Both the position numbers and the translations under genes were made by a program. A stretch of 64,000 nt of DNA, taken from positions 1-64,000 of the IMG/VR virus record IMGVR_UViG_3300032240_001244; one strand, written 5' to 3'. The notes under the pieces were generated by a model, which was given only the letters and a program-made list of their open reading frames with translations, was not told the origin of the DNA and made no database searches. Source of the DNA: a virus. Below, piece after piece: positions 1 to 64,000 of the stretch. How positions within the stretch are numbered: the stretch's first letter is position 1; each line of letters opens with the position of its first letter.

Positions 1-3000
1 CCATTAAAAATATCAGGCCATACATTACAAGCTAGTGGTAGTTCACCAACATTAAGTATTAAAAAATCAAGCGGTACTGCTTACAATAATGGATCTAACT
101 ATGTTAATAATCCAAATCATCCATCATTAACATCTGATCCTGATATTAATATATCTAAAATTTATCGTTATTATATTTCTGGATCTACTCCTATAATTGA
201 CACTGGTATTGCAAATGCTGGATATACAGCAATTGATAGTAAACAATATGTTGACACAACAACAGGAACTTTAACTGCAGTAGGTGCGGGTTTTTTTAGT
301 ATTCAAAGAGTTTTTTGGATTCCAAATTCACCAACAAATGCCTTTATTGTTTATTATGGTAATGCTAGATACGGTAATTTAGTAGATGCAAAAAATGGTA
401 TTGATACTGAAACTTTTTTAGAAGCTCCTAATACTGCTCAAAACGGAATATTATTAGGGTATATTATTATTCAAGGTGGAGGAGCAGGAACCCCAGCGCG
501 TGACTTATTAAACGCTAGTGAAGCCGCTATTATTCAAGCTGGATTATTTAGAAATGTAGGAGGAATAGGGTCATCAGGTACCGCTCCTATAGCCAGTACA
601 TTAGCTGGACTTGCAGATGTATCCATTGCTAGTAGAACATCTGGTGATTTATTAGTTTATAATGGAGCTCTATGGGTTAATAATAAAACATTAACTGGTA
701 ACTATAGTATTACAGGTTCTTTATCTGTAAAAGACCTAACTCTTAACTCAGGATTAACTAGATTTGTAGTATCAGATCCAACTACTGGTCAATTATATTA
801 TAATAACGCAGGTGCGGCAGGTTCTTCTGGAACCTCAGGAACAAGTGGTTCCTCAGGATCATCTGGCTCTAGCGGTTCTACAGGTTCTAGTGGAACCTCA
901 GGTAGTACAGGTACGTCTGGAAGCACGGGTACATCAGGTACTAGTGGTAGTTCTGGATCCACAGGTACATCAGGTAGTTCTGGCTCTTCTGGTCAAAATG
1001 GATCTTCTGGATCTTCCGGTAGTACTGGTACATCCGGTTCTACAGGTTCTAGTGGATCAAGTGGTTCAACTGGTACTAGTGGCAGTTCAGGAACTTCTGG
1101 TCAAAATGGATCTTCGGGTAGTTCAGGAAGTAGCGGATCAACAGGTACTAGCGGATCTAGTGGTTCAACAGGGTCTTCTGGTTCTAGTGGATCTACAGGT
1201 ACCAGTGGCACATCAGGTTCTACAGGTTCATCGGGTAGTTCTGGAAGTTCGGGACAAAACGGTTCTTCAGGTAGTTCAGGATCAAGTGGGTCAACAGGTA
1301 CTTCAGGAACATCTGGATCTACTGGTAGTTCTGGTTCGTCTGGCTCTAGTGGCACAACAGGAACTTCTGGATCAACTGGATCTTCTGGAAGTGCTGGCTC
1401 ATCTGGTAGTTCTGGTCAAAATGGATCATCTGGCTCATCTGGATCAACAGGTACTAGTGGATCAAGTGGAAGTACAGGAACATCAGGATCTAGCGGTTCT
1501 ACAGGTACCTCTGGTTCTACTGGTTCTTCAGGCTCTACTGGTTCTTCAGGGTCAACTGGTACATCTGGTACATCGGGTAGTTCTGGAAGTAGCGGAAGTA
1601 CAGGAACTTCTGGAACTAGCGGATCATCCGGAACAGGATTTACTACAATAAACAATCCTGCTATAGGTAGAGTCCTTTTAGCAGATGCAACAACTAACGC
1701 AGCAACTGCATCAGCAATTCTTACCGTTGATAATGGAGCAGTTAGTGCATCTGGTAGTATGTTTATTACAGGATCCTTAACTGTTACTAATACTATTAAC
1801 GCTCTAACATTAGTAGTACAGACCATATCATCATCTATAGAATTTGTAACTGGATCTACTCATTTCGGATCTACTATTAGTAACACTCACGAATTTACTG
1901 GTAGTGTAAAAATAAGTGGATCTTTGTTTATAAATGGTACATCATACACAGCTGCTACATCTGGAACTAGTGGATCATCCGGAAGCTCTGGATCAACAGG
2001 CTCTTCAGGTAGTACAGGATCATCTGGCTCTAGCGGATCAACAGGAACAAGTGGTTCATCAGGTTCTACAGGTACTTCTGGTTCTACAGGTACATCGGGT
2101 AGTTCTGGAAGTAGTGGTTCAACAGGAACCTCTGGATCTACAGGCACATCAGGATCTAGCGGATCTTCAGGTACCTCTGGTCAAAATGGTTCCTCTGGTT
2201 CCTCAGGAAGTAGTGGTTCAACAGGGACTTCAGGATCCACAGGTAGTTCTGGTTCTACTGGTTCTTCAGGCTCTACTGGTACATCAGGATCATCTGGAAG
2301 TACTGGTTCATCGGGTAGTTCTGGTCAAAATGGTTCTTCTGGATCATCTGGTTCAACCGGTACCTCAGGTACATCCGGATCTACAGGAACATCAGGCAGT
2401 AGTGGATCAACGGGAACATCAGGTTCTACAGGAACTAGTGGATCATCTGGCTCTTCTGGAAGCTCAGGATCTAGTGGAATTAATGGTACAAGCGGTACTT
2501 CCGGTAGCTCTGGTAGTACAGGTACTTCAGGCTCAACTGGAAGTAGTGGTTCAACAGGATCTTCAGGGAGCACAGGCACATCAGGATCTAGCGGTTCTAC
2601 AGGAACTAGTGGATCTTCTGGAACATCTGGATCTAGTGGCTCATCAGGTTCCACAGGTACTAGCGGTACTTCTGGTTCAACAGGATCTTCGGGATCTAGT
2701 GGTACAGGGTTTAACACAATTAATAGCCCAGCTATAGGTAGGGTATTATTAGCAGATAACTCTACTAATGCAGCAACAGCTTCTGCCAACTTAATATATA
2801 CAACTAGCGTATTTGCTATCAATTCAGCTTTATCTTCCTCAGAAAATACTTTAATTGTAGGTTTACCAGGAGGTGGAGGTGCTGGTGAAGGTGGACAGAT
2901 ACTACTACAAGCAAGCGGAGGACTTTATACTTCTGCTTCAATGCTTGATAATTACCAGAACAGACTTAGAATATTAAGAGGATCTAATGCAGGTAGTGAT

Positions 3001-3891
3001 TCAGAAATAGCTAGCTATAGTATGCAGACCGGTCAACTAGTAATAAACAGGTATACAGGCTCAGGAGCATTTCCAGGTACTCCGGCTGGGTACCTAGCAG
3101 TTGATACTAGCGGTAATGTATTAACAGTATCGGGTAGTGCTGGAGGCGGAGCTAATGGCTCGTCAGGCTCTAGCGGTACTTCTGGTACATCAGGATCTTC
3201 TGGTACAAGTGGAAGCACTGGATCAAGCGGTTCTACAGGATCCTCAGGTAGTACTGGAACAAGCGGATCTTCTGGTAGTACTGGAAGTTCAGGTTCTAGT
3301 GGATCAACTGGCACTAGCGGTAGTTCTGGATCTACAGGTACGTCTGGAAGTTCAGGTTCTTCTGGAACATCAGGAGCTACTACACTCTTGACAATAGGAG
3401 ATGAAGGAGTTACACAAGGAACAGCAGCTTATTTAAATTTCACAGGACCTGGAGTATCAGCCACTGTAACATCTAATACAGCATCTATAAATATAGCAAC
3501 TTTTCCATACACAGGATCAGCTATTATATCTGGATCCTTATCTGTAACAGGTTCTATAGGAACAACTAGCACTTTAAACGTAAGCAGTTCACTGTTCAGT
3601 AATACATCGTCCTTAACATCAGCAGGTACTACTGTAGTATCTTCAATACCAACAGGATCCTATACAGCAGCATTCTATCAATATACGATAGCTTCTGCAT
3701 CAAATGCAAGAGCTGGACAAATAATGTCAGTATGGAGTGGTAGCGTAGTTAGATATACTGAAGTAACAACTACTGATATAGGAACTACAACAACTGCTTC
3801 TTTTGCTGTATCAATGTCAAATACAAATATAAATTTGAACTTCTCAGCACCTGGAGTTTGGACAGTTAAAACTATTGCAAACTTGATATAA
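1..3891 (+). CDS. Large fibre-like virion protein with Gly-X-Y (X,Y = Ser/Thr) triplet repeats; 5' end outside window
   Basis: Frame 1 is open from base 1 (PLKISGHTLQASG...) into the track ORF 1759..3891, so the track start is internal; three GSS/GTS/GST blocks; ITGSL-type motifs. Confidence 0.8.
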   Translation, partial: PLKISGHTLQASGSSPTLSIKKSSGTAYNNGSNYVNNPNHPSLTSDPDINISKIYRYYISGSTPIIDTGIANAGYTAIDSKQYVDTTTGTLTAVGAGFFSIQRVFWIPNSPTNAFIVYYGNARYGNLVDAKNGIDTETFLEAPNTAQNGILLGYIIIQGGGAGTPARDLLNASEAAIIQAGLFRNVGGIGSSGTAPIASTLAGLADVSIASRTSGDLLVYNGALWVNNKTLTGNYSITGSLSVKDLTLNSGLTRFVVSDPTTGQLYYNNAGAAGSSGTSGTSGSSGSSGSSGSTGSSGTSGSTGTSGSTGTSGTSGSSGSTGTSGSSGSSGQNGSSGSSGSTGTSGSTGSSGSSGSTGTSGSSGTSGQNGSSGSSGSSGSTGTSGSSGSTGSSGSSGSTGTSGTSGSTGSSGSSGSSGQNGSSGSSGSSGSTGTSGTSGSTGSSGSSGSSGTTGTSGSTGSSGSAGSSGSSGQNGSSGSSGSTGTSGSSGSTGTSGSSGSTGTSGSTGSSGSTGSSGSTGTSGTSGSSGSSGSTGTSGTSGSSGTGFTTINNPAIGRVLLADATTNAATASAILTVDNGAVSASGSMFITGSLTVTNTINALTLVVQTISSSIEFVTGSTHFGSTISNTHEFTGSVKISGSLFINGTSYTAATSGTSGSSGSSGSTGSSGSTGSSGSSGSTGTSGSSGSTGTSGSTGTSGSSGSSGSTGTSGSTGTSGSSGSSGTSGQNGSSGSSGSSGSTGTSGSTGSSGSTGSSGSTGTSGSSGSTGSSGSSGQNGSSGSSGSTGTSGTSGSTGTSGSSGSTGTSGSTGTSGSSGSSGSSGSSGINGTSGTSGSSGSTGTSGSTGSSGSTGSSGSTGTSGSSGSTGTSGSSGTSGSSGSSGSTGTSGTSGSTGSSGSSGTGFNTINSPAIGRVLLADNSTNAATASANLIYTTSVFAINSALSSSENTLIVGLPGGGGAGEGGQILLQASGGLYTSASMLDNYQNRLRILRGSNAGSDSEIASYSMQTGQLVINRYTGSGAFPGTPAGYLAVDTSGNVLTVSGSAGGGANGSSGSSGTSGTSGSSGTSGSTGSSGSTGSSGSTGTSGSSGSTGSSGSSGSTGTSGSSGSTGTSGSSGSSGTSGATTLLTIGDEGVTQGTAAYLNFTGPGVSATVTSNTASINIATFPYTGSAIISGSLSVTGSIGTTSTLNVSSSLFSNTSSLTSAGTTVVSSIPTGSYTAAFYQYTIASASNARAGQIMSVWSGSVVRYTEVTTTDIGTTTTASFAVSMSNTNINLNFSAPGVWTVKTIANLI
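820..1638 (+). repeat. Gly-X-Y Ser/Thr repeat block 1
   Basis: Continuous GSS/GTS/GST triplets with periodic GQN; codon-degenerate. Confidence 0.9.
1957..2709 (+). repeat. Gly-X-Y Ser/Thr repeat block 2
   Basis: Same triplet pattern; followed by linker TGFNTINSPAIGRVLLAD, a copy of TGFTTINNPAIGRVLLAD after block 1. Confidence 0.9.
3154..3375 (+). repeat. Gly-X-Y Ser/Thr repeat block 3
   Basis: Same triplet pattern, shorter. Confidence 0.85.
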
Positions 3892-4745
3892 TGCCAATAT
3901 CATTTTTAAATACAAATAATTCAGGCAATATAGCACTATTAAATACCAATAATAGTGGTAGAGTATCAATGGCCATAGCAGGTTCAACACAAAATGGTTT
4001 GAGTGCAGAAACAGCAGGAAATTCTGCATATCAAATTAAAACTGATTTCCCAGCATCTACTGATGGGTTATATTGGATTAAAAATCCAAATATTAATAAC
4101 GGTTCTGCTTTTCAAATTTACGCAGATATGACAACTGCCGGTGGTGGTTGGACATTGATAATGCAAAACAATTACAATGGTGGTACTTGGAATCAAACTA
4201 ATGGGATATTATTAAACCAAACAATACCTCCTGTAACTTTACAAACAGGAATTGGAGCAGATGCTTCAAATAACTATAGCATTATTGGATGGGCTGACTA
4301 TATAAAGAGTTCACCTTCTAGTTTCCAATATATGTTCGATGCATATATTAGAGGGTATTATGGTGGAATATGGGAAGCAAATGAAAATTATAGTTTTACC
4401 GGTTCAGTTGATGCAACACAATATTCAATATCAGGTTCGGCATACTTTGGAAGTGATGTAATAGCAGGTTCAGATGGATTTAGACAAAATATAACTGAAA
4501 TACAAAAATTTCCTATATACCCATCTGGGATTTGGGATTATAGTAATGATGGTATAGAACATAGAATGCCTTGGTATTCAAACTATTCAAATTTTTATGT
4601 TGGAAACGCAGTCATTACTACAACACATGATGATGATGGTAGTTGGTGGGGTACTTTAATTACGGATAATAATTGGAATCCAACACCTTGGATGTCCGCT
4701 TATGGCATGGCCGATCCAGGAGTTGTTTGGTATTGGGTAAGATAG
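3891..4745 (+). CDS. Fibrinogen C-terminal/intelectin-like domain protein, probable virion lectin
   Basis: DGLYWIK...FQIYADMTTAGGGWTLIM matches the fibrinogen-like N-terminal motif (DGxY...YCDMxTxGGGWT). Confidence 0.65.
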   Translation: MPISFLNTNNSGNIALLNTNNSGRVSMAIAGSTQNGLSAETAGNSAYQIKTDFPASTDGLYWIKNPNINNGSAFQIYADMTTAGGGWTLIMQNNYNGGTWNQTNGILLNQTIPPVTLQTGIGADASNNYSIIGWADYIKSSPSSFQYMFDAYIRGYYGGIWEANENYSFTGSVDATQYSISGSAYFGSDVIAGSDGFRQNITEIQKFPIYPSGIWDYSNDGIEHRMPWYSNYSNFYVGNAVITTTHDDDGSWWGTLITDNNWNPTPWMSAYGMADPGVVWYWVR

Positions 4746-4777
4746 TTTTTATAATAAAAAATATAAAGTGTAGTCAT

Positions 4778-5464
4778 ATGGGTTTTTACGATGGATCTAA
4801 AATTATTACCGACGGATTGGTGTTATCGTTAGATGCAGCTGATCTAAATTCTTATCCTGGTAGTGGAACTGTGTGGAATGATTTAAGTGGAAATAGTAAT
4901 AACTGCACATTAGTAAATAGTCCAACATTTACTAGTGCAAACCAAGGAAATTTTCTTCTTAACGGCAGTAACCAAAATATTACAGTTCCTATAACATCTA
5001 TACCTACAGGAAATCAAATAAGTATAAGTTTTTGGTCTAAACTAACTAACATATCTCCAACTTTTAGTTCAATTATTGAAGGTGTTGATGCTACTAATGC
5101 TAGAGTAGTTAATATTCATGCGCCTTTTGATTTTAATGCTATTGTATACTGGGATTGTGGAGGCGATAGAATACAATCAAGCGCATTAACAGTTGCTCAA
5201 AGAACAGGATGGCATCATTATACTTGTACTAAAAATGCAACAACTGGTATAATGGTTGTATATCTAGACAATAGTACTTTAATATCAGGTACAGGTAAAA
5301 TATTATCTATGATAGCCTGTACAACAGTAAAAATAGGAAGTTATTATAATAACACTAATTACTATGCGGGAAATGTAAGTCTATTCTCAATATATAATCG
5401 AGCCTTATCAGCAGATGAAGTATCTCAAAACTACAACGCACAAAAATCACGCTTCGGCTTATAG
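4778..5464 (+). CDS. LamG/concanavalin A-like lectin domain protein, paralogue 1
   Basis: GLVLSLDAAD..SYPGSGTVW.DLSGN, ISISFW, WHHYT, IYNRALSADEVSQNY; ATG at 4778 preferred over the track start. Confidence 0.8.
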   Translation: MGFYDGSKIITDGLVLSLDAADLNSYPGSGTVWNDLSGNSNNCTLVNSPTFTSANQGNFLLNGSNQNITVPITSIPTGNQISISFWSKLTNISPTFSSIIEGVDATNARVVNIHAPFDFNAIVYWDCGGDRIQSSALTVAQRTGWHHYTCTKNATTGIMVVYLDNSTLISGTGKILSMIACTTVKIGSYYNNTNYYAGNVSLFSIYNRALSADEVSQNYNAQKSRFGL

Positions 5465-5473
5465 TTATAATAT

Positions 5474-6211
5474 ATGGCAACACAATACGCTTTTGGACAA
5501 ATAGTAACAAACGGATTAGTACTATCTTGGGATGCTGCCGATAAGAATTCTTATCCTGGTAGTGGAACTGTATGGAGTAATTTAAGCGGATATGTTATTA
5601 GTGGGTCTTTAATTTCCGGATCTTTTCAAAATTCTCCTACGTATAATGTGTCTAATGGAGGAAACATCGTTTTTGATGGAACAAATCAAGTAGTTGTGCC
5701 TCAATACACAGGTAGTATTATAACTACAAATAACTTTACTATAGAAGTATGGTGTAGACCAACTTCTACTATCACGATTGCATCAGAAGCGACAACAGGT
5801 TTTGGAGCTTTTAGTGGAGAAAGATTTGTTACAGAACCCTATTTTGGAAGTTCTACAGATTGCGGTGCAGGCGTGTCAGTAGGAACAAATGGAATAGCAG
5901 TGGTAGAACACGCGGGTAGCTACATACCAGCTTTATTAAGTTATAATGGTTCTGTTTCAAGCACAGCATTTTCTCAAATAGTTGTTACTTATACGAACAA
6001 ACAACCAAGAGCTTATCTTAATACTAATTTAGTAAGAACAGGACTAACTAGCGCTAGAAGCGCAGTAAATTTAACAGTAGGACAAATTGGAGGAATGCAA
6101 TATGGATGGTTCGCAGGAGGAATAGCTATTGTTAAATTCTATACTAGAGTATTAAGTACTGATGAAATCACTCAAAACTACAACGCACAAAAATCACGCT
6201 TCGGCTTATAA
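5474..6211 (+). CDS. LamG/concanavalin A-like lectin domain protein, paralogue 2
   Basis: GLVLSWDAAD..SYPGSG, FTIEVW, FYTRVLSTDEITQNYNAQKSRFGL. Confidence 0.8.
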   Translation: MATQYAFGQIVTNGLVLSWDAADKNSYPGSGTVWSNLSGYVISGSLISGSFQNSPTYNVSNGGNIVFDGTNQVVVPQYTGSIITTNNFTIEVWCRPTSTITIASEATTGFGAFSGERFVTEPYFGSSTDCGAGVSVGTNGIAVVEHAGSYIPALLSYNGSVSSTAFSQIVVTYTNKQPRAYLNTNLVRTGLTSARSAVNLTVGQIGGMQYGWFAGGIAIVKFYTRVLSTDEITQNYNAQKSRFGL

Positions 6212-6214
6212 TAA

Positions 6215-6961
6215 ATGGGAATATTAGGTGGACCATATATAAATAGAGATAGCAGCTTAATATTAGAATTAGATGCTGCTGATAAAAATAGTTATGTTTC
6301 TGGATCTACTATTTGGAATGATTTAAGTGGAAACGGAAATAACGCTGCTCTAACAGCTGCAACGTTTAGTACCTCTAGTAATAATGCTATTAATTTTAAT
6401 AGAAGCAATAATACTAGAGCTATTGTTTCTTCATTAAATTTAAGTACGACATCTGCAATAACTATAAATATGTGGGTTAAAATATTTTCTTTTCCTAGTG
6501 CTGGAGATTATAGATTTTTAACCGAGTTAAGCGAAAATTACAATTCGTATTCTGATAGTTTCTTTATAAACCTCCAAGTTGAATCATCAAATGTTGTATG
6601 GTTAACACAAGATAAAGGAAACATAGGATATAATGCTAAAAATTTAATAAGTCCACTTCCAGTAACTGGATCTTGGTATCATTTTACAGCCGTATACGAT
6701 CATAGCCAAGCAGCATCAAATCAAAGAACTCTTTATATAAATGGGCAGAATCAGACTAACATAGGTAGTACTGATGGAGGAGCCACTTATAATTCGGCTA
6801 ACACTAATAATTTTGGAAATAGACCTTTATATATAGGTGGAAGATCTACTACTTCATTTTCTTCTGATATGGATTTAGGAGTATTTCAAATATATAATAG
6901 ACCACTTTCAGCAACAGAAATCCTTCAAAACTACAACGCACAAAAATCACGATATTTATAA
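6215..6961 (+). CDS. LamG/concanavalin A-like lectin domain protein, paralogue 3
   Basis: LILELDAAD, ITINMWVK, WYHFTAVYD, LYING, IYNRPLSATEILQNY. Confidence 0.8.
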   Translation: MGILGGPYINRDSSLILELDAADKNSYVSGSTIWNDLSGNGNNAALTAATFSTSSNNAINFNRSNNTRAIVSSLNLSTTSAITINMWVKIFSFPSAGDYRFLTELSENYNSYSDSFFINLQVESSNVVWLTQDKGNIGYNAKNLISPLPVTGSWYHFTAVYDHSQAASNQRTLYINGQNQTNIGSTDGGATYNSANTNNFGNRPLYIGGRSTTSFSSDMDLGVFQIYNRPLSATEILQNYNAQKSRYL

Positions 6962-6993
6962 ATAACTGTCGGAAAGTGAAAACAGTATAACAT

Positions 6994-8724
6994 ATGGCAA
7001 ACGAATTTAGAATAAAAAATGGCGTCTTAGTAGATCAGGGAGGGGCCAGTATAACAGGTTCCTCAGCTATTTCAGGATCTTTAGGAATATTATCATCAGG
7101 ATCAAATGTAGTAACTGTAGACGGGTCGTCAGGTAGATTATTTACAATAAATGATTCCCTTTCAGGATCTTTATTCTCAGTTAATACAATTGCAGGTTTA
7201 CCTGTAATAGAAGCTTTTTCAGATAATACAGTACGTATAGGTCAATACGGTCAAAAAGCTTTATACGTATCTCAATCAAAAGTTGGCATAGGTAATGAAA
7301 TTCCGGGAGGTAAATTTGATATTACTTATGGAGGACTCCTTAATGATCCTACAATTCTTGTAGGAGCTGATGACACAGGAGGAAATACTAGAACAAACAA
7401 TACAACAAAAATAGCTAGGATAGCAGGACCCCATTATAACAACAGTGCTACATCTTCTACTATATTAATAGCTGATTCAAATGCTACATCTAATAGGGTG
7501 TTTATTGGAGGCGGATCAGCATATATGAATGCAGCTACGGACATTAGATTCTTTGTTGGAGCTACTACAGCCTCATTAACAGGAACTGAACAAATGAGAA
7601 TTAGTTCTGGGTCTATAATAGTTACGTCTGCGTCAGTTTCTATTACAGGATCTATAGGGGGAAATATGGAAACACGCAGACTTGTGTACGGATCCATACT
7701 TGTTGATCCAGTAACAGATCAAAATGACTATAACCCAACAGGATGGAATGGTACAGACCCTAATAAAACAACCACAATAAACATAAGTAGTAGTAACTCT
7801 GTTAAGATTACAGGATTGACAGGAGGAGTAGATGGCAGGGTAGCCATTATAAGAAACGTATCCCCAGATCGTTTAGTAATATTAGAAGATTCATCATCAC
7901 TATCTACAGCAGGAAATAGGTTTGACTTTAGAAATCCGATATTTTTAATACCAGGAGAAACTGTTGAAATTATATACAGTGGTTATAGTTCTACATGGAC
8001 ATCTATAGGATCCTCAGGAGGTATAGGATATTCAAGTTTCTTTAATGAGGTGGATGACTTTGCAGGACAGTTTGCAGGAGTTGGTGTAGGTAGTCCTTTT
8101 GTTGCCGTAGTCAGTGGAGCTGCAGCAACAGCTTCTATAAGCTCATATCTACAAAACACAACTGAAAAACCACTAGGAATAGTACAAGGAGCTACTGGTA
8201 CAACTACTACAGGTCGTGTAAATATAGGATATTTGTCGTCTTCAGTAGTAATACCACAACAAGGCCAAGCTATATGTTTAAGTAGGGTAGCTACTCAACA
8301 ATTATCAACTACTGCACAGACTTATTTAATGTATTCTGGTTGGCATGATTCCGCAGTAAACCCTATATCTGCGTCTAATGGGATATTTTGGAGGTTCCTA
8401 AGTGGATCCAGTGGATTTCTTAGCAATAGATGGATACCAGCTGCCGCATCATCCTCGCTAACAATAACATCATCTATATATGGACCAGTAGCTGATTTAA
8501 CTTATGCATGGTTAGGTATATATGTTGATTCTACTTGGAAAAGAGCTACTTATTTCTATTCTACAGATAGTTTGGTATGGACTATAACAGCTGAAATAGC
8601 ATCCACTGCTCCTTTTTCTGTGCCTACTGGTTTCGGAGTGCACATAGGAAAACTGGTAGGAACTACTTCAGTCTTAAACTCAGTGGATTTTCTAGGACAT
8701 AGATACGATATTAGTAGGGGATAA
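6994..8724 (+). CDS. Putative tail fibre/virion structural protein
   Basis: Gly/Ser/Thr-rich beta-type sequence, VGIG and EQMRISS fibre-like motifs, position in fibre cluster. Confidence 0.6.
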   Translation: MANEFRIKNGVLVDQGGASITGSSAISGSLGILSSGSNVVTVDGSSGRLFTINDSLSGSLFSVNTIAGLPVIEAFSDNTVRIGQYGQKALYVSQSKVGIGNEIPGGKFDITYGGLLNDPTILVGADDTGGNTRTNNTTKIARIAGPHYNNSATSSTILIADSNATSNRVFIGGGSAYMNAATDIRFFVGATTASLTGTEQMRISSGSIIVTSASVSITGSIGGNMETRRLVYGSILVDPVTDQNDYNPTGWNGTDPNKTTTINISSSNSVKITGLTGGVDGRVAIIRNVSPDRLVILEDSSSLSTAGNRFDFRNPIFLIPGETVEIIYSGYSSTWTSIGSSGGIGYSSFFNEVDDFAGQFAGVGVGSPFVAVVSGAAATASISSYLQNTTEKPLGIVQGATGTTTTGRVNIGYLSSSVVIPQQGQAICLSRVATQQLSTTAQTYLMYSGWHDSAVNPISASNGIFWRFLSGSSGFLSNRWIPAAASSSLTITSSIYGPVADLTYAWLGIYVDSTWKRATYFYSTDSLVWTITAEIASTAPFSVPTGFGVHIGKLVGTTSVLNSVDFLGHRYDISRG

Positions 8725-8793
8725 AAAAATATATATTAATAATATAAAATTGTATATTTGTATATATTTATTATAGAACAAAAACAATAATTT

Positions 8794-9033
8794 ATGAGTT
8801 TACTAGTTATCGTCTTAGTAGCTGCTTTAATTATAGGAGCTATAGTTGCAGCAAATAGCAAGTCAAAAGTAGAAGAAGTACCAGAACCTATTGTAAAAGA
8901 GAATTTCTACAAAGTAGCAGATCAATTAGAAGAAGCGCCAGTTAAGGCAGCTCCTGTAAAGAAAGCAAAAACCGCTACTAAACCAGTAGCTAAGACAAGC
9001 GCAAATAAAGCCTCAGCTAAAAAATTAAAATAG
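8794..9033 (+). CDS. Small membrane-anchored protein with Lys/Ala/Pro-rich tail
   Basis: N-terminal hydrophobic helix; KAAPVKKAKTATK tail. Confidence 0.7.
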   Translation: MSLLVIVLVAALIIGAIVAANSKSKVEEVPEPIVKENFYKVADQLEEAPVKAAPVKKAKTATKPVAKTSANKASAKKLK

Positions 9034-9036
9034 CAT

Positions 9037-9504
9037 ATGCAAAAAGTTTCTTTAAAAATCTATGAGATATTAGCTCTAGATGTAGATCTCAATGGTTTTA
9101 CTGATCCACAAACTGGAAAATTAGTGTCTGAAGGAATATTAAGCAAGGATTTAAAACTTACTGTAAAGTATTGGTTGAGTGATCTTGCTGATAAAGTCAG
9201 TAAAGAAAAAGAAAAAATCGCGAAGCTAAGGGAAGATATTATTAAGAAGTTTGGAACTCAAGATGAAAAGGGAGGGGTATTCATCCCAATGTACATAAAT
9301 CAAGTGTTGGATGAAGAGGGTAAAGTAGTATCAGCTGACATAAACCCAGCATATGATAATTTCCAAAAAGAATATCAATTACTTTTAGAAGAGAGGGTAG
9401 ATTTAGAATGTAAAGAATTTACACTATCTGAATTAGAAGGGGTAACTATTAAAGATCTTCCTAAGGTATTTTTTAAATTAATAGTAAAAGAAGAAAGTGA
9501 ATAA
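9037..9504 (+). CDS. Hypothetical phage protein
   Basis: 155 aa ORF in operon packing. Confidence 0.7.
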   Translation: MQKVSLKIYEILALDVDLNGFTDPQTGKLVSEGILSKDLKLTVKYWLSDLADKVSKEKEKIAKLREDIIKKFGTQDEKGGVFIPMYINQVLDEEGKVVSADINPAYDNFQKEYQLLLEERVDLECKEFTLSELEGVTIKDLPKVFFKLIVKEESE

Positions 9505-9730
9505 ACTATTAGAAATAGCATCAGCATGGATTGCTGCTGCAAATCCTAATGAGGCGGATAAAGAAAAGGCTGAGAAAAGGATTGAAGTGTGTAATGGGTG
9601 TGAAGAGAACAAGCTTAGCGAATTATTGGAATACCATTACTGTGGTAAATGTGGGTGCCCCCTCAAAAAGAAAATCTTTTCTCCACTACCTGGAAAAGAA
9701 GCATGCCCTTTAGCTAAGTGGGAAATATAA
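9497..9730 (+). CDS. Small Cys-rich putative metal-binding protein
   Basis: RIEVCNGC...CGKCGCPL...CPLAKW. Confidence 0.7.
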   Translation: MNKLLEIASAWIAAANPNEADKEKAEKRIEVCNGCEENKLSELLEYHYCGKCGCPLKKKIFSPLPGKEACPLAKWEI

Positions 9731-9739
9731 AAAAAAGTT

Positions 9740-10012
9740 ATGCCAGAAACAAAAATGCTTACATCAGAAGAGATCGTTAAATTAAAAGATCTTAATAAAA
9801 ATTTCGGAAAAACCTTAAATTCTTTAGGTGATATAGAGATTAAATTAAATCTATTAAAACAAAAAGAAGTAGAATTACTTAAAGATAAGGAAGGATTGCT
9901 ATCCGATTATAATACTTTAAGGGGTCAAGAGACCGAAATAACCAGCCAACTGCTAGAAAAGTATGGCGAAGGTCAAATAGATATAGAATCAGGAAAAATA
10001 GAGTTATTATAA
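9740..10012 (+). CDS. Coiled-coil hypothetical protein
   Basis: Heptad Leu pattern; ends KYGEGQIDIESG. Confidence 0.7.
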   Translation: MPETKMLTSEEIVKLKDLNKNFGKTLNSLGDIEIKLNLLKQKEVELLKDKEGLLSDYNTLRGQETEITSQLLEKYGEGQIDIESGKIELL

Positions 10013-10092
10013 AGTAGGTTTTGTCATTTTTGCTGAAAAATAGTGATATTTATTAACGTATCAATACATATATTTTTCAAACTTTATAGAAA

Positions 10093-12339
10093 ATGACAGA
10101 ACAAATTCTTTCTGCTGGAGTTTACTCCTACGAAAATGACCAGAGTTATTATACTCAAGGTACGACTGAGACAGGTTTAGCCCTTGTAGGTCCTACTGAA
10201 AAAGGAGCTGCTTTCGTTCCTACTGATGTGTCTAGCTATAGCCAGTACACAGCTTTATTTGGATCGGATCCTAACGTATCTTACTTACCACAAACTGCTT
10301 ATAACTACTTACAGGCAGGAAACACTGTTAAAGTAACTCGTGTACTTGGTAATGGTGGATTCATTTATAGGGGTTCAAATCCACTAGTAGCTATTACAAG
10401 TGGATCTTACATCCTATCAGTGTTGTATCCTACAAAAAATGATACACCTACAGTAGGTATTACAGGTTCTATAACAGGAACTTTTAGTTCTTTTGGAGCT
10501 GTAATGTACGGTGCAAGCGGCAGTGGTGTATTAGGCACAGCTTCTTTTAGCGCATCTTTAAATCCAACATCTGCCACTTACATATCAAAAGTATTGGGAT
10601 CAGATGAGAACTATGCAACTAGTTCAGTATTTCCTTATTTGCTATTTAGTAATTTTATTACAGGAAGCGGTGCATTAGTTAGCAATGATGATATAGCAGG
10701 TAATTTAGAATTCCTTACAGGTACTTGTGAATTTTCTAGTTCTAACTCTAGCGGATATGATCATGCGATAACTCCATGGGTATATGCTGATAGCGGAGCT
10801 CCTTTGTTCAGGTTCCATCATAGATCTGATGGATTCAAAACCAATAAAGACATTAAAGTTTGTATAGCTGGTATTACACAAGGAGCAACAGCAGCAGACT
10901 ATTCTACTTTTAGTATTATAGTTCGTGCTTGGAATGATACAGATAGAACTCCATCTATCATAGAACAGTACAATAATCTTTCATTAAACCCAGATTCTGC
11001 TAATTACATCTCTAAGATGATTGGAGACAAGTATCAAGAGTTTAGTGAGACTACATTGAATGTAATGGAACATGGAGATTTTGCTAATGTGTCTAACTAT
11101 ATTCGTGTAGAAGTAGCTGGTGGTGTGTCTGGAAAATCAATACACCCACAGTTGTATCCAAATGGACATGCTGCACTGTATGAGACAATAGCAGGATTTG
11201 AGAATGTAAATATACCAGCAGCAGTTCTTATTGCAAGTACAGCAAGTAGCGCAGTATATTCTGGATTTGATTATACAAATACAGATAACTACAACTATTT
11301 AAACCCAATTCCTACTGGTGCAAGTGAAGGTCTTAACAGTGATTTTGTTAAGCCAGCAGGGGATAATAAGTTTGTACTTCCTTTCCAAGGTGGTACAGAT
11401 GGTGTAAACTACACAGTGATTAAGAAATCAGGCGCTGATATAACTTCTGGTAACTTATTCGGATATGACTTAACTAACAGTACATCTCCTGGATCTGTTG
11501 CCTATATCAAAGCTCTTAACATTATATCTAATAAAGAACTTTATAACTTTGATCTTATAGCAGTACCTGGTGTACTTGAAGAATTACACTCATCAGTAAC
11601 AGCCGTGGCTCAAAGTACAGCAGAAGAACGCACAGACTGTGTATACCTTCGCGATTTAACAAGACTAAACTCATCTGTAGTAACAGCTATAACAACTGCA
11701 GCAGGACTTGATTCTAGCTACAGTGCTGCATACTACCCTTGGGTTAAAGTTCGTAGTGTTGGAACTTCTAAAGATATCTATGTTCCACCAACAGTAGTAG
11801 TTCCTCAAGCATACGCTTACAATGATAAGGTAGCTGCTGAGTGGTTTGCTCCTGCAGGTTTGAATCGTGGAGGTCTTGGTAGTGCAATCGATACTCGTAT
11901 CCGCCTTACTAAAGCTGATAGAGACGCTCTTTACAATGGTAGAGTTAACCCAATCGCTAAATTCCAGAACACTGGGGTAGTAATCTGGGGTCAGAAGACT
12001 CTTCAAGTTAGAGACACAGCTCTTAACCGCATCAATGTACGTAGATTGTTGATCAATCTTCGTGAATACATCAGTGGTGTAGCTCTCAACTATGTGTTTG
12101 AGAACAACACTGCAGCTACTAGGAACAAATTGATTTCTGCTATCACTCCATACATGGAAAATGTACAATCTCGTCAAGGTTTGTATGCTTTCAGGATTGA
12201 TATCAGCGACGCATTGAATACTAACGATGTAATCGATCGTAACCAACTTGTAGGTAAGATCTACGTATCTCCTGTTAAGTCTATCGAATTCATCTTGTTG
12301 GAATTCAACATCACAGGTACTGGAGTAAGTTTTGAATAA
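10093..12339 (+). CDS. Contractile tail sheath protein
   Basis: SAGVYSYEND N-terminus; YYPWV, WFAPAGLNRG, RVNPI, IWGQKTL, RINVRRL, PVKSIEFILLEF sheath motifs. Confidence 0.95.
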   Translation: MTEQILSAGVYSYENDQSYYTQGTTETGLALVGPTEKGAAFVPTDVSSYSQYTALFGSDPNVSYLPQTAYNYLQAGNTVKVTRVLGNGGFIYRGSNPLVAITSGSYILSVLYPTKNDTPTVGITGSITGTFSSFGAVMYGASGSGVLGTASFSASLNPTSATYISKVLGSDENYATSSVFPYLLFSNFITGSGALVSNDDIAGNLEFLTGTCEFSSSNSSGYDHAITPWVYADSGAPLFRFHHRSDGFKTNKDIKVCIAGITQGATAADYSTFSIIVRAWNDTDRTPSIIEQYNNLSLNPDSANYISKMIGDKYQEFSETTLNVMEHGDFANVSNYIRVEVAGGVSGKSIHPQLYPNGHAALYETIAGFENVNIPAAVLIASTASSAVYSGFDYTNTDNYNYLNPIPTGASEGLNSDFVKPAGDNKFVLPFQGGTDGVNYTVIKKSGADITSGNLFGYDLTNSTSPGSVAYIKALNIISNKELYNFDLIAVPGVLEELHSSVTAVAQSTAEERTDCVYLRDLTRLNSSVVTAITTAAGLDSSYSAAYYPWVKVRSVGTSKDIYVPPTVVVPQAYAYNDKVAAEWFAPAGLNRGGLGSAIDTRIRLTKADRDALYNGRVNPIAKFQNTGVVIWGQKTLQVRDTALNRINVRRLLINLREYISGVALNYVFENNTAATRNKLISAITPYMENVQSRQGLYAFRIDISDALNTNDVIDRNQLVGKIYVSPVKSIEFILLEFNITGTGVSFE

Positions 12340-12372
12340 TCAAATATTTATAATAGAATAAAATAACATAAA

Positions 12373-12861
12373 ATGGCATTACTTAGTACAGATGAGATGT
12401 TGGGTACCTTGTTCGAGCCTATGCTCCAACACAGGTTTATCATGTATATCGATGGAATCCCTTCATACTTGATCAAAAAAGTAGGTGGTATTGGATATGA
12501 TGATGGTGAAGTTATCATCGATCATATCAACTCTTATGTAAAATTCCGCGCTAAACGTAGGTGGAATGACGTTACCCTTAGCCTTTATAACCCAGTAACC
12601 CCTTCTGGTGCGCAAGCAGTAATGGAGTGGAGTAGATTAGGGTACGAGACTGTAACCGGAAGAGCTGGATACGGTGACTTCTACTGGAAAGATATTACTT
12701 TCAACGCAGTAGATCCTGTAGGTAACGTGGTAAACGAGTGGGTGATTAAGAAGGCTTTCATTAAGAGTGTAAGTTCTTTTGGAGACTGGGATTGGGGAGC
12801 TGATGCTTACACTACAATCGAAATGACTCTAGGAAATTCAGGGATGATCTTGAACTTCTAG
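12373..12861 (+). CDS. Tail tube protein (T4 gp19-like)
   Basis: Follows sheath; WNDVTLSLYNP, AVMEW, DPVGNVVNEW motifs. Confidence 0.9.
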   Translation: MALLSTDEMLGTLFEPMLQHRFIMYIDGIPSYLIKKVGGIGYDDGEVIIDHINSYVKFRAKRRWNDVTLSLYNPVTPSGAQAVMEWSRLGYETVTGRAGYGDFYWKDITFNAVDPVGNVVNEWVIKKAFIKSVSSFGDWDWGADAYTTIEMTLGNSGMILNF

Positions 12862-12878
12862 ATCTATAAATCATCAAG

Positions 12879-12914
12879 AAAGCCCGTATCATAGCAATAT
12901 GACGGGCTTTTTTT
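12879..12914 (+). terminator. Intrinsic terminator after tail tube gene
   Basis: AAAGCCCGT...ACGGGCTTT stem followed by T tract. Confidence 0.8.
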
Positions 12915-12925
12915 ATCTTTATACT

Positions 12926-13519
12926 ATGAAAACAGCAGCCTCAAATTTTATAGAACACGTTAAATCAGAGTGCGAACACTACCATATTAAGTGTGATTTG
13001 AGGGATACAACGTATGTAAAGATATCAGATTCCATAAAAGCCTCAGGATATTTTGATGAATCTGTTCCTACTTTAGTGTGTTCTATGAAACGTAAAGATA
13101 GCATAGAGATACTGGCTCATGAGTACGGACATTTGACCCAATGGGTGGATAATATACCTCTGTGGAAGAGTGTAGAATACAGTATGCCAAAGCTAGATGC
13201 ATGGCTAGGAGGTGAGGAAGTGCCGAATATAAAGGAACACATCGCAAACTGTAGAGATCTAGAACTGGATAATGAAAAACGCACAATTAAAATTATAAAA
13301 AAGTTCAAATTACCTATAGACTTAGGAAATTACAGGAAGAAAGCTAATAGCTATGTCATGTTTTACAACTACATGCTTATTTCTAGAAGGTGGTGTACCC
13401 CGGAAAACAGTCCATATGGTAATAAACGGATTATAGAGGCTATGCCAAAAAGGTTTAATATGAATTATACCAAACTTCCTAAGAGAATAGAGAAGATATT
13501 TACAGAAGAAGGGTTCTAA
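12926..13519 (+). CDS. HEXXH putative zinc metalloprotein
   Basis: ILAHEYGH plus downstream LELDNE; ATG 12926 lies after the terminator. Confidence 0.6.
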   Translation: MKTAASNFIEHVKSECEHYHIKCDLRDTTYVKISDSIKASGYFDESVPTLVCSMKRKDSIEILAHEYGHLTQWVDNIPLWKSVEYSMPKLDAWLGGEEVPNIKEHIANCRDLELDNEKRTIKIIKKFKLPIDLGNYRKKANSYVMFYNYMLISRRWCTPENSPYGNKRIIEAMPKRFNMNYTKLPKRIEKIFTEEGF

Positions 13520-13572
13520 TATTTATATTTATACCGTATATTTGATATTTATATACACAAATTGTATTAAAA

Positions 13573-14247
13573 ATGAAGCAATCTCAAAAGCTTGATGCAC
13601 TTATTAGCAAAATTATTAACGAGGAACTAGGCAGCATAAAAGAAGAAGACGCAGAAAAAGAATATGTAACACAGGATGGTACTGGGAAAACTGCTACTTC
13701 AAAGCAAAAACAGTCAATAGCTAAATCTAGACCCGGAACTACAATAACATACAGAAAAGCCGGATCAGCAACTACAAGTACAACTTTAGAAGAAAAAGAA
13801 GAAGAAATGCAAGAACCAAATATGGAACAGCAACCAAAAGGATCAGAAATAGCTGGTCAAGTAGCTGAGATTATGGAGAAACTTAAAGCCATGACTAGCG
13901 GAGATGATAAAAAGAAAGTAAGCCATGCTTCTAAAGTAATGAAGCACATGGAATCTGCTAAGGCTGCATTAGAAGCCCTTGCAGGACATGAAGCAATGCT
14001 TGAAGAGAAAGAGCAAGCTGCTAAAGAAAAAGACGCACAAGGCCATCTAAAAGCTATTGAGAAGCATCTTGGAAAGATTGTAAAGGATAAAGATGCTGTA
14101 GGCAAGATGATGAAGAAGATGCCTATCGAGAAAGTGATTGCTATGAAGCAGCAAATGCAAAGCAAAGAAAAAGAGCTTGATGAAGAAAAACTTGCTAAAA
14201 TAATGCTAAAGCATTCTTTGAAAGAAGGTTGGGTAAAAAAAAAGTAA
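13573..14247 (+). CDS. Hypothetical charged helical protein, possibly virion-internal
   Basis: 224 aa behind TATTTATA motif; ends in A9G slippery run. Confidence 0.7.
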   Translation: MKQSQKLDALISKIINEELGSIKEEDAEKEYVTQDGTGKTATSKQKQSIAKSRPGTTITYRKAGSATTSTTLEEKEEEMQEPNMEQQPKGSEIAGQVAEIMEKLKAMTSGDDKKKVSHASKVMKHMESAKAALEALAGHEAMLEEKEQAAKEKDAQGHLKAIEKHLGKIVKDKDAVGKMMKKMPIEKVIAMKQQMQSKEKELDEEKLAKIMLKHSLKEGWVKKK

Positions 14248-14987
14248 ATTCTGAACAGATAAACGAAGGGGTTAAAGATGCTTTATTAGGTGCTTTAATG
14301 AGTTTGTCTTTTATGACACCTGCTAAAGCACAACAAACTGCTAATGCTTTAATTAGTAATATACCTGCTTCTAAGGTAGCAGCTATGTCACAGGATATTA
14401 AATCTGCAGATAATACAGCAGATCTATCTTCAATTATAAAGTCTTATAGTTCAGATACAGAAGATATAAAAGTTGATTCAAATATTCCAAAACCTTCTGG
14501 ATATAAGCCTCTTAGCGTAGAGCAAAGAGAAGATTGGAATAAATATCTCCATTATTTAGGGGACAAAGCCGGAAGTGCCAATTTGGATAAAGGAGCCCCA
14601 GAGACTCAAGGAATGAAAGAGCTAAAAGCTTATTTACAAGCTAATCCAAATAGTAGTTTATCAAAGTTTGGAAACCCAGAAGACCTGATAAAGAGTATTC
14701 AATATGAAATGAAACTAATAAGAGGAGGAAAAGAATTTCCACAACTTACTCCATTTGAATTAAAAGCTTTACAAACTCTATTATTAAAAAATAGAAAGCC
14801 CTTCATGATGGTCCACAAGTCAGACTCAGACGGAAATCCAGGACAATATACAACTCAAGAGTATTATCCTCTATTTGGGACAAGTGCTGATTATAAAAAA
14901 GTAATAAATATTGTATATAAAACTTTAGTTAGAGGCCATAATATTACAACTGTGGATGGAGTAAACCTGGAAAAAATGATTAAATAA
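14229..14987 (+). CDS. Hypothetical protein, possibly a -1 frameshift extension of the upstream gene
   Basis: Open in the -1 frame across the A9 run; only a TTG start at the overlap. Confidence 0.6.
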   Translation: MGKKKVNSEQINEGVKDALLGALMSLSFMTPAKAQQTANALISNIPASKVAAMSQDIKSADNTADLSSIIKSYSSDTEDIKVDSNIPKPSGYKPLSVEQREDWNKYLHYLGDKAGSANLDKGAPETQGMKELKAYLQANPNSSLSKFGNPEDLIKSIQYEMKLIRGGKEFPQLTPFELKALQTLLLKNRKPFMMVHKSDSDGNPGQYTTQEYYPLFGTSADYKKVINIVYKTLVRGHNITTVDGVNLEKMIK

Positions 14988-15038
14988 AAAATACTCTATA
15001 CAAGTAAACTTCCTGCTACCTCAGGGCGCCTCACATAG

Positions 15039-15078
15039 AAAGCCACATCTCTTAGACCAGGTGTGGTTTTTCTTTTTA
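15039..15078 (+). terminator. Intrinsic terminator
   Basis: AAAGCCACATCT...AGGTGTGGTTTT stem plus T tract. Confidence 0.7.
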
Positions 15079-15121
15079 TAAAAACCCAAATCAATATATT
15101 TATATATACAAAATATAGTTT

Positions 15122-15886
15122 ATGCCAGATTTATTAAATGTTCCAACACAGACCTTAGATTTACCATCAAAAGGTTTACTTTATCCAGAATCTAGTCCAC
15201 TAAGTTCAGGACAAATTGAACTCTACTTGCCAACAGCAATGCACGAAGATATCCTTACTAATAGGAACTTCATCCAACAGGGAAGTGTAATAGACAAGTT
15301 CCTACAGGCTATTATAGCCTCAAAGATTGACTACAGTGAATTGTTAGTAGGAGATAAGAATGCTATTATGATAGGAGCTAGAATCCTTGCATATGGTAGC
15401 AAGTACTCATTCAAGTACACAGACCCCACTTCAAACCAATCAGAAGAAGTAACTATTGACCTTTCTGAGTTGAAAGAAAAAGAACTTGACTGGGATTCTG
15501 TAAAAAAAGGACAGAATGAGTTTGATTATCAACTACCTATGTCAAAGCAATTGGTGACGTATAAAATTCTCACCCACAAGGATGAAGCAGCTATTGAGGC
15601 TGAAATCAAAGGTTTACAGAAGATAAACAAAAACATGTCTGCTGAGATTACTGTGAGATTAGCACATTCTATTGTAGCTGTTAATGGAGATAGAGATAAG
15701 AAAGTAGTGAGAGATTTTATTAAGGCAATGCCAATGAGAGACTCCCAAGATCTTAGAAAGGCAATGACAACATCCACACCAGATATTGTAATGAAGTTTG
15801 ATTTTACCAGAAAGAATGGAGAGGTAGTGGAGGGCCTAAGTATACCGATGACGGTTGACTTTTTTTGGCCTGAACTCGGAGTATAG
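15122..15886 (+). CDS. Tail assembly chaperone/baseplate hub assembly protein (T4 gp26-like)
   Basis: PTQTLDLPSKGLLY, EDIL, LLVGDKNAIMIGARILAYG, ends FFWP; two genes upstream of tape measure. Confidence 0.7.
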   Translation: MPDLLNVPTQTLDLPSKGLLYPESSPLSSGQIELYLPTAMHEDILTNRNFIQQGSVIDKFLQAIIASKIDYSELLVGDKNAIMIGARILAYGSKYSFKYTDPTSNQSEEVTIDLSELKEKELDWDSVKKGQNEFDYQLPMSKQLVTYKILTHKDEAAIEAEIKGLQKINKNMSAEITVRLAHSIVAVNGDRDKKVVRDFIKAMPMRDSQDLRKAMTTSTPDIVMKFDFTRKNGEVVEGLSIPMTVDFFWPELGV

Positions 15887-16136
15887 AAATCACCTGTTTG
15901 ATGAACTTCTATGGCTATCTATGAATAGCCAAGGTGGTATAAGTTATGCACAGGCATATCACATGCCTATAGCATATAGACTAATTAACATAAAAAAACT
16001 ATCCGACATCATTAAGAAACATAATGATGAAATGGAAAAGGCTAGTAGTAAGGGAAATACCATGAGTATGGAGGATTTAGCCAAGAGGAAAGAACAGACC
16101 CCAGACTATAAGTCTCCGAGAGCCGCTAAAAAATAG
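15855..16136 (+). CDS. Short tail assembly chaperone partner, likely a frameshift extension
   Basis: Overlaps upstream gene at a T7 run; GGISYAQAYHMPIAYR motif; immediately precedes tape measure. Confidence 0.6.
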   Translation: MTFFGLNSEYRNHLFDELLWLSMNSQGGISYAQAYHMPIAYRLINIKKLSDIIKKHNDEMEKASSKGNTMSMEDLAKRKEQTPDYKSPRAAKK

Positions 16137-16144
16137 CGGCTTTC
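16120..16144 (+). terminator. Hairpin terminator
   Basis: AGCCGCTA-aaaaa-TAGCGGCT followed by short T run. Confidence 0.55.
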
Positions 16145-16167
16145 ATATTTATATATAAAGCATATAG

Positions 16168-18312
16168 ATGGCAACAACAGATCCATTTGAGAAGTTTAGA
16201 GAAGATGCAGCAAATGATATAAGTGCTGTAAATAGGGAGTTGTTGGCAACTACTGACTTAAGTAAAGAACTTGACAAGGAGTTTAATAAAATCAATAGTA
16301 ATTTAAGATCTACTTATAACAGTACTACAAGTGTAAGAGACGCTTTAATTAGTACTTTAGATTTAGTTTCTAAACTTGGTAGAGAGTATGTTGATGCAGA
16401 TAAAATAACAGAAAGAATTGTAGAAAATAATACTAAAAATTTAAACAGTCAAGCAAGTGCAAAAAGTATATATGATGGTATATTAACATCTTATACAAGT
16501 CAATTAGGAAGCCAAACTCAAGCTTTAAGTTTATTAGGTACTCAAGAACAGTATTACCAAGATATTTTATCAAGAATGGAAAGTAGCAGCGCTACTATCA
16601 GAGCTACTGTAGATAATGAAGAAAAAGAATTAGTTGTTTTAATGCAACAGATAGAATCGAGAAATATCATAAACAAATTATTAGCAGATGCACAAGCTAA
16701 AGTAGATGGGTTTAATAAAAAAGTACAAGAGACTTCCGTAAAAGCTACGGCCTTATCTAAGATATTTGGGTCTATTTCAGGAATTCCATTCCTAAAAGAT
16801 TTTATGAATTTTAAACAACTATCTGATGCATTCCAAAAAGGTTTTGGTCCTGGAATGAAGGATTTAGGGTCACAACTTAAATCTATATTAAGAAGTCCTT
16901 TATTTTTAGCGCTGGCATTAGTAGCTGCACTTAGAGCTATAGTAAAGCTAGCATTTGATTATGATAAGATAGTAACTGATATATCTAACAACACAGGCAT
17001 AACAAAAAATGCCAGCATAGATTTATTAGATACATTCAGAGGAATATCAGCAGAAGGTTCTAAAGTAGTAGGTTCTTTAAGTACTGCATTTTTATCTGTC
17101 AAGAATCAAGCTAATGCAATGCTTGAATTACAAGATACATTGGAAACAAATGCATTGTTTACCAATGAAAGAATTCAAAACGAAATCTTGTTAACAAAAC
17201 AGATGAAAATGTCCAAAGAAGAAGCTACCGGTATCCAAAAGCTATCTTTAATAACAGGACAATCAGCAGAGAAGATATTGAATACTGCTATGAAGCAGAA
17301 TAATACTGCTATATCATATAAAAAAGTATTTGCAGAAATATCAAAGCTTAATTCAGAAATATCAACAGCATATAAAAATAACCCAGAGTTAATAGCTAAA
17401 GCTGTAATAGAAGCTAATAAATTAGGAATGTCTTTAGAGCAAACTCAAAAGATATCTAAAAGTTTATTAGATTTTGAATCTTCTATATCTGGAGAATTAG
17501 AATCTGAGCTTCTTCTTGGTAAACAATTTAATTTTGAAAAAGCAAGAGCCTTAGCTCTTGACGGAAGATCAGCAGAAGCTGCTACTGAATTAATGAGTCA
17601 GATAGGAGGTATAAACGCTTTGACTCAAATGAATGTAATACAGCGTGAAAGATTGGCTGCTTCTATTGGAATGTCAGCAGAGGAATTAACTACTTCTGCT
17701 AGAGAACAAGCTGTATTAAATGCTTTAGGAGTAGAAAATAAAAATGCTTTAGAGGAAAGATATGAAATATTAAGGAAGAACGGAGATTTAGCTGGTATAG
17801 AAGCTCTTAAAGCTGAAGCAGCTAAGAAAGAAGGAGGGGCTTTATTGATCCAAGACATAGCAAGGGCTAATTTACAAGATAGATTCAACGCATCAATGGA
17901 AAGAGTAAAAGAGATATTTACTGAACTTTCTACAAGTTTAATTCCAATTATTGAAAATCTTGCTAAATTTTTATCAAATACAACTATTTTAAAAATTGTA
18001 TTAGCAAGTTTAGTGGGTATAACAGCTATGATAGCAGCAAACATAGCTATGGCAACAGGTGGAATATCCTTATTAGTTGGTGGATTAGCTGCATTAGGGG
18101 CAGGTTATATGATAAGCGGTGGAGCAGGTGAAGCTTCACTCCCAACTAAAAATACTGCTTTACCTACCTTTAATCAACAAGGAGGAGGAGGTACTTCTAC
18201 AGGAAATACTTCAGGAGGAAGCAGTAGCCAACAAACAACAGCACACTTTTATTTAGATAGTAAACAGTTTGCCACAGCAATAGCTAGTTCTAATCATACA
18301 TCAGGAACATAA
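16168..18312 (+). CDS. Tail tape measure protein
   Basis: Long helical Ala/Leu-rich protein; LLDFESSISGELESELLLGKQFNFEKARALAL; hydrophobic segments; synteny. Confidence 0.8.
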   Translation: MATTDPFEKFREDAANDISAVNRELLATTDLSKELDKEFNKINSNLRSTYNSTTSVRDALISTLDLVSKLGREYVDADKITERIVENNTKNLNSQASAKSIYDGILTSYTSQLGSQTQALSLLGTQEQYYQDILSRMESSSATIRATVDNEEKELVVLMQQIESRNIINKLLADAQAKVDGFNKKVQETSVKATALSKIFGSISGIPFLKDFMNFKQLSDAFQKGFGPGMKDLGSQLKSILRSPLFLALALVAALRAIVKLAFDYDKIVTDISNNTGITKNASIDLLDTFRGISAEGSKVVGSLSTAFLSVKNQANAMLELQDTLETNALFTNERIQNEILLTKQMKMSKEEATGIQKLSLITGQSAEKILNTAMKQNNTAISYKKVFAEISKLNSEISTAYKNNPELIAKAVIEANKLGMSLEQTQKISKSLLDFESSISGELESELLLGKQFNFEKARALALDGRSAEAATELMSQIGGINALTQMNVIQRERLAASIGMSAEELTTSAREQAVLNALGVENKNALEERYEILRKNGDLAGIEALKAEAAKKEGGALLIQDIARANLQDRFNASMERVKEIFTELSTSLIPIIENLAKFLSNTTILKIVLASLVGITAMIAANIAMATGGISLLVGGLAALGAGYMISGGAGEASLPTKNTALPTFNQQGGGGTSTGNTSGGSSSQQTTAHFYLDSKQFATAIASSNHTSGT

Positions 18313-18324
18313 AATAAACACAAC

Positions 18325-20187
18325 GTGCCATCATTACAAGATTTATCAAATAATTTAGCAAACTATCGATACTATAGTGGAGTAGGTACATTTAATGCAA
18401 ACAAACTTCCTTTTGGTAAAGATACCCAAGGTGGAGGAGATAGTAGGCAACCGTTTGTAGTTAGAAAGATAGATCAAAGATGGTCCCCATCTAATTTTAA
18501 TGATACTTTAACTCAATTTGGAGCAGTAACAACTGTAACTAGAACTTTAAAAGATGTAGAAAGAATATCTAAATTTTTATACACTACTATACAAGGACCT
18601 TTGTTTTTGTTAAAACAGACAGGGTTACAAAGAATGAATCCTGATACAGAACAATCAGGAAACAAAATAGGTAAATTGAGAACTTATAATCCATTAGGAA
18701 TAAACACTATTGCACAAGTAGCAGTAAATGCTAGTGGAGTTAAATTTACAAAACATGGATTATACCCTACTGTTAGTAAACAAGATTCCTATGAAAAATT
18801 TGCTAAAAAAAGAGATACAGATTATGTAGATAGGTTATATCTTTTAACAAGAGATTTAAGTAATAAAGATAGACGTAATTATATAGAAAAATATATTGGA
18901 GGATCTGAATCTTTTTATGGAATAGGAAAGACTACTATTAATAGATCATACTATACTTTAAATAATGGAGTAGCAGATGACTTTAGCGGATTTATATCAA
19001 TACCAATAACTAATCTTTATAAAATATCCCCTACTATGACTGGTGGAGGAATTCCAACAACTAGGGATATACCTGTAGATCCTACAAAAATTAAAGAAGC
19101 AGAGGGAGAATTAATACCTGCTAATTTAATAGCTCCTGGAGTAATAACTCCTGAAGTTAGAGGCAATACTTACAGTTTAAATAGTACAGAAGATTTTAGA
19201 AAGTATAAAAACGCATTAAATAAAAAGAACGAATCTAAAGGAGCAGAGTTACTTGAATCAAATTACGGTTATTTTAATATAGAAAAAAGAATAGGGGTAG
19301 CTAGAGTCAGAAAACCAGAAGAAAAAACAAATTATACAACACCAGCAGATACCGCAGATAGACTAAATGCTATTGGTTTATATTATGCCGCAGGCCCAGC
19401 AGCAACCACTACAGATGTTAATGGCAAGCCTGTTAATAATAAAGATAATCCGGAAAGCTTTATTCGTGACATTATAAAATTTCGTATAAAGATATTAGAT
19501 AATGATGTTAGACCTGACGCTAAGGGTAATAGTATGGGTGTGTACATAGTGTTCAGGGCTTATATATCAAACATTCGTAGAAACGTAGTGTCTAAGTGGG
19601 ATGCTTACAAGTATGTGGGTAGAGGAGAATCATTTTATGCATATGATGGATTCACAGAAACTATAACATATTCTTTTGTTATAGCAGCATCTTCCCGTGC
19701 AGAGATGAAACCTTTATATCAAAAATTAAACTATCTAATATCTTCAATGACTCCTGATTATAAGGATAATTTAATGAGGGGAAATATAGCAGAATTAACT
19801 ATAGGGGATTTTGTATTGTATCAACCAGGTATAATTACTAACTTTGATATGAACATAGACGAAGATTCTAACTGGGAAATAGCTTTGCAAGAACCTGATA
19901 CAGGAACTACAGGAACCGATACAGATATGCATGAGTTACCGCAGTTAATAAAATGTAATATGACATTTATACCTATATACAATTTCTTACCTAGAAAGTC
20001 TTCTGAAGCTCCGTTTATAGGAATAGATGGATTGTCAGAGAATAAACCTGGCAAACAATGGTTAAGAGGAACTCAAGCAGCGTTAGACAAAGGAAAAGAG
20101 ACAGCATTGGCCAGTTTAAAATCTGGAAAAAAGAAAGGTACTGTGTATGTAGAGCCAGTAGATAAATCTTATAAAATAGGAGAATGA
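18325..20187 (+). CDS. Baseplate/tail tube initiator-like protein
   Basis: FRAYI...W..YKYVGRGESFYAYDGF...LTIGD...PGII pattern; follows tape measure. Confidence 0.6.
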   Translation: MPSLQDLSNNLANYRYYSGVGTFNANKLPFGKDTQGGGDSRQPFVVRKIDQRWSPSNFNDTLTQFGAVTTVTRTLKDVERISKFLYTTIQGPLFLLKQTGLQRMNPDTEQSGNKIGKLRTYNPLGINTIAQVAVNASGVKFTKHGLYPTVSKQDSYEKFAKKRDTDYVDRLYLLTRDLSNKDRRNYIEKYIGGSESFYGIGKTTINRSYYTLNNGVADDFSGFISIPITNLYKISPTMTGGGIPTTRDIPVDPTKIKEAEGELIPANLIAPGVITPEVRGNTYSLNSTEDFRKYKNALNKKNESKGAELLESNYGYFNIEKRIGVARVRKPEEKTNYTTPADTADRLNAIGLYYAAGPAATTTDVNGKPVNNKDNPESFIRDIIKFRIKILDNDVRPDAKGNSMGVYIVFRAYISNIRRNVVSKWDAYKYVGRGESFYAYDGFTETITYSFVIAASSRAEMKPLYQKLNYLISSMTPDYKDNLMRGNIAELTIGDFVLYQPGIITNFDMNIDEDSNWEIALQEPDTGTTGTDTDMHELPQLIKCNMTFIPIYNFLPRKSSEAPFIGIDGLSENKPGKQWLRGTQAALDKGKETALASLKSGKKKGTVYVEPVDKSYKIGE

Positions 20188-20486
20188 GCAGATATTCAAA
20201 CATAAAAGTATTAAAAGATAGTGAAAATAGCAGAAGATACTATAGGGCATCCAAGTACCCGGACATAGCATTTTCTGAGGCAGATACATACATAGAAGCT
20301 GCCTACGGAGATAGACTAGATATAATATCATATGATTATTATAAATCTACAGAATACTATTGGGTCATATTGGTAGCAAACAATCTCCCAGGAGATAGCA
20401 TCTTTATACCCCCAGGAACTCAACTAAGAATACCAGCAGACCTTGGTCAAATATTAGCCGATTATGACTCTCTAAACAGTATATAA
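20184..20486 (+). CDS. LysM/tail-X-like baseplate protein
   Basis: GDRLDIISYDYY....YWVILVANNL.....PPGTQLRIP. Confidence 0.8.
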   Translation: MSRYSNIKVLKDSENSRRYYRASKYPDIAFSEADTYIEAAYGDRLDIISYDYYKSTEYYWVILVANNLPGDSIFIPPGTQLRIPADLGQILADYDSLNSI

Positions 20487-20491
20487 TAGTT

Positions 20492-23400
20492 ATGTCCATA
20501 TTTAAAAGCACTTTCAAACCATATGTAGTACGTCAGATTAATACCAGACAGAATCTACTATCTGAAGTAAATAGGCCTGTGGATTTCGCACACTACGTAT
20601 CTAGCAAAGCTCCTTGGATAAGAATGACCTCTCTAGTAGATTATGGACCGGTAGGCAACGAAGGACCGGAACTAGCAAAAAAGTACATACTGATGGGAGG
20701 ATCTTTATACCATACTAGAGCAGGTGGGTATGCACAAAGACGTGGAGTAGGAGGAGCTGGTGCTACCTATGATGGTGATATTGGTACTAATCAATACGGT
20801 ATTCGACCAATGCCTGGTATAACTAGTATGAAAACTAGATCACTAGGAGCGTATGGATCTCTCACAGAAGCTACTATTAAATTTCAAGCTTGGGATGTAA
20901 AACAATTAGAGGATCTTACTGTATTGTTTATGAGGCCTGGCTATAAAGTAGTTTTAGAATGGGGTTGGTCAATGTATTTAGATACATCGGTTAATGGAGA
21001 AAGTTACAAGGCAAAAACAACTACAAACGCCTTGAATCAATCAGCCGGCAATTATAAAACACAGACTATGGTTTTTAATACCATAGATTGTTTTAACAGT
21101 AGTATAACGCAAGATGATCTATATAACCAATTAGATATATTGAGACATAGATATTCTGGAAATTATGACGGAGTTCTTGGATCAATAAAGAATTTTGATT
21201 ATACATTAATGCCTAATGGAGCATATGAATGTACCACAGTCCTTATTAGTATAGGGGATACTATAGATACTATAAGAATGAATGATACTATAGGAGTAAG
21301 TGTAGGCCCTAGAGATGTGGTTAAACTTGAAAATCCAAACGTAGATGATCAGTCTTTAGATACTGTAGATTATAGCGAAATAAAAAGTCAATTTGAGTTA
21401 TTAATGGATGAGTATTGTACTCTAAGTGATGATAATCCTAGGTCTAATTCTCAAAATATAACTGCTATTGATAGCACTATTAGAGACGTAGATAAGACAT
21501 ACATAGATCCTTTCATATATAAGTACAAGTCTGGATTTTCTGTAAGTCCGTCTAATGCATATCTAAGTACAGAAGAAGCAGCAAGAAAAGGACTTCAGGA
21601 AAATATATCTTATTGGGAAGATCCTTATAAAGTTAATAATAATGCAAATAATACTGAAACTTCTTTAGGGGGAAAACCAATTGGGATAAACAAAGAAGAA
21701 CAACAAGCAGCACCAGTATCTCAAGACAATCCGGGGGATAAAAGATCTTATTATTATATACAGTTTGCATATTTGTTGCACATATTAAATGTTTTTAAAA
21801 ATGTATTTGCTTCAAAAGAGCAGACTTTAGTAGATATAGAAATACCAGGAGATCCGTTAAAACCAGATTCTATATCTAATGGATTATGTCAAGCATCTTA
21901 TAACTCTATAAGCATAGATCCAAATGTGGCAATAATAAGAAATAGCAGAGCAAATTTATTCACAGACGTAGAAGGAAACAAAGCGTTTAGACCAGAAATT
22001 TTTAAAACAGAAACACAAGCCGTTTCTGGTATAGTAACAGCAGACTATAACTTAAAAGAGTATCTGTATGGTAATACTAATTTCGGTCAGATAGGGAACA
22101 TATATATTAACATAAAAGAAATAGTATCTATATATAAACAAGAATCAATATCAAATAGAGGATATGTTTATTTAGGAAAAGTTATTAATGAAGTCTTATC
22201 AAGAGCTGCCTTTTCTTTAGGTTCTATAAACGATTTTGATAAGTTTGTAAGAAATAATAAAATTGTTATTATAGACAAACACTATACAGAATTACCGGAA
22301 GATTCCTCATACAACTCTAAATTTAAAATAAATGTATCAGGAAATAACAGTATTGTAAGGAATCACAAAATAGAATCTAAGATATTCCCATCTCAAGCAA
22401 CTATGATAGCTATAGCTGCTCAAGATAGAGAGAATGTATCTGCAATACAAACATCTACTTACAATTATTTAAATAAAGGATTGAAGGATAGATTGTTTGT
22501 TAGCATAAATAATGCAAAAGTAGATACACAAGTATCAGAAATAGTAGCAAAAAGAAAAAAATTATCCTCAATACTATTACTCATACAGTATGTAAATAGT
22601 TATGTTATAGTAAATAAGAGTATAGGGGTGTATTATAATTCTAACATTGTAGCTATGAATGGGTATTTAAATACTCTATTGGTAGAAATGGAAGGAGGAA
22701 CTGATTATAAAGCAGTGGTCCCTATATCAGTAAACTTAACTATTGATGGGTTGTCTGGATTAACTATAGGGGAAATTTTTACTGTTGATAAAAAAGTACT
22801 TCCTAGAGATTATGAGTCAAAACATATTGGATTTATAGTAACTGGCATAACTAACGATATACTTACAAATGGATGGACAACTGAGTTAAGCTCACAAATG
22901 TGCATTTTAGATCAAGAAGAAAAACAGATATTATCTAAAATAAAAGGAGAGGAAGTTTTAAAAGATATATTGGAAGAAGCAGAAAATAAAAAAACAGAAA
23001 ATAGAACTGCTATTATATACTACAACATACTAGCTGCTTTGGTAATGGATTGTTTGTTAAACAGGTATAAAATTGAAACTCCTAGCGGTGTTGTAAGCAT
23101 AAGAAATGCTGCGGATCCTTTATATACAAAAATTGCAATTGGAGAATTTTCTAATGGTTTAGTTGATTTTGATTATGTTTTTAAAGATTTTAGTAGCGCT
23201 TATTTGAGGGCATTTCCACTTGCTGCGTACGATGCAAATAGAAAAATAGACTATAGAAGAGACAATATGAATAACCCAATAGTATTAACTAAGGTTATAT
23301 CTGAAATGTCTCTATATAAAGCCATGGGATCCGTCAATTCCGAAGTAGGTATGGCGTTTAATAATGAAGCCAATAAAGTTATAAGCGGAATACAAACCTA

Positions 23401-23734
23401 TATAATAAATCCAGATCCTACTATATCTGTATCCAAAGCATCTACCTTAGATAAGCTTATATGGTATCCTGTGTTTACCAGAGCTGGTGAGGCAGCTGCA
23501 ACGACTGGGAATGTGATTGGATCTATTTGGGAGTGGGTAAAAGGAAATGGATTTAACTATGATAGTAACATATTAAATGATAGGAATTTTATATATAAGA
23601 GAAATGAAACAGTAAATACAACTATCTATAAAATAGATGTAGATCGTGCTATAGATGTAAATACTGGATTATTAAAAGGACCTATTACTAGTTTCTTTAT
23701 TAGTGGGTATCAATATACAACACCTTCTTATTAA
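20492..23734 (+). CDS. Large baseplate hub/tail protein
   Basis: RPMPGITS, FMRPGYKVVLEWGWS, LTIDGLSG...WTTEL; follows LysM gene. Confidence 0.6.
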   Translation: MSIFKSTFKPYVVRQINTRQNLLSEVNRPVDFAHYVSSKAPWIRMTSLVDYGPVGNEGPELAKKYILMGGSLYHTRAGGYAQRRGVGGAGATYDGDIGTNQYGIRPMPGITSMKTRSLGAYGSLTEATIKFQAWDVKQLEDLTVLFMRPGYKVVLEWGWSMYLDTSVNGESYKAKTTTNALNQSAGNYKTQTMVFNTIDCFNSSITQDDLYNQLDILRHRYSGNYDGVLGSIKNFDYTLMPNGAYECTTVLISIGDTIDTIRMNDTIGVSVGPRDVVKLENPNVDDQSLDTVDYSEIKSQFELLMDEYCTLSDDNPRSNSQNITAIDSTIRDVDKTYIDPFIYKYKSGFSVSPSNAYLSTEEAARKGLQENISYWEDPYKVNNNANNTETSLGGKPIGINKEEQQAAPVSQDNPGDKRSYYYIQFAYLLHILNVFKNVFASKEQTLVDIEIPGDPLKPDSISNGLCQASYNSISIDPNVAIIRNSRANLFTDVEGNKAFRPEIFKTETQAVSGIVTADYNLKEYLYGNTNFGQIGNIYINIKEIVSIYKQESISNRGYVYLGKVINEVLSRAAFSLGSINDFDKFVRNNKIVIIDKHYTELPEDSSYNSKFKINVSGNNSIVRNHKIESKIFPSQATMIAIAAQDRENVSAIQTSTYNYLNKGLKDRLFVSINNAKVDTQVSEIVAKRKKLSSILLLIQYVNSYVIVNKSIGVYYNSNIVAMNGYLNTLLVEMEGGTDYKAVVPISVNLTIDGLSGLTIGEIFTVDKKVLPRDYESKHIGFIVTGITNDILTNGWTTELSSQMCILDQEEKQILSKIKGEEVLKDILEEAENKKTENRTAIIYYNILAALVMDCLLNRYKIETPSGVVSIRNAADPLYTKIAIGEFSNGLVDFDYVFKDFSSAYLRAFPLAAYDANRKIDYRRDNMNNPIVLTKVISEMSLYKAMGSVNSEVGMAFNNEANKVISGIQTYIINPDPTISVSKASTLDKLIWYPVFTRAGEAAATTGNVIGSIWEWVKGNGFNYDSNILNDRNFIYKRNETVNTTIYKIDVDRAIDVNTGLLKGPITSFFISGYQYTTPSY

Positions 23735-23742
23735 AATTAATA

Positions 23743-24258
23743 ATGTATTACCCTAAATCAGAAATAGCATTAGTATCAAGTACCACAGGTACACAACTTC
23801 TTGTAAAAAAGACTAAGAAACCATATACAGGGGATTACTATATAACTAATGATGGTAGATTTTTTTCTGGTAAAGAGTATACAGTTACTACTCAAGAATT
23901 AGTACCAATAATAAAAAACTCTATTAAAAACAATGATGTTAAATCTTACGACTTTCACTACGCAATGCCATCTGATGATGATTATAATAAAGGATTCTTT
24001 ATTCGATATACAATAAAAAGAGTAAATAGTGGATTTGAAACTATACTAGAAGTAGACCAAACAGAGTATGAAAGAGCTGTTAAAGATCCCTTATATTCAG
24101 CAGTAAAGTTTTCCTGGAAATTAACAGGACCATTGTACACAACCCAACAAGGAATTCCAGGAATTGTAAACACCAATCAAAAAACATTAGAAGGATTGGA
24201 AAAATCCATACCGGGCATAACAAATTATTTTACAAATTTGGCACAGTACGCAAAATAA
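23743..24258 (+). CDS. Hypothetical protein closing the baseplate operon
   Basis: 171 aa ORF starting MYYPKS. Confidence 0.65.
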   Translation: MYYPKSEIALVSSTTGTQLLVKKTKKPYTGDYYITNDGRFFSGKEYTVTTQELVPIIKNSIKNNDVKSYDFHYAMPSDDDYNKGFFIRYTIKRVNSGFETILEVDQTEYERAVKDPLYSAVKFSWKLTGPLYTTQQGIPGIVNTNQKTLEGLEKSIPGITNYFTNLAQYAK

Positions 24259-24269
24259 CCTTATCTTTG
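24237..24269 (+). promoter_or_regulatory. Bacteroidota-type primary sigma promoter (-33 TTTG, -7 TAnnTTTG)
   Basis: TTTG 24237-24240, 21 nt spacer, TATCTTTG 24262-24269. Confidence 0.7.
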
Positions 24270-24285
24270 TACAAAGGTTATAAAA

Positions 24286-25623
24286 GTGTATTACATAATA
24301 GAGACTGAAGAACAACTTCAGAAGTTTTCTACATACGATTTTACTAATTGTTTCATTGATGTAATTCCATCAAACGACAACTGCCACCCTAAACTGGCAG
24401 ACATTTCCTTATTATACATAAAGCCTTTTAGATCCAGAATGGGATTTATTCTATCCCTAGATCACACAGAAGCGTTTTCATTGTCTAAAGACTCTGTAGA
24501 GGCCTTTATAATCAATAAGCTTGGTAATATTTACGCTATTGATGGAAAGAGGATGAGATACTTCACCAAAAGAGATAACGCCTTATATTGTCTTAAAATG
24601 GCCAAGTATTTAGCTACTGGAGAAGTTATAGACGAGTCTAAATTCAATACAACAGCGCACAACTTCTTTTGTCAGAAGTATGAATATCGTTCTGACATAA
24701 ATAAGATTATCCCGATAGCTAAACATTTTGAAAAGTATGAAAAGCTAGTTGCTTCTATTAAGATAGATCAGGCTTGGTTAAAAACTAAGTACTATAAACT
24801 GTACGGAGATATAGCCCCTAGACTATTTAATTCCATCGAATCTAATGGAATTAGTATAAATAATGACGTATTTTTCATTCACTATACTCCAAAAGAGGCC
24901 TTAATGTCGGTTAAATCAGACAAAACCTATACTCAATATAACCTATATACAGCTACAGGCAGACCATCAAATGCATTTAATGGTATCAATTATGGAGCCA
25001 TTAACAAGACTGATGGTAGCAGAAAGTCTTTTATAGCCGGCAAAGATAGATTGGTTGAGTTTGATTACAGTTCGTATCATATTCGTATATTAGCGTATCA
25101 TATCGGATATGCTTTTGACGACGAAGACATCCATACTCATTTAGCCAAATACTATTTTGACAGTAAAGATATTACTAGATCTCAGTATGAAGAGAGTAAA
25201 GGATTGACTTTCAAACTTTTGTACACGGATTCAATTACAGAAGAGGTAAAAGATATACCTTTCTTTGCAAAAGTAAAAGAGTTTAAAGATCATTTATGGA
25301 GTGTTTATAAAAAACAGGGATATATTGAAAGTTTTTTATCAAAAAGACCAATTAGGGGTATAACTTCTAAGACCCAGGTTCTTCCTTTTATTTTACAAAA
25401 CTATGAAACTGAGAGAAATATTCTTGTTTTAAATGATATTTTTAAATATCTTTGCGATAAGAAGTCTAAATTGATCCTGTATAACTACGACTCTTTTCTT
25501 TTTGATTATAGTAAAGAGGATGGAAAACAGGCACTTTGTGACATACAGATGATTCTGGAACAGGATGGGTACAAAACATCTTGTAAATATGGCCAGAACT
25601 ATCAGGAAATGAAGAATTTATAA
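24286..25623 (+). CDS. Short divergent family A DNA polymerase-like protein
   Basis: TATGRPSN; motif A FDYSSYHIRILA; motif B SKGLTFKLLY; motif C YNYDSFLFD; degenerate N-terminal domain. Confidence 0.8.
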   Translation: MYYIIETEEQLQKFSTYDFTNCFIDVIPSNDNCHPKLADISLLYIKPFRSRMGFILSLDHTEAFSLSKDSVEAFIINKLGNIYAIDGKRMRYFTKRDNALYCLKMAKYLATGEVIDESKFNTTAHNFFCQKYEYRSDINKIIPIAKHFEKYEKLVASIKIDQAWLKTKYYKLYGDIAPRLFNSIESNGISINNDVFFIHYTPKEALMSVKSDKTYTQYNLYTATGRPSNAFNGINYGAINKTDGSRKSFIAGKDRLVEFDYSSYHIRILAYHIGYAFDDEDIHTHLAKYYFDSKDITRSQYEESKGLTFKLLYTDSITEEVKDIPFFAKVKEFKDHLWSVYKKQGYIESFLSKRPIRGITSKTQVLPFILQNYETERNILVLNDIFKYLCDKKSKLILYNYDSFLFDYSKEDGKQALCDIQMILEQDGYKTSCKYGQNYQEMKNL

Positions 25624-25653
25624 AATTTTACCGTTTTTATTAGATATTTATAT

Positions 25654-26088
25654 ATGCACAATAATATTTTTGATTTAACTTACGATTACTTGAACAAGCT
25701 TTTTTGCACGTTTACAAAAAAAGAAGACTTAAATGTCACCATATCTGATATAAAAACCAGATATGAAGTAATCTATTCTAAAATATTCATACTAGAAACG
25801 GACAATGACAATGAATATGTGTGCACATATAACATTGACAGCGACAATATCAATAAGAATAATGTCCTTCCTAACACAATCCTTATGCACCGCCGTAAAG
25901 AATGCAATGTTCTTTATACAATAAACTCTCTGAATAAGCTTATAGAATCTCTTAATGGCGGAGTTAGGGATAATAATTACAAGGTTAACTGGAAAGACTA
26001 TGAAAATAGCATACTGCTTACCCAGAAAGACCAGTTCGTACAACTTAAGACTAAGATCCACGATATAGTTAATGTGGATAAAAAATAA
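25654..26088 (+). CDS. Hypothetical phage protein
   Basis: NKLFCTF, HRRKECNVLYTINSLN; lies between PolA-like gene and SSB. Confidence 0.7.
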   Translation: MHNNIFDLTYDYLNKLFCTFTKKEDLNVTISDIKTRYEVIYSKIFILETDNDNEYVCTYNIDSDNINKNNVLPNTILMHRRKECNVLYTINSLNKLIESLNGGVRDNNYKVNWKDYENSILLTQKDQFVQLKTKIHDIVNVDKK

Positions 26089-26119
26089 TTTGGAATAGTA
26101 AATATATTCCTTACTTTTG
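26089..26119 (+). promoter_or_regulatory. Bacteroidota-type promoter
   Basis: TTTG 26089-26092, 19 nt spacer, TACTTTTG 26112-26119. Confidence 0.65.
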
Positions 26120-26145
26120 TTCTTCACTTTTAAAAAAAACAAGTT

Positions 26146-27018
26146 ATGTCCAAGATTGATTTGATCAAAGAAAGACTGAATAAGCTACAGTCTAAAAACT
26201 CAGGCTCTGCATTTGAAAAGATTGATTTCACAACAATTTTCTGGAAACCAAAGTTAGGTAAGCAAGTAGTTAGGATCTTACCTAGAAAAACAAACAAAGA
26301 CTTCCCATTTTCAGAAGTAAGCTTCCATCAGTACAACATTTTCAAAAAGAATGTTTACAGTCTTGAAAACTTCGGTGAGAAAGATCCGGTAGTTCAATTG
26401 ATGCGTGAACTTTATGATGAGAACACAGAAGAAAGCAAAGACTTGGCTCGTAAGCTTAGGCCTCGTACTAAATTCTTTGCACAAGTATTAGTTCGTGGTG
26501 AAGAAGGTTTGGGTGCTAGACTTTGGGAGTTTAACAAAACTACCTACGAGAAATTGCTTAGCATCATGGCTGATGATGATTTCGGTGATGTATCAGATGT
26601 AACAGAAGGTACTGATCTTACTGTAGAAGGTTACAATGATGTAATTAAGATTGGTAAGCGTGATGTAAACTATGTTGCCGTTAACGTAACTCCAAAGAGA
26701 AACATTTCTTCTATTTCTGAAGATGCTGCTCTGGTACAAAAAGTACTGGAAAATCAAAAAGAGATTACTGAAATTTACAAGAAGTACTCTTATGATGAAA
26801 TTAAGAAGATGCTTCATGATTACATTAATCCACAAGAAGCACAATCTGAAGAAGTCTCAACTCCTACAGTAGAGGCAGCAGCCCCTGTTGCATCAAATGA
26901 TGATGAGGATACTCCACCATTCGATGGTCCTTACAAATCAGTAACTCCTGAAGCAACAGCTCCAAAGCCTAGCTCAGTAGCGTCTAAGTTTGACGATTTA
27001 TTTGGAGAAGAAAATTAA
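26146..27018 (+). CDS. Single-stranded DNA-binding protein (T4 gp32-like)
   Basis: FWKP...VRILP, GEKDPV, EGTDL, acidic C-terminus KFDDLFGEEN. Confidence 0.8.
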   Translation: MSKIDLIKERLNKLQSKNSGSAFEKIDFTTIFWKPKLGKQVVRILPRKTNKDFPFSEVSFHQYNIFKKNVYSLENFGEKDPVVQLMRELYDENTEESKDLARKLRPRTKFFAQVLVRGEEGLGARLWEFNKTTYEKLLSIMADDDFGDVSDVTEGTDLTVEGYNDVIKIGKRDVNYVAVNVTPKRNISSISEDAALVQKVLENQKEITEIYKKYSYDEIKKMLHDYINPQEAQSEEVSTPTVEAAAPVASNDDEDTPPFDGPYKSVTPEATAPKPSSVASKFDDLFGEEN

Positions 27019-27030
27019 AAAAAATAACAT

Positions 27031-28149
27031 ATGGCAGATTCAAAGAACATTAAAGGTGCTGTAGCAAGCGCTTTAGGTAAAGGTGTATCCTTTAATTTAG
27101 AGAATTTTAAGAAATCAAAGAATTTAACTGAAAATATCGCCTATAAGAAACAAGAATGGATTCCATTATCAGAAGCTTTTCAACAGGCAATAAGTTTGCC
27201 AGGACTTCCTCATGGGCACGTTATTAATCTTAGAGGTCATAGTGATACCGGAAAAACTACAGCACTTATCGAAGCAGCTGTTAGCGTGCAGAAGATGGGC
27301 AAACTCCCAGTCTTTATCATCACTGAGATGAAATGGGATTGGAGTCATGCCAAGATCATGGGATTTGAAGTAGATACTAAAGTGAATCAAGTAGTAAATG
27401 AGGATACAGGAGAAGTTACTCAAACAATATCTTATGAAGGCAACTTTATTTACATAGATAAGGATAGTATAACTACCGTAGAAGATGTAGCTGCCTTTAT
27501 CATGGATTTACTTGATGAACAAGCAAAAGGAAAGCTTCCCTATGATCTTGTATTTCTTTGGGATTCAGTAGGATCCTTACCATGTAAGATGTCTATAGAA
27601 TCTAACAAAAATAATAATGAGTGGAACGCAGGAGCTATGTCTCAACAGTTTGGAAATTTTATAAATCAAAGAATTGTTGGTTCTAGAAAAGAAAGCTCTA
27701 AGTATACAAACACGCTTATTGCTGTAAACAAAGTATGGGTAGAAAAACCAACTACATATGGTGAGATGCCTAAGCTAAAGAACAAAGGAGGAAACACAAT
27801 GTTCTTTGACTCTACAATAGTAGTAACTTTTGGTAATTCTACTGGAGCAGGTACCAACAAGATCAAAGCCACTAAAAATGGTAAAGATGTTGAGTTTGCA
27901 AAAAGGACTAAGATTGCAGTGGACAAAAATCATATCAATGGTGTAACTACCACTGGTAAAATTATTGCAACTCCCCATGGATTTATCATAGATGATAAAA
28001 AATATATTGACGCTTATAAGAAAGAACATTCAGCAGAGTGGTTGAAAATTCTTGGAAGCGAAGACTTTGATATAATAGAAGAAATAGATAATGGTGATAT
28101 GATAGATAATCATGGAGATGCTACCATTAATAATTTAGGAAATGAATAA
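27031..28149 (+). CDS. RecA/UvsX-like recombinase
   Basis: Walker A GHSDTGKT, Walker B FLWDSVGSL, KGG..MFFDS. Confidence 0.85.
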   Translation: MADSKNIKGAVASALGKGVSFNLENFKKSKNLTENIAYKKQEWIPLSEAFQQAISLPGLPHGHVINLRGHSDTGKTTALIEAAVSVQKMGKLPVFIITEMKWDWSHAKIMGFEVDTKVNQVVNEDTGEVTQTISYEGNFIYIDKDSITTVEDVAAFIMDLLDEQAKGKLPYDLVFLWDSVGSLPCKMSIESNKNNNEWNAGAMSQQFGNFINQRIVGSRKESSKYTNTLIAVNKVWVEKPTTYGEMPKLKNKGGNTMFFDSTIVVTFGNSTGAGTNKIKATKNGKDVEFAKRTKIAVDKNHINGVTTTGKIIATPHGFIIDDKKYIDAYKKEHSAEWLKILGSEDFDIIEEIDNGDMIDNHGDATINNLGNE

Positions 28150-29179
28150 GGATAGACTCCTTGACATATTTTCTAAACTCAAAAACGATGAGAAGCCTAC
28201 TAATCTACACTACAATAGTAAAGTGTTGATTATAGATGGGATGAATACATTCCTTAGAAGCTTCGCAGTTGTTAATAGGATAAACCTAGCAGGTAATGAT
28301 GTAGGTGGGTTGATTGGATTTTTGAAATCACTTGGACATGCAATAAAACTGTTATCCCCGACTCGTGTAGTAATCGTCTTTGACGGTGAAGGCGGGTCGG
28401 GAAACAGAAAATATCTTTACAGCCAATACAAAGGAAATAGAGATACCGGGAGAATTATGAACTATAAATCCTTCCAGACAAAAGATGCAGAAGATGATTC
28501 CAAATACAACCAGATAACCAGACTGGTAGACTATCTACATTTTTTACCTGTGTCTTTACTATCTTTTGATAAGCTTGAGGCAGATGATGTAATGGGATAT
28601 TTAGCAGGAAGAATCTATAAAGATTATAAGGATTCTCAAGTATACCTCATGTCTTCAGACAATGACTTTATGCAGTTAGTAAACGATAGAGTTAAAGTAT
28701 ATAGTCCAACAAAGAAAAAGATATATGGGGTTGAGAATGTGTTAGAAGATTTTGGTATACATCCAGACAACTTCTTATTGTACAAAGCTCTAGTAGGAGA
28801 CACATCAGACAATATACCTGGAGTAAATGGATTAGGTGAAAAGAATGTAGTGAAGCTTTTTGAATTTATATCAAAGCCAGAAAGAAAAACATTACAGGAC
28901 GTTTATCAGGTATGCGAAAATCCCCCTAAGAAGTCAGCACTATATGAAAGAATATTGAATGTTAGTAAGCAAGTAGAAATTTTCTATAAGATTATGAACA
29001 TCATGGAACCTAATATATCTGAAGATACGATTGTAGAAATTATGGAAAAATACCATACTAAGGCTCCGGCTTTGAATAAGTATGATTTCATGAAACTATA
29101 TAATCATGATAAAATGGGAGATGCTATACCGCATTTAGATCTATGGATAAATTTATATTCCACATTGAACAATTATTAA
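28142..29179 (+). CDS. 5'-3' exonuclease (T4 RNase H/PolI N-terminal type)
   Basis: LIIDGMN, VFDG, YKGNR, EADD, SSDNDFMQL, GDTSDNIPGV.GLG. Confidence 0.92.
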   Translation: MNKDRLLDIFSKLKNDEKPTNLHYNSKVLIIDGMNTFLRSFAVVNRINLAGNDVGGLIGFLKSLGHAIKLLSPTRVVIVFDGEGGSGNRKYLYSQYKGNRDTGRIMNYKSFQTKDAEDDSKYNQITRLVDYLHFLPVSLLSFDKLEADDVMGYLAGRIYKDYKDSQVYLMSSDNDFMQLVNDRVKVYSPTKKKIYGVENVLEDFGIHPDNFLLYKALVGDTSDNIPGVNGLGEKNVVKLFEFISKPERKTLQDVYQVCENPPKKSALYERILNVSKQVEIFYKIMNIMEPNISEDTIVEIMEKYHTKAPALNKYDFMKLYNHDKMGDAIPHLDLWINLYSTLNNY

Positions 29180-29186
29180 ATAAGTT

Positions 29187-30539
29187 ATGACGCAGCAAAG
29201 ATTGACAAGTTATGGACATCAATTTCAAATAAAAGTTCTATACTCCTTACTAAACGACAAACAGTTTCTTCAAAACATAGCAGATGTGATCACAGCTGAG
29301 TATTTTGAATCTCCTGCTCACAAGTGGATTATTGGGACTATTCTTGAGTATTATAGCAAATATCATACGTACCCTACTATGGAAGTTCTCAAGATAGAAC
29401 TTAAGAAGGAGAAGAATGAAGTATTACAAATATCAATAAAGGAAGAACTTAAGCAAGCTTACACAGCAACTCAAGATGATATTGATTATGTAAAAGAAGA
29501 GTTCTTCAACTTTTGTAAAAACCAAAAGCTTAAGGATGCACTATTATCATCCGTAGACCTTCTTACAAGCGGAGAGTTTGAAGGAATCAGAAAGATCATT
29601 GACGAAGCACTGAGAGCAGGTGCTACAAAAGAAATAGGACACGAGTACGATAAGGATATCGAGTCCAGATTTAGAGAAGAAGAAGATAGGAAGATCCCAT
29701 TCCCATGGAAAGTATTTAACGATATTACAGATGGAGGAATAGGTGGAAGTAATCTAATGCTTCTGTTTGCACCTCCTGGTATTGGTAAATCTACTGTGGT
29801 TTGTAATATTGCATCTCACTGTCTTAAGATGGGATACAACGTAGTGTACTACACATTAGAGCTGGATGAAAGATATGTAGGCAAAAAAATTGACTCTATT
29901 CTTACTGGAGTAGAAGTTAAGATGCTAAAGTTTCACCGTAAAGAAGTAGAAACTGCCGTTAAAAACCTTAAGGGAAAGATTGTGATTAAGGAATATTCAC
30001 CTGGCAGGGCCTCCCTAAGCACTATAGAATCCCATATAAAGCAATTAGAAGCCAATAATGACTTCATCCCTGATTTGATTATAATAGACTACCCAGATCT
30101 TTTAAAGCCTCGTAAATCGAGGAAAGAAAGCAAAGAAGAACTAGATGACATCTACACTGATCTAAAAGGAATGGCTAAAGATCTTAAGATCCCATTTGTA
30201 TGCCCCTCTCAGATTAATCGTATGGGAGCCAAGGATGAGATCATTGAAGGAGATAAAGTAGCCGGAAGTTTCCAAAAGATGATGATTGCCGATCTAAGCG
30301 TATCATTGTCTAGGCGTAGAAAAGATAAAATAAATGGCACTGGAAGGTTCCACATCATGAAATCCAGACTAGGTCCAGATGGACAAACTTATGCCGCCAA
30401 AATAGACTTGAACAAAGGGTTTATTGATATATCAGAAGATCTTTATGAGGAAGAGTCTGATGGTGAGGACGTTGGGTCCAAAGGAGACTTTAGTTCAGAT
30501 GATATGTCTTTGCTAAAGAAAAAGTTCCTTAAAGCATAA
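29187..30539 (+). CDS. DnaB-like replicative helicase
   Basis: APPGIGKS, YTLEL, IIIDY, SQINR, KSRLG. Confidence 0.9.
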   Translation: MTQQRLTSYGHQFQIKVLYSLLNDKQFLQNIADVITAEYFESPAHKWIIGTILEYYSKYHTYPTMEVLKIELKKEKNEVLQISIKEELKQAYTATQDDIDYVKEEFFNFCKNQKLKDALLSSVDLLTSGEFEGIRKIIDEALRAGATKEIGHEYDKDIESRFREEEDRKIPFPWKVFNDITDGGIGGSNLMLLFAPPGIGKSTVVCNIASHCLKMGYNVVYYTLELDERYVGKKIDSILTGVEVKMLKFHRKEVETAVKNLKGKIVIKEYSPGRASLSTIESHIKQLEANNDFIPDLIIIDYPDLLKPRKSRKESKEELDDIYTDLKGMAKDLKIPFVCPSQINRMGAKDEIIEGDKVAGSFQKMMIADLSVSLSRRRKDKINGTGRFHIMKSRLGPDGQTYAAKIDLNKGFIDISEDLYEEESDGEDVGSKGDFSSDDMSLLKKKFLKA

Positions 30540-30647
30540 TCTCATAAGCATCAAAAAAGTGGCAAAAAAAAAGCTGAGCAAGTCAACTTTTTTTCCATTT
30601 TCAGTGGGTATTTATTTTTACCTTTACAAAAATTTAAAACAAAAAAC

Positions 30648-32501
30648 ATGGAATTAGGATCGGAGATACTAAGTCAAATTACTATTTTTTCAAAGTACGC
30701 CAAGTACATCCCTGAAGTAAAAAGAAGAGAAACATGGGAAGAAATAGTAACTAGATATGAGGTTATGTTAATGCAAAAGTTCCCAACTTTAAAGAAAGAA
30801 ATAATGGGGAACGCTAGTTATATAGTGGATAAAAAAGTACTCCCATCAATGAGAGCCTTACAGTTTTCAGGAACAGCAGCTGAAGTAAACAACGCACGTA
30901 TATACAACTGCTGCTACCTTCCAATGGATAGCGTGCATTGTTTTTCAGAATCTATGTTTCTATTGCTTGGAGGTACCGGAGTAGGATATTCCGTACAGTT
31001 TCAACACGTAGAAAAGCTACCAGAAATTATAAAGCCAGTAAAACAAAAAAGATATTTAGTACAGGATAGTATTATTGGATGGGCTGATGCTGTAAAAGTA
31101 TTGATGAAATCCTATTTTGGTAAAGGAGCTAAACCCACATTTGACTACAGAGATGTACGTCCTAAAGGAGCTAGGCTTATTACTGCAGGCGGTAAAGCAC
31201 CTGGACCAGAACCTCTTAAGATCTGTCTTACGCATATAGAAGCTATCTTAGATCGTAAACAAAACGGTGAGAAGCTGACTACCTTAGAAGTACACGATAT
31301 CATGTGCCATATTGCTAATAGTGTATTATCAGGAGGCATTAGAAGGGCTGCTATGATTGCATTGTTTAGCCACGATGATGAAGAAATGCTTACTTGTAAA
31401 TACGGTAATTGGTGGGAGCTGAATGAACAAAGAGGAAGGTCAAATAACTCTGCAGTATTGGAAAGAGGTCAGATTACAGAAGAACAGTTTAAAGCTTTGT
31501 GGAAGAAGATAGAGTTGAGTAATTCTGGAGAGCCAGGATTCTATTGGACAAAGAATGCTGAGTGGGGAACTAACCCATGCTGCGAAATAGCTTTGCGTCC
31601 ATATCAATTCTGTAACCTGTGTGAGGTTAATGTATCTGATATCAAAGATGAACAGGATCTATTTGATAGAGTGCGTGTAGCTGCGTTCTTTGGAACTCTA
31701 CAAGCGTCATTCACTGATTTCCACTACCTCCGTCCTATATGGCAGAAAACTACTGAAAAAGATGCATTGCTTGGAATAGGCATGACAGGTATAGGAAGTG
31801 GTGAGATCCTTAAATACGATCTTGAAAAAGCTGCTGAGATTGCAAAAGAAGTAAATGCAGAGTACGCAGATCTTATAGGTATTAACAGAGCGGCTCGTGT
31901 AACTTGCATAAAGCCATCAGGAACAACATCTTGTGTATTGGGTACTGCTTCTGGAATACATGCATGGCATAATGACTATTATCTCAGAACAGTAAGATTT
32001 AATAAGAGTGAAGATATTGCTAAGTATCTTATTGCAAACCATCCTGAGATGTGTGAAGACGATGTGTTGAGATCTCATGATACATTGTGTGCAAGAATCC
32101 CTATCAAAGCACCAGAAGGATCAATAATGAGAAGTGAAACTCCAATAGAGTTGTTGGAAAGAGTAAAGCACTTCTCAGTTAATTGGATTAAGAGTGGCCA
32201 TAGGAATGGATATAATACTCACAACGTATCAGCTACCGTATCTCTTAAAGAAGATGAATGGCTGCCAGTAGGAGAATGGATGTGGAAAAACAGGGAACAT
32301 TATAACGGTTTGTCAGTACTACCTTATTGGGGAGGTACTTATCAACAGGCTCCTTTTGAAGATATTACTAAAGAGGAGTATGAAGAAAGAGTAAGCCGTC
32401 TTACTTCTATGGACTTGACTAGTATTGTAGAAGAAGATGATACTGTAAACTTTGGGGCGATCGCAGCTTGCAGTGGTGCCAACTGTAGCGTAGAACAGTA
32501 A
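30648..32501 (+). CDS. nrdJ: Class II (adenosylcobalamin-dependent) ribonucleotide reductase
   Basis: LPSMRALQ, NCC, GGTGVG, GGIRRAA, TNPCCEI, CNL, KPSGT, C-terminal ACSGANC; no beta subunit nearby. Confidence 0.9.
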   Translation: MELGSEILSQITIFSKYAKYIPEVKRRETWEEIVTRYEVMLMQKFPTLKKEIMGNASYIVDKKVLPSMRALQFSGTAAEVNNARIYNCCYLPMDSVHCFSESMFLLLGGTGVGYSVQFQHVEKLPEIIKPVKQKRYLVQDSIIGWADAVKVLMKSYFGKGAKPTFDYRDVRPKGARLITAGGKAPGPEPLKICLTHIEAILDRKQNGEKLTTLEVHDIMCHIANSVLSGGIRRAAMIALFSHDDEEMLTCKYGNWWELNEQRGRSNNSAVLERGQITEEQFKALWKKIELSNSGEPGFYWTKNAEWGTNPCCEIALRPYQFCNLCEVNVSDIKDEQDLFDRVRVAAFFGTLQASFTDFHYLRPIWQKTTEKDALLGIGMTGIGSGEILKYDLEKAAEIAKEVNAEYADLIGINRAARVTCIKPSGTTSCVLGTASGIHAWHNDYYLRTVRFNKSEDIAKYLIANHPEMCEDDVLRSHDTLCARIPIKAPEGSIMRSETPIELLERVKHFSVNWIKSGHRNGYNTHNVSATVSLKEDEWLPVGEWMWKNREHYNGLSVLPYWGGTYQQAPFEDITKEEYEERVSRLTSMDLTSIVEEDDTVNFGAIAACSGANCSVEQ

Positions 32502-32526
32502 ATTTTTTAAATAATGCATTTTCAAA

Positions 32527-32706
32527 GTGTCGAACAGTAAATTACAAAAAGGGATTGATTATTATATAGATGAGCAGACTGGGTACATCGTACTCACTGC
32601 TCTCTATCTTTCCCAAAGAGGAGTATGCTGTGGTAACGGTTGTAAAGAATGCTGTTATGATCCAAAATGGACAAAAGGAAATAAAAATTTGATACAACAA
32701 GAATAA
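32527..32706 (+). CDS. Small Cys-rich protein (DUF5522-like), absent from ORF track
   Basis: Own translation, GTG start, 59 aa: ...GIDYYIDEQTGYIVLTALYLSQRGVCCGNGCKECCYDPK... Confidence 0.7.
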   Translation: MSNSKLQKGIDYYIDEQTGYIVLTALYLSQRGVCCGNGCKECCYDPKWTKGNKNLIQQE

Positions 32707-32718
32707 TATCTATATTTG
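32688..32718 (+). promoter_or_regulatory. Bacteroidota-type promoter
   Basis: TTTG 32688-32691, 19 nt spacer, TATATTTG 32711-32718. Confidence 0.65.
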
Positions 32719-32732
32719 TTAAAATTAATGTT

Positions 32733-32930
32733 ATGACTATATACATTGTCTTTCTTGTTTTAAATCTTCTCGGAATGGGTTTTCTTTTTTTTGTATATGA
32801 AAAACAGAAACAAATAAACACAGAGTTTTTAAAAAATGCAATTATTCATAATGCTGTTTTAGAAATGCTAAAAGAAAAAACAGATGAGTTAGAAAAGCTT
32901 ATAGCTGATACAAATAAAGATAAAAAATAA
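32733..32930 (+). CDS. Small membrane protein
   Basis: N-terminal TM helix then coiled coil. Confidence 0.6.
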   Translation: MTIYIVFLVLNLLGMGFLFFVYEKQKQINTEFLKNAIIHNAVLEMLKEKTDELEKLIADTNKDKK

Positions 32931-32937
32931 AAAGGTT

Positions 32938-33363
32938 ATGCTAGTAAAAATAAAAAAATTACATCCAGAAGCTGTAATTCCTTCCTATGCAAAAGATGGA
33001 GATGCTGGAATGGATCTGGTAGCTGTAAGAAAAGAAGATCTATCTCCTACTCAAGTAAAGTATTACACAGGTCTTGCAATTGAAATCCCTTATGGATTTG
33101 TAGGATTGATATTCCCAAGATCTTCCATCTTTAAAGCAGGATTATCATTGAGCAATGCAGTTGGAGTTATTGATAGTGGGTACAGAGGAGAGATTATGGC
33201 GGTGTTCAATAAAAAGTTTGGTATGAACTTAACTAACTATGAAGTCGGAGATAGAGTAGCACAGATAATGATACTGCCATATCCAGTGGTAACTTTTGTT
33301 GAATCAGAAGAATTGACAGATACAGATAGAGGATCCGGTGGTTTTGGCAGTACAGGAAAATAA
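32938..33363 (+). CDS. dut: dUTPase (trimeric)
   Basis: AGMDL, PRSS, GVIDSGYRGE, RVAQ, RGSGGFGSTG. Confidence 0.97.
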   Translation: MLVKIKKLHPEAVIPSYAKDGDAGMDLVAVRKEDLSPTQVKYYTGLAIEIPYGFVGLIFPRSSIFKAGLSLSNAVGVIDSGYRGEIMAVFNKKFGMNLTNYEVGDRVAQIMILPYPVVTFVESEELTDTDRGSGGFGSTGK

Positions 33364-33378
33364 AATAAAATAAAGGTT

Positions 33379-35685
33379 ATGAATGAAAAGAAGTATGTCA
33401 CGGTAGACACACCGCAGACACTAAGAGATATGGTTAAACATATCAAAGCATTTGATATAATAGCTTTTGATACAGAGACTACAAGTTTAAATCCAAGAAA
33501 AGGAAAGATAATAGGATTGTCAGTATCAGGAGAAGTAGGAGTAGGATACTATATGCCAACAATGGTATTCAAAGATGGCGAATTAAAGGATGATGCTATA
33601 TACGGAGAGAGTTGTCATGAGTTAGCTAAAAAAGTGCTTACTATTTTATGCAGTAAGAAATTGATAGGGCACAATCTTTCTTTTGATTCTAGGTTTGTAA
33701 AGGAGTTTTATGGTATAGATATTGTTCCTTCTATATATGCAGATACAATGTTACTAGTCCATACAGTAGCAGAAGAAGGTGCAGGAGATGGATTTGGCAG
33801 TTCTTTTGGTCTTAAAGACATTGCTAAGGCTATACAAGAACATATTGGGTTAGACATGGAGAAAGAGGCCAACGAAGAACAAGTAGAGCTTAAAGAGTCT
33901 ATAAAATCCAATGGAGGCACTACCACTAAAGAAAACTATGAGATCTGGAAGGCAGACCTGCCTATACTGTCCAAGTACGCTTGCGCAGACACAGACCTTA
34001 CACTCAGAGTATATAACTACTATATAGAGAAACTAAAATCAGAAAATTTAGAGAAATTCTTTTTTGAAGATGAAGTAATGCCTTTGTATAAAGAAGTTAC
34101 TATTCCAATGGAAAGTAACGGTATGATGCTTGATATGGATCTTATAGTACAGTCTAGAGAAGAAATTATAAAAGACTTAGAAGAATATAAAAGCCTTGTT
34201 ATTAAAACTCTACTTAAAGATCCTAGAGTAAAAGAGTGGGTAATTGATAAAGCTTTAGAAAAGTTTCCTCCTACACATAAAGGTAGCTACGCACAGCAAC
34301 TAATAACTGAATCAGGATATACTTTACCAAAGTCTGAAAAGACTGGTAAGTATACAATGAATGCTGCAACTCTTAAGACTTTACAAGAAGGTTCTATTAA
34401 AGAATTTTTAACAACTGGCAACATGGATGTTCTTGATGCTGATCTAGCTGTTAAAGTTAGCATGAAGCTATGGAAAGAAAGCCAGGATGGAGATTTTTTT
34501 AATATACAGTCTAAAGATCACTTAGGCAGTATTGCTTTTACAGCTTTGGGAATGGAACCTATATCTGCTACAGATAAAGGAAAAGATAAGTTTGATGATG
34601 ACTTCATTCAGTCTATTGCGGAAAAACATGAGTGGGCTAAGAATCTTCGCATTTATAATAAATTGCTAAAGATAAAGTCTACTTACATGGATAGGTTCCT
34701 GGATAAACAGGAAGACGGCATGTATTATTTCTACTACAAACAACACGCAACAGTATCAGGAAGGTACGGATCAGATGCACAACAACTTCCCAGACCTAAA
34801 GAAGAAGGAGAAGAGGATCCTATAGTATTGAAATATAATAATATGATTCGTGCGTTCTTTGTTTGCAAACCGGGAACAGTGTTTATAGATTGCGATTATG
34901 AAAGCTTGGAACCAAAAGTATTCTCTCACGTGGCTGATGATGAAGGATTAAAAGACATCTTTAGAAATGGATGGGATTTTTATTCTACAATCGCTATAAA
35001 AACAGAGAAACTGGATCAGTACTCTCCTGACAAGAAAGCCCCTAACTATTTAAAAAAGATGGCTAATAACATAAGACAGAAAGCTAAGGCTTACTCTCTT
35101 GGAATTCCTTACGGAATGGGCTCATATGCATTAGGTAAGAATATAGATGTATCAACTAAAGAAGCTCAAAAGCTTATTGATGGATATCTTAATGGGTTTC
35201 CTAATTTAAAAAAATGGATGGAAGATTCTAAAGCTTTTGTAAAAGAGCATGGATATATAAAAACACAGGTAGGGAGAATTCGCCATTTACCAAAAGTTTC
35301 ATATCTTTACAAAAAGTTTGGAGATTCTTTATTACAATGGGATTTTCAAAATAAATTGGAAGATCAGCTTGGAAAAGAGTTAGTATCCAATATGTCTAAA
35401 GATTATAAGAATGGACTTAACAATTCACTTAACGTACAGATACAGGGACTAGCTGCATCTATTGTAAACAGGGCTGCTATATCCATAAACAGAGAATTTA
35501 AAAAAGCTGGTATAAAAGGACAAGTAGTAGCTCAAATTCATGACCAATTGGTTATGGAAGTAGAGGAGGAAAGGTCAGAGGAAGCAGCAGCTATTGTTAA
35601 AGATAGGATGGAGAATACTACAAGATTGTCTCTTGATCTAGTAGCACCACCATCTTTGGCACACAATTTGAGAGACGGACACTAA
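33379..35685 (+). CDS. polA: Family A DNA polymerase with 3'-5' exonuclease
   Basis: Exo motifs FDTET, GHNLSFD, YACAD; polymerase motifs DYESLE, KAKAYSLGIPYG, QIHDQL. Confidence 0.95.
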   Translation: MNEKKYVTVDTPQTLRDMVKHIKAFDIIAFDTETTSLNPRKGKIIGLSVSGEVGVGYYMPTMVFKDGELKDDAIYGESCHELAKKVLTILCSKKLIGHNLSFDSRFVKEFYGIDIVPSIYADTMLLVHTVAEEGAGDGFGSSFGLKDIAKAIQEHIGLDMEKEANEEQVELKESIKSNGGTTTKENYEIWKADLPILSKYACADTDLTLRVYNYYIEKLKSENLEKFFFEDEVMPLYKEVTIPMESNGMMLDMDLIVQSREEIIKDLEEYKSLVIKTLLKDPRVKEWVIDKALEKFPPTHKGSYAQQLITESGYTLPKSEKTGKYTMNAATLKTLQEGSIKEFLTTGNMDVLDADLAVKVSMKLWKESQDGDFFNIQSKDHLGSIAFTALGMEPISATDKGKDKFDDDFIQSIAEKHEWAKNLRIYNKLLKIKSTYMDRFLDKQEDGMYYFYYKQHATVSGRYGSDAQQLPRPKEEGEEDPIVLKYNNMIRAFFVCKPGTVFIDCDYESLEPKVFSHVADDEGLKDIFRNGWDFYSTIAIKTEKLDQYSPDKKAPNYLKKMANNIRQKAKAYSLGIPYGMGSYALGKNIDVSTKEAQKLIDGYLNGFPNLKKWMEDSKAFVKEHGYIKTQVGRIRHLPKVSYLYKKFGDSLLQWDFQNKLEDQLGKELVSNMSKDYKNGLNNSLNVQIQGLAASIVNRAAISINREFKKAGIKGQVVAQIHDQLVMEVEEERSEEAAAIVKDRMENTTRLSLDLVAPPSLAHNLRDGH

Positions 35686-35700
35686 ATAAAATAAAAAAAA

Positions 35701-35997
35701 ATGAGTACATTAGTTGCATTACACGACAAAGTCATTCTTAAAAAGATTGACACAGAAGACAAAATGGTAGGTGGCATTATTGTGCCGGATATGGGGGCTG
35801 AAAAATCTAACTACTTTGAAGTAGTAAGCGCAGGTCCTGGCATGTATGATACGCAAAATGGTAAGTACTTTCCTATGCATGTAGAAGTGGGAGACACAGT
35901 AGTTGTCCCAAAAGCAGTAGTAACACAGATCTTAGTAGACAGGGACGAGTACTACGTATGCCGTGAAGTAGAAATCCTTTCAATTATTAAAGATTAA
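35701..35997 (+). CDS. groES: Co-chaperonin GroES
   Basis: LHDKVIL, GGIIVPD, EVVSAGPG, VEVGDTV. Confidence 0.9.
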   Translation: MSTLVALHDKVILKKIDTEDKMVGGIIVPDMGAEKSNYFEVVSAGPGMYDTQNGKYFPMHVEVGDTVVVPKAVVTQILVDRDEYYVCREVEILSIIKD

Positions 35998-36248
35998 TGG
36001 ATATAACATATTCTATAACAGAATTTGTATGGGTTAAAAAAGATAATTCTTTTTATGCCGATGCGGATAGATTACATCCCGAAGGAGATTACAAGTGTAC
36101 TTTCCCAAATGGTAGGAAGAAGTTTTATATTAAAAATAATAATACAAAAGGATTTAGAAGATTTATATTAAATAAGGAATGCGGTACCGTTTTACAGTTT
36201 ATAAGTGAAGATGGTATATTATGTAACATACAAACAAAAACAAAATGA
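35997..36248 (+). CDS. Hypothetical protein between groES and groEL
   Basis: 83 aa ORF overlapping stop/start codons on both sides. Confidence 0.6.
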   Translation: MDITYSITEFVWVKKDNSFYADADRLHPEGDYKCTFPNGRKKFYIKNNNTKGFRRFILNKECGTVLQFISEDGILCNIQTKTK

Positions 36249-37897
36249 TAAAGACAGAATTTGGAACAGATCTTAAAAAAAGACTCTTAGACGGAGTAAA
36301 CAAGATTAATGCCAGTGTTTCATCAACACTAGGTCCAGCAGGTAGGAATGTGATCATTAGAGGTTCTGATGGTGCTATTAAGATTACTAAGGATGGTGTT
36401 ACTGTAGCACAATCTTTTACTAAACTTGAAGATCCTATTGAAGATATCGGAGCACAAATGATTAAAAGCGTATCAGTTCGTTCAGCAGATAAAGCTGGTG
36501 ATGGTACAACTACATCAACACTTTTGGCATCTGTAATGGTTAATGAAGGTATTAAAGCTATCACGCAAGGATCAAATGCAGTAGAAGTTAAGAAAGGTAT
36601 TGATAAAGCAGTATCAGTTGTAGTAACTGCGCTAAAAGGAATATCTAAAGATATATCCTCAGAAGATCAGATCAAACAAGTAGCTACAATTTCAGCCAAT
36701 AATGATACTGAGATTGGAACATTAATCGCCACTGCTTTGGATAAAGTAGGTACTGATGGTGTAGTGGCTATTGAAGAATCAAAGTCTGGTGAGACTTCTT
36801 TGGAAGTTGTAGAAGGTATGATGTTTGATAGAGGATTTAAATCTCCATACTTTGTTACAGACAATTCAACAATGCAAGCTGTGTTTGATAAACCATTAAT
36901 TTTCTTGTATGATGGTAGACTTACAAGTACTGCACAAGTGCTCCCTCTTCTTCAAGCAGCTCATGCTGAAAGTCTTCCTTTGCTTATCATTGCTGAAGAC
37001 ATTGAACACGAGGCTTTGGCTATCTTAGTAGTAAATAAAGCAAATGCTACAATCAAAGTATGTGCTGTAAAGGCTCCTGACTTTGGTGATCGTAGAACAG
37101 CAATTCTAGAAGACATTGCAATCCTTACTGGCGGTACTGTTGTATCTCCTACCAAGGGTAATAAGATTGATAAGATGAAGCCTGATGAGTTTAAGCCATT
37201 GTTTGGTAAGGCTCGAATGGTGAATGTATCATCTAAAGATACTACTATCATTGATGGTAAAGGATCAGTAGAAGGAATTGAGCAAAGACTGAACGATATT
37301 AAAACTCAGATTGATATAGCCAAGTCTAACTTTGAAGTTGAAAAGCTTCAAGAAAGATTATCAAAGCTTACTGGCGGTGTTGCTATTATCAATGTTGGTG
37401 GTATGAGTGAGATTGAAATGAAAGAAAAGAAGGATCGTGTAGATGACGCACTACACGCTACTAAAGCTGCCTTAGATCAAGGTATTGTTCCTGGTGGTGG
37501 TATGGCTTTGATTAACTGTATAGAGTTGCTTAAAGAGGCTGTATTGGATTGTGACAACGATGATCAAGAGCTTGGTGTACGAATTGTCACTAAAGCTTTA
37601 TACGCACCGTTTAAAACTATTCTTACCAACGCTGGTATTGAGAATGCTTATGAGATTTTAAGCAGTGTTAAGAGCTATTCTCAAGATGAAGATAACTCAG
37701 ATTGGTACGGATATAATGCTAAGACGGGAGAGATCCAAGATTTTCTACAAGCAGGTATTCTAGATCCAACCAAAGTAACTAGAACAGCTATTGAGAATGC
37801 TGCTAGCGTAGCCGGTACTATTCTAACTACAGAGTCAGTAGTATACTTTACTGGAGATGATAAGAAAGAAGATATAGATTATAGTCAATTCATGTAA
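36245..37897 (+). CDS. groEL: Chaperonin GroEL
   Basis: [50 protein letters not shown]. Confidence 0.97.
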
Positions 37898-37910
37898 TAA
37901 AAAAATTAAT

Positions 37911-38177
37911 ATGCAACAACAAAATCCGTTAGCAAATGTAAGGTTTGATCAAACTACAGGAGTAGTTTGTGAAAAATGTGGCAATAATGTATTTACTGAA
38001 GGTTTGTACCTTCGTAAGGTTTCTAAATTTCTTGTAGCCGCTAGTAGCGATAAAGATCAAGTGATACCAGTACCAACATTTTACTGTGTTAAATGTCAAC
38101 ATGTAAATAAAGAGTTCTCTCCTATAGGTATGGAAGAGGAACAAGAGACTGATAAAGGAGTTGATCGTATCTATTAA
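37911..38177 (+). CDS. Zinc-ribbon protein
   Basis: CEKCG...CVKCQH. Confidence 0.7.
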   Translation: MQQQNPLANVRFDQTTGVVCEKCGNNVFTEGLYLRKVSKFLVAASSDKDQVIPVPTFYCVKCQHVNKEFSPIGMEEEQETDKGVDRIY

Positions 38178-38189
38178 AAAATAAATGTT

Positions 38190-38384
38190 ATGACCCTTGA
38201 TGAAATCAATGAAGGCATAGAAAACTGTAATAAGAAATTAGACGATTACAATATTCAAATAGAAGCTTTATCTAGTAAAGAAGATTTAATGTCTGAAGAA
38301 GTACAATCACAGTTTGATTACTTGATTAGAGAGATTGAAAAAACAGCAGAAGAGCTAGAAGATTTGATAAAAAAAATAGAATGA
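38190..38384 (+). CDS. Small coiled-coil protein
   Basis: 64 aa acidic helical ORF. Confidence 0.55.
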   Translation: MTLDEINEGIENCNKKLDDYNIQIEALSSKEDLMSEEVQSQFDYLIREIEKTAEELEDLIKKIE

Positions 38385-39325
38385 AAGAAGCAATAGCTTT
38401 ATCAGAAAGTATAGCTCCTAAGATTAGAACAGAGAAGAGAGAAGGACAAAAACAAATATCCTTCTCTCAATACTCTGTTTATGAGTCATGTCCCCATCGT
38501 TGGTATCTTACCTACGCCAAGGGGCATTACTTGTTTACAGCAAGTATTAATACTGTTTTTGGAACCGCTATACATGAAGCAATACAAAAGTATTTGGCTA
38601 TATTATTTAATGAGTCTGTTAAAGCATCCGATGCTTTTGATATGATAGAACACTTTGAGAAGGTATTCAAAGAAGAGTACATCAAAGAAGTTACTAACAA
38701 TGGTGGAGCTCACTTCTCTACAAAACAAGAGATGGCAGAGTTTTACCAGGATGGAGTAGAGATATTGAATTATTTCAGAAAGAAGAGAGTAGCATACTTC
38801 TCAACTAGAGATATGGAGATGTTGGGCATGGAAATACCCATCCTTACAGAGATCAGAGATGTAGCTGATAATTTTTTATTTCACGGCTATATAGATTTAG
38901 TTCTTAGAGATAAGACTGATGGTACTATATACATTGAAGATTTTAAAACATCTACTAAAGGCTGGAAGGATTATGAAAAGAAAGATGAGACTAAACAAGC
39001 TCAAATTCTTTTATACAAGAAGTATTTTGCAAAGCAGTTTGGAGTAGAAGAAGCTAAGATAGTTCCTAGATTTAGAATACTTAAAAGAAAGCTGTATGAA
39101 AATGCAGACTTTCCACAATCAAGAGTGCAGGTACACGAACCAGCTAATGGAAAATCTAAGGTACATCAAGCTGGTCAGCGTCTTATAAACTTTATAAATG
39201 AGTGTTTTAATGAAGACGGGACTGCAAAAGATAAAGCGCATACTAAATTATTTTCTGGAAATAACTGTAGATTCTGCCCATTTAAAGACAGGCCGGATCT
39301 TTGTGATAAAAAAAATATAAGATAA
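38381..39325 (+). CDS. PD-(D/E)XK RecB/Cas4-like exonuclease
   Basis: SFSQ...CP, FGTAIHE, GYIDL, EDFKT, Q..LY, CRFCPF...C. Confidence 0.85.
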   Translation: MKEAIALSESIAPKIRTEKREGQKQISFSQYSVYESCPHRWYLTYAKGHYLFTASINTVFGTAIHEAIQKYLAILFNESVKASDAFDMIEHFEKVFKEEYIKEVTNNGGAHFSTKQEMAEFYQDGVEILNYFRKKRVAYFSTRDMEMLGMEIPILTEIRDVADNFLFHGYIDLVLRDKTDGTIYIEDFKTSTKGWKDYEKKDETKQAQILLYKKYFAKQFGVEEAKIVPRFRILKRKLYENADFPQSRVQVHEPANGKSKVHQAGQRLINFINECFNEDGTAKDKAHTKLFSGNNCRFCPFKDRPDLCDKKNIR

Positions 39326-39373
39326 TTTTAATTTTAATGTAATTTTTATATATTTATTATATATAACTATATT

Positions 39374-39568
39374 ATGAAAGATAAATTAAAATTAACAAGT
39401 GTTAAAATACACAAAGATCTATCTGAAAATTTCAAGATAGAAAGTGCAAGGACAGGCTTATCTCTACAGAAATTTGTAAACAGGACCATTCATTTGTACT
39501 TAACTGATCCCGAATTTCAAGTTAAAATGTTGACTTATAACAATTTAGCAACTAGTGGAAGTTTATAA
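39374..39568 (+). CDS. Small putative ribbon-helix-helix DNA-binding protein
   Basis: LTSVKI strand then helices (FK...SLQKFVNRTIHLYL). Confidence 0.55.
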   Translation: MKDKLKLTSVKIHKDLSENFKIESARTGLSLQKFVNRTIHLYLTDPEFQVKMLTYNNLATSGSL

Positions 39569-39578
39569 ATTACTCAAT

Positions 39579-39911
39579 ATGAAAAAAATAATAGAAAAAT
39601 TTGCATTTTGGATATTAAGAAAAAAGTACATTTACAAAGGAACAAATTGTATTATATTGACAGATGCACCTTTATCTGAACGTTGCCAAAAGATAGTATC
39701 TGTTAACATAAGCGATGACTTTAAAAAAGAAAAAATTAAATTTAACATAAATAAAACTATGTTAGATATGATAGAAAAGCATAAAGGTACAGTAGAAGAC
39801 GGTAAATGCTTTTTGGCTTCTGAGGATTTTGTTCTTGGTATAGATGAAGAAGGAAAAGTAAAAACATTAGTAGATTGCAACGGAGATAAAACAAAAGTTT
39901 CGGTAGTATAA
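39579..39911 (+). CDS. Hypothetical protein
   Basis: ATG at 39579 within the track ORF. Confidence 0.55.
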   Translation: MKKIIEKFAFWILRKKYIYKGTNCIILTDAPLSERCQKIVSVNISDDFKKEKIKFNINKTMLDMIEKHKGTVEDGKCFLASEDFVLGIDEEGKVKTLVDCNGDKTKVSVV

Positions 39912-39925
39912 AATAAAAATAAAGA

Positions 39926-41365
39926 ATGAAAGCAGGTTACATTAAAAAAGAAGACAGGAAAAAAATCCTATTCATAGGGGATGATATTAGGTTTTTCTCA
40001 GGGATTGCAACCATATCTAGAGAATTGGTGTTAGGAACATCTCATGCATTTAACTACGCTTGTATAGGTGGTGCCATAGATCATCCGGATAAAAACAAAA
40101 GAATGGATCTATCACAGTCTACAAGTGATATAGCAGGCATACCAGATGCTTCTGTTATACTATACCCTACTAATGGATATGGAACTCAAGATTTAATAAG
40201 GCAATTAATTAATATAGAAAAGCCTGACTTGTTAGTGTTCATTACGGATCCTAGGTACTATGAATGGTTGTTTAGATTAGAACAAGAGATCAGAAAGACC
40301 ATTCCTATGGTATATATAAACATTTGGGATTGTGAACCAGCTCCTCTGTATAATAAAAACTACTACAGATCTTGTGACACTCTACTGTCAATATCTAAAC
40401 AAACAAAGATATTAAATGAGGTAGTATTGGGAGAGTATGCTAAGGATAAGACTATTAAATATTTTCCACACGGTATTAACGAAAACAACTTCTACCCAAT
40501 AAGAAAAGGACATGATCTGTATCCAAAACTACAAGCATTTAAAAACAATCTTCTTAAAGATAAGGATTTTGATTTTGTAGTTTTATTCAATAGCAGAAAC
40601 ATTAGAAGAAAGTCTATACCAGATACTATACTAGCGTTTAGACACTTCTTAGAACAATTACCTTCAGAAAAAGCGGATAAGTGTTGTTTAGTATTACATA
40701 CTCACAGAGTAGATGATAACGGCACAGATCTACCAGCAGTAATTGATTTATTTATGGGAGATAAAAAAGATCAAATAATATTTTCAAATCCTGGGGAAGG
40801 AATTGAGTATATGAATTTGTTGTACAATTCTTCTGATGCTACTATACTTCTATCTTCTAATGAGGGATGGGGATTATCTCTTACGGAGTCTATGATGTGC
40901 GGTAAAATGATTATTGCAAATGTAACTGGTGGTATGCAAGATCAAATGAGATTTGAGGATGAAAATGGTAACTGGATTGAGTTTGATGAGTCGTTCTGCA
41001 CTAATCATTTGGGAAAATATAAAAAATGTGGAGAGTGGGCTATTCCAGTATTCCCCTGTGGAATTAGCATACAAGGATCACCACCCACTCCATACATCTC
41101 AGATGATAGAGTAGATTTTAGAGATGCATCTAAAGCTATAATGGATCTGTACAATATGGGTGTAGAGGAAAGAGATAGAAAAGGATTAGCAGCTAGAAAT
41201 TGGGTAACCTCTTCAGAATCTATGATGAGTGCAAGAGCTATGTCAGAAAATTTTATTGCAGCTATAAATCACACTCTGGATAATTGGAAGCCTAGAGAAA
41301 GGTTTCACATTAAAAAAATAGAAGAAAGACCATTGAAAACTATTAAACATTATATATCTTTGTAA
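39926..41365 (+). CDS. Glycosyltransferase, GT-B fold (GT4-like)
   Basis: RNIRRK, NEGWGLSLTESMMCG. Confidence 0.88.
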   Translation: MKAGYIKKEDRKKILFIGDDIRFFSGIATISRELVLGTSHAFNYACIGGAIDHPDKNKRMDLSQSTSDIAGIPDASVILYPTNGYGTQDLIRQLINIEKPDLLVFITDPRYYEWLFRLEQEIRKTIPMVYINIWDCEPAPLYNKNYYRSCDTLLSISKQTKILNEVVLGEYAKDKTIKYFPHGINENNFYPIRKGHDLYPKLQAFKNNLLKDKDFDFVVLFNSRNIRRKSIPDTILAFRHFLEQLPSEKADKCCLVLHTHRVDDNGTDLPAVIDLFMGDKKDQIIFSNPGEGIEYMNLLYNSSDATILLSSNEGWGLSLTESMMCGKMIIANVTGGMQDQMRFEDENGNWIEFDESFCTNHLGKYKKCGEWAIPVFPCGISIQGSPPTPYISDDRVDFRDASKAIMDLYNMGVEERDRKGLAARNWVTSSESMMSARAMSENFIAAINHTLDNWKPRERFHIKKIEERPLKTIKHYISL

Positions 41366-41374
41366 TCAATTGTT

Positions 41375-42640
41375 ATGAATAAACTTACTTGCGTTGTTTC
41401 TTGTCCAATAGATATTATATCAGGTTATGGATCCCGTAGTCGTGATTTTGTAAAAGCTTTGATAAAAGCTAAAGGTGAAGAGTGGGATATTAAAATACTA
41501 TCTCAAAGATGGGGAGAGTGTCCATATGGAGCTTTAAGTAGTGATATACCGGAAGAGTTAGACCTCATTAATAGAGTTATACCTCAGATGCAAAGTCAAC
41601 CTGATATTTGGTTTCAAATAACAGTAGCTAATGAATTTGAGCCTGTAGGAAAGGTTAGCATAGGAGTATCCGCTTTAGTAGAAACTACAATACTCCCAGC
41701 TGAACTATTGGAAGGTTTGAATAGAATGAATTTTAATATAGTGTCTTCTAACTTTGTAAAAGATGTAGCAGAGAAGACTAGCTTTGATAGGATAGATCAG
41801 AATACAAACCAAAAGCAAGGTACTGTAAGGTTGAGTAAACCTATTGAAGTTTTGTTTGAAGGCGTTGATACAAACAAGTATAAAAGATTAGAAAAGTCTA
41901 ATTTTGATTTATCCGAAATAAAAGAAGAGTTTTGTTTTTTATCTGTAGGACATTGGTTAACTGGTGAGATCGGGGAAGATAGAAAACAATTAACAACTTT
42001 AATCAAAGCGTTCCTCACTGCATTTAAAGATAAAAAGAAACGTCCTGCTCTTATACTTAAAACAAGTTTAGCAGGTTTTAGTATTATAGAAGAAGAAAAG
42101 ATTTTAGATAATATAGATGCTATTAGAAAAACTGTTGGAGGAGATATGCCAAACATTTATCTTTTATACGGTGAATTAACTGAGGAAGAGATGAACAACC
42201 TTTACAACCATGAAAAAGTAAAAGCCTTTGCTTTGGTAGGTAATGAAGGGTTTGGAAGACCCTACTTAGAGTTCTCCGCAGCTTCTAGCAAACCTGTTAT
42301 AACATCTCCTTTCAGTGGACATATTGATTTTTTAAACGAAGAGTTTAATATCTTTGTACAAGGAAAAGTAGAACAGCTGCACCCATCAGCCGCTAATCAG
42401 TTCTTGATAAAAGAATCAAGTTGGTTTAAAGCAGATCCTAAGTCAGTTGAAGATAGTTTAAAAGCTGTGTATGAAAACTATAACAAGTACGTAGACAATG
42501 CAAAGAGACAAGGACATCAATCAAGGACTCAATTTAGTTATGATAAAATGGTAGAGAGGTTATCTGAAATACTAGAAAAGAATGTTCCTAAGTTGAGTGT
42601 ACCTCAAATGATAAATTTGCCAAAGCTTAAAACTTTGTAA
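41375..42640 (+). CDS. Glycosyltransferase, GT-B fold (GT4-like)
   Basis: SGYG, EDRK, EGFGRPYLEF, SGHIDF. Confidence 0.85.
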   Translation: MNKLTCVVSCPIDIISGYGSRSRDFVKALIKAKGEEWDIKILSQRWGECPYGALSSDIPEELDLINRVIPQMQSQPDIWFQITVANEFEPVGKVSIGVSALVETTILPAELLEGLNRMNFNIVSSNFVKDVAEKTSFDRIDQNTNQKQGTVRLSKPIEVLFEGVDTNKYKRLEKSNFDLSEIKEEFCFLSVGHWLTGEIGEDRKQLTTLIKAFLTAFKDKKKRPALILKTSLAGFSIIEEEKILDNIDAIRKTVGGDMPNIYLLYGELTEEEMNNLYNHEKVKAFALVGNEGFGRPYLEFSAASSKPVITSPFSGHIDFLNEEFNIFVQGKVEQLHPSAANQFLIKESSWFKADPKSVEDSLKAVYENYNKYVDNAKRQGHQSRTQFSYDKMVERLSEILEKNVPKLSVPQMINLPKLKTL

Positions 42641-42641
42641 T

Positions 42642-42778
42642 ATGACAAGTAAAGAATTCCGCCTAATAAAGGCATACCTCAATCGGAAGAGGTTAAACAA
42701 AAAATAAGTGATAGCAAGAAAGGAAAGCCGTGAACAGAGGCAAGAAGATTAGCTCAAAAAAATAAAAAACAAAAATAG
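42642..42778 (+). pseudogene. Remnant of a NUMOD3-type homing endonuclease
   Basis: Frame from 42656 reads IPPNKGIPQSEEVKQKISDSKKGKP*TEARRLAQKNKKQK*; internal TGA, no in-frame start. Confidence 0.65.
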
Positions 42779-42779
42779 C

Positions 42780-43085
42780 ATGGATAGCAAAAGTTTTATA
42801 AGTTGGCTAAAGGGTTTTACAGAAGCCTGTCCAGAATTTCATCCAACTCCTAAACAGTGGGATAGATTAAAAGAAGTGCTGAACGAAGTAGAAGACCATG
42901 AAGAAGATAATGGATTAGTTTGGGAAATAGATGATTTTGAACCTGAGAACCCTGAGCCTTCTCCTCAATCTCAGTATCCTTTTGATCCACAACTATATCG
43001 TAATCCTAAAGGATTTGGATACTATACAAATAGCACACTGGATAAAACAACTCCAGAAGAAACAAAAAAACAATTATTAGATTAA
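42780..43085 (+). CDS. Hypothetical protein
   Basis: FISWLKGF...PTPKQW..LKE.L. Confidence 0.65.
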   Translation: MDSKSFISWLKGFTEACPEFHPTPKQWDRLKEVLNEVEDHEEDNGLVWEIDDFEPENPEPSPQSQYPFDPQLYRNPKGFGYYTNSTLDKTTPEETKKQLLD

Positions 43086-43086
43086 T

Positions 43087-43530
43087 ATGCAAGATCAATT
43101 AACAACCTGCAGAAAATGTGGAAGTCCTCTTTGTTACGAAAGACATATAGACGGTACTATTAGCTGGGACTGTTTGCAATGTGGATTCACTACAAACACA
43201 CTCCTCTTAGAAAACACAGAGGCTGTAATGTCTTACGAATCTATGATACCTAATTTATTTAGAGATATAAAATACATAGACAAAGATGGTTTCGTATGGT
43301 ACCCAACAACTATCACTAAAGATGGAGTAGGTATTGTATTTGCTGATGGTACTTCTAAAGATAATTGGAAGTGGGCGTTTGCTCCACACATACCAGTAGC
43401 TGAGGAAGAAAAAGAGAGATTTAAGAAGACGGACGGCACTTACCACCAATATAAAACAGATATGAAGCATGTCCTTCATTTCGATCAAGAATATTTTTCA
43501 AGGGCTTTAGAAGCCGCAGGACTAATTTAA
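43087..43530 (+). CDS. Zinc-ribbon hypothetical protein
   Basis: CRKCGS...CLQCGF. Confidence 0.7.
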   Translation: MQDQLTTCRKCGSPLCYERHIDGTISWDCLQCGFTTNTLLLENTEAVMSYESMIPNLFRDIKYIDKDGFVWYPTTITKDGVGIVFADGTSKDNWKWAFAPHIPVAEEEKERFKKTDGTYHQYKTDMKHVLHFDQEYFSRALEAAGLI

Positions 43531-43535
43531 ATGTT

Positions 43536-44159
43536 ATGGTACCTATATCATATTGTATAACAACTCATGACGAAGGAGCAGCTTATATAAAACCCCTTCT
43601 AGATAGATTGTTGAAGCATCTTCAACCAGAAGATGAAATAGTAGTAGTAGATGATTTTTCCACGGAAGAGTCTACAGTAAACGTATTGAACGAGTATAGA
43701 GATAGAGTTAACCTATACTTTAATTCTTTGAATAATGATTTTGCTGCACACAAAAACTTTGCTAAATCAAAATGTACAAAAGACTACATCTTTTTTATAG
43801 ACGCAGATGAAAATGTACATGAGAATCTTTTGCTGACAATTAAAGAAATACTGCTTAATAATTCATCAGTAGAGATGTTTTTAGTGCCAAGAATCAATGT
43901 TGTACCTGGACTGACTCAAGAGCATATTAATAAGTGGGGGTGGCAGGTTAATGACAAAGGGTATATAAATTATCCAGATCCACAGACTAGGATTGTTGTA
44001 AATAATCCTAATATACTATGGGAGAATAAAGTACATGAAAGGTTAATAGGGCATAGCACACATGCTATTTTACCTTTTGAAACAGAAGACTATTGCTTAT
44101 TACATATCAAAGATATTAAAAGGCAAGAGGCCCAAAACAACTTCTACAATACATTATAA
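43536..44159 (+). CDS. Glycosyltransferase family 2
   Basis: ISYCITTHDE, VVDDFS, FIDADE, VHE. Confidence 0.88.
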   Translation: MVPISYCITTHDEGAAYIKPLLDRLLKHLQPEDEIVVVDDFSTEESTVNVLNEYRDRVNLYFNSLNNDFAAHKNFAKSKCTKDYIFFIDADENVHENLLLTIKEILLNNSSVEMFLVPRINVVPGLTQEHINKWGWQVNDKGYINYPDPQTRIVVNNPNILWENKVHERLIGHSTHAILPFETEDYCLLHIKDIKRQEAQNNFYNTL

Positions 44160-45073
44160 TGAACATACTATTTCACTCCAATCAGTTAGGAGTAAGAGGG
44201 ACTGAAGTGGCTCTATATGACTATGCTCACTATAATGAAACTATTTTAGGAAACGTATCTTATGTAGCAGCTCCTGCTAATTCAGACATGACCGCTTTAG
44301 GAAAGTTTAAGACTAGATTTGGAGATAGGATTATACTATATAATTCTTTTGAGGAACTATACTCTTTACCTATAGAAGCAGCCTATTTTATAAAAGCTGG
44401 GTTTAATGATGGCCTTTTAATTCCAGGAGTAAGAAACATAGTACATGCAGTATTTAATGCATCAGATAAACATGGGGAAGTTTATGTAGCAGTTAGTGAG
44501 TGGTTAGGTAAAATACATAATGTAGATCATCTTCCTCATATAGTATCTCTTCCAGATATAGCAGCGGACTTTAGGGAGTTTATTCGAGCTTCTAACAATG
44601 ACATAGTATTTGGAAGGTATGGTGGGTTTGATCAATTTGATGTACCTTATTTAGGAGACGCTATAAAAGCTGCTGCTGATAAGGGAATAAAGTTCTTATT
44701 CATGAATACTAAACAACTGAACTTCCAACACCCTAATGTAATGTATTCTGAAGCTAATACAGATATTGCTACTAAAACAGCATTTATTAATACTTGTGAT
44801 GCTATGATCCACGGTAGAAATGAAGGAGAGTCTTTTGGTTTATCTATAGCAGAGTTCCTGCATCAGAATAAACCTGTGCTAACTAATATTCAATGTAGGG
44901 ATAGGAATCATATTCATGTATTAGGGGATAAAGGCTTTTATTATAGCAACGGTAATGAGTTGTATGCTATGTTGACTTCTTTTGAAAAGAAAGAATACAA
45001 TGTTAAATCTTTAGTAGATAAATTTAGACCAGAGATAGTAATGGAAAATTTTAAAGGTTTAATATATGAGTAA
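44159..45073 (+). CDS. Glycosyltransferase, GT-B fold
   Basis: RGTEV, GRYGG, GESFGLSIAEF. Confidence 0.8.
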   Translation: MNILFHSNQLGVRGTEVALYDYAHYNETILGNVSYVAAPANSDMTALGKFKTRFGDRIILYNSFEELYSLPIEAAYFIKAGFNDGLLIPGVRNIVHAVFNASDKHGEVYVAVSEWLGKIHNVDHLPHIVSLPDIAADFREFIRASNNDIVFGRYGGFDQFDVPYLGDAIKAAADKGIKFLFMNTKQLNFQHPNVMYSEANTDIATKTAFINTCDAMIHGRNEGESFGLSIAEFLHQNKPVLTNIQCRDRNHIHVLGDKGFYYSNGNELYAMLTSFEKKEYNVKSLVDKFRPEIVMENFKGLIYE

Positions 45074-45983
45074 TTTTAAGATAGCTTTTATATTCGCACA
45101 TCGATCCACAGACGTTTGGAATACACCATTAAGTGTAGTCAAAGAGTTTGAATCAAGGGGATGGGAAACTAGAATATATTCTTTGTTTGATATCTACGAT
45201 AATTATGTAGATACAAATATACAAAAGCTTATAGATGATAGTAAGTCAAAAGAATTTAATCCTGATATTGTAATGTATATGGACTGGGGTAGATTTGATT
45301 CTCCTTTGTTAGATATGAAAAATATACCAGGAGCTTTTTGGGTAATGGAGTCTGGAGACGATCCACAAAACTTTGAAAGAAACTCTAGCAAGGCCTCCAA
45401 GTTTAATCTCGTATTAACCCCGGCATATGATTCTTATTTAGAGTATAAAAAAAGATATATAAACGCAGAGTGGTGGACTCACTTTGCAGATAGCAATATA
45501 CATAAACCATATTCAGGGTTTACTCCTTTTGATGAGTTGCCAAAGGTAAGATCAACTAGAGGGCCTGGAGGATCTAATCTTATGGACTACTTAAGTCAGA
45601 TAATGCCTGATAAGTTTATAAATAGGAATGGGCTATCTGGTATGGAATACGGTGACTTTCTTAACAGTGGAGTTATAGTATTTCAACAGAGTAGATGGAG
45701 AGAGATAACTAGAAGATTGTTTGAAGGAATGGCTTGTGGAAAGTTAATTATAACAGATAGGCTTCCTATTCAAAGTAATATAGATGAATTGTTTATAGAA
45801 AATGAAGATATAATTTATTACGATAGTTTAGGAGATTGTATTTCCAAAATAAACTACTACCTTAGCGAAGAAGCAAAATCAGAAAGAGAAAGAATTGCTT
45901 TGAATGGTTACAATAAAGTTATCAAAGATCACACACAAGTAGAAAGAGTAAATACTATTATAAAAAAGTTTAAAGAGTATTGA
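45066..45983 (+). CDS. Glycosyltransferase (CgeB/Glyco_trans_1_2-like)
   Basis: RRLFEGMACG..IITD, ERERIA.NGY.KV...HT...RV. Confidence 0.8.
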   Translation: MSNFKIAFIFAHRSTDVWNTPLSVVKEFESRGWETRIYSLFDIYDNYVDTNIQKLIDDSKSKEFNPDIVMYMDWGRFDSPLLDMKNIPGAFWVMESGDDPQNFERNSSKASKFNLVLTPAYDSYLEYKKRYINAEWWTHFADSNIHKPYSGFTPFDELPKVRSTRGPGGSNLMDYLSQIMPDKFINRNGLSGMEYGDFLNSGVIVFQQSRWREITRRLFEGMACGKLIITDRLPIQSNIDELFIENEDIIYYDSLGDCISKINYYLSEEAKSERERIALNGYNKVIKDHTQVERVNTIIKKFKEY

Positions 45984-45985
45984 TA

Positions 45986-46645
45986 ATGTCTAGAAAATTT
46001 TCTATTATAATACCTACAATGTTCAAATGTCCGGACATTACAAATGAACTTTTGGCTAATTTGTATGAAGATCCTGCTGTATCTGAAGTAATACTAATAA
46101 ATAATACAGAAGAGCATAATAACGTTACTAAAATAAATGTTAACGGAAAACTTCAAATACATTCAAAAAATAAAAATTTATACGTAAATCCTTCTTGGAA
46201 TTTAGGAGTGTCTGTTGCTAAAGAATCTTATCTGGGCATCCTTAATGATGATATTATTATTGCAGAGGGGTTATTTTCTGGGCTATCTAAGGTAGCTATT
46301 GAAAATTTAGGCGTAATAGGGGCGTCACATGGATCAATTATGGGATTAGATAAACCGGAAAGATTTTTGGCAACAGAGTTCCATATTGTAGGTATGCCAG
46401 AAAGAACGTGGGGATTTGGTGTTTTTATGGTTATTTATAAAAATCACTACTCGCAAATACCCGAAGACATGAAAATATGGTGCGGAGATGATTACATATA
46501 CCACCAGAATAGAATAGCAGGTAGACAAAATTGCGTGCTAATGTGTCCAATAAAAACAAAAATGAGTATGACTTCTAATAATTCCGTATTTGAAGAGATA
46601 AAAAATAATGATATAGAAGTGTACAATTCAAAATATAAAGTATGA
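45986..46645 (+). CDS. Glycosyltransferase family 2-like
   Basis: FSIIIPT, NLYVNPSWNLG, ILNDD, WCGDD. Confidence 0.8.
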   Translation: MSRKFSIIIPTMFKCPDITNELLANLYEDPAVSEVILINNTEEHNNVTKINVNGKLQIHSKNKNLYVNPSWNLGVSVAKESYLGILNDDIIIAEGLFSGLSKVAIENLGVIGASHGSIMGLDKPERFLATEFHIVGMPERTWGFGVFMVIYKNHYSQIPEDMKIWCGDDYIYHQNRIAGRQNCVLMCPIKTKMSMTSNNSVFEEIKNNDIEVYNSKYKV

Positions 46646-47283
46646 ATATAACAGAAAAGTATGGGTTTAAGATGTTTGTGAACCAATTTGGAGCCGTTAT
46701 ACCAGAAAACTTCTACGATGAAAGTGAAATAATATTGATAGAAGCTTTTGAAAAATGTATTTTAGATTTAAAAAATAAAAATAAAAATCTTTATACTATG
46801 ATAGAATTGGGAAGCAATCAAGCTTACTATTCTATGTTATTTAAAGCCATTCTAAAAGGACAAGACACTCTTAATTTAATGATAGAACCTACAGATGAAT
46901 ATATGGCAAGAGGTAAACATCATTTTAGTATAAATAACTATGATGGTATTTTCATAAATAAGTGCATAGGAAAAAGATGGATAGCACATAGTTACGACTT
47001 TGAAAAAAAAGAAACATCCGTAGATAAATTAATAGAAGATTACAAAATAGAAAAACTAGACGTACTACACTCTGATATAGACGGTGCTGAGTTTACAATG
47101 CTAGAAGGGGCTACAGAATCTTTAAAAAATAAAAAAATAGAGTATGCCTTTATACTCACTCATTATTTAGGAATGCATGAAGAGTGTTTAAAATTTATAA
47201 CACAATTTGATTACGACATACTACTCGATCATAGAGAAGAGACCGTAGGAGGTGATAGACTTATAATAATTAAAAGTAAATAA
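46642..47283 (+). CDS. FkbM-family methyltransferase
   Basis: IELGSNQAYYS, LDVLHSDIDGAEF.ML.GA. Confidence 0.8.
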   Translation: MNITEKYGFKMFVNQFGAVIPENFYDESEIILIEAFEKCILDLKNKNKNLYTMIELGSNQAYYSMLFKAILKGQDTLNLMIEPTDEYMARGKHHFSINNYDGIFINKCIGKRWIAHSYDFEKKETSVDKLIEDYKIEKLDVLHSDIDGAEFTMLEGATESLKNKKIEYAFILTHYLGMHEECLKFITQFDYDILLDHREETVGGDRLIIIKSK

Positions 47284-47284
47284 T

Positions 47285-47914
47285 ATGCAAAGGTACGATA
47301 TTATAAACAGATTTATAAAAGAAAGAGGGTATAAAGATTATTTAGAGATAGGAGTTTATACCGGACAATGTATGAGAGAGATAGTAGCAGACAATAAGAC
47401 TGGGGTAGATCCTGGATCTGAAGGTCACGTAGCTACCGAAGTCACTCATGTAATGACATCAGACGCTTTCTTTGATAGTATTAAAGAATCTAATAAAGTA
47501 TATGATATTATATTCATAGACGGGTTACATCATTCTTATCAGGTAGATGTGGACATAGAGAACGCTTTAAAATATCTTAAAGATGGAGGGGTTATAGTAA
47601 TGCACGATTGCAATCCTGAACAAGAAGTTTACACACTTATTCCTAGGGTAAGTGGTATATGGCATGGGGATGTTTATAAATCAGTACTAAGGTTTAGGTC
47701 TAAGAACTTACACAGTTTTTTCACAGTAGATACAGACTGTGGATGTGGAGTTATATTTAAGGATTACAAAGGAGACTCACAAAATAATATAGAAGATTAT
47801 AAAAAAGCACTATCTTCGTGGAATTATTTCTTTGATAACAAACAAAGACTTTTAAATTTAATCACCGTAGATGAATTTTTAAATACAAGTTATAATGAGG
47901 TGGGACATAATTAA
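47285..47914 (+). CDS. Class I SAM methyltransferase (Methyltransf_24-like), paralogue 1
   Basis: YLEIGV, YDIIFIDGLH, GGVIVMHD. Confidence 0.85.
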   Translation: MQRYDIINRFIKERGYKDYLEIGVYTGQCMREIVADNKTGVDPGSEGHVATEVTHVMTSDAFFDSIKESNKVYDIIFIDGLHHSYQVDVDIENALKYLKDGGVIVMHDCNPEQEVYTLIPRVSGIWHGDVYKSVLRFRSKNLHSFFTVDTDCGCGVIFKDYKGDSQNNIEDYKKALSSWNYFFDNKQRLLNLITVDEFLNTSYNEVGHN

Positions 47915-48491
47915 TTACTTAGTAGATCAAAATAAATACAGTAGATATCTAGAGATAGGAGTTCAAGAGTATTATTCTAATTGTGATAAAATAAAAGCAG
48001 AGTATAAAGTAGCAGTTGATCCAGCTCCCAAAAGCAAGTGCGACTTTATAGGAACTTCAGATGCTTATTTTAAATCTATAGATAAAGATGTTTTGTTTGA
48101 CATAGTCTTTATAGATGGACTACATCAAAGTGATCAAGTGTTAATAGATATAGAAAATTCTTTAAATCATTTATCTGAAGGCGGCACAATTGTAGTACAT
48201 GATTGTTTACCAGAAGCCGAGTATCAGCAAGTTAGAGAAGATAATCACAGAGAGTGGACTGGAGATGTATGGAAAGCTATTGCATTCCTAAAAGGAACTA
48301 GAAGTGATTTAGATATAAAAGTTGTAGATCATGATTGGGGATGTGGGATTGTACAAAAAGGTAGACAAGAGCTAGGCAAATATAAGACAGTAGAAGAGCT
48401 TAACTGGACAATATTTGAGTCTAATAGGAACTCATTGATGGGAGTTATATCAGTAGATGAATTTTTAAATACATACAAAAATGAAGCTTAA
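47895..48491 (+). CDS. Class I SAM methyltransferase (Methyltransf_24-like), paralogue 2
   Basis: YLEIGV, FDIVFIDGLH, GGTIVVHD. Confidence 0.85.
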   Translation: MRWDIINYLVDQNKYSRYLEIGVQEYYSNCDKIKAEYKVAVDPAPKSKCDFIGTSDAYFKSIDKDVLFDIVFIDGLHQSDQVLIDIENSLNHLSEGGTIVVHDCLPEAEYQQVREDNHREWTGDVWKAIAFLKGTRSDLDIKVVDHDWGCGIVQKGRQELGKYKTVEELNWTIFESNRNSLMGVISVDEFLNTYKNEA

Positions 48492-49200
48492 TCTGTCAGT
48501 AGGCATACTAACTTGGAATTCTTATAACACCTTACAAAATACTTTAGAAAGTTATAAACAATCTGGATTACTGGATATGGTAAATGACGTTTGTATTTTT
48601 GCACAAGAGGGTAAAGATATAGATTATAAAATAGCTGCCAAGTATAACACAGACGTAATACTAAGCCCAGATAATGTGGGTATAGGTAAAGGTTTAAGTA
48701 CATTAGCCCACGCAGCAGAGACTGATACTATACTACTACTAGAAAATGATTGGGTAATATTAACTGATTTTTTTTCTATAGTATATGAGGAACTTAAGAA
48801 AGGAATGGATATGTTAGAGTCAAATAAGGCAGACGTGATTAAATATAGAAGTAGAAGGGTTCCTGGAGATCCTTTATATACTTTGCAATTTTCAAATCGT
48901 GAAATGGATAGCCCTAAACATTTATTTGAATGCGTACATTGGAGAGAAAACCCAGACGTAGATTTCCCAGAATATATAAGTAAGGACAAGGACACAGGAT
49001 TGTATTATGCTAAATCAAAATATGCTAATCAAACTAACAATCCATGTTTATATAAAAAAGAATTTTACACTAAAAACATATCTCCCTTTTCTGGAGAAGG
49101 TAACGAGTTAGAAGGAAAGATAGATGGTTGGTGGCAAGAACAAGACTTTACAGTTGCACATGGGGAAGGATTATTTACACATTATAGATTAGACCGATGA
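48481..49200 (+). CDS. GT-A fold glycosyltransferase-like protein
   Basis: LSVGILTW, NVGIG, LLLENDW. Confidence 0.7.
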   Translation: MKLNLSVGILTWNSYNTLQNTLESYKQSGLLDMVNDVCIFAQEGKDIDYKIAAKYNTDVILSPDNVGIGKGLSTLAHAAETDTILLLENDWVILTDFFSIVYEELKKGMDMLESNKADVIKYRSRRVPGDPLYTLQFSNREMDSPKHLFECVHWRENPDVDFPEYISKDKDTGLYYAKSKYANQTNNPCLYKKEFYTKNISPFSGEGNELEGKIDGWWQEQDFTVAHGEGLFTHYRLDR

Positions 49201-49829
49201 AAAAATTATTATTTATTACATTAGGATTATTAGTAAGTTTTTATGTTTCTGCACAACATACGGTGGCACTAAAGCACAAACAGTATCAAACGGTATTTGA
49301 CACAGTACTTAAATATCCAATAGAAGTAAGTTGGGTATTGACAAAGGAATCTGTAGATTGTAAAAACAAATATACCAGAACAAATAAATTTGTTGCAGAC
49401 CCTCTATTACACAAACAAACAGATTTAGAAGATTCTTATGCTGGGTCTGGCTATGACAGAGGTCATAACTTTCCAGCTGCTGATGCTGCTTGTGATTCTA
49501 CATCTATGATAGAATGTTTTTATTTTTCTAATATGACTCCACAAGATCCTACTGTTAATAGAGGTGATTGGAAACAACTAGAAGAATTAGAAAGAAATCT
49601 TTCTATAAAATACGACTCGGTAAAAGTATGGTGCGGATCTTGGGGATCAAAAAAGAAAATAGGACAAGTAACAGTCCCTACAGATTGTTGGAAAGTTATT
49701 TATATAGTAAAGACAAAAGAGTGGACGGCATATCATTTTTATAATAAGAAATCAAATTCAGCAGGGACAAAGTCACATGAAGTACCTTTGTCTTTTATAG
49801 AAAAACAAACACACATAAAGTTTAAATAA
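49197..49829 (+). CDS. DNA/RNA non-specific endonuclease with signal peptide
   Basis: SGYDRGH, FYFSNMTPQ...NRGDWKQLE, VP...WKV; N-terminal signal peptide. Confidence 0.9.
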   Translation: MKKLLFITLGLLVSFYVSAQHTVALKHKQYQTVFDTVLKYPIEVSWVLTKESVDCKNKYTRTNKFVADPLLHKQTDLEDSYAGSGYDRGHNFPAADAACDSTSMIECFYFSNMTPQDPTVNRGDWKQLEELERNLSIKYDSVKVWCGSWGSKKKIGQVTVPTDCWKVIYIVKTKEWTAYHFYNKKSNSAGTKSHEVPLSFIEKQTHIKFK

Positions 49830-49836
49830 AAAAAAT

Positions 49837-50679
49837 ATGGTTTTTGATTGCTTTACATTCTTTAATGAATTAGATCTACTGGAATTCAGATTAAAACTGT
49901 TATCAGATGTAGTTGATAAGTTTGTCATTTGTGAGTCTAATTACACTCATAGCGGTAAGTTAAAGCCTTATTATTTTGAAGAAAACAAAGATAGGTATAG
50001 TAAATGGCTAGATAAAATAGTATACCTTCCAATAGAACAGTCTATAGAAGGTTTGAATTTTGATACAGTAAATAGCTACACTCCAACAAATGGATCTTGG
50101 ATATTAGAAAATGAACAGAGGATGGCTCTTCTATACGCAGGAGAGATCATGAGAGATGACGATCTTGTACTTGTAGGAGACCTAGACGAGATACCAAATC
50201 CGGGAGCTCTGGTAGCTATATTGCAAAATGATATGCTACATAAAAACAACGTAGCAATATCTTTATCTCTTTTGTTTCATTACTATTATTTTAACTGTCA
50301 AATGGAAGGGTTTGATAGAATATGGAATGGTACAGTGGTTTGTTTAGCCGATTACTTTAGGTCTAATAACCCTCAGTATCTTAGAGATAATAGAAATAAC
50401 TTTACCAGATTGCCTAATGCTGGGTGGCATTTTTCATATCTTGGAGGAATAGATAAAATCAAAAAAAAGATAGAATCTTTTGCACATACAGAATTTAATA
50501 GACCGGATATAACATCTGATGAGAATATTAAAGATGCTATAGAAAATGGTAAGGACATATTTAAAAGACAGGGTGTATCATATAAAGTAGTGCCTGTAGC
50601 ATACTACCCAGAACCTATAAGATCATTAATGCTTGAGTATCCACAATTTATTAAAAATGAAGTTACGTTCCATAGTTGA
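49837..50679 (+). CDS. Glycosyltransferase family 17 (GnT-III/MGAT3-like)
   Basis: DCFTFFNELDLLEFRL, ESNYTHSG..KP, GDLDEIP, GWHFSY, KIESFAH. Confidence 0.88.
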   Translation: MVFDCFTFFNELDLLEFRLKLLSDVVDKFVICESNYTHSGKLKPYYFEENKDRYSKWLDKIVYLPIEQSIEGLNFDTVNSYTPTNGSWILENEQRMALLYAGEIMRDDDLVLVGDLDEIPNPGALVAILQNDMLHKNNVAISLSLLFHYYYFNCQMEGFDRIWNGTVVCLADYFRSNNPQYLRDNRNNFTRLPNAGWHFSYLGGIDKIKKKIESFAHTEFNRPDITSDENIKDAIENGKDIFKRQGVSYKVVPVAYYPEPIRSLMLEYPQFIKNEVTFHS

Positions 50680-51487
50680 TAAGTCTTGTTACGCAACCAT
50701 AGCCACCATTACTGAAGATAGCTTTGATAAGTTAAATTTTTTCTTACAGTATAACGGAGAGTTTATAAAACAGTTCCCACACGTCATTATCTCCACAAAT
50801 AGCTTAGAAGATACTCCTATACGTAAAATTAATCAATACCATAATACATGGCGTAGATTAGCCCCTAATTGCGTTATACTGCATTCTGATAAAAATAGAG
50901 GTCATATGTTTGGAACCATAGACTTGGAAGAGAGTATATTAAAGCACATTAAAAGTCATTTGCCTGAAATTAAATATTTATGGAAGGCAATGGATGATAT
51001 TATTAGTACAACAGATCTTCTAGATTTAGAAGTAGAGGAGGCAGAGTTTTACTATCTTCCAGGGTTTAGTTACGAATCTATACAGAAAGCAGGAGGAAAA
51101 GAAAAACTATATGAGATATACGAAAATTTTGAGAGCAATTTTTGGACTCCTCAAACTCCTTTTTTTATTCTCGATATCACTAATATTGATAATCTTTACG
51201 GGACTGATGTCGATACTAAGATTAGTATTTATGAGGAAGTTAAGGCACGGAATCCGTCTGTAAAGCCATGGGAAGTGCCATTCAATCTTAAGTTTGATTG
51301 TGAAACTCATCTAGGAAGAACTACTAAGGATCTAAAAAAATACTGTCTACTTAAGGATCAATTCAAAGATCTCCTCGATATGGTAGAGATAAATAAGATA
51401 GGGGATCCATCCCACAAGAATATATATTTTGAAAAATTGGGAGTCTGCCATTATCATTTCTATAAAGATTTGATATATAACGTATAA
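50657..51487 (+). CDS. Hypothetical protein, possibly GT-A related
   Basis: NRGH..G and DD motifs; last gene of glycan cluster. Confidence 0.55.
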   Translation: MKLRSIVDKSCYATIATITEDSFDKLNFFLQYNGEFIKQFPHVIISTNSLEDTPIRKINQYHNTWRRLAPNCVILHSDKNRGHMFGTIDLEESILKHIKSHLPEIKYLWKAMDDIISTTDLLDLEVEEAEFYYLPGFSYESIQKAGGKEKLYEIYENFESNFWTPQTPFFILDITNIDNLYGTDVDTKISIYEEVKARNPSVKPWEVPFNLKFDCETHLGRTTKDLKKYCLLKDQFKDLLDMVEINKIGDPSHKNIYFEKLGVCHYHFYKDLIYNV

Positions 51488-51514
51488 TGATTATCTTTGC
51501 TATAGATATTTATA
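51469..51514 (+). promoter_or_regulatory. Host-type promoter followed by TATTTATA motif
   Basis: TTTG 51469-72, 19 nt spacer, TATCTTTG 51492-99; TATTTATA 51507-14. Confidence 0.6.
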
Positions 51515-51517
51515 TGC

Positions 51518-52309
51518 GTGAGAAACTTACTTAATTTACTACTAGAAGCACCTATAGATGCAGCCACTATCCAGAAAATGATTAATTCTGGTAAGCAGGT
51601 ATCTATATACTATCAAGGAGACGATAATAGCAAGAAAGGTTGGAAAAAAGTAGAACCTGTTAAGGTTGAAACTGTTGATGGTAAGGAGACTCTTATTGCA
51701 TATGAGATAGAAGGTTTAGGAAAAAAACCTATTAAAAAACAGTTCACTCAAGAAAAGATTACCAACTGGAACGTCCTAAGCACTGTCACAGCTACCACTG
51801 CAGCTAAGGAAAAGGAGAAAGAAAAGAAATTACCAAAAAAACCTGGAGCTAAGCCTCCTACCCCAAAGCAAAGAAGTTTGGGGTCTCAAGGAGATGACTT
51901 CTGTGATGCTATAACTAATAAGAGAATAGTTAAAATGTACTATAAGGGAGACGAAGAAGAGGCTCCTGGATGGCGTACAGATGTACAGGCGGTGTGCTAC
52001 GGATCTCGTAAAGGAGTTAAGTATGTAAGAGCTTGGGTAGGGTCAGGCAAATCAGTTAGCGCAGATAAAAATCCACAAAAGAAAGCATTACCAGGTTGGA
52101 GATTCTTTCGTCAAGATAGAATACAAAAGTGGGAAGTAGACGCTACAAAAACTTTCAAAGCACCGCCTAAGGCAGACTTTAATCCTAAAGGAGACAAGTT
52201 AATGGATACCATATTATGTATATCAGATTTTGCACCAGATGCACCGCCAGCAGCATTACAAGAAGGATCAATACTTTCAGCTATAAAGGAGGCAATCAAA
52301 ATCTTTTAA
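51518..52309 (+). CDS. Tandem WYL-like domain protein
   Basis: Two repeats: V.IYYQGD...GWKKVEPV...LIAY and VKMYYKGD...GWR.....YVRAW...WRFFR.DRI; Lys/Pro linker. Confidence 0.65.
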   Translation: MRNLLNLLLEAPIDAATIQKMINSGKQVSIYYQGDDNSKKGWKKVEPVKVETVDGKETLIAYEIEGLGKKPIKKQFTQEKITNWNVLSTVTATTAAKEKEKEKKLPKKPGAKPPTPKQRSLGSQGDDFCDAITNKRIVKMYYKGDEEEAPGWRTDVQAVCYGSRKGVKYVRAWVGSGKSVSADKNPQKKALPGWRFFRQDRIQKWEVDATKTFKAPPKADFNPKGDKLMDTILCISDFAPDAPPAALQEGSILSAIKEAIKIF

Positions 52310-52319
52310 AACTAGGAAG

Positions 52320-52658
52320 ATGAATCAGAAAGGAAAGAAGCAGTCGGTTAAAAAAAGAGTTGTGCCTTTTCTGAACTACACAGTGAGAAACTTCTCAGAC
52401 TATAATGAAATATCGGATATGGCAGAGACTCAAAAAATTATATTCGATAATCTTGTAGAAGCTATAAACTTTAGTGTAAGTAAAAATAAAAACCAAGCAG
52501 ACATTTTTAAATTAAATGAAGATGTTTGTGTAACTTTGGAAAAAGAAAAGTGGGCAACATCTCTTAAAAAAGCTATAGAGTTTTACTCTTCAACTGAGGT
52601 GGAAGACTACGAAAAATGTAAACAGTGTAGAGATATTATTGAAAAAATAACGTTATGA
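52320..52658 (+). CDS. Hypothetical protein with C-terminal UVR-like motif
   Basis: EDYEKC..CRD. Confidence 0.6.
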   Translation: MNQKGKKQSVKKRVVPFLNYTVRNFSDYNEISDMAETQKIIFDNLVEAINFSVSKNKNQADIFKLNEDVCVTLEKEKWATSLKKAIEFYSSTEVEDYEKCKQCRDIIEKITL

Positions 52659-53068
52659 AAAAAGACTTCGACCCAGATAATAGCCACGATCAAAATGTAA
52701 AGATTGCAATAGATAAGATCATTGGACAGGAAACTTCATTTAGGAAGCTAAAGAAAACACAAGAAGACCACAAAAGGATTCTATTTGTTAGAATAATAGA
52801 GTCCATAATAAATGCAGAAGAAAGAGCAATAGGGTTGGATGAAGGATTTCAAATGGATATGACCAAATATAATCAACTGTTCTTTGATATTATTACAGAC
52901 TTCTTTTCATTTACTTTCAATAAACAACAGGTCAATCTTATTAACTTCTACTTGTACGACAGATACGCTGCGGATGGATCTGTACTTGATTTAATAAACG
53001 ATGATGAGACTGTAGTACCATTACACACACCAAATGATCTTTGGTATCTATTGAACAAAAATGAATAG
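52655..53068 (+). CDS. Hypothetical protein
   Basis: 137 aa ORF in operon packing. Confidence 0.65.
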   Translation: MKKDFDPDNSHDQNVKIAIDKIIGQETSFRKLKKTQEDHKRILFVRIIESIINAEERAIGLDEGFQMDMTKYNQLFFDIITDFFSFTFNKQQVNLINFYLYDRYAADGSVLDLINDDETVVPLHTPNDLWYLLNKNE

Positions 53069-53070
53069 TT

Positions 53071-53772
53071 ATGCAAATCAAATCTTTCAAAAAAGAGAAA
53101 TCTAATAGAGGGCAAGACCTTAATATAGAAAGGCAAGCTATTGAAAGAGCTATGAGAGATACTATGTCAAACAAAGCTGCGGCAAGGTTCTTAGGAGTAT
53201 CTTTTAAAACATATAAGAAATACGCCCAGATGTACCGTAATGAAGATGGTATAACCTTATATGAGCTACATAAGAACCAAGCTGCTAAAGGTATTCCTAA
53301 GTTTGGCAAGAGGAGGCATGACAAGGCTTCCATCATGGATATCATGGAAGGGAGAGTCCCTAAAACATTTGTATCAATTAAAATATTAAAACATCAAATA
53401 ATACAGCATGGAATCTTAAAAGAAGAATGTTGTAGGTGTGGATTCAAAGAGCAGCGTGTATTAGATTACAAGACCCCTCTTATAATGAATTTTAGGGATG
53501 GAGATAAAAAAAATTGGGCTTTAGAAAACATAGAATTTCTATGCTATAATTGTTTTTTTCTTTGTGTAGGAGAAGTTTTTACAAATAAACAACTGTCTGT
53601 AATGGAAGATTTTACAGATTTAAGATCTGTTAAAATAGATCTAGACTTGCCAGTAAAACATGAGGAAGCCATAAAAGAATCAATTAACCTGGAAAATAAA
53701 CATATTTATAGTAGTGAAGAAAGGCCAGAGGATTACGGAGATGATTTAATATCAACATTCAGAAGACGATGA
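53071..53772 (+). CDS. HTH plus degenerate HNH-like zinc-binding protein
   Basis: AAARFLGVSFKTYKKY HTH; CCRCG...DGDKKNW.LENIEFLCYNC; catalytic His not evident. Confidence 0.65.
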   Translation: MQIKSFKKEKSNRGQDLNIERQAIERAMRDTMSNKAAARFLGVSFKTYKKYAQMYRNEDGITLYELHKNQAAKGIPKFGKRRHDKASIMDIMEGRVPKTFVSIKILKHQIIQHGILKEECCRCGFKEQRVLDYKTPLIMNFRDGDKKNWALENIEFLCYNCFFLCVGEVFTNKQLSVMEDFTDLRSVKIDLDLPVKHEEAIKESINLENKHIYSSEERPEDYGDDLISTFRRR

Positions 53773-54134
53773 AAAGAAAAGATTACGTTGATAAAACTGC
53801 TGATGATCTTATAAAAAAGAAAGATGCTTCAGATAAGTTATTAGCGTTTGCTGGAAGAGCATCTAGTCTAACAGCGTTTTTAGTAAACAAGTCTAAGGAA
53901 GAGGTATTGATGAAGGAGGCTCATAAGAAACTACCAGCACTTAAAGAAAAGCTTGTAGAACATAAGGTATTTTTTGAAAGGAAGACAATAAAAAGTGATA
54001 ATATAAGGAACTTAAACAATGAGATCACCAAGTGTGAAAAGTTTATTGAAGGGTTGGGAGAAAAAACTACTATTGAGGATCTCAAAATTATTTTGGACTG
54101 GTACTATAAAACCTCGGAGAAATATGGATTTTGA
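53769..54134 (+). CDS. Hypothetical protein
   Basis: 121 aa ORF overlapping upstream stop. Confidence 0.6.
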   Translation: MKRKDYVDKTADDLIKKKDASDKLLAFAGRASSLTAFLVNKSKEEVLMKEAHKKLPALKEKLVEHKVFFERKTIKSDNIRNLNNEITKCEKFIEGLGEKTTIEDLKIILDWYYKTSEKYGF

Positions 54135-54462
54135 TGCTGAAGACTTGTATATAATAGAAGTCAGTGATAAGGATATGACAATTAAGCAAGTTCTAGTGGA
54201 ACACGAAAGAGCTTTGTCTTTAGCCATAGTAGAAAAAATTTGCTACGCTATGGACAATAACTTGAAAAAAATAAACATTGCTAGAATATACACAGACTCA
54301 ATTGCAATAACACTTCATACTTCTTTACCAAGTTTCCAAGAGACTTTGGAGACAAACATTGAAAATCTCATAAAGCATGAGGAGTATGAGATGTGTGCTA
54401 TAGGTAAAAAACACCTTGATATCCTAAAAGAAAAACCCGATAGAAAATATTTGAATATATAA
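54124..54462 (+). CDS. Hypothetical protein with C-terminal EEYEMC motif
   Basis: ATG at 54124; C-terminus resembles 52320..52658. Confidence 0.6.
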   Translation: MDFDAEDLYIIEVSDKDMTIKQVLVEHERALSLAIVEKICYAMDNNLKKINIARIYTDSIAITLHTSLPSFQETLETNIENLIKHEEYEMCAIGKKHLDILKEKPDRKYLNI

Positions 54463-54481
54463 ATATTTATATATATCTTTG
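54450..54481 (+). promoter_or_regulatory. Host-type promoter with nested TATTTATA, upstream of lipoprotein and tmRNA
   Basis: TTTG 54450-53, 20 nt spacer, TATCTTTG 54474-81; TATTTATA 54464-71. Confidence 0.65.
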
Positions 54482-54501
54482 TAAATATAATATAATATAA
54501 A

Positions 54502-54696
54502 ATGAAAAAAGCATTTATTATTTTTTTGTTATCTTTGTTTGTAGTATCCTGTGGAGGATCTAATGAAAGTAAACCTGTAGAAGCTACATATGCACCAGTA
54601 GGAGTTGATAGTTCAAATATACTACCTCCACTTACGGATAGTGCTAAGATTGAATTGAATGGAGAAAAACCAAAGCCACAGTTGAACGAGAATTAA
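54502..54696 (+). CDS. Small lipoprotein
   Basis: MKKAFIIFLLSLFVVS-C lipobox. Confidence 0.7.
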   Translation: MKKAFIIFLLSLFVVSCGGSNESKPVEATYAPVGVDSSNILPPLTDSAKIELNGEKPKPQLNEN

Positions 54697-54793
54697 AAAT
54701 AAGGGCCTAACCGGTATCGATTCGTAATCGGAGGGTAGTACCACACGCAGAGATAAGTACTAGATCTCTTTAAACTCTGTACAAAATATAAAC

Positions 54794-54865
54794 GACGAAA
54801 TGTCTACTATGACCTTCGATGACCTTATGGCCTTCGTTGGTGCCGATGAAGCAACATTTGCTTAG
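54794..54865 (+). other. tmRNA tag reading frame (A)DEMSTMTFDDLMAFVGADEATFA*
   Basis: ATAAAC|GAC resume context, TAG at 54863-65; exact resume codon inferred. Confidence 0.7.
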
Positions 54866-55092
54866 TCCGCCGAGGTGTCTACAACCTCGCTTCAAACAAA
54901 GTGGAACACAGAGTTTCCCCGATCGACTCTTTAAATAAGGACTGGGGTGGTGGAAAGCTGTCTCCGGACAACCCCTTACTGATCAGCTTGCAGATCAAAA
55001 CTACGGTGCAGATGACGGGGGATCTCCCTCTTGATTGTCAGTACTAAGCGTGTGATATGCTGGTATTATTGTTCATTACGAAGACGTGGGTT

Positions 55093-55370
55093 TGTGGAAT
55101 CGGACCCATCTAGTAGGAATACTAGATTAAAAACTGGATGAATTGCTGGAACTCCTATGACATAGGACAATCAGCAGCCAAGCCTAAAGTACACTTTAGG
55201 AAGGTTCAACGACTAGCGGAGAGATAAAGTTCTCTTAATAACCGCACTAGCGTCCAGCACCCAGATCGGGTGATGATATAGTCTGATCCTCTTGGTAACA
55301 AGAGTTGTAGTTCTTTACGAGGCTGTCTATGAAATCTAAAGTTTCTGGATCTAACAAAAGAATACCAGTG
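55093..55370 (+). mobile_element. ORF-less group I intron (278 nt, IA-like) in tmRNA T-loop
   Basis: P AATTGCTGGAA, Q AATCAGCAGCC, R GTTCAACGACTA, S GATATAGTC; P1 GGGTT/GACCC with U-G at the 5' splice site; P3 CTGGATG/CGTCCAG; P8, P9 with GNRA loop; terminal G at 55370. Confidence 0.93.
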
Positions 55371-55421
55371 CGAATCCCACTAGGTCCACTTAAAGGTTTA
55401 GGTTAGGATTATGGTTAAAAC

Positions 55422-55452
55422 GAAGGGGGGTTTCTACCCCCTTTCTCTTTTT
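55422..55452 (+). terminator. Intrinsic terminator after tmRNA
   Basis: GAAGGGGGG-tttcta-CCCCCTTTC then T-rich tract. Confidence 0.8.
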
Positions 55453-55483
55453 GTATATATTTATATTAAACAAAATAATTTAT

Positions 55484-56005
55484 ATGAAAAGTTTAATGTT
55501 AGCAGTTATTGTTTTAATTGGGATGGTTTCATGTTCTAAAGTCCCAGACAATAAAGTACACGAATCCAAAGTAGAATTAGGCGGATTTCAGTACGATCCA
55601 ATAGTAAAAAAACCGGTTCAAGTTCAAGAAGAGTATTATCAAATAGCACCTACATGGGGACAGGCTTTTGATTACGCTTCTAAGAGAAGTGATCACATTA
55701 TTTATACTGTACTAGGGGTGATATTCTTAATAGCTTTCGTTGCTTTATTCTATGGAAAAGCCTCAGATGCTAGCTGGCTACCTAAGTTCCTTGATAATGA
55801 AATTATATTTGTAGCTGCTTTATTTCTTCTAGTAGCATCTACAGTTACATTTTTTACTACCCATGCTTCTGAAGTTAGATGGCAAAATGACAAGTGGGTT
55901 AAAAAAGAAGTGTACGATAAGGCAATAAAAGAAGCAGGATCTACTCAGCCAATTTGGGATAGCCTTGAGGCCAATCATTTGATCATAGGTGGACCATGGA
56001 AGTAG
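55484..56005 (+). CDS. Membrane lipoprotein with two further TM segments
   Basis: MKSLMLAVIVLIGMVS-C lipobox; two hydrophobic helices. Confidence 0.65.
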   Translation: MKSLMLAVIVLIGMVSCSKVPDNKVHESKVELGGFQYDPIVKKPVQVQEEYYQIAPTWGQAFDYASKRSDHIIYTVLGVIFLIAFVALFYGKASDASWLPKFLDNEIIFVAALFLLVASTVTFFTTHASEVRWQNDKWVKKEVYDKAIKEAGSTQPIWDSLEANHLIIGGPWK

Positions 56006-56367
56006 TAGAAAGTCTTATACTGTCTTTATTATTCACAGGCATCAATATCGGGTTAGCCCGGTATGATGCTTGGAGAATAAAACATAACATTAGAATAAGA
56101 CATGCAATTAATGCTTTATTGTATTGTATTTTATTAATACCTTTCTATAGATGCCTATCAATTTATAATTTGATAGGTCTTTTATTAATTAGAATACCTG
56201 TGTTTAATACCTGTTTAAATGTGTTTAGGGGGCTATCTGCTACATACATAAGCCACACTACTACCAGTATAGTAGATAAAATAATGAATGGTGTAGTAGA
56301 AAAGCTAGGGTATTGGGTATATCATATTATAATATACATCATAGCTATAGTATTAATATTTATGTAA
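55996..56367 (+). CDS. Multi-pass membrane protein
   Basis: Several hydrophobic segments. Confidence 0.6.
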   Translation: MEVVESLILSLLFTGINIGLARYDAWRIKHNIRIRHAINALLYCILLIPFYRCLSIYNLIGLLLIRIPVFNTCLNVFRGLSATYISHTTTSIVDKIMNGVVEKLGYWVYHIIIYIIAIVLIFM

Positions 56368-56407
56368 AATAAAATAGAGAATGTTCTTCTGAATAAATTT
56401 TAATAGT

Positions 56408-56653
56408 ATGAAGAAGTTTTTTCAAGATCTATTTAATGATAATAACAGTATTAATGAGAAAGCTGTTATAGGATTCATGTCATTTGTAATGATGTGTGTA
56501 TTTGCAATTACTGATATTGTTTTAGGTACTAAAAATAAAACACTAGTTATAAATGAATATATATTTGATGCGTTTAAATGGTTAACAGCTATTTGCTTTG
56601 GAATAGCCAGTGTGGATAAGTTTATAAACAAGAGATCTGAAAAGGGAGACTAG
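56408..56653 (+). CDS. Two-TM small membrane protein (holin-like)
   Basis: Two TM helices with charged termini. Confidence 0.55.
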   Translation: MKKFFQDLFNDNNSINEKAVIGFMSFVMMCVFAITDIVLGTKNKTLVINEYIFDAFKWLTAICFGIASVDKFINKRSEKGD

Positions 56654-56669
56654 TATTTTTTAAAATAAA

Positions 56670-56701
56670 TTTGTTTTATATATACATTATATTTATCTTT
56701 G
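56670..56701 (+). promoter_or_regulatory. Bacteroidota-type promoter
   Basis: TTTG 56670-73, 20 nt spacer, TATCTTTG 56694-56701. Confidence 0.65.
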
Positions 56702-56717
56702 ATAAAAATTAAAAGTT

Positions 56718-56888
56718 ATGAGTAACGCAAACATCACCCCAGAACAGCAATTGATTATAGAAAAAGTTGAATATCAACTATCTGAAATCAAAGATCAGGA
56801 TCTCCTCTACTCATCTATTAGAGAAATACTTTATAGTATCCCAAACAATTACGATTTAGGAGTAGTAATCAGACAATTATTTAGTTAA
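56718..56888 (+). CDS. Small hypothetical protein (56 aa), absent from ORF track
   Basis: MSNANITPEQQL...PNNYDLGVVIRQLFS directly behind promoter. Confidence 0.65.
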   Translation: MSNANITPEQQLIIEKVEYQLSEIKDQDLLYSSIREILYSIPNNYDLGVVIRQLFS

Positions 56889-56903
56889 AAAACGCATAAT
56901 GAT

Positions 56904-57194
56904 ATGGCAGAGTTTTCAAAACAATGGTGTGAAATTTGGGACCCTTCTATGCCTCATGACTTTGATATTGAGGATATTATAAAAGATATGAATAGAGATA
57001 GGTATTATCCTATAGTATGCGAAGGCTTTGGTTTTAATTGTATACATAAAGATGCGCATGGGAATATATGGCTATCTTATGGGTATGATAAAGATGGCAA
57101 CAGTACTAGTTGGAGAAGATATAAGACTGTCTTGCTAGAAGAAAAGAAAAAAACACCAAATAATGAAAATTGCAGTATTCAGCGACACTCATAA
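56904..57194 (+). CDS. Hypothetical protein
   Basis: MAEFSKQWC...ICEGFG. Confidence 0.65.
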   Translation: MAEFSKQWCEIWDPSMPHDFDIEDIIKDMNRDRYYPIVCEGFGFNCIHKDAHGNIWLSYGYDKDGNSTSWRRYKTVLLEEKKKTPNNENCSIQRHS

Positions 57195-57900
57195 TAAACA
57201 CAAACAAGTAACTCTTCCAGAGTGTGATATTGCTATATTTGCCGGAGATGCCACTTCGGTTGGACAAAAGCACGAAGTAGAGAGCTTCCTTAATTGGTAC
57301 GGTAAGCAATATCAGTGTAAGCACAAAGTCTTTATTGCTGGTAATCATGATAAGTCTTTTGATAAAAAATTCTATAGAAATTTTGAAGACCATGATTTAT
57401 TTAAAGAGAACGAGCATCTAGGAAAGCCTGGGTGGTTAGTAGATATGTTAGAGAGAGCCAGAGTTGTATTAAATGTACAGTATCTTGAAAATCAATCTAG
57501 TATTATAGAAGGTATAAAAATATGGGGTAGTCCTATTACTCCAAGTTTCTATAAACAATACTGGGCTTTCAATGCTGATAGAAATGAAGAGGTCCGATCT
57601 TATTGGGATAAAATTCCCCAAGATACCAACATAGTTGTTACTCACGGACCTGTTCATGGTAAACTAGATTATATACCAGAGAGTGGTGAATATGTAGGAT
57701 GCGTGGATTTAAAATCCAAGATAGAAGAAATAAAACCTATGATGTTTATTTGTGGTCATATACATTCTGGAAGAGGGGTATATAACACAGATAAAACATT
57801 GTATGTCAATTCCTCTATAATGGATAATGCGTATAATAAACAAGGAGAGCCAATGGTATTTAAAATAAATGTGGATAAGATGTATGTAGATTTTTATTAA
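57163..57900 (+). CDS. Calcineurin-like metallophosphoesterase
   Basis: SDTH, AGD, AGNHD, THGP, CGHIH. Confidence 0.92.
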   Translation: MKIAVFSDTHNKHKQVTLPECDIAIFAGDATSVGQKHEVESFLNWYGKQYQCKHKVFIAGNHDKSFDKKFYRNFEDHDLFKENEHLGKPGWLVDMLERARVVLNVQYLENQSSIIEGIKIWGSPITPSFYKQYWAFNADRNEEVRSYWDKIPQDTNIVVTHGPVHGKLDYIPESGEYVGCVDLKSKIEEIKPMMFICGHIHSGRGVYNTDKTLYVNSSIMDNAYNKQGEPMVFKINVDKMYVDFY

Positions 57901-57932
57901 CTTTTTGTATCTTTACATTAGTTCTTTGAAAT

Positions 57933-57957
57933 AAAAAAGGTCGGCATGAACCGACCT
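57933..57957 (-). terminator. Hairpin terminator between convergent genes
   Basis: AGGTCGG/CCGACCT stem; A6 on + strand gives a U tract on the - strand. Confidence 0.7.
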
Positions 57958-57979
57958 ATTAAAAGTAAAAGCAATAAAA

Positions 57980-58141
57980 TTAAGCTTTCTTAGATACTAC
58001 AGACCATATTGAACCAACGATAGTCATAATGCCACCAATTACTTCAATAGAAACTCCTTCGCTAACAATACCTTTTGTTACAAGGATACCACCAGCAAAA
58101 GTAAGAATGTGTCTTACAAGGCCTAAAATTTGATCTTTCAT
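57980..58141 (-). CDS. 53 aa two-TM putative holin, absent from ORF track
   Basis: MKDQILGLVRHILTFAGGILVTKG...IGGIMTIVGSIWSVVSKKA; own TATTTATA motif on - strand and own terminator. Confidence 0.75.
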   Translation of the reverse strand: MKDQILGLVRHILTFAGGILVTKGIVSEGVSIEVIGGIMTIVGSIWSVVSKKA

Positions 58142-58212
58142 GTTTGTTTGTTTTAATTAAAAATGCGTACCTTGTGGTACACATATAAATATCTAAAAAA
58201 TTAAAAATAATT

Positions 58213-58520
58213 AGCCCGAAGGCCACGGGATCGAAAATTCAGGAATGCCTCTCTAATTGCCTTGAGATAGTATCGACTAGGATTACGAAGCACACTGCTC
58301 CTCTAGATCGTTAGCTAGCGGTGTAAAGCAATCCCACTGGAAAATAGGATTGCAAATAAGGTTGATTGGGATGAATGCAAGTGCATCATCGGTTAGAAAT
58401 GCCAATCGTAAAAGCAGGTGTCCACGCACCCATCTCCTGCTTTCCTAAAATTATTGAGAGAAGAAGACGAAAGTGATTTTATGGTCAGTGTACATATTCC
58501 ATAGATAGCTCCTGACTACT
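58213..58520 (+). ncRNA. Candidate structured non-coding RNA region, unidentified
   Basis: GC-elevated, no ORF in track; stems GCAATCC/GGATTGC, GATTGG/CCAATC, AAAGCAGG/CCTGCTTT; strand inferred. Confidence 0.5.
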
Positions 58521-58550
58521 AAACTATTTAATAATTAAAACAAAACAAAA

Positions 58551-59087
58551 ATGAAAAAATTTATTATTGATCCACTGCACTCAGAAATTGGGTTTAAAAT
58601 TAAACACTTAATGATTTCGACTGTGACAGGTAATTTTGGAAAATTTAACGCAACTATGGAATCGGAATCGAGCGATTTTACAGATGCAAAAATTAATTTT
58701 ACAGCAGACGTTAATGCTCTGTCTACTAATATTTCCGATAGAGATCATCACTTAAAGTCACCTGATTTTTTTGATACAGATAATTTTCCGAATATTACAT
58801 TTGAGTCAACTAAAGTTGAAAAATTAGGAGAAGAATACGAAGTTTCTGGCAATCTAACTATTAAAAGCGTAACCCTACCAGTAAAGCTTAAAGGTACATA
58901 CAATGGTAATGACGTTGATGCTTACGGACAAACAAAGTACGGTTTTGAGTTAGAGGGTAAAATTAACCGTAAGGATTGGGGATTGACTTTTAATTTAGAA
59001 GGCGGCAAGGGCAGTTTACTTATTGGCGACGAAGTTAGACTTATAGTTAGTATTCAAATGACTGAACTCCAAAAAATAGAAGAGTAG
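58551..59087 (+). CDS. YceI-family polyisoprenoid-binding protein
   Basis: IDPLHSEIGFKIKHLMISTVTGNF, RDHHLKSPDFFD, GNLTIK, INRKDWGL. Confidence 0.93.
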   Translation: MKKFIIDPLHSEIGFKIKHLMISTVTGNFGKFNATMESESSDFTDAKINFTADVNALSTNISDRDHHLKSPDFFDTDNFPNITFESTKVEKLGEEYEVSGNLTIKSVTLPVKLKGTYNGNDVDAYGQTKYGFELEGKINRKDWGLTFNLEGGKGSLLIGDEVRLIVSIQMTELQKIEE

Positions 59088-59089
59088 TA

Positions 59090-59974
59090 ATGGATAATAA
59101 AAATAAAATACTACTGGTAGTATCGGCATTAATCATGATTACATTCTTTGTAATAAAATCATTGTCTGTATTTGAATTAATAGAATACACTAAACGCGTA
59201 CAAGTATTCGAGTACCTTTGTTTTATTTTATTCTGCCCGCCGTCATTTATTTTTGTTAAGAATTTTTTAAGAAAAAAAGACGGAGAACATCAACGGACGG
59301 TTGACCAATTAAGTTATAAAAATACATACTTAGAACACGCTGCTAAGATACTCAGGCACGATATGCACTCAGGAATCAATGTTTATATGCCAAAGGGTAT
59401 CTCAGCGATAGAAAGAAAGTTACCCGGGGAAATAATAGAACGCTATAAATTAGAAAATTCTTTAAAATTATTAAAAGAGGGTTTATTGCATACTCAAAAA
59501 GTTTATAGAGGAGTTTATGAGTTTACTAATTTGGTTAAAGAAGGTAGTGGTATTGAATTAAAACCACATAAACTTTCTAATATTTTAATTTCGTATTTGG
59601 ATTCAACATCATACAAAGAACAAGTTATATTCGATAGTTTTAGTTTACCGACTATTAATGTAAATGAACCTTTGTTTTGTACCGCTATAGATAACTTGAT
59701 TAGAAATGGTTTAAAGTATAATGATAGTGAAACTAAAGTTGTTGCTGTATATATGTTAGATGATAATACTTTAGTTGTTCAAGATAATGGCCGAGGAATG
59801 ACAAATGAAGAATTTACCTATATGTCAAAGACAAATACTCGTAAAGAAAATCAAAAAGAAACTGGTTCCGGTTTAGGATTGGGTATTTGTGTTGCAATTT
59901 TGAATGAACATGGATTTAGTGCTAGTTGTGATAAAATTGAAGAAGGAACTCAAATTAAAATTAAAATTAAATAA
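59090..59974 (+). CDS. Membrane sensor histidine kinase
   Basis: Two TM helices; H-box LRHDM; N-box NLIRNGLKY; G1 DNGRGM; G2 GSGLGL. Confidence 0.88.
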   Translation: MDNKNKILLVVSALIMITFFVIKSLSVFELIEYTKRVQVFEYLCFILFCPPSFIFVKNFLRKKDGEHQRTVDQLSYKNTYLEHAAKILRHDMHSGINVYMPKGISAIERKLPGEIIERYKLENSLKLLKEGLLHTQKVYRGVYEFTNLVKEGSGIELKPHKLSNILISYLDSTSYKEQVIFDSFSLPTINVNEPLFCTAIDNLIRNGLKYNDSETKVVAVYMLDDNTLVVQDNGRGMTNEEFTYMSKTNTRKENQKETGSGLGLGICVAILNEHGFSASCDKIEEGTQIKIKIK

Positions 59975-59980
59975 AAAAAA

Positions 59981-60412
59981 ATGATAAAATCAATTTTATT
60001 AGTAGACGATGAAAGTTTATTTCATCTTGTTTTTGAAGATGCGTGTAGCCTATTAGACATTGCATTACATCTCCATAGTATAGACAGCTCGGATAAAGCT
60101 GAAAAATTATTTAAAGACTGGAATAAAAATCCAAATACTCGACCAGAGTGTGTTTTTGTTGATTTAAACATAGTCGGCAGCTCTTATGATGGTATTGAGC
60201 TTATTCGTAAGATTAATTTTGAATACGGTAATGGCGTTGTTATAGGAATAATTTCATCAAGTTCGGATAAAATGGAACAGGCTAAAGCAATACAAGCAGG
60301 AGCACAATTTTGGATTGTTAAATCAGATGAAATTGAACCTAGGCTCGAGGAATTTAAAAAAGACTATAGTGCATATCTAAATAAAACCGCTTCTTTTAAA
60401 GTTTATCAGTAA
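59981..60412 (+). CDS. Single-domain response regulator (receiver)
   Basis: ILLVDDE, VFVDLNI (phospho-Asp), DGIELI, ISSS, AGA.FWIVK. Confidence 0.9.
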   Translation: MIKSILLVDDESLFHLVFEDACSLLDIALHLHSIDSSDKAEKLFKDWNKNPNTRPECVFVDLNIVGSSYDGIELIRKINFEYGNGVVIGIISSSSDKMEQAKAIQAGAQFWIVKSDEIEPRLEEFKKDYSAYLNKTASFKVYQ

Positions 60413-60425
60413 TAACTTCTAGCTT

Positions 60426-60986
60426 ATGATCAAATTTAATGCCGAATTAAAAAAACAAATAATCGACATTTACAATAAAAATGGTATTTTTTTAGAGGGT
60501 AATATTCTTAAACTCATAGATGCTGAAAACGATAATCAATTTAAAGATTATCTTGAGAGGGCGATTAATAACGACAAAGAAACCAGAAAAAAAAGATTAG
60601 ATGTTACAAAACAAATTCAATCTCAAAATAAAGAATTGGTTGCAGCGCAGGAAAATAATTCTAAATTAATGGCAGAGCTCACTGAAGCTCTACAAAAGGC
60701 TGAACGTGCAAAAAAAGACGCAGAAGATGATTTAGACTTATTACAAAAGAAGACCCAAACTGAGTTAATTGGAACAATCGTTAAAGTTGCTCTTGCTATT
60801 GTTATAGGCATAGGCGTTATGACCACTCTGTTATTTGCTACTGCATTTTTTTTAAATAAAGACACTACCTTATTAGGTAATGCCTGGTCAAACATGTTTG
60901 GAATACTATTAACAAATTCTTTTAGTATTATTGGTACTATTATGGGAGTTAAGTATGCGACTGAAAATGGAAAAACTAAGACTTAA
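60426..60986 (+). CDS. Coiled-coil protein with two C-terminal TM helices
   Basis: Signalling-helix-like coiled coil followed by hydrophobic hairpin. Confidence 0.7.
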   Translation: MIKFNAELKKQIIDIYNKNGIFLEGNILKLIDAENDNQFKDYLERAINNDKETRKKRLDVTKQIQSQNKELVAAQENNSKLMAELTEALQKAERAKKDAEDDLDLLQKKTQTELIGTIVKVALAIVIGIGVMTTLLFATAFFLNKDTTLLGNAWSNMFGILLTNSFSIIGTIMGVKYATENGKTKT

Positions 60987-61118
60987 TAAATTTTGACACG
61001 CACGGCAACCGAAAGCATACTAGACACTGCTTAGGCAATGCGAGCAATCACGAAGAATACCTCACAGTGCGTAGGTAAGCTCTAAGTTCTTCTGACCGTG
61101 GGGAAAGGCCCATCATAT

Positions 61119-61209
61119 AGTCAGGTGGCGGAATGGTATTCGTTACAATGTGGGAAGACCCCTGCAACGTTCTAAAACCACACTACAGGTTCGAATCCTG
61201 TCCTGGCTA
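61119..61209 (+). ncRNA. tRNA-like RNA 1 with no canonical anticodon arm
   Basis: Acceptor AGTCAGG/CCTGGCT+A; D-like GCGGAATGGTA; T-arm ACAGG-TTCGAAT-CCTGT; centre forms TGTGG/CCACA instead. Confidence 0.7.
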
Positions 61210-61330
61210 CGAGGGGAAAGTAACTTAAAGGGAGCCCCAAATGGAGAATCTGTAAAATCTTTCTAGGTTATATACAGTGCGACCGCCGGTAAAGATCTCA
61301 GCAAGTGACACACGGGGAGAGACCCGACCA

Positions 61331-61409
61331 AGTCAGGTGGGCGTAATGCGGGATGGTTCCCAAGTCCAATAGAATGGTTGCTTATCCGGTTCGAGTCCGG
61401 CCCTGACTA
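61331..61409 (+). ncRNA. tRNA-like RNA 2 with no canonical D or anticodon arm
   Basis: Acceptor AGTCAGG/CCTGACT+A; T-arm CCGG-TTCGAGT-CCGG; centre has GGGA/TCCC and CCA/TGG hairpins. Confidence 0.7.
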
Positions 61410-61745
61410 CGCTGTTGTTCTTTGACATATAAGGAGAATCAAATTATGGATACATTATCATTCGCTTTAGGGATTGCGACTGTGGTGGTTATTGCTATTG
61501 CAATAGTTGCTGTTTATGCTTTCTTTAAGGTAAGAGAAGTAAAACAAGACAATAGTCTTTTTATTATGGATTTAGATAAAAGATTTGAAGATTTATATAA
61601 CCTTCTAGGTAGAAATGAAGAAGCAATAAATCGGAAAATATATGAAGTAGAGCGAGATGTATACTCTGCATTAGACTCAAGATTAGATAAACTAGAAAGT
61701 AAATTAACAATTAAAAAATAAAAAATAAGTTAAAGAACAACAGCG
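61410..61745. repeat. 17 bp inverted repeat enclosing one ORF
   Basis: CGCTGTTGTTCTTTGAC (61410-61426) and GTTAAAGAACAACAGCG (61729-61745); 16 Watson-Crick pairs and one G-U. Confidence 0.85.
61446..61721 (+). CDS. Single-TM coiled-coil protein
   Basis: ATG 61446 preceded by AAGGAG; N-terminal TM; ends LDSRLDKLESKL. Confidence 0.7.
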   Translation: MDTLSFALGIATVVVIAIAIVAVYAFFKVREVKQDNSLFIMDLDKRFEDLYNLLGRNEEAINRKIYEVERDVYSALDSRLDKLESKLTIKK

Positions 61746-61748
61746 CCC

Positions 61749-61822
61749 GGACTTATAGCTCAGTCGGTTAGAGCATCTGACTCATAATCAGAGGGTCCCT
61801 GGTTCAAGCCCAGGTGAGTCCA
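61749..61822 (+). tRNA. tRNA with CAT anticodon, probably Ile2 (lysidine) rather than Met
   Basis: GGACTTA/TGAGTCC acceptor, GCTC/GAGC D-stem, TCTGA-CTCATAA-TCAGA, CCTGG-TTCAAGC-CCAGG; no initiator features; CCA not encoded. Confidence 0.92.
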
Positions 61823-61852
61823 CTAAAATTTATTAAACATAAAATAAAAACT

Positions 61853-62059
61853 ATGAAAAAACCAATCACCATTCTATTTTTTTTATTATTGACATTAATT
61901 TCCAGTTGTTCAGTATATGTAAAGCCTGCTGTATGGAAACTAAGGCATGGAAATAGGACTACTTATGGATACTGGAGATGCCCATCTGTAAACCCTTATA
62001 GACATCAGTTTAAAATGGTGAGAAAGAAAGCTTTTAAAATAAGACTAATTAAACATTAA
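61853..62059 (+). CDS. Small basic lipoprotein
   Basis: MKKPITILFFLLLTLISS-C lipobox; track start overlaps the tRNA. Confidence 0.55.
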   Translation: MKKPITILFFLLLTLISSCSVYVKPAVWKLRHGNRTTYGYWRCPSVNPYRHQFKMVRKKAFKIRLIKH

Positions 62060-62063
62060 TAGC

Positions 62064-62288
62064 ATGAAAGCAACACTAGAATTCGATCTGCCAGATGATC
62101 AAATAGATTTTGATTTTGCAACTAAAGGGCAAAAGTATTACAGCACTCTTTGGGAAATGGATCAATGGTTGAGAAGTCAGATAAAATATAACGAGAAGCT
62201 AACTGATGAACAACATGATACATACGAAGCGTGTAGAGATCAGCTTAGAGAAATAATGAATGATAATAGTGTATCCTTTGATGATTAA
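62064..62288 (+). CDS. Hypothetical phage protein
   Basis: MKATLEFDLPDD...LWEMDQWLRSQIKY. Confidence 0.7.
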   Translation: MKATLEFDLPDDQIDFDFATKGQKYYSTLWEMDQWLRSQIKYNEKLTDEQHDTYEACRDQLREIMNDNSVSFDD

Positions 62289-62298
62289 TAAATAGTTT

Positions 62299-62925
62299 AT
62301 GGAAAACAGTAAGTTTTATGTAAAGACTCCTTTCAAAGAAAGGTTTATAGATTTTATGAAAGGTCTATTGTTTTGGAAAGGAAGGAAGAAAGGTATGATT
62401 CATACTAGAGATATTAAGTGGGATGACATCCGTGCTGTGTTCTTTCCTAAAAACTTCTACGAGAAATACAAATACTTAGGATCTGTGCCATGGAAGGAAG
62501 AAGGGGATATCTTTAAAGCTATGGAGCCATTAGTTATATTCATGGACTACAAGGCAAAACCATGGTGGTGTCCGAGATGGTTCTTAAGATTCTTACATTT
62601 GTTTGGTTCTGATAATTCTATTGTAAGAGTTCGGAACAGGACTCTATCTACTCTGGGACATAGGATCACAGGAGGTTACCTGATATTTGATTTTAAAACA
62701 AAATGGCAGAGTTACGATCTTAGAATCAGTGTATACGGTACTAGTCAAATGCAGGACCTATCTGACGCAATAGAGCGTAAGTTCTACGATGATGGAGTTA
62801 GGGTAGATTTGTATGAACAAATACTAGAACTAGACCCGAATACAAAATTCAGTCCAGGACATCTACCATCAGATCTAAGAATTGAACTTGATAGATTAGA
62901 AAATTTAATTGAAAAAAATAAATAA
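62299..62925 (+). CDS. Hypothetical protein
   Basis: 208 aa; KPWWCPRWFLRFLHLFG. Confidence 0.7.
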   Translation: MENSKFYVKTPFKERFIDFMKGLLFWKGRKKGMIHTRDIKWDDIRAVFFPKNFYEKYKYLGSVPWKEEGDIFKAMEPLVIFMDYKAKPWWCPRWFLRFLHLFGSDNSIVRVRNRTLSTLGHRITGGYLIFDFKTKWQSYDLRISVYGTSQMQDLSDAIERKFYDDGVRVDLYEQILELDPNTKFSPGHLPSDLRIELDRLENLIEKNK

Positions 62926-62928
62926 GTT

Positions 62929-63090
62929 ATGAAAACATTTGGATTATTTATGCTAATATGGTTAGCATCTGTTTTGGCATCATTTAATATATGGAAGGGT
63001 ACATCCGAAAACGAAATGCTTGAAATGATATTCGCAACGCAATTTGCTTATATTATGTATAGATTAGTTAAGGAAGAAAATAAAGACTAA
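62929..63090 (+). CDS. Small membrane protein (53 aa), absent from ORF track
   Basis: MKTFGLFMLIWLASVLASF...; fills the gap between neighbours. Confidence 0.6.
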   Translation: MKTFGLFMLIWLASVLASFNIWKGTSENEMLEMIFATQFAYIMYRLVKEENKD

Positions 63091-63093
63091 ATT

Positions 63094-63363
63094 ATGGAGA
63101 ATAATCGTAGATCATTTTTTAAAGGACTGGCAGCATTCGCAGCAGGAGTAGTATCAGCTAAGGTAGCATCTTACACTCCAAAGAAAGAAGAACCGAAAGA
63201 GTTAATGATGGTATCTAGTACAATTACTATTAAACATGGAAATGAAGAATATCATCCACTTGTAGTAAAGAAAACAGACGCAGATGGATTGGTATATGAA
63301 GAACCGAAAAGTCCATTTAGCATAAATTCAGGAACACCTAAAATTAGAGAAGCAAACGTATGA
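63094..63363 (+). CDS. Small protein with twin-arginine (Tat) signal-like N-terminus
   Basis: NRRSFFKGLAAFAAGVVSAKVA. Confidence 0.65.
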   Translation: MENNRRSFFKGLAAFAAGVVSAKVASYTPKKEEPKELMMVSSTITIKHGNEEYHPLVVKKTDADGLVYEEPKSPFSINSGTPKIREANV

Positions 63364-63788
63364 GCCTAAAACCTATCCATAAGTTTAACGGAGGTATAGG
63401 GGCAACCTTATGCAATTCCTGTAGAGTTATCATATCAGAAGGTCATACAGATTTTCTATACTGCAAAGAGTGCGATCCTATATACTACAAAGCAAAGCAG
63501 GAAGAAGAGATAGAGATTGATTATAAAGATGAATCAAAGTATAGATTGTATAGATCGGATGGACTACAGAAGAGAGGAGAAAGTGCTATGTGGGTAGAAT
63601 GGAATGAAAATGGTACATTTAAAGTCAGTCATAAAGAACCGGCTGTAGGCAGGAGTCTTATTATAGATGGGAATAAATTTACTTATACATGGTTGACAAC
63701 TCCTGTAAAAGAAATTTTGGAGCAGAAAGAAAATTTCATTAGCTTTACAACTAATAACAGCCAGTATAAACTATATACGTATGAATAA
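63360..63788 (+). CDS. Hypothetical protein with N-terminal Cys motifs
   Basis: [14 protein letters not shown]...YCKEC; WLTTPVKEI. Confidence 0.65.
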
Positions 63789-64000
63789 CTTGGACCGCCA
63801 ATACAAAGAGCTACTACTTCAGATTATACATTTTGGAGTAGATAAAAAAGATAGAACAGGTACAGGAACCAAATCAATTTTCGGTTGGCAGATCAGACAC
63901 AACATGAAAGAAGGGTTTCCATTATTAACTACAAAGAAGATGGCTTGGAAAACTATAGTGACCGAACTGCTGTGGTTTTTAAGAGGTGATACAAACATCA
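63781..64000 (+). CDS. thyA: Thymidylate synthase, 3' end outside window
   Basis: Own translation MNNLDRQY...[12 protein letters not shown]...[27 protein letters not shown]. Confidence 0.95.

Follow-up and report, generated by a model that had tools for sequence, protein, structure and literature searches.

The gene at 24286..25623 (+ strand) of the window, by which we mean the whole 64,000-nucleotide stretch analysed (positions 1 to 64,000 of IMG/VR virus record IMGVR_UViG_3300032240_001244), encodes a 445-aa mini family-A polymerase that is a further member of the published divPolA1 family, and that carries a His at the position of the steric-gate Glu. The gene begins with GTG; of 40 homologues aligned, 38 have their first residue in the same column. 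The reading that we favour, with a probability of roughly 55%, is that divPolA1 would serve the SSB-UvsX-FEN-DnaB module, which it precedes, as a distributive, accessory DNA polymerase.

The divPolA1 family was described by Yutin, Tolstoy, Mutz, Wolf, Krupovic and Koonin (2024, Virol J 21:200, PMC11348598). Passages of that paper give Flavobacterium phage vB_FspM_immuto (hereafter immuto) as the type example, list 14 phages with divPolA1, and define the family by palm catalytic residues that are kept, a truncated thumb and replaced catalytic Asp residues in the exonuclease domain. By the same passages, divPolA1 lies in a conserved replication context and the regular polymerases do not, and family C is also among the regular replicases paired with it. 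The protein studied here is homologous to immuto gp001 (tblastn; gene 1 in the four immuto records), with 33.4% identity at 98% query coverage (E 1e-67); the immuto motifs are MDFDGYHLRLLC and YTYDAF. The two proteins have in common a length of about 445 aa, the retained palm residues, a truncated thumb and an apparently degenerate exonuclease domain, as well as downstream genes for SSB, recombinase, FEN and DnaB and a co-occurring regular polymerase. Nothing essential sets our protein apart from published divPolA1, and megablast with 24000-36000 found no near-identical phage record. Among its homologues is a protein with 89% identity encoded on a contig of 159,420 bases. In the literature searched, the term divPolA1 occurs only in the 2024 paper and in copies of its preprint, and no biochemistry on any member was found; none of the matches listed concerned the steric gate or ribonucleotide incorporation in this family. 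The word 'steric' is absent from the text of the 2024 paper, whose figures and supplements may show the His or name the neighbouring gene, orf144; sections 13 and 14 do not discuss this 144-aa neighbour.

A first-pass annotation made from the sequence had described a PolA-fold protein of 445 aa with both catalytic Asp residues, had read its motif A as DYSSYHIRILA and its motif C as NYDS, and had placed a His on the steric gate. All of these readings hold. Motif A (25063..25095) contains the catalytic D260 and, at the gate, H265; motif B, YEESKGLTFKLLY, lies at 25186..25224; motif C, YNYDSF, with the catalytic D402, lies at 25480..25497; and a T-G-R-P-S motif (residues 224-228; 24955..24969), the counterpart of TGRLSS in Pol I, includes the invariant R226, all on the + strand. 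Pairwise alignment with Taq places H265 on the steric-gate Glu E615, and a profile alignment with Klenow (E 1.5e-9) places it on E710. The two alignments agree that D260 and D402 correspond to D705 and D882 of Klenow, and that Y301, Y401 and S403 stand at the positions of R754, H881 and E883. K305 maps on K758 in the profile alignment, and F309 and Y313 of motif B are retained as well. The canonical Pol I signature of a Glu gate, RxxxK in motif B and HDE in motif C is thus replaced by His, YxxxK and YDS. The protein scores 34.4 bits with Pfam DNA_pol_A, for which the cut-off is 34.3, and has no Pfam RNA polymerase match.

We followed these residues through three homologue sets, namely 40 aligned sequences, 151 diverse representatives and 78 IMG/VR loci. 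His occupies the gate in 40/40, 149/151 (the other two have Gln) and 76/78 (one Gln, one gap), respectively. The alignment of homologues that the first-pass annotation had suggested therefore gives a position that does not vary freely, and a His fixed so widely is not a matter of chance. Among the 151 representatives, D260 and R226 are present in all, K305 and D402 in 150 each, Y401 in 149, Y313 in 147 and F309 in 144; D402 is also found in 78/78 loci. Position 403 is Ser in 114 representatives and Ala in 34, and position 301 is Tyr in 106, Ile in 14 and Arg in 9. The family comprises 1901 cluster representatives (50% identity) at E<=1e-3, or 682 at <=1e-30, nearly all of them 415-470 aa long. 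As judged from these alignments, the nucleotide pocket is rewired family-wide, with His in place of the gate Glu, Tyr at the positions of R754 and H881, and Ser or Ala at that of E883, around a catalytic core (D260, D402, R226, K305, F309 and Y313) that is intact.

Three altered Klenow pocket residues (E710, R754 and E883) could suggest that divPolA1 has little or no catalytic activity and works in the replisome as a structural or regulatory subunit. We find this scarcely credible, since both metal-binding Asp residues, R226, K305, F309 and Y313 are conserved in 144-151 of 151 representatives, a pattern that only selection on catalysis would be expected to produce. Mutant data indicate that loss of the equivalents of R754 and E883 would cripple Klenow. 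As both are lost here, the activity or substrate of divPolA1 may differ from that of a normal dNTP-using enzyme.

The AlphaFold2 model of divPolA1 (pLDDT 92.7, pTM 0.90) places the protein among the DNA polymerases. With VIA, Klenow (1d9d) matches model residues 1-443 with Z 24.5 and an rmsd of 3.0 over 429 aligned residues, phage G20c Pol I reaches Z 24.7, and DNA polymerases as a class score Z 21.6-24.7 over 398-433 residues; Foldseek gives a TMq of 0.81 to 1kfd. RNA polymerases score far lower over 220-253 residues (T7 RNAP Z 10.3, mitochondrial RNAP 12.7, N4 vRNAP 8.6). T7-type single-subunit enzymes do have the palm and fingers core in common with divPolA1, but their N-terminus is a promoter-binding domain where divPolA1 has an exonuclease fold. 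By its predicted fold, the protein is thus a much closer match to DNA polymerases of the Pol I type than to the single-subunit RNA polymerases. In the profile alignment, Klenow chain residues ~237-310 are without counterpart, and between residues 199 and 245 the model lacks long helices. The model thus portrays a compact family-A polymerase that retains the Klenow-fragment scaffold throughout, except for some 75 residues of the thumb, which are deleted. Klenow and divPolA1 are alike in whole-chain fold, in the TGR motif, in both catalytic Asp residues and in the equivalents of K758, F762 and Y766; they differ in the four pocket substitutions, in the thumb, in the DxE exonuclease motif, which divPolA1 lacks, and in the 5'-3' exonuclease, which here is a separate gene.

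The N-terminal domain (residues ~1-185; 24286..24840, + strand) is 3'-5' exonuclease-like, of the DEDD/RNase D fold, by its structure matches: RNase D matches model residues 1-226 with Z 12.2 and ExnV1 residues 1-189 with Z 11.5 (VIA). No DxE motif is conserved among the 151 representatives, in which position 6 is Glu in 108 and Asp in 20, and position 8 is variable. The residues that are conserved in this part are E6, H34, H60, E62, K146 and E149. A profile of the N-terminal 190 residues had no match among PDB sequences at E<=10, and hhalign to the full PolA of the same window gave a probability of 0.2 with that profile and of 1.7 with the whole-length divPolA1 alignment. The domain has an exonuclease fold that appears to be without the canonical DxE motif.

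Downstream of divPolA1, and on the same strand, follow orf144 (25654..26088), a gp32-like single-stranded DNA-binding protein (26146..27018), a UvsX/RecA-like recombinase (27031..28149), a 5'-3' exonuclease (FEN; 28142..29179) and a DnaB-like replicative helicase (29187..30539), the last four assigned by profile matches and synteny. This gene order recurs in immuto and in Microcystis phage Mel-JY01. Across 80 divPolA1 loci, orf144 lies directly 3' of the polymerase gene in 76, the four misses having less than 400 nt downstream, and the genes for SSB, UvsX, FEN and DnaB come next in every locus that extends far enough; in the reverse test, divPolA1 stands beside orf144 in 73/73 loci. The window also contains a regular full-length PolA at 33379..35685 (+ strand; 768 aa), as the first-pass annotation had noted, with Pfam matches to DNA_pol_A (222.3 bits) and the 3'-5' exonuclease (48.9 bits), and with Glu at its steric gate (in DCDYESLEP). 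The regular replicase is likewise PolA in immuto and in five further records (G001, G006, G007, G011 and G012), and is PolB in G010 and G016; PolC (PF07733) was found in 0/5 records.

Because divPolA1, and not the regular polymerase, sits in the conserved context, it is possible that divPolA1 is the principal replicase, perhaps with orf144 as its processivity subunit, and that the regular PolA, PolB or PolC serves repair or another role. Consistent with this, divPolA1 is the constant head of the block and its pairing with orf144 is obligate in both directions, and the regular polymerase varies in family and, by the passages of PMC11348598 concerned, sits in a less conserved neighbourhood. However, we judge such a role improbable for a polymerase that lacks a proofreading motif and nearly all of the thumb and has lost the equivalents of R754 and E883, and a full-length regular polymerase with its exonuclease domain is kept in every sufficiently sampled relative.

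The synteny makes orf144, a conserved 144-aa gene of unassigned fold, a candidate partner of divPolA1. The DSSP string of its model (pLDDT 87.2) is of mixed alpha/beta type, and the best VIA match is to ferredoxin-like domains (Z 6.7 over 61 residues); no OB-fold chain appears among the structure matches listed, which does not exclude an OB fold. Foldseek against PDB gave no match at E<=0.001, an ESM Atlas search no usable match and Pfam none at all, while BFVD returned only the protein's own uncharacterised homologue and PHROG only phrog_6147 (E 0.00084), of unknown function. A complex prediction for divPolA1 and orf144 scored 0.00 against a mark of 0.32, which speaks neither for nor against binding. 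Longer, fused versions were sought for orf144 at 281-2000 aa and for divPolA1 at 791-2255 aa (E<=1e-10); none came up, hence no fusions to a primase or helicase, which is weak evidence.

From the His, the first-pass annotation had proposed a primase-like or ribonucleotide-using enzyme. In its fuller form, this reading holds that the gate admits rNTPs, mixed or 2'-modified nucleotides, and that divPolA1, possibly with orf144, is a primase-like or Pol-alpha-like maker or extender of primers. Besides the family-wide exchange of Glu for His, motif C is YDS or YDA rather than HDE and so resembles the HDS of T7-type RNA polymerases, in which Ser follows the catalytic Asp. The obligate linkage of a small gene 3' of the polymerase also fits, as does the shortened thumb of divPolA1, a feature reported for the CCPol primase and for T7-like RNA polymerases (PMC7581432), and A-family polymerases can prime with a small partner (CCPol-MP; PMC7581432, PMC10061031). 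We nonetheless regard the proposal as unlikely. The fold points to a DNA polymerase, the mixed alpha/beta model of orf144 and the missing fused forms lend it no help, and the bulky His could still block a 2'-OH. Moreover, CCPol keeps the equivalents of E710 and F762 and yet primes with dNTPs (by passages of PMC7581432), which shows that priming does not require an altered gate.

The CCPol-MP or PolA-SSB primases of Bacillota mobile elements (Bebel et al. 2020, PMC7581432; Rice 2023, PMC10061031) are a known case of such an arrangement. As described in parts of these papers, they and divPolA1 are alike in being truncated A-family enzymes whose thumb is shortened and whose exonuclease domain appears incomplete or inactive, with a small gene directly downstream and a helicase nearby. 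In contrast, the gate Glu (E174 of CCPol) is His in divPolA1, whereas the Phe at F762 (F225 of CCPol) is kept; the CCPol partner is an OB-fold SSB (PMC10061031); and CCPol belongs to Bacillota elements that have serine recombinases, divPolA1 to large phages that have DnaB together with a DnaG-like primase. A CCPol-MP-like pairing with an OB-fold partner was set aside, as the orf144 model matched nothing convincingly. TV-Pol (Iyer, Abhiman and Aravind 2008, PMC2579912, in the passages that describe it) is, like divPolA1, a minimal family-A-like polymerase of mobile or viral elements for which priming was proposed from context. It differs in having no exonuclease domain, a two-helix thumb, an RxxxK fingers motif and links or fusions to D5-like helicases, where divPolA1 has an exonuclease fold, very little of a thumb, YxxxK in the fingers and DnaB in its neighbourhood.

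The argument for priming had also leaned on the lack of a visible DnaG. It is true that neither a DnaG-type nor an AEP primase is detectable, with Pfam profiles or with the immuto primase as query, in the 87,181 bases of the phage's own IMG/VR record. However, this record is only about 51% complete and contains just 24 kb upstream of divPolA1. Pfam Toprim_4 and Zn_ribbon_DnaG have no match in it, but Toprim_4 also has no match in immuto, despite the annotated primase there, so these searches are insensitive to such a primase; AEP Prim-Pol (PF09250) was found in 0/5 records. Toprim_2, combined with a direct search using the immuto primase, found a primase in four of nine records, which are the four most complete of the nine; our own record is negative. 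In immuto, a deposited complete genome, the annotated DNA primase gp091 has Zn ribbon, DNAG_N and Toprim regions, and homologues with 41-48% identity to it are present in G010 (100% complete), G002 (86%) and G004 (68%). A DnaG-like primase is thus encoded by each of the four relatives with divPolA1 whose completeness is 68% or more, and invariably 56-66 kb upstream of divPolA1. The ORFs flanking the primase in these relatives gave no tblastn match at E<=1e-5 in our 87 kb, as expected if the primase region is missing from the record.

Given a fragment of about half a genome and a primase in every fuller relative, the premise that this phage has no primase fails. By analogy with relatives whose divPolA1 proteins are 33-48% identical, the apparent lack is probably an artefact of the incomplete record, and a primase is presumably encoded. 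We accordingly rejected primase replacement as the leading reading. Of the first-pass argument, the exchange of Glu for His remains, correctly aligned and fixed, while the support that it drew from a missing primase falls away.

As the accessory enzyme that we favour, divPolA1 would be a template- and primer-dependent, non-proofreading and distributive polymerase carrying out short-patch synthesis at the fork. It might fill Okazaki gaps together with the separate FEN, in effect a split Pol I, and/or extend recombination intermediates made by UvsX. It is the gene neighbourhood that suggests these gap-filling and D-loop extension roles. Priming would be left to the DnaG-like primase putatively encoded in the part of the genome missing from the record. 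The invariant His could relax sugar exclusion rather than keep it, and a distinctly speculative proposal builds on this: divPolA1 and orf144 might form a two-subunit polymerase whose rewired pocket confers relaxed or altered sugar or phosphate selectivity (for example rNMP incorporation, or the use of RNA-primed or unusual nucleotide substrates) and which, as a Pol-alpha-like primer extender, hands over to the main replicase. If true, this would be a natural family-A scaffold without a Glu gate in a highly abundant group of aquatic phages.

For the window itself the practical result is modest, namely one more divPolA1 gene. More broadly, divPolA1 stands first in the replication module of large aquatic phages that infect Flavobacteriia and at least one cyanobacterium. 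To our knowledge, all known family-A DNA polymerases keep Glu at the steric gate. A lineage with a fixed His and without the equivalents of R754 and E883 is therefore a natural experiment in how a family-A scaffold selects sugars and binds triphosphates. Should sugar selectivity be retained, family-A polymerases would have a new kind of steric gate in this His; should it be relaxed, ribonucleotides would enter the DNA of these phages, or their primers would be extended in an unusual manner.

Upstream of divPolA1, TATCTTTG at 24262..24269 (+ strand), 17 nt 5' of the GTG, matches TAnnTTTG, the Bacteroidota -7 promoter element. This is weak evidence for a promoter: the motif occurs 103 times in the window and 83.3 +/- 9.0 times in shuffled sequence, which is too often for one site to mean much.

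Pfam scans recognised no base- or sugar-modifying nucleotide enzyme among 20 further ORFs at 39.9-62.9 kb, and nothing ties the 7-deazaguanine set of immuto to divPolA1; the idea that the enzyme handles modified nucleotides was set aside. That set, which is present in immuto, is of the DpdA/Que type. By Pfam, the 20 ORFs encode glycosyltransferases, methyltransferases, a non-specific endonuclease and other proteins.

The gene at 24286..25623 (+), which starts with GTG and encodes 445 aa, is a further member of the published divPolA1 family of family A polymerases. This family was named by Yutin et al. (2024, Virol J 21:200, PMC11348598), who reported it from 14 phages with genomes of 155-190 kb, namely Flavobacterium phage vB_FspM_immuto (NC_055915.1; hereafter immuto) and its relatives. 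As described there, the palm residues of divPolA1 are kept, its thumb is shortened, and all three catalytic Asp of its exonuclease domain are replaced; conserved replication genes follow it, and the phages that carry it have a regular polymerase, of family A, B or C, as well. The window's protein aligns with immuto gene 1 over 98% of its length (33.4% identity, E 1e-67), and the two loci share the same gene order. In the literature searched, the name divPolA1 occurs only in this article and its preprint, and the available part of the 2023 reclassification of family A (PMC10201439) makes no mention of Flavobacterium phages. The word 'steric' has zero occurrences in the text of PMC11348598, figures and supplements aside. 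A family-wide His/Tyr/Ser pocket and an obligate 144-aa neighbour appear to be undiscussed in print.

A first-pass annotation, made from the sequence alone, had placed a His at the steric gate of this protein, and the reading frame, motif strings and residue assignments that it quoted are all borne out. Motif A (DYSSYHIRILA, 25063-25095), motif B (YEESKGLTFKLLY, 25186-25224) and motif C (YNYDSF, 25480-25497) are in place on the + strand, and the N-terminus has the same start column in 38 homologues of a 40-sequence alignment. The Pfam DNA_pol_A match is a threshold-level call only (34.4 bits versus a cut-off of 34.3, residues 206-315). In a pairwise alignment with Taq polymerase, DYSSYH aligns on DYSQIE. 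A profile of 40 homologues, aligned with the Klenow fragment (E 1.5e-9), equates D260 with D705, H265 with E710 (the steric gate), Y301 with R754, K305 with K758, F309 with F762, Y313 with Y766, and Y401, D402 and S403 with H881, D882 and E883. Since the two alignments agree, the assignment of His to E710, of both catalytic Asp and of motif C is correct. Two further pocket changes accompany H265. The Klenow alignment also skips from chain residue ~236 to ~311, so that ~75 residues of the Klenow thumb have no counterpart.

The altered gate is a property of the family. A word-indexed protein search with divPolA1 found 2080 proteins at E<=0.001, of which the 120 matches listed are nearly all ~445 aa long, with 41-90% identity. 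In an exhaustive profile search, 1901 cluster representatives scored at E<=1e-3 and 682 at <=1e-30; nearly all of the 150 listed are 415-470 aa long, and these 150 were aligned with the query using MAFFT (n=151). H265 is present in 149/151 sequences, with Gln in the other 2, and at 78 IMG/VR loci the gate residue is His in 76, Gln in 1 and a gap in 1, so this position is fixed rather than freely varying. The surrounding core is similarly constant: D260 and R226 (each 151/151), K305 and D402 (each 150/151), Y401 (149/151), Y313 (147/151) and F309 (144/151). Position 403 is S in 114, A in 34 and G in 2 sequences, and position 301 is Y in 106, I in 14 and R in 9. Two distant members, from Microcystis phage Mel-JY01 (408 aa) and the uncultured 484-kb phage LR756508 (a 452-aa ORF), also have His and YDA. 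Judged from these alignments, His at the gate is a defining, selected feature of divPolA1, and selection also acts on the catalytic core. A 964-aa match from a faecal virome instead has Glu and HDE, as a canonical PolA.

An AlphaFold2 model built from the 40-sequence alignment (pLDDT 92.7, pTM 0.90) has only Pol I-type large fragments as its top Foldseek matches (1kfd, TMq 0.81). In a VIA structural search, all-against-representatives, the model matched phage G20c Pol I (Z 24.7), Klenow 1d9d (Z 24.5, rmsd 3.0, 429 aligned, model 1-443 on Klenow 329-928), Pol nu (Z 23.8), DpoZ (Z 22.7) and T7 DNA polymerase (Z 21.6), versus Z 12.7 for yeast mitochondrial RNA polymerase, 10.3 for T7 RNA polymerase and 8.6 for N4 vRNAP. 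Residues 1 to ~185 of the model adopt a DEDD/RNase D exonuclease fold (RNase D Z 12.2). These Z scores and the exonuclease fold argue that divPolA1, as modelled, is a miniaturised Klenow fragment and not an RNA-polymerase-like enzyme. The exonuclease-like domain (24286-24840, +) has no family-wide DxE among the 151 sequences (position 6 is E in 108 and D in 20, and position 8 is variable). It has a near-invariant set of its own, consisting of H34 (144/151), H60 (148/151), E62 (E 100, D 49), K146 and E149 (each 130/151); sequence mapping of E6, H34, H60, E62, K146 and E149 onto the Klenow exonuclease site gave no match.

What the His does at the gate can be read in two ways. The imidazole of H265 is bulky and could still exclude the 2'-OH. 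In other polymerase families, Tyr and Phe gates do so. Alternatively, H265 could relax the gate; a Tyr-to-His change reportedly disables that of human PrimPol (PMC6362072). The lost equivalents of R754 and E883 point to a handling of the triphosphate that is also unlike that of Pol I.

The first-pass annotation took the second course, proposing that divPolA1 may use rNTPs, make RNA or mixed primers, or handle modified nucleotides, partly because it saw no DnaG primase. Indeed, no Toprim_4, Zn_ribbon_DnaG, Toprim_2, Prim-Pol or immuto-primase homologue was detected in the full 87,181-base IMG/VR virus record, whose first 64 kb make up the window. However, this record is only about 51% complete by CheckV, and relatives encode a DnaG-like primase, so the argument from a missing primase fails, although the altered, fixed gate stands. 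In the complete deposited immuto genome (160,410 bases), gp091 (306 aa; NC_055915.1 104446-105366) is annotated as a DNA primase and carries Zn-ribbon, DNAG_N (26.6 bits, cut-off 26) and Toprim regions. Pfam Toprim_4 (PF13662) has no match in immuto despite this gene, which shows that the model is insensitive for such primases, and Toprim_2 and DNAG_N detect it near their cut-offs only; a Toprim_4 or zf-CHC2 scan without a match thus says little about whether these phages lack a primase. Homologues of the immuto primase (41-48% identity) occur in three divPolA1-bearing IMG/VR relatives, G010 (100% complete), G002 (86%) and G004 (68%), and are absent from five records that are 40-55% complete. 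In immuto (counted across its ends) and these three relatives, the primase lies ~56-66 kb upstream of divPolA1; the window's record holds only 24.3 kb upstream, and the genes flanking the primase in relatives have no match in it. Most simply read, the primase gene of this phage is in the half of the genome that the record lacks.

Primer synthesis by a family A polymerase with a small partner protein does have a real precedent in CCPol-MP (PMC7581432, PMC10061031), and divPolA1 is directly followed by a 144-aa gene, orf144 (25654-26088, +). This arrangement holds in 76/80 IMG/VR loci, the 4 exceptions having <400 nt of downstream sequence. Reverse seeding with orf144 found divPolA1 directly upstream in 73/73 loci having at least 600 nt upstream, with a gap of 5-71 nt in 71/73 and about 590 nt in 2. 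The two locus sets are the best 80 of >577 and >586 matches, and so are skewed to closer relatives. In distant loci orf144 is better conserved than divPolA1 (47-58% versus 33-39% identity). Searches for longer forms found no fusion of either protein. On genomic grounds, orf144 is a probable partner of divPolA1. Searches found no Pfam family for it and only a weak PHROG match, to a family of unknown function. Its model (pLDDT 87.2, mixed alpha/beta DSSP string) has no convincing structural neighbour and no OB-fold chain among the matches listed. The CCPol partner is an OB-fold SSB (PMC10061031). CCPol moreover keeps E710 and uses dNTPs (PMC7581432), and relatives of the window's phage have a conventional primase, so we consider rNTP use or primer synthesis by divPolA1 unlikely. 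TV-Pol (PMC2579912), which lacks an exonuclease domain, has RxxxK and is linked to a D5 helicase, differs from divPolA1 in all three respects. The interval between the stop codon of the 171-aa gene upstream and the divPolA1 GTG holds a 7-bp inverted repeat (TAACCTT ... AAGGTTA, 11-nt loop, 24256-24280, +), overlapped by a TAnnTTTG match (24262-24269); a second such match (26112-26119) is found 27 nt ahead of the SSB gene.

A full-length regular PolA is found alongside divPolA1 in the window's record (33379-35685, +; 768 aa, Glu at the gate, FDTET exonuclease motif), in immuto and in the relatives G001, G006, G007, G011 and G012. A family B polymerase takes its place in G010 and G016, and in the 100% complete G010 Pfam DNA_pol_A finds nothing at all. 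The published picture, in which the regular polymerase is swappable and divPolA1 constant, is thus reproduced. The conserved context of divPolA1 might suit a main replicase, but the enzyme has no proofreading motif and almost no thumb, and that role is quite improbable. The window's regular PolA has Leu at the Klenow F762 position (motif B KAKAYSLGIPYG) and IHDQ, not HDE, as motif C. In G002 (147,153 bases), regular PolA is signalled only by a 203-aa open frame (48053-48538, Pfam positions 204-380), perhaps from a polymerase gene that is split or interrupted.

The scaffold of divPolA1 is Klenow-like, with an intact two-metal site, a primer-terminus Arg (TGRPS) and the O-helix Lys, Phe and Tyr, and its position is fixed at the head of an SSB - UvsX - FEN - DnaB block. 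Together with the lack of a proofreading motif and of nearly all the thumb, and with the co-existing replicase and, in relatives, DnaG-like primase, this points to a primer- and template-dependent, distributive DNA polymerase, error-prone by default, that would carry out short-patch synthesis. With the separate FEN, it may make up a split Pol I that matures Okazaki fragments; it may also, or instead, extend joints made by UvsX.

Elsewhere in the window, genes for glycosyltransferases (families 1, 2 and 17) and methyltransferases form a long run (39926-50679, +), followed by a non-specific DNA/RNA endonuclease (49197-49829); the immuto annotation shows a comparable cluster of glycosyltransferases. 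Further along the + strand are genes for a protein with a WYL-domain match (51518-52309), a YceI-like protein (58551-59087, 157 bits) and a protein with a HATPase_c domain (59090-59974), and a single tRNA-Met (CAT) gene (61749-61823).

Follow-up and report, generated by a model that had tools for sequence, protein, structure and literature searches.

A phage tmRNA gene very probably split in its T-loop by a group I intron that has lost its endonuclease

Does a phage genome carry a tmRNA gene that is hidden from gene finders by an intron in its T-loop? The question is raised by positions 54703–55388 of the window, the whole 64,000-nt stretch of DNA analyzed here, which is taken from a virus record of IMG/VR (87,181 bases, classed as linear, approximately 51% complete by CheckV estimate). 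The locus is very probably a one-piece phage tmRNA (ssrA) gene split by a mobile group I intron that has been stripped of its endonuclease and is proposed to be removed by splicing. ARAGORN reported no tmRNA in the intact window or in the intact segment 54600–55500, and the tmRNA families of Rfam 15 gave no match to the intact region even at E ≤ 10, as anticipated by a sequence-only reading of this DNA, according to which standard finders would probably miss the gene. With positions 55093–55370 removed in silico, ARAGORN did call a tmRNA, 409 nt long, from 54703 onward and with a tag of 23 codons, and the tmRNA scaffold with the alanine G3-U pair that the same reading had described was indeed present.

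On the in silico spliced sequence, ARAGORN placed the 5′ exon at 54703–55092 and the 3′ exon at 55371–55388, both on the plus strand. The 5′ exon comprises the 5′ strand of the acceptor stem (54703–54709), the tag frame and pseudoknot region, the 5′ strand of the T-stem (GUGGG, 55086–55090), and the T-loop bases UU (55091–55092). The 3′ exon comprises the T-loop bases CGAAU (55371–55375), the T-stem strand CCCAC (55376–55380), the acceptor strand UAGGUCC (55381–55387), and the discriminator A (55388); it is identical in two related contigs described below, G001 and L143. As read from the sequence, GGGCCUA (54703–54709) pairs with UAGGUCC (55381–55387), the G3-U pair included, and once the exons are joined the T-arm reads GUGGG-UUCGAAU-CCCAC. 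The tRNA-like domain accordingly comprises a G3-U acceptor pair, a T-arm, and a discriminator A; CCA is absent from the 3′ end of the gene.

A degenerate search pattern for the tag peptide yielded three viral contigs, two of which, L143 (68,168 bases) and L142 (174,437 bases), carry natural intron-less alleles. The former contains the same tmRNA gene with no insert and is called directly by ARAGORN; both of its flanks align collinearly with those of the window at approximately 80% identity, and its 5′ exon is 94.9% identical to that of the window over 392 columns. The latter is a more distant intron-less copy, for which ARAGORN also calls a tmRNA. The empty site of L143 reads ...GACGTGGGTT/CGAATCCCACTAGGTCCAC (also given as GGGTTCGAATCCC; slashes mark junctions throughout), with the junction GGGTT/CGAAT, and the intron boundaries are therefore exact: by comparison with this allele, the insert of the window is precisely 55093–55370 (278 nt), and neither boundary can be shifted, since the bases flanking it differ. 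The junction predicted from the window itself, GTGGGTT/CGAATCCCAC, was exactly that of L143. Scored on these natural intron-less alleles and not on the spliced window sequence, the tmRNA covariance model (RF00023, cut-off 47) gave 67.4 bits for L143, over model positions 1–374, and 56.8 bits for L142. Presence and absence of the intron are a polymorphism among these phages.

The tag reading frame (54794–54865, plus strand; ARAGORN) consists of 23 codons followed by a stop, (A)DEMSTMTFDDLMAFVGADEATFA, and resume codon, open tag frame, and stop are all present; ARAGORN labels it 'tag not identified'. The same peptide was given by ARAGORN in four contigs (window, L142, L143, and G001), but 13 of the 23 codons were imposed by the search pattern, and part of the tag conservation in L142 and L143 is thus built in. 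Outside the forced codons, the tag frames of the window and L142 show two differences, both synonymous. The tag ends in TFA, not ALAA; tag lengths elsewhere are 33 residues in a megaphage discussed below and 15 to 29 residues in other phage tmRNAs that lie beside the endonuclease family. With a long tag ending in this way, the fate of tagged proteins may therefore differ from the textbook case.

An RNA that titrates the SmpB of the host or retargets tagged proteins, with the intron as a passenger or a release timer, is unlikely, even though it would accommodate a 23-residue tag without an ALAA end. A search for an SmpB gene (PF01668) gave no match in the approximately 51% complete record of 87,181 bases, which also fits such a role, and in PMC11915505 the tRNA-like-domain-only phage form DS6A is described as inhibiting endogenous tmRNA. 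Against such a role, the intron-less allele matches the entire RF00023 model (positions 1–374), the elements needed for tagging, i.e. resume codon, open frame, and stop, are in place, and the same tag peptide recurs in the four contigs, albeit with the forced 13 of 23 codons. A tmRNA gene proper, interrupted by an intron, is the reading pursued in the following.

The 278-nt insert had been taken for a group I intron on account of its core elements, and Rfam agreed: RF00028 matched 55082–55305 over the full length of the model (positions 1–253 of 253), with a score of 96.3 bits where 50 is the cut-off (E = 1.4e-23). This was one of two matches in a gathering-threshold Rfam scan of the whole window, the other being a tRNA-Met at 61749–61822. 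The intron (55093–55370, plus strand) occupies T-loop subsite 3, between loop bases 2 and 3 (UU/CGAAU). Both splice-site marks claimed for it were found, i.e. a P1 pair between the −1 base U55092 and G55103, and a terminal (omega) G, G55370, at the 3′ end of the intron. The proposed P10 also held, since 6 of 7 positions of the 3′ exon (55371–55377) are pairable, as read from the sequence, with intron positions 55102–55096, a stretch overlapped by the segment GTGGAATCG that had been named for this helix.

The secondary structure was evaluated with an alignment (A1) of the first 235 nt, counted from ten bases 5′ of the splice site, of six subsite-3 introns, namely those of the window, G001, the megaphage locus L001, one Bacteroidales MAG, and two Prolixibacteraceae MAGs. 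RNAalifold predicted 55 pairs, 26 of them with compensatory changes, and recovered P1, P2, P3, P4, P5, P6, P8, and P9. Three of the 55 pairs (columns 1–3 with 208–210) are probably a mis-pairing of the 3′ strand of P7, which RNAalifold cannot place in a pseudoknot. In the P1 hairpin (55086–55109; Rfam alignment and RNAalifold, columns 6–12/19–25), exon positions 55086–55092 and intron positions 55093–55094 pair with the guide at 55101–55109, and all six sequences preserve the U-G pair at the splice site. The ribozyme body spans 55108–55304 (Rfam alignment and RNAalifold on the six introns) and contains P2 (55108–55115/55120–55127), P3 (55134–55140/55251–55257), P4 (55144–55149/55171–55176), P5 (55153–55155/55165–55167), P6 (55177–55189/55194–55205), P8 (55258–55262/55268–55272), and P9 (55289–55294/55299–55304), all on the plus strand like P1. 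Two further plus-strand elements, P7 (55211–55215/55279–55283; GACUA/UAGUC), which is invariant across A1, and an extra hairpin between P7 and P3′ (55216–55245), were read from the alignment and are not predicted by RNAalifold. A hairpin at this place is typical of group I subgroup IA.

The insert had also been described as free of an endonuclease ORF. This is correct insofar as no ORF with a start codon covers the window intron and no intact homing-endonuclease gene lies inside it; it overlooks that the minus strand (55250–55348) keeps the last 33 codons of such a gene, corresponding to residues 166–198 of a G001 protein, with 94% identity. G001, an IMG/VR contig of 78,363 bases, has the same tmRNA gene and the same intron, 98.8% identical to that of the window over 253 nt, with a clean extra 520 nt after the equivalent of 55345 (a 520-column indel in alignment A3). 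This insert encodes, in antisense orientation, most of a 198-aa ORF that continues into the ribozyme core and matched phrog_3322 'endonuclease' (6.6e-23) and phrog_3118 'HNH endonuclease' (8.7e-13); a Pfam search with the protein returned nothing at the curated cut-off. The remaining 165 codons are absent from the window owing to a 520-nt deletion between 55345 and 55346, and searching the window record with the G001 endonuclease retrieved residues 166–198 only. The remnant includes the conserved C-terminal segment of the endonuclease family (alignment of 17 members). Given codons 166–198 and the 520-nt indel relative to G001, the window intron is therefore, on this comparison, a deletion derivative of an endonuclease-bearing intron and not a form that always lacked one.

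The introns of the window and G001 differ at 3 of 253 positions and the 5′ exons at 21 of 392 (Fisher p = 0.005), the contrast being weaker when the whole intron is compared with both exons (6/278 versus 21/411, p = 0.07). The 5′ exon of G001 is nearer to that of intron-less L143 than to that of the window, and in the 3′ flank the window resembles L143 better than G001 does. Such a mosaic of exons and flanks would fit homing with co-conversion, short of proving it. A homing cycle of gain, fixation, endonuclease decay, and loss was reportedly formulated by Goddard and Burt in 1999. Closely related phages present here a natural series in which homing can be studied in an RNA gene: L143 and L142 represent the empty site, G001 the intron equipped with its endonuclease, and the window the intron after deletion of the endonuclease. 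They depart from that cycle in that the endonuclease gene is antisense to the intron and overlaps its core, and in that its relatives are mostly free-standing beside tmRNA genes.

In the proposed mechanism, a precursor would be transcribed as far as a terminator-like hairpin of 10 pairs with a T run (55422–55445, plus strand; terminator scan), which starts 34 nt past the tmRNA end and is also kept in G001 and L143 (alignment). The promoter scan found no sigma-70-type promoter upstream of the tmRNA gene on the plus strand. The small ORFs flanking the gene (window 54503–54696 and 55476 onward) open with lipoprotein-like signal peptides, MKKAFIIFLLSLFVVSC... and MKSLMLAVIVLIGMVSC..., respectively. 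As the upstream ORF stops 6 nt 5′ of the tmRNA and a TATCTTTG box lies at 54474–54481, the tmRNA may be co-transcribed with this ORF. The intron would then fold, so that the end of the 5′ exon and the U-G wobble are held in P1 while P10 brings the 3′ exon into line, and would remove itself by two guanosine-dependent transesterifications. Joining GUGGGUU to CGAAUCCCAC would enable the T-arm and the acceptor stem to form, after which host enzymes would trim the ends and add CCA, and alanyl-tRNA synthetase would charge the G3-U acceptor. The mature tmRNA would work with SmpB, presumably that of the host. We infer both self-splicing and this order of processing from the architecture of the locus, and trans-translation with the phage RNA would then depend on splicing.

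Three metatranscriptome runs (X15, X16, and X17) and one DNA run (X3) were evaluated as contigs, and none of these contigs bridged 55092/55371. The RNA-library contigs contained pieces of the tmRNA bodies of relatives, none of them over a splice site, and one 150-nt contig identical to 55173–55321, which shows no more than the presence of intron sequence in that library. Even an exon-joined contig could not have proved splicing, since such a sequence is also found in the DNA of intron-less alleles.

In the homing-cycle model, endonuclease loss precedes intron degeneration, and the deleted endonuclease could accordingly mark a decaying gene, in which the intron splices poorly and the phage tmRNA is a pseudogene or a trace-level product. 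The missing spliced RNA among the RNA-library contigs would agree with decay, as would an A instead of a G in the megaphage homologue L001 where the canonical junction needs the last intron base. We nevertheless regard it as very unlikely: the core helices and splice-site marks of the window intron are all intact and the full Rfam model is matched, the intron has remained 98.8% identical to the endonuclease-bearing copy of G001, and the exons have kept acceptor, T-arm, and tag frame. The preferred reading is a functional gene with a splicing intron, the latter being a selfish mobile element of a tmRNA T-loop lineage that would be common to phages and Bacteroidota. Stripped of its endonuclease, the intron would be able to persist; since the antisense endonuclease gene is lost, it would spread only with an endonuclease supplied in trans.

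The large ORFs of the window lie densely packed on the plus strand (ORF map), and 7 of 10 window proteins tested gave PHROG matches, one of them weakly, including tail sheath, ribonucleotide reductase, DNA polymerase, and GroEL. The PHROG matches and the IMG/VR record therefore identify the window, at the level of gene content, as DNA of a large tailed phage; the phage is from freshwater. The GroEL-type chaperonin is full-length (window 36245–37897; phrog_5725, 6.1e-148). That the intron or the tmRNA lies outside any phage genome, owing to an assembly artefact or misbinned bacterial DNA, is scarcely credible: the record is a linear, about half complete metagenomic contig, but the same junctions occur in the independent contig G001 from another sample, the DNA run contains all sampled words, and the tightly packed ORFs of the plus strand include the phage-type genes named above. 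The tail sheath is nearest to that of a Microcystis phage (39%), followed by Flavobacterium phages (37%), and the motif TAnnTTTG occurs 103 times versus 83 ± 9 expected; neither settles the host, for which the relatives of the intron point to Bacteroidota.

The best match in the phage collection was LR756501.1, a 735,411-bp uncultured phage, in which, at locus L001, a partial tmRNA match (21.1 bits, below cut-off) leads directly into a group I intron that scores 96.1 bits and occupies the same subsite. ARAGORN calls the megaphage tmRNA only with the intron removed, and none in the intact locus. At L001 1727–1745, just 7 nt lie between P9 and the 3′ exon. If the canonical T-loop junction is used, the intron ends in A instead of G; alternative sites, after GGGUUU and after ...CACG, obey both splice-site rules but give a 6-base T-loop. 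A search for relatives of the megaphage tmRNA tag returned 0 stretches.

A looser T-loop screen was too permissive (at least 1619 candidates) and was replaced by a stricter, ARAGORN-verified screen, which gave two positives, the window and L001, among 122 core-motif instances. When viral contigs were searched with the junction pattern GGGTTTG..AATCGGACC, tmRNA context was found among 21 stretches only at L009, a truncated view of G001; L001 came from the phage collection and not from these 21 stretches. The scan of bacterial genomes gave 21 stretches with five tmRNA contexts, all from Bacteroidota: three subsite-3 introns (L151 from Bacteroidales, L152 and L153 from Prolixibacteraceae) and two subsite-7 introns (L144 and L161 from Flavobacteriaceae). 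In the set gathered, these Bacteroidota tmRNA introns are the nearest to the window intron after the phage copies; that of the Bacteroidales MAG (L151) is 75.9% identical over 203 nt and likewise 278 nt long. A quick, unrooted FastTree analysis of 148 intron cores (approximately 210 columns, sequences gathered with self-chosen patterns) placed 9 of 9 tmRNA introns, four from phages and five from Bacteroidota, in one clade with a support of 96. The 139 other introns, including 123 that phages carry outside tmRNA genes, all fell outside this clade. The tree omits L002, L009, L140, L141, L165, and L194, which duplicate the window and G001 regions or show them truncated, as well as motif instances too close to a locus end.

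Relatives of the G001 endonuclease are encoded at 29 viral loci, 20 of which were scanned with Rfam. At 12 of the 20, a tmRNA gene scoring above cut-off directly adjoins the endonuclease gene. One locus (L167) has a group I intron antisense to the endonuclease gene and flanked by subsite-3 T-arm halves, with no tmRNA call by ARAGORN; three (L169, L181, and L182) gave tmRNA-type matches below threshold, and the Rfam scan found nothing at the other four. In L169 (2955–3327) and L181 (3006–3181), the endonuclease relatives adjoin tmRNA genes of permuted, two-piece appearance; L169 has a permuted tmRNA according to ARAGORN, and the Rfam models tmRNA_permuted and alpha_tmRNA match below their cut-offs. 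The tmRNA match of L182 (1–498), truncated by the start of the locus, takes up 498 nt to cover model positions 18–374; it is unusually long and may contain an insertion of a different type. At five phage loci with tmRNA and free-standing endonuclease genes, GOLLD RNA (RF02032, 316–330 bits) was found on the opposite strand within approximately 2 kb (L171 4418–4832, L172 1657–2066, L173 3894–4307, L174 2429–2836, and L176 3714–4121).

The first tmRNA intron, from Clostridium botulinum, was reportedly described by Williams in 2002 (NAR 30:179, 'invasion by an intron'), and it was the known case to which the sequence-only reading had referred. Like the window insert, it belongs to group I and interrupts the T-loop of a one-piece tmRNA gene; it differs in lying on a bacterial chromosome and, according to PMC11915505, in the main subsite 7. 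That intron-form tmRNA was known is thus right, but the form is far more widespread than one case: the 2025 catalogue lists 883 unique sequences from 21 phyla in four T-loop subsites, with a terminal G in all 883 introns and with all subsite-3 forms from class Bacteroidia (PMC11915505). RefSeq viruses were searched for this catalogue, and a phage intron form is unmentioned in its text. The window gene shares with the Bacteroidia subsite-3 genes the gene form, the subsite (UU/CGA...), the −1 U, and the terminal G (PMC11915505); it differs in its location in a phage, in the 23-residue tag versus GE(T/N)NYALAA in the bacterial genes, and in the antisense endonuclease remnant.

Phage ssrA genes, including those of Bxz1-type mycobacteriophages and Bacillus phage G, were known in 2014 (PMC4131195), and tmRNAs of huge phages have been assigned with ARAGORN (PMC7162821). 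As in these cases, the window holds the phage's own ssrA gene, in a record without an smpB match; unlike it, the standard phage tmRNA genes are uninterrupted and found by ARAGORN, and the word 'intron' is absent from both papers. The psbA intron of Synechococcus phage S-PM2 has a related ribozyme core (75.6% identity over 163 nt), but such introns of phage protein genes interrupt coding genes and lie outside the tmRNA-intron clade. We found no published case of a phage tmRNA gene with an intron, and the sequence lists behind PMC11915505 could hold phage entries. With intron-form tmRNA well catalogued in bacteria, the phage case is a modest extension that implies no new mechanism.

Intron-form phage tmRNA genes are invisible to ARAGORN and Rfam 15, and surveys of phage translation genes therefore under-count such tmRNAs. 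An example is the 735-kb megaphage, which was surveyed with ARAGORN (PMC7162821) and in whose intact locus this program finds no tmRNA. In the intron tree, tmRNA introns of phages and Bacteroidota are intermingled within a single clade, which points to traffic between the phage gene and its host counterpart. Tentatively, phage ssrA genes could serve to shuttle an intron lineage specific to tmRNA, together with the endonuclease family dedicated to it, a possible though doubtful role in which phages would ferry introns from one bacterial ssrA gene to another, the T-arm target being nearly universal. If so, this could explain the confinement of subsite-3 introns to Bacteroidia and their phages, and the endonuclease could be a weapon against intron-less ssrA genes, cutting that of the host or of a rival phage, the phage's own copy being shielded by the intron. 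The main value of the locus lies in the natural homing series and in the link between phage and Bacteroidota genes.
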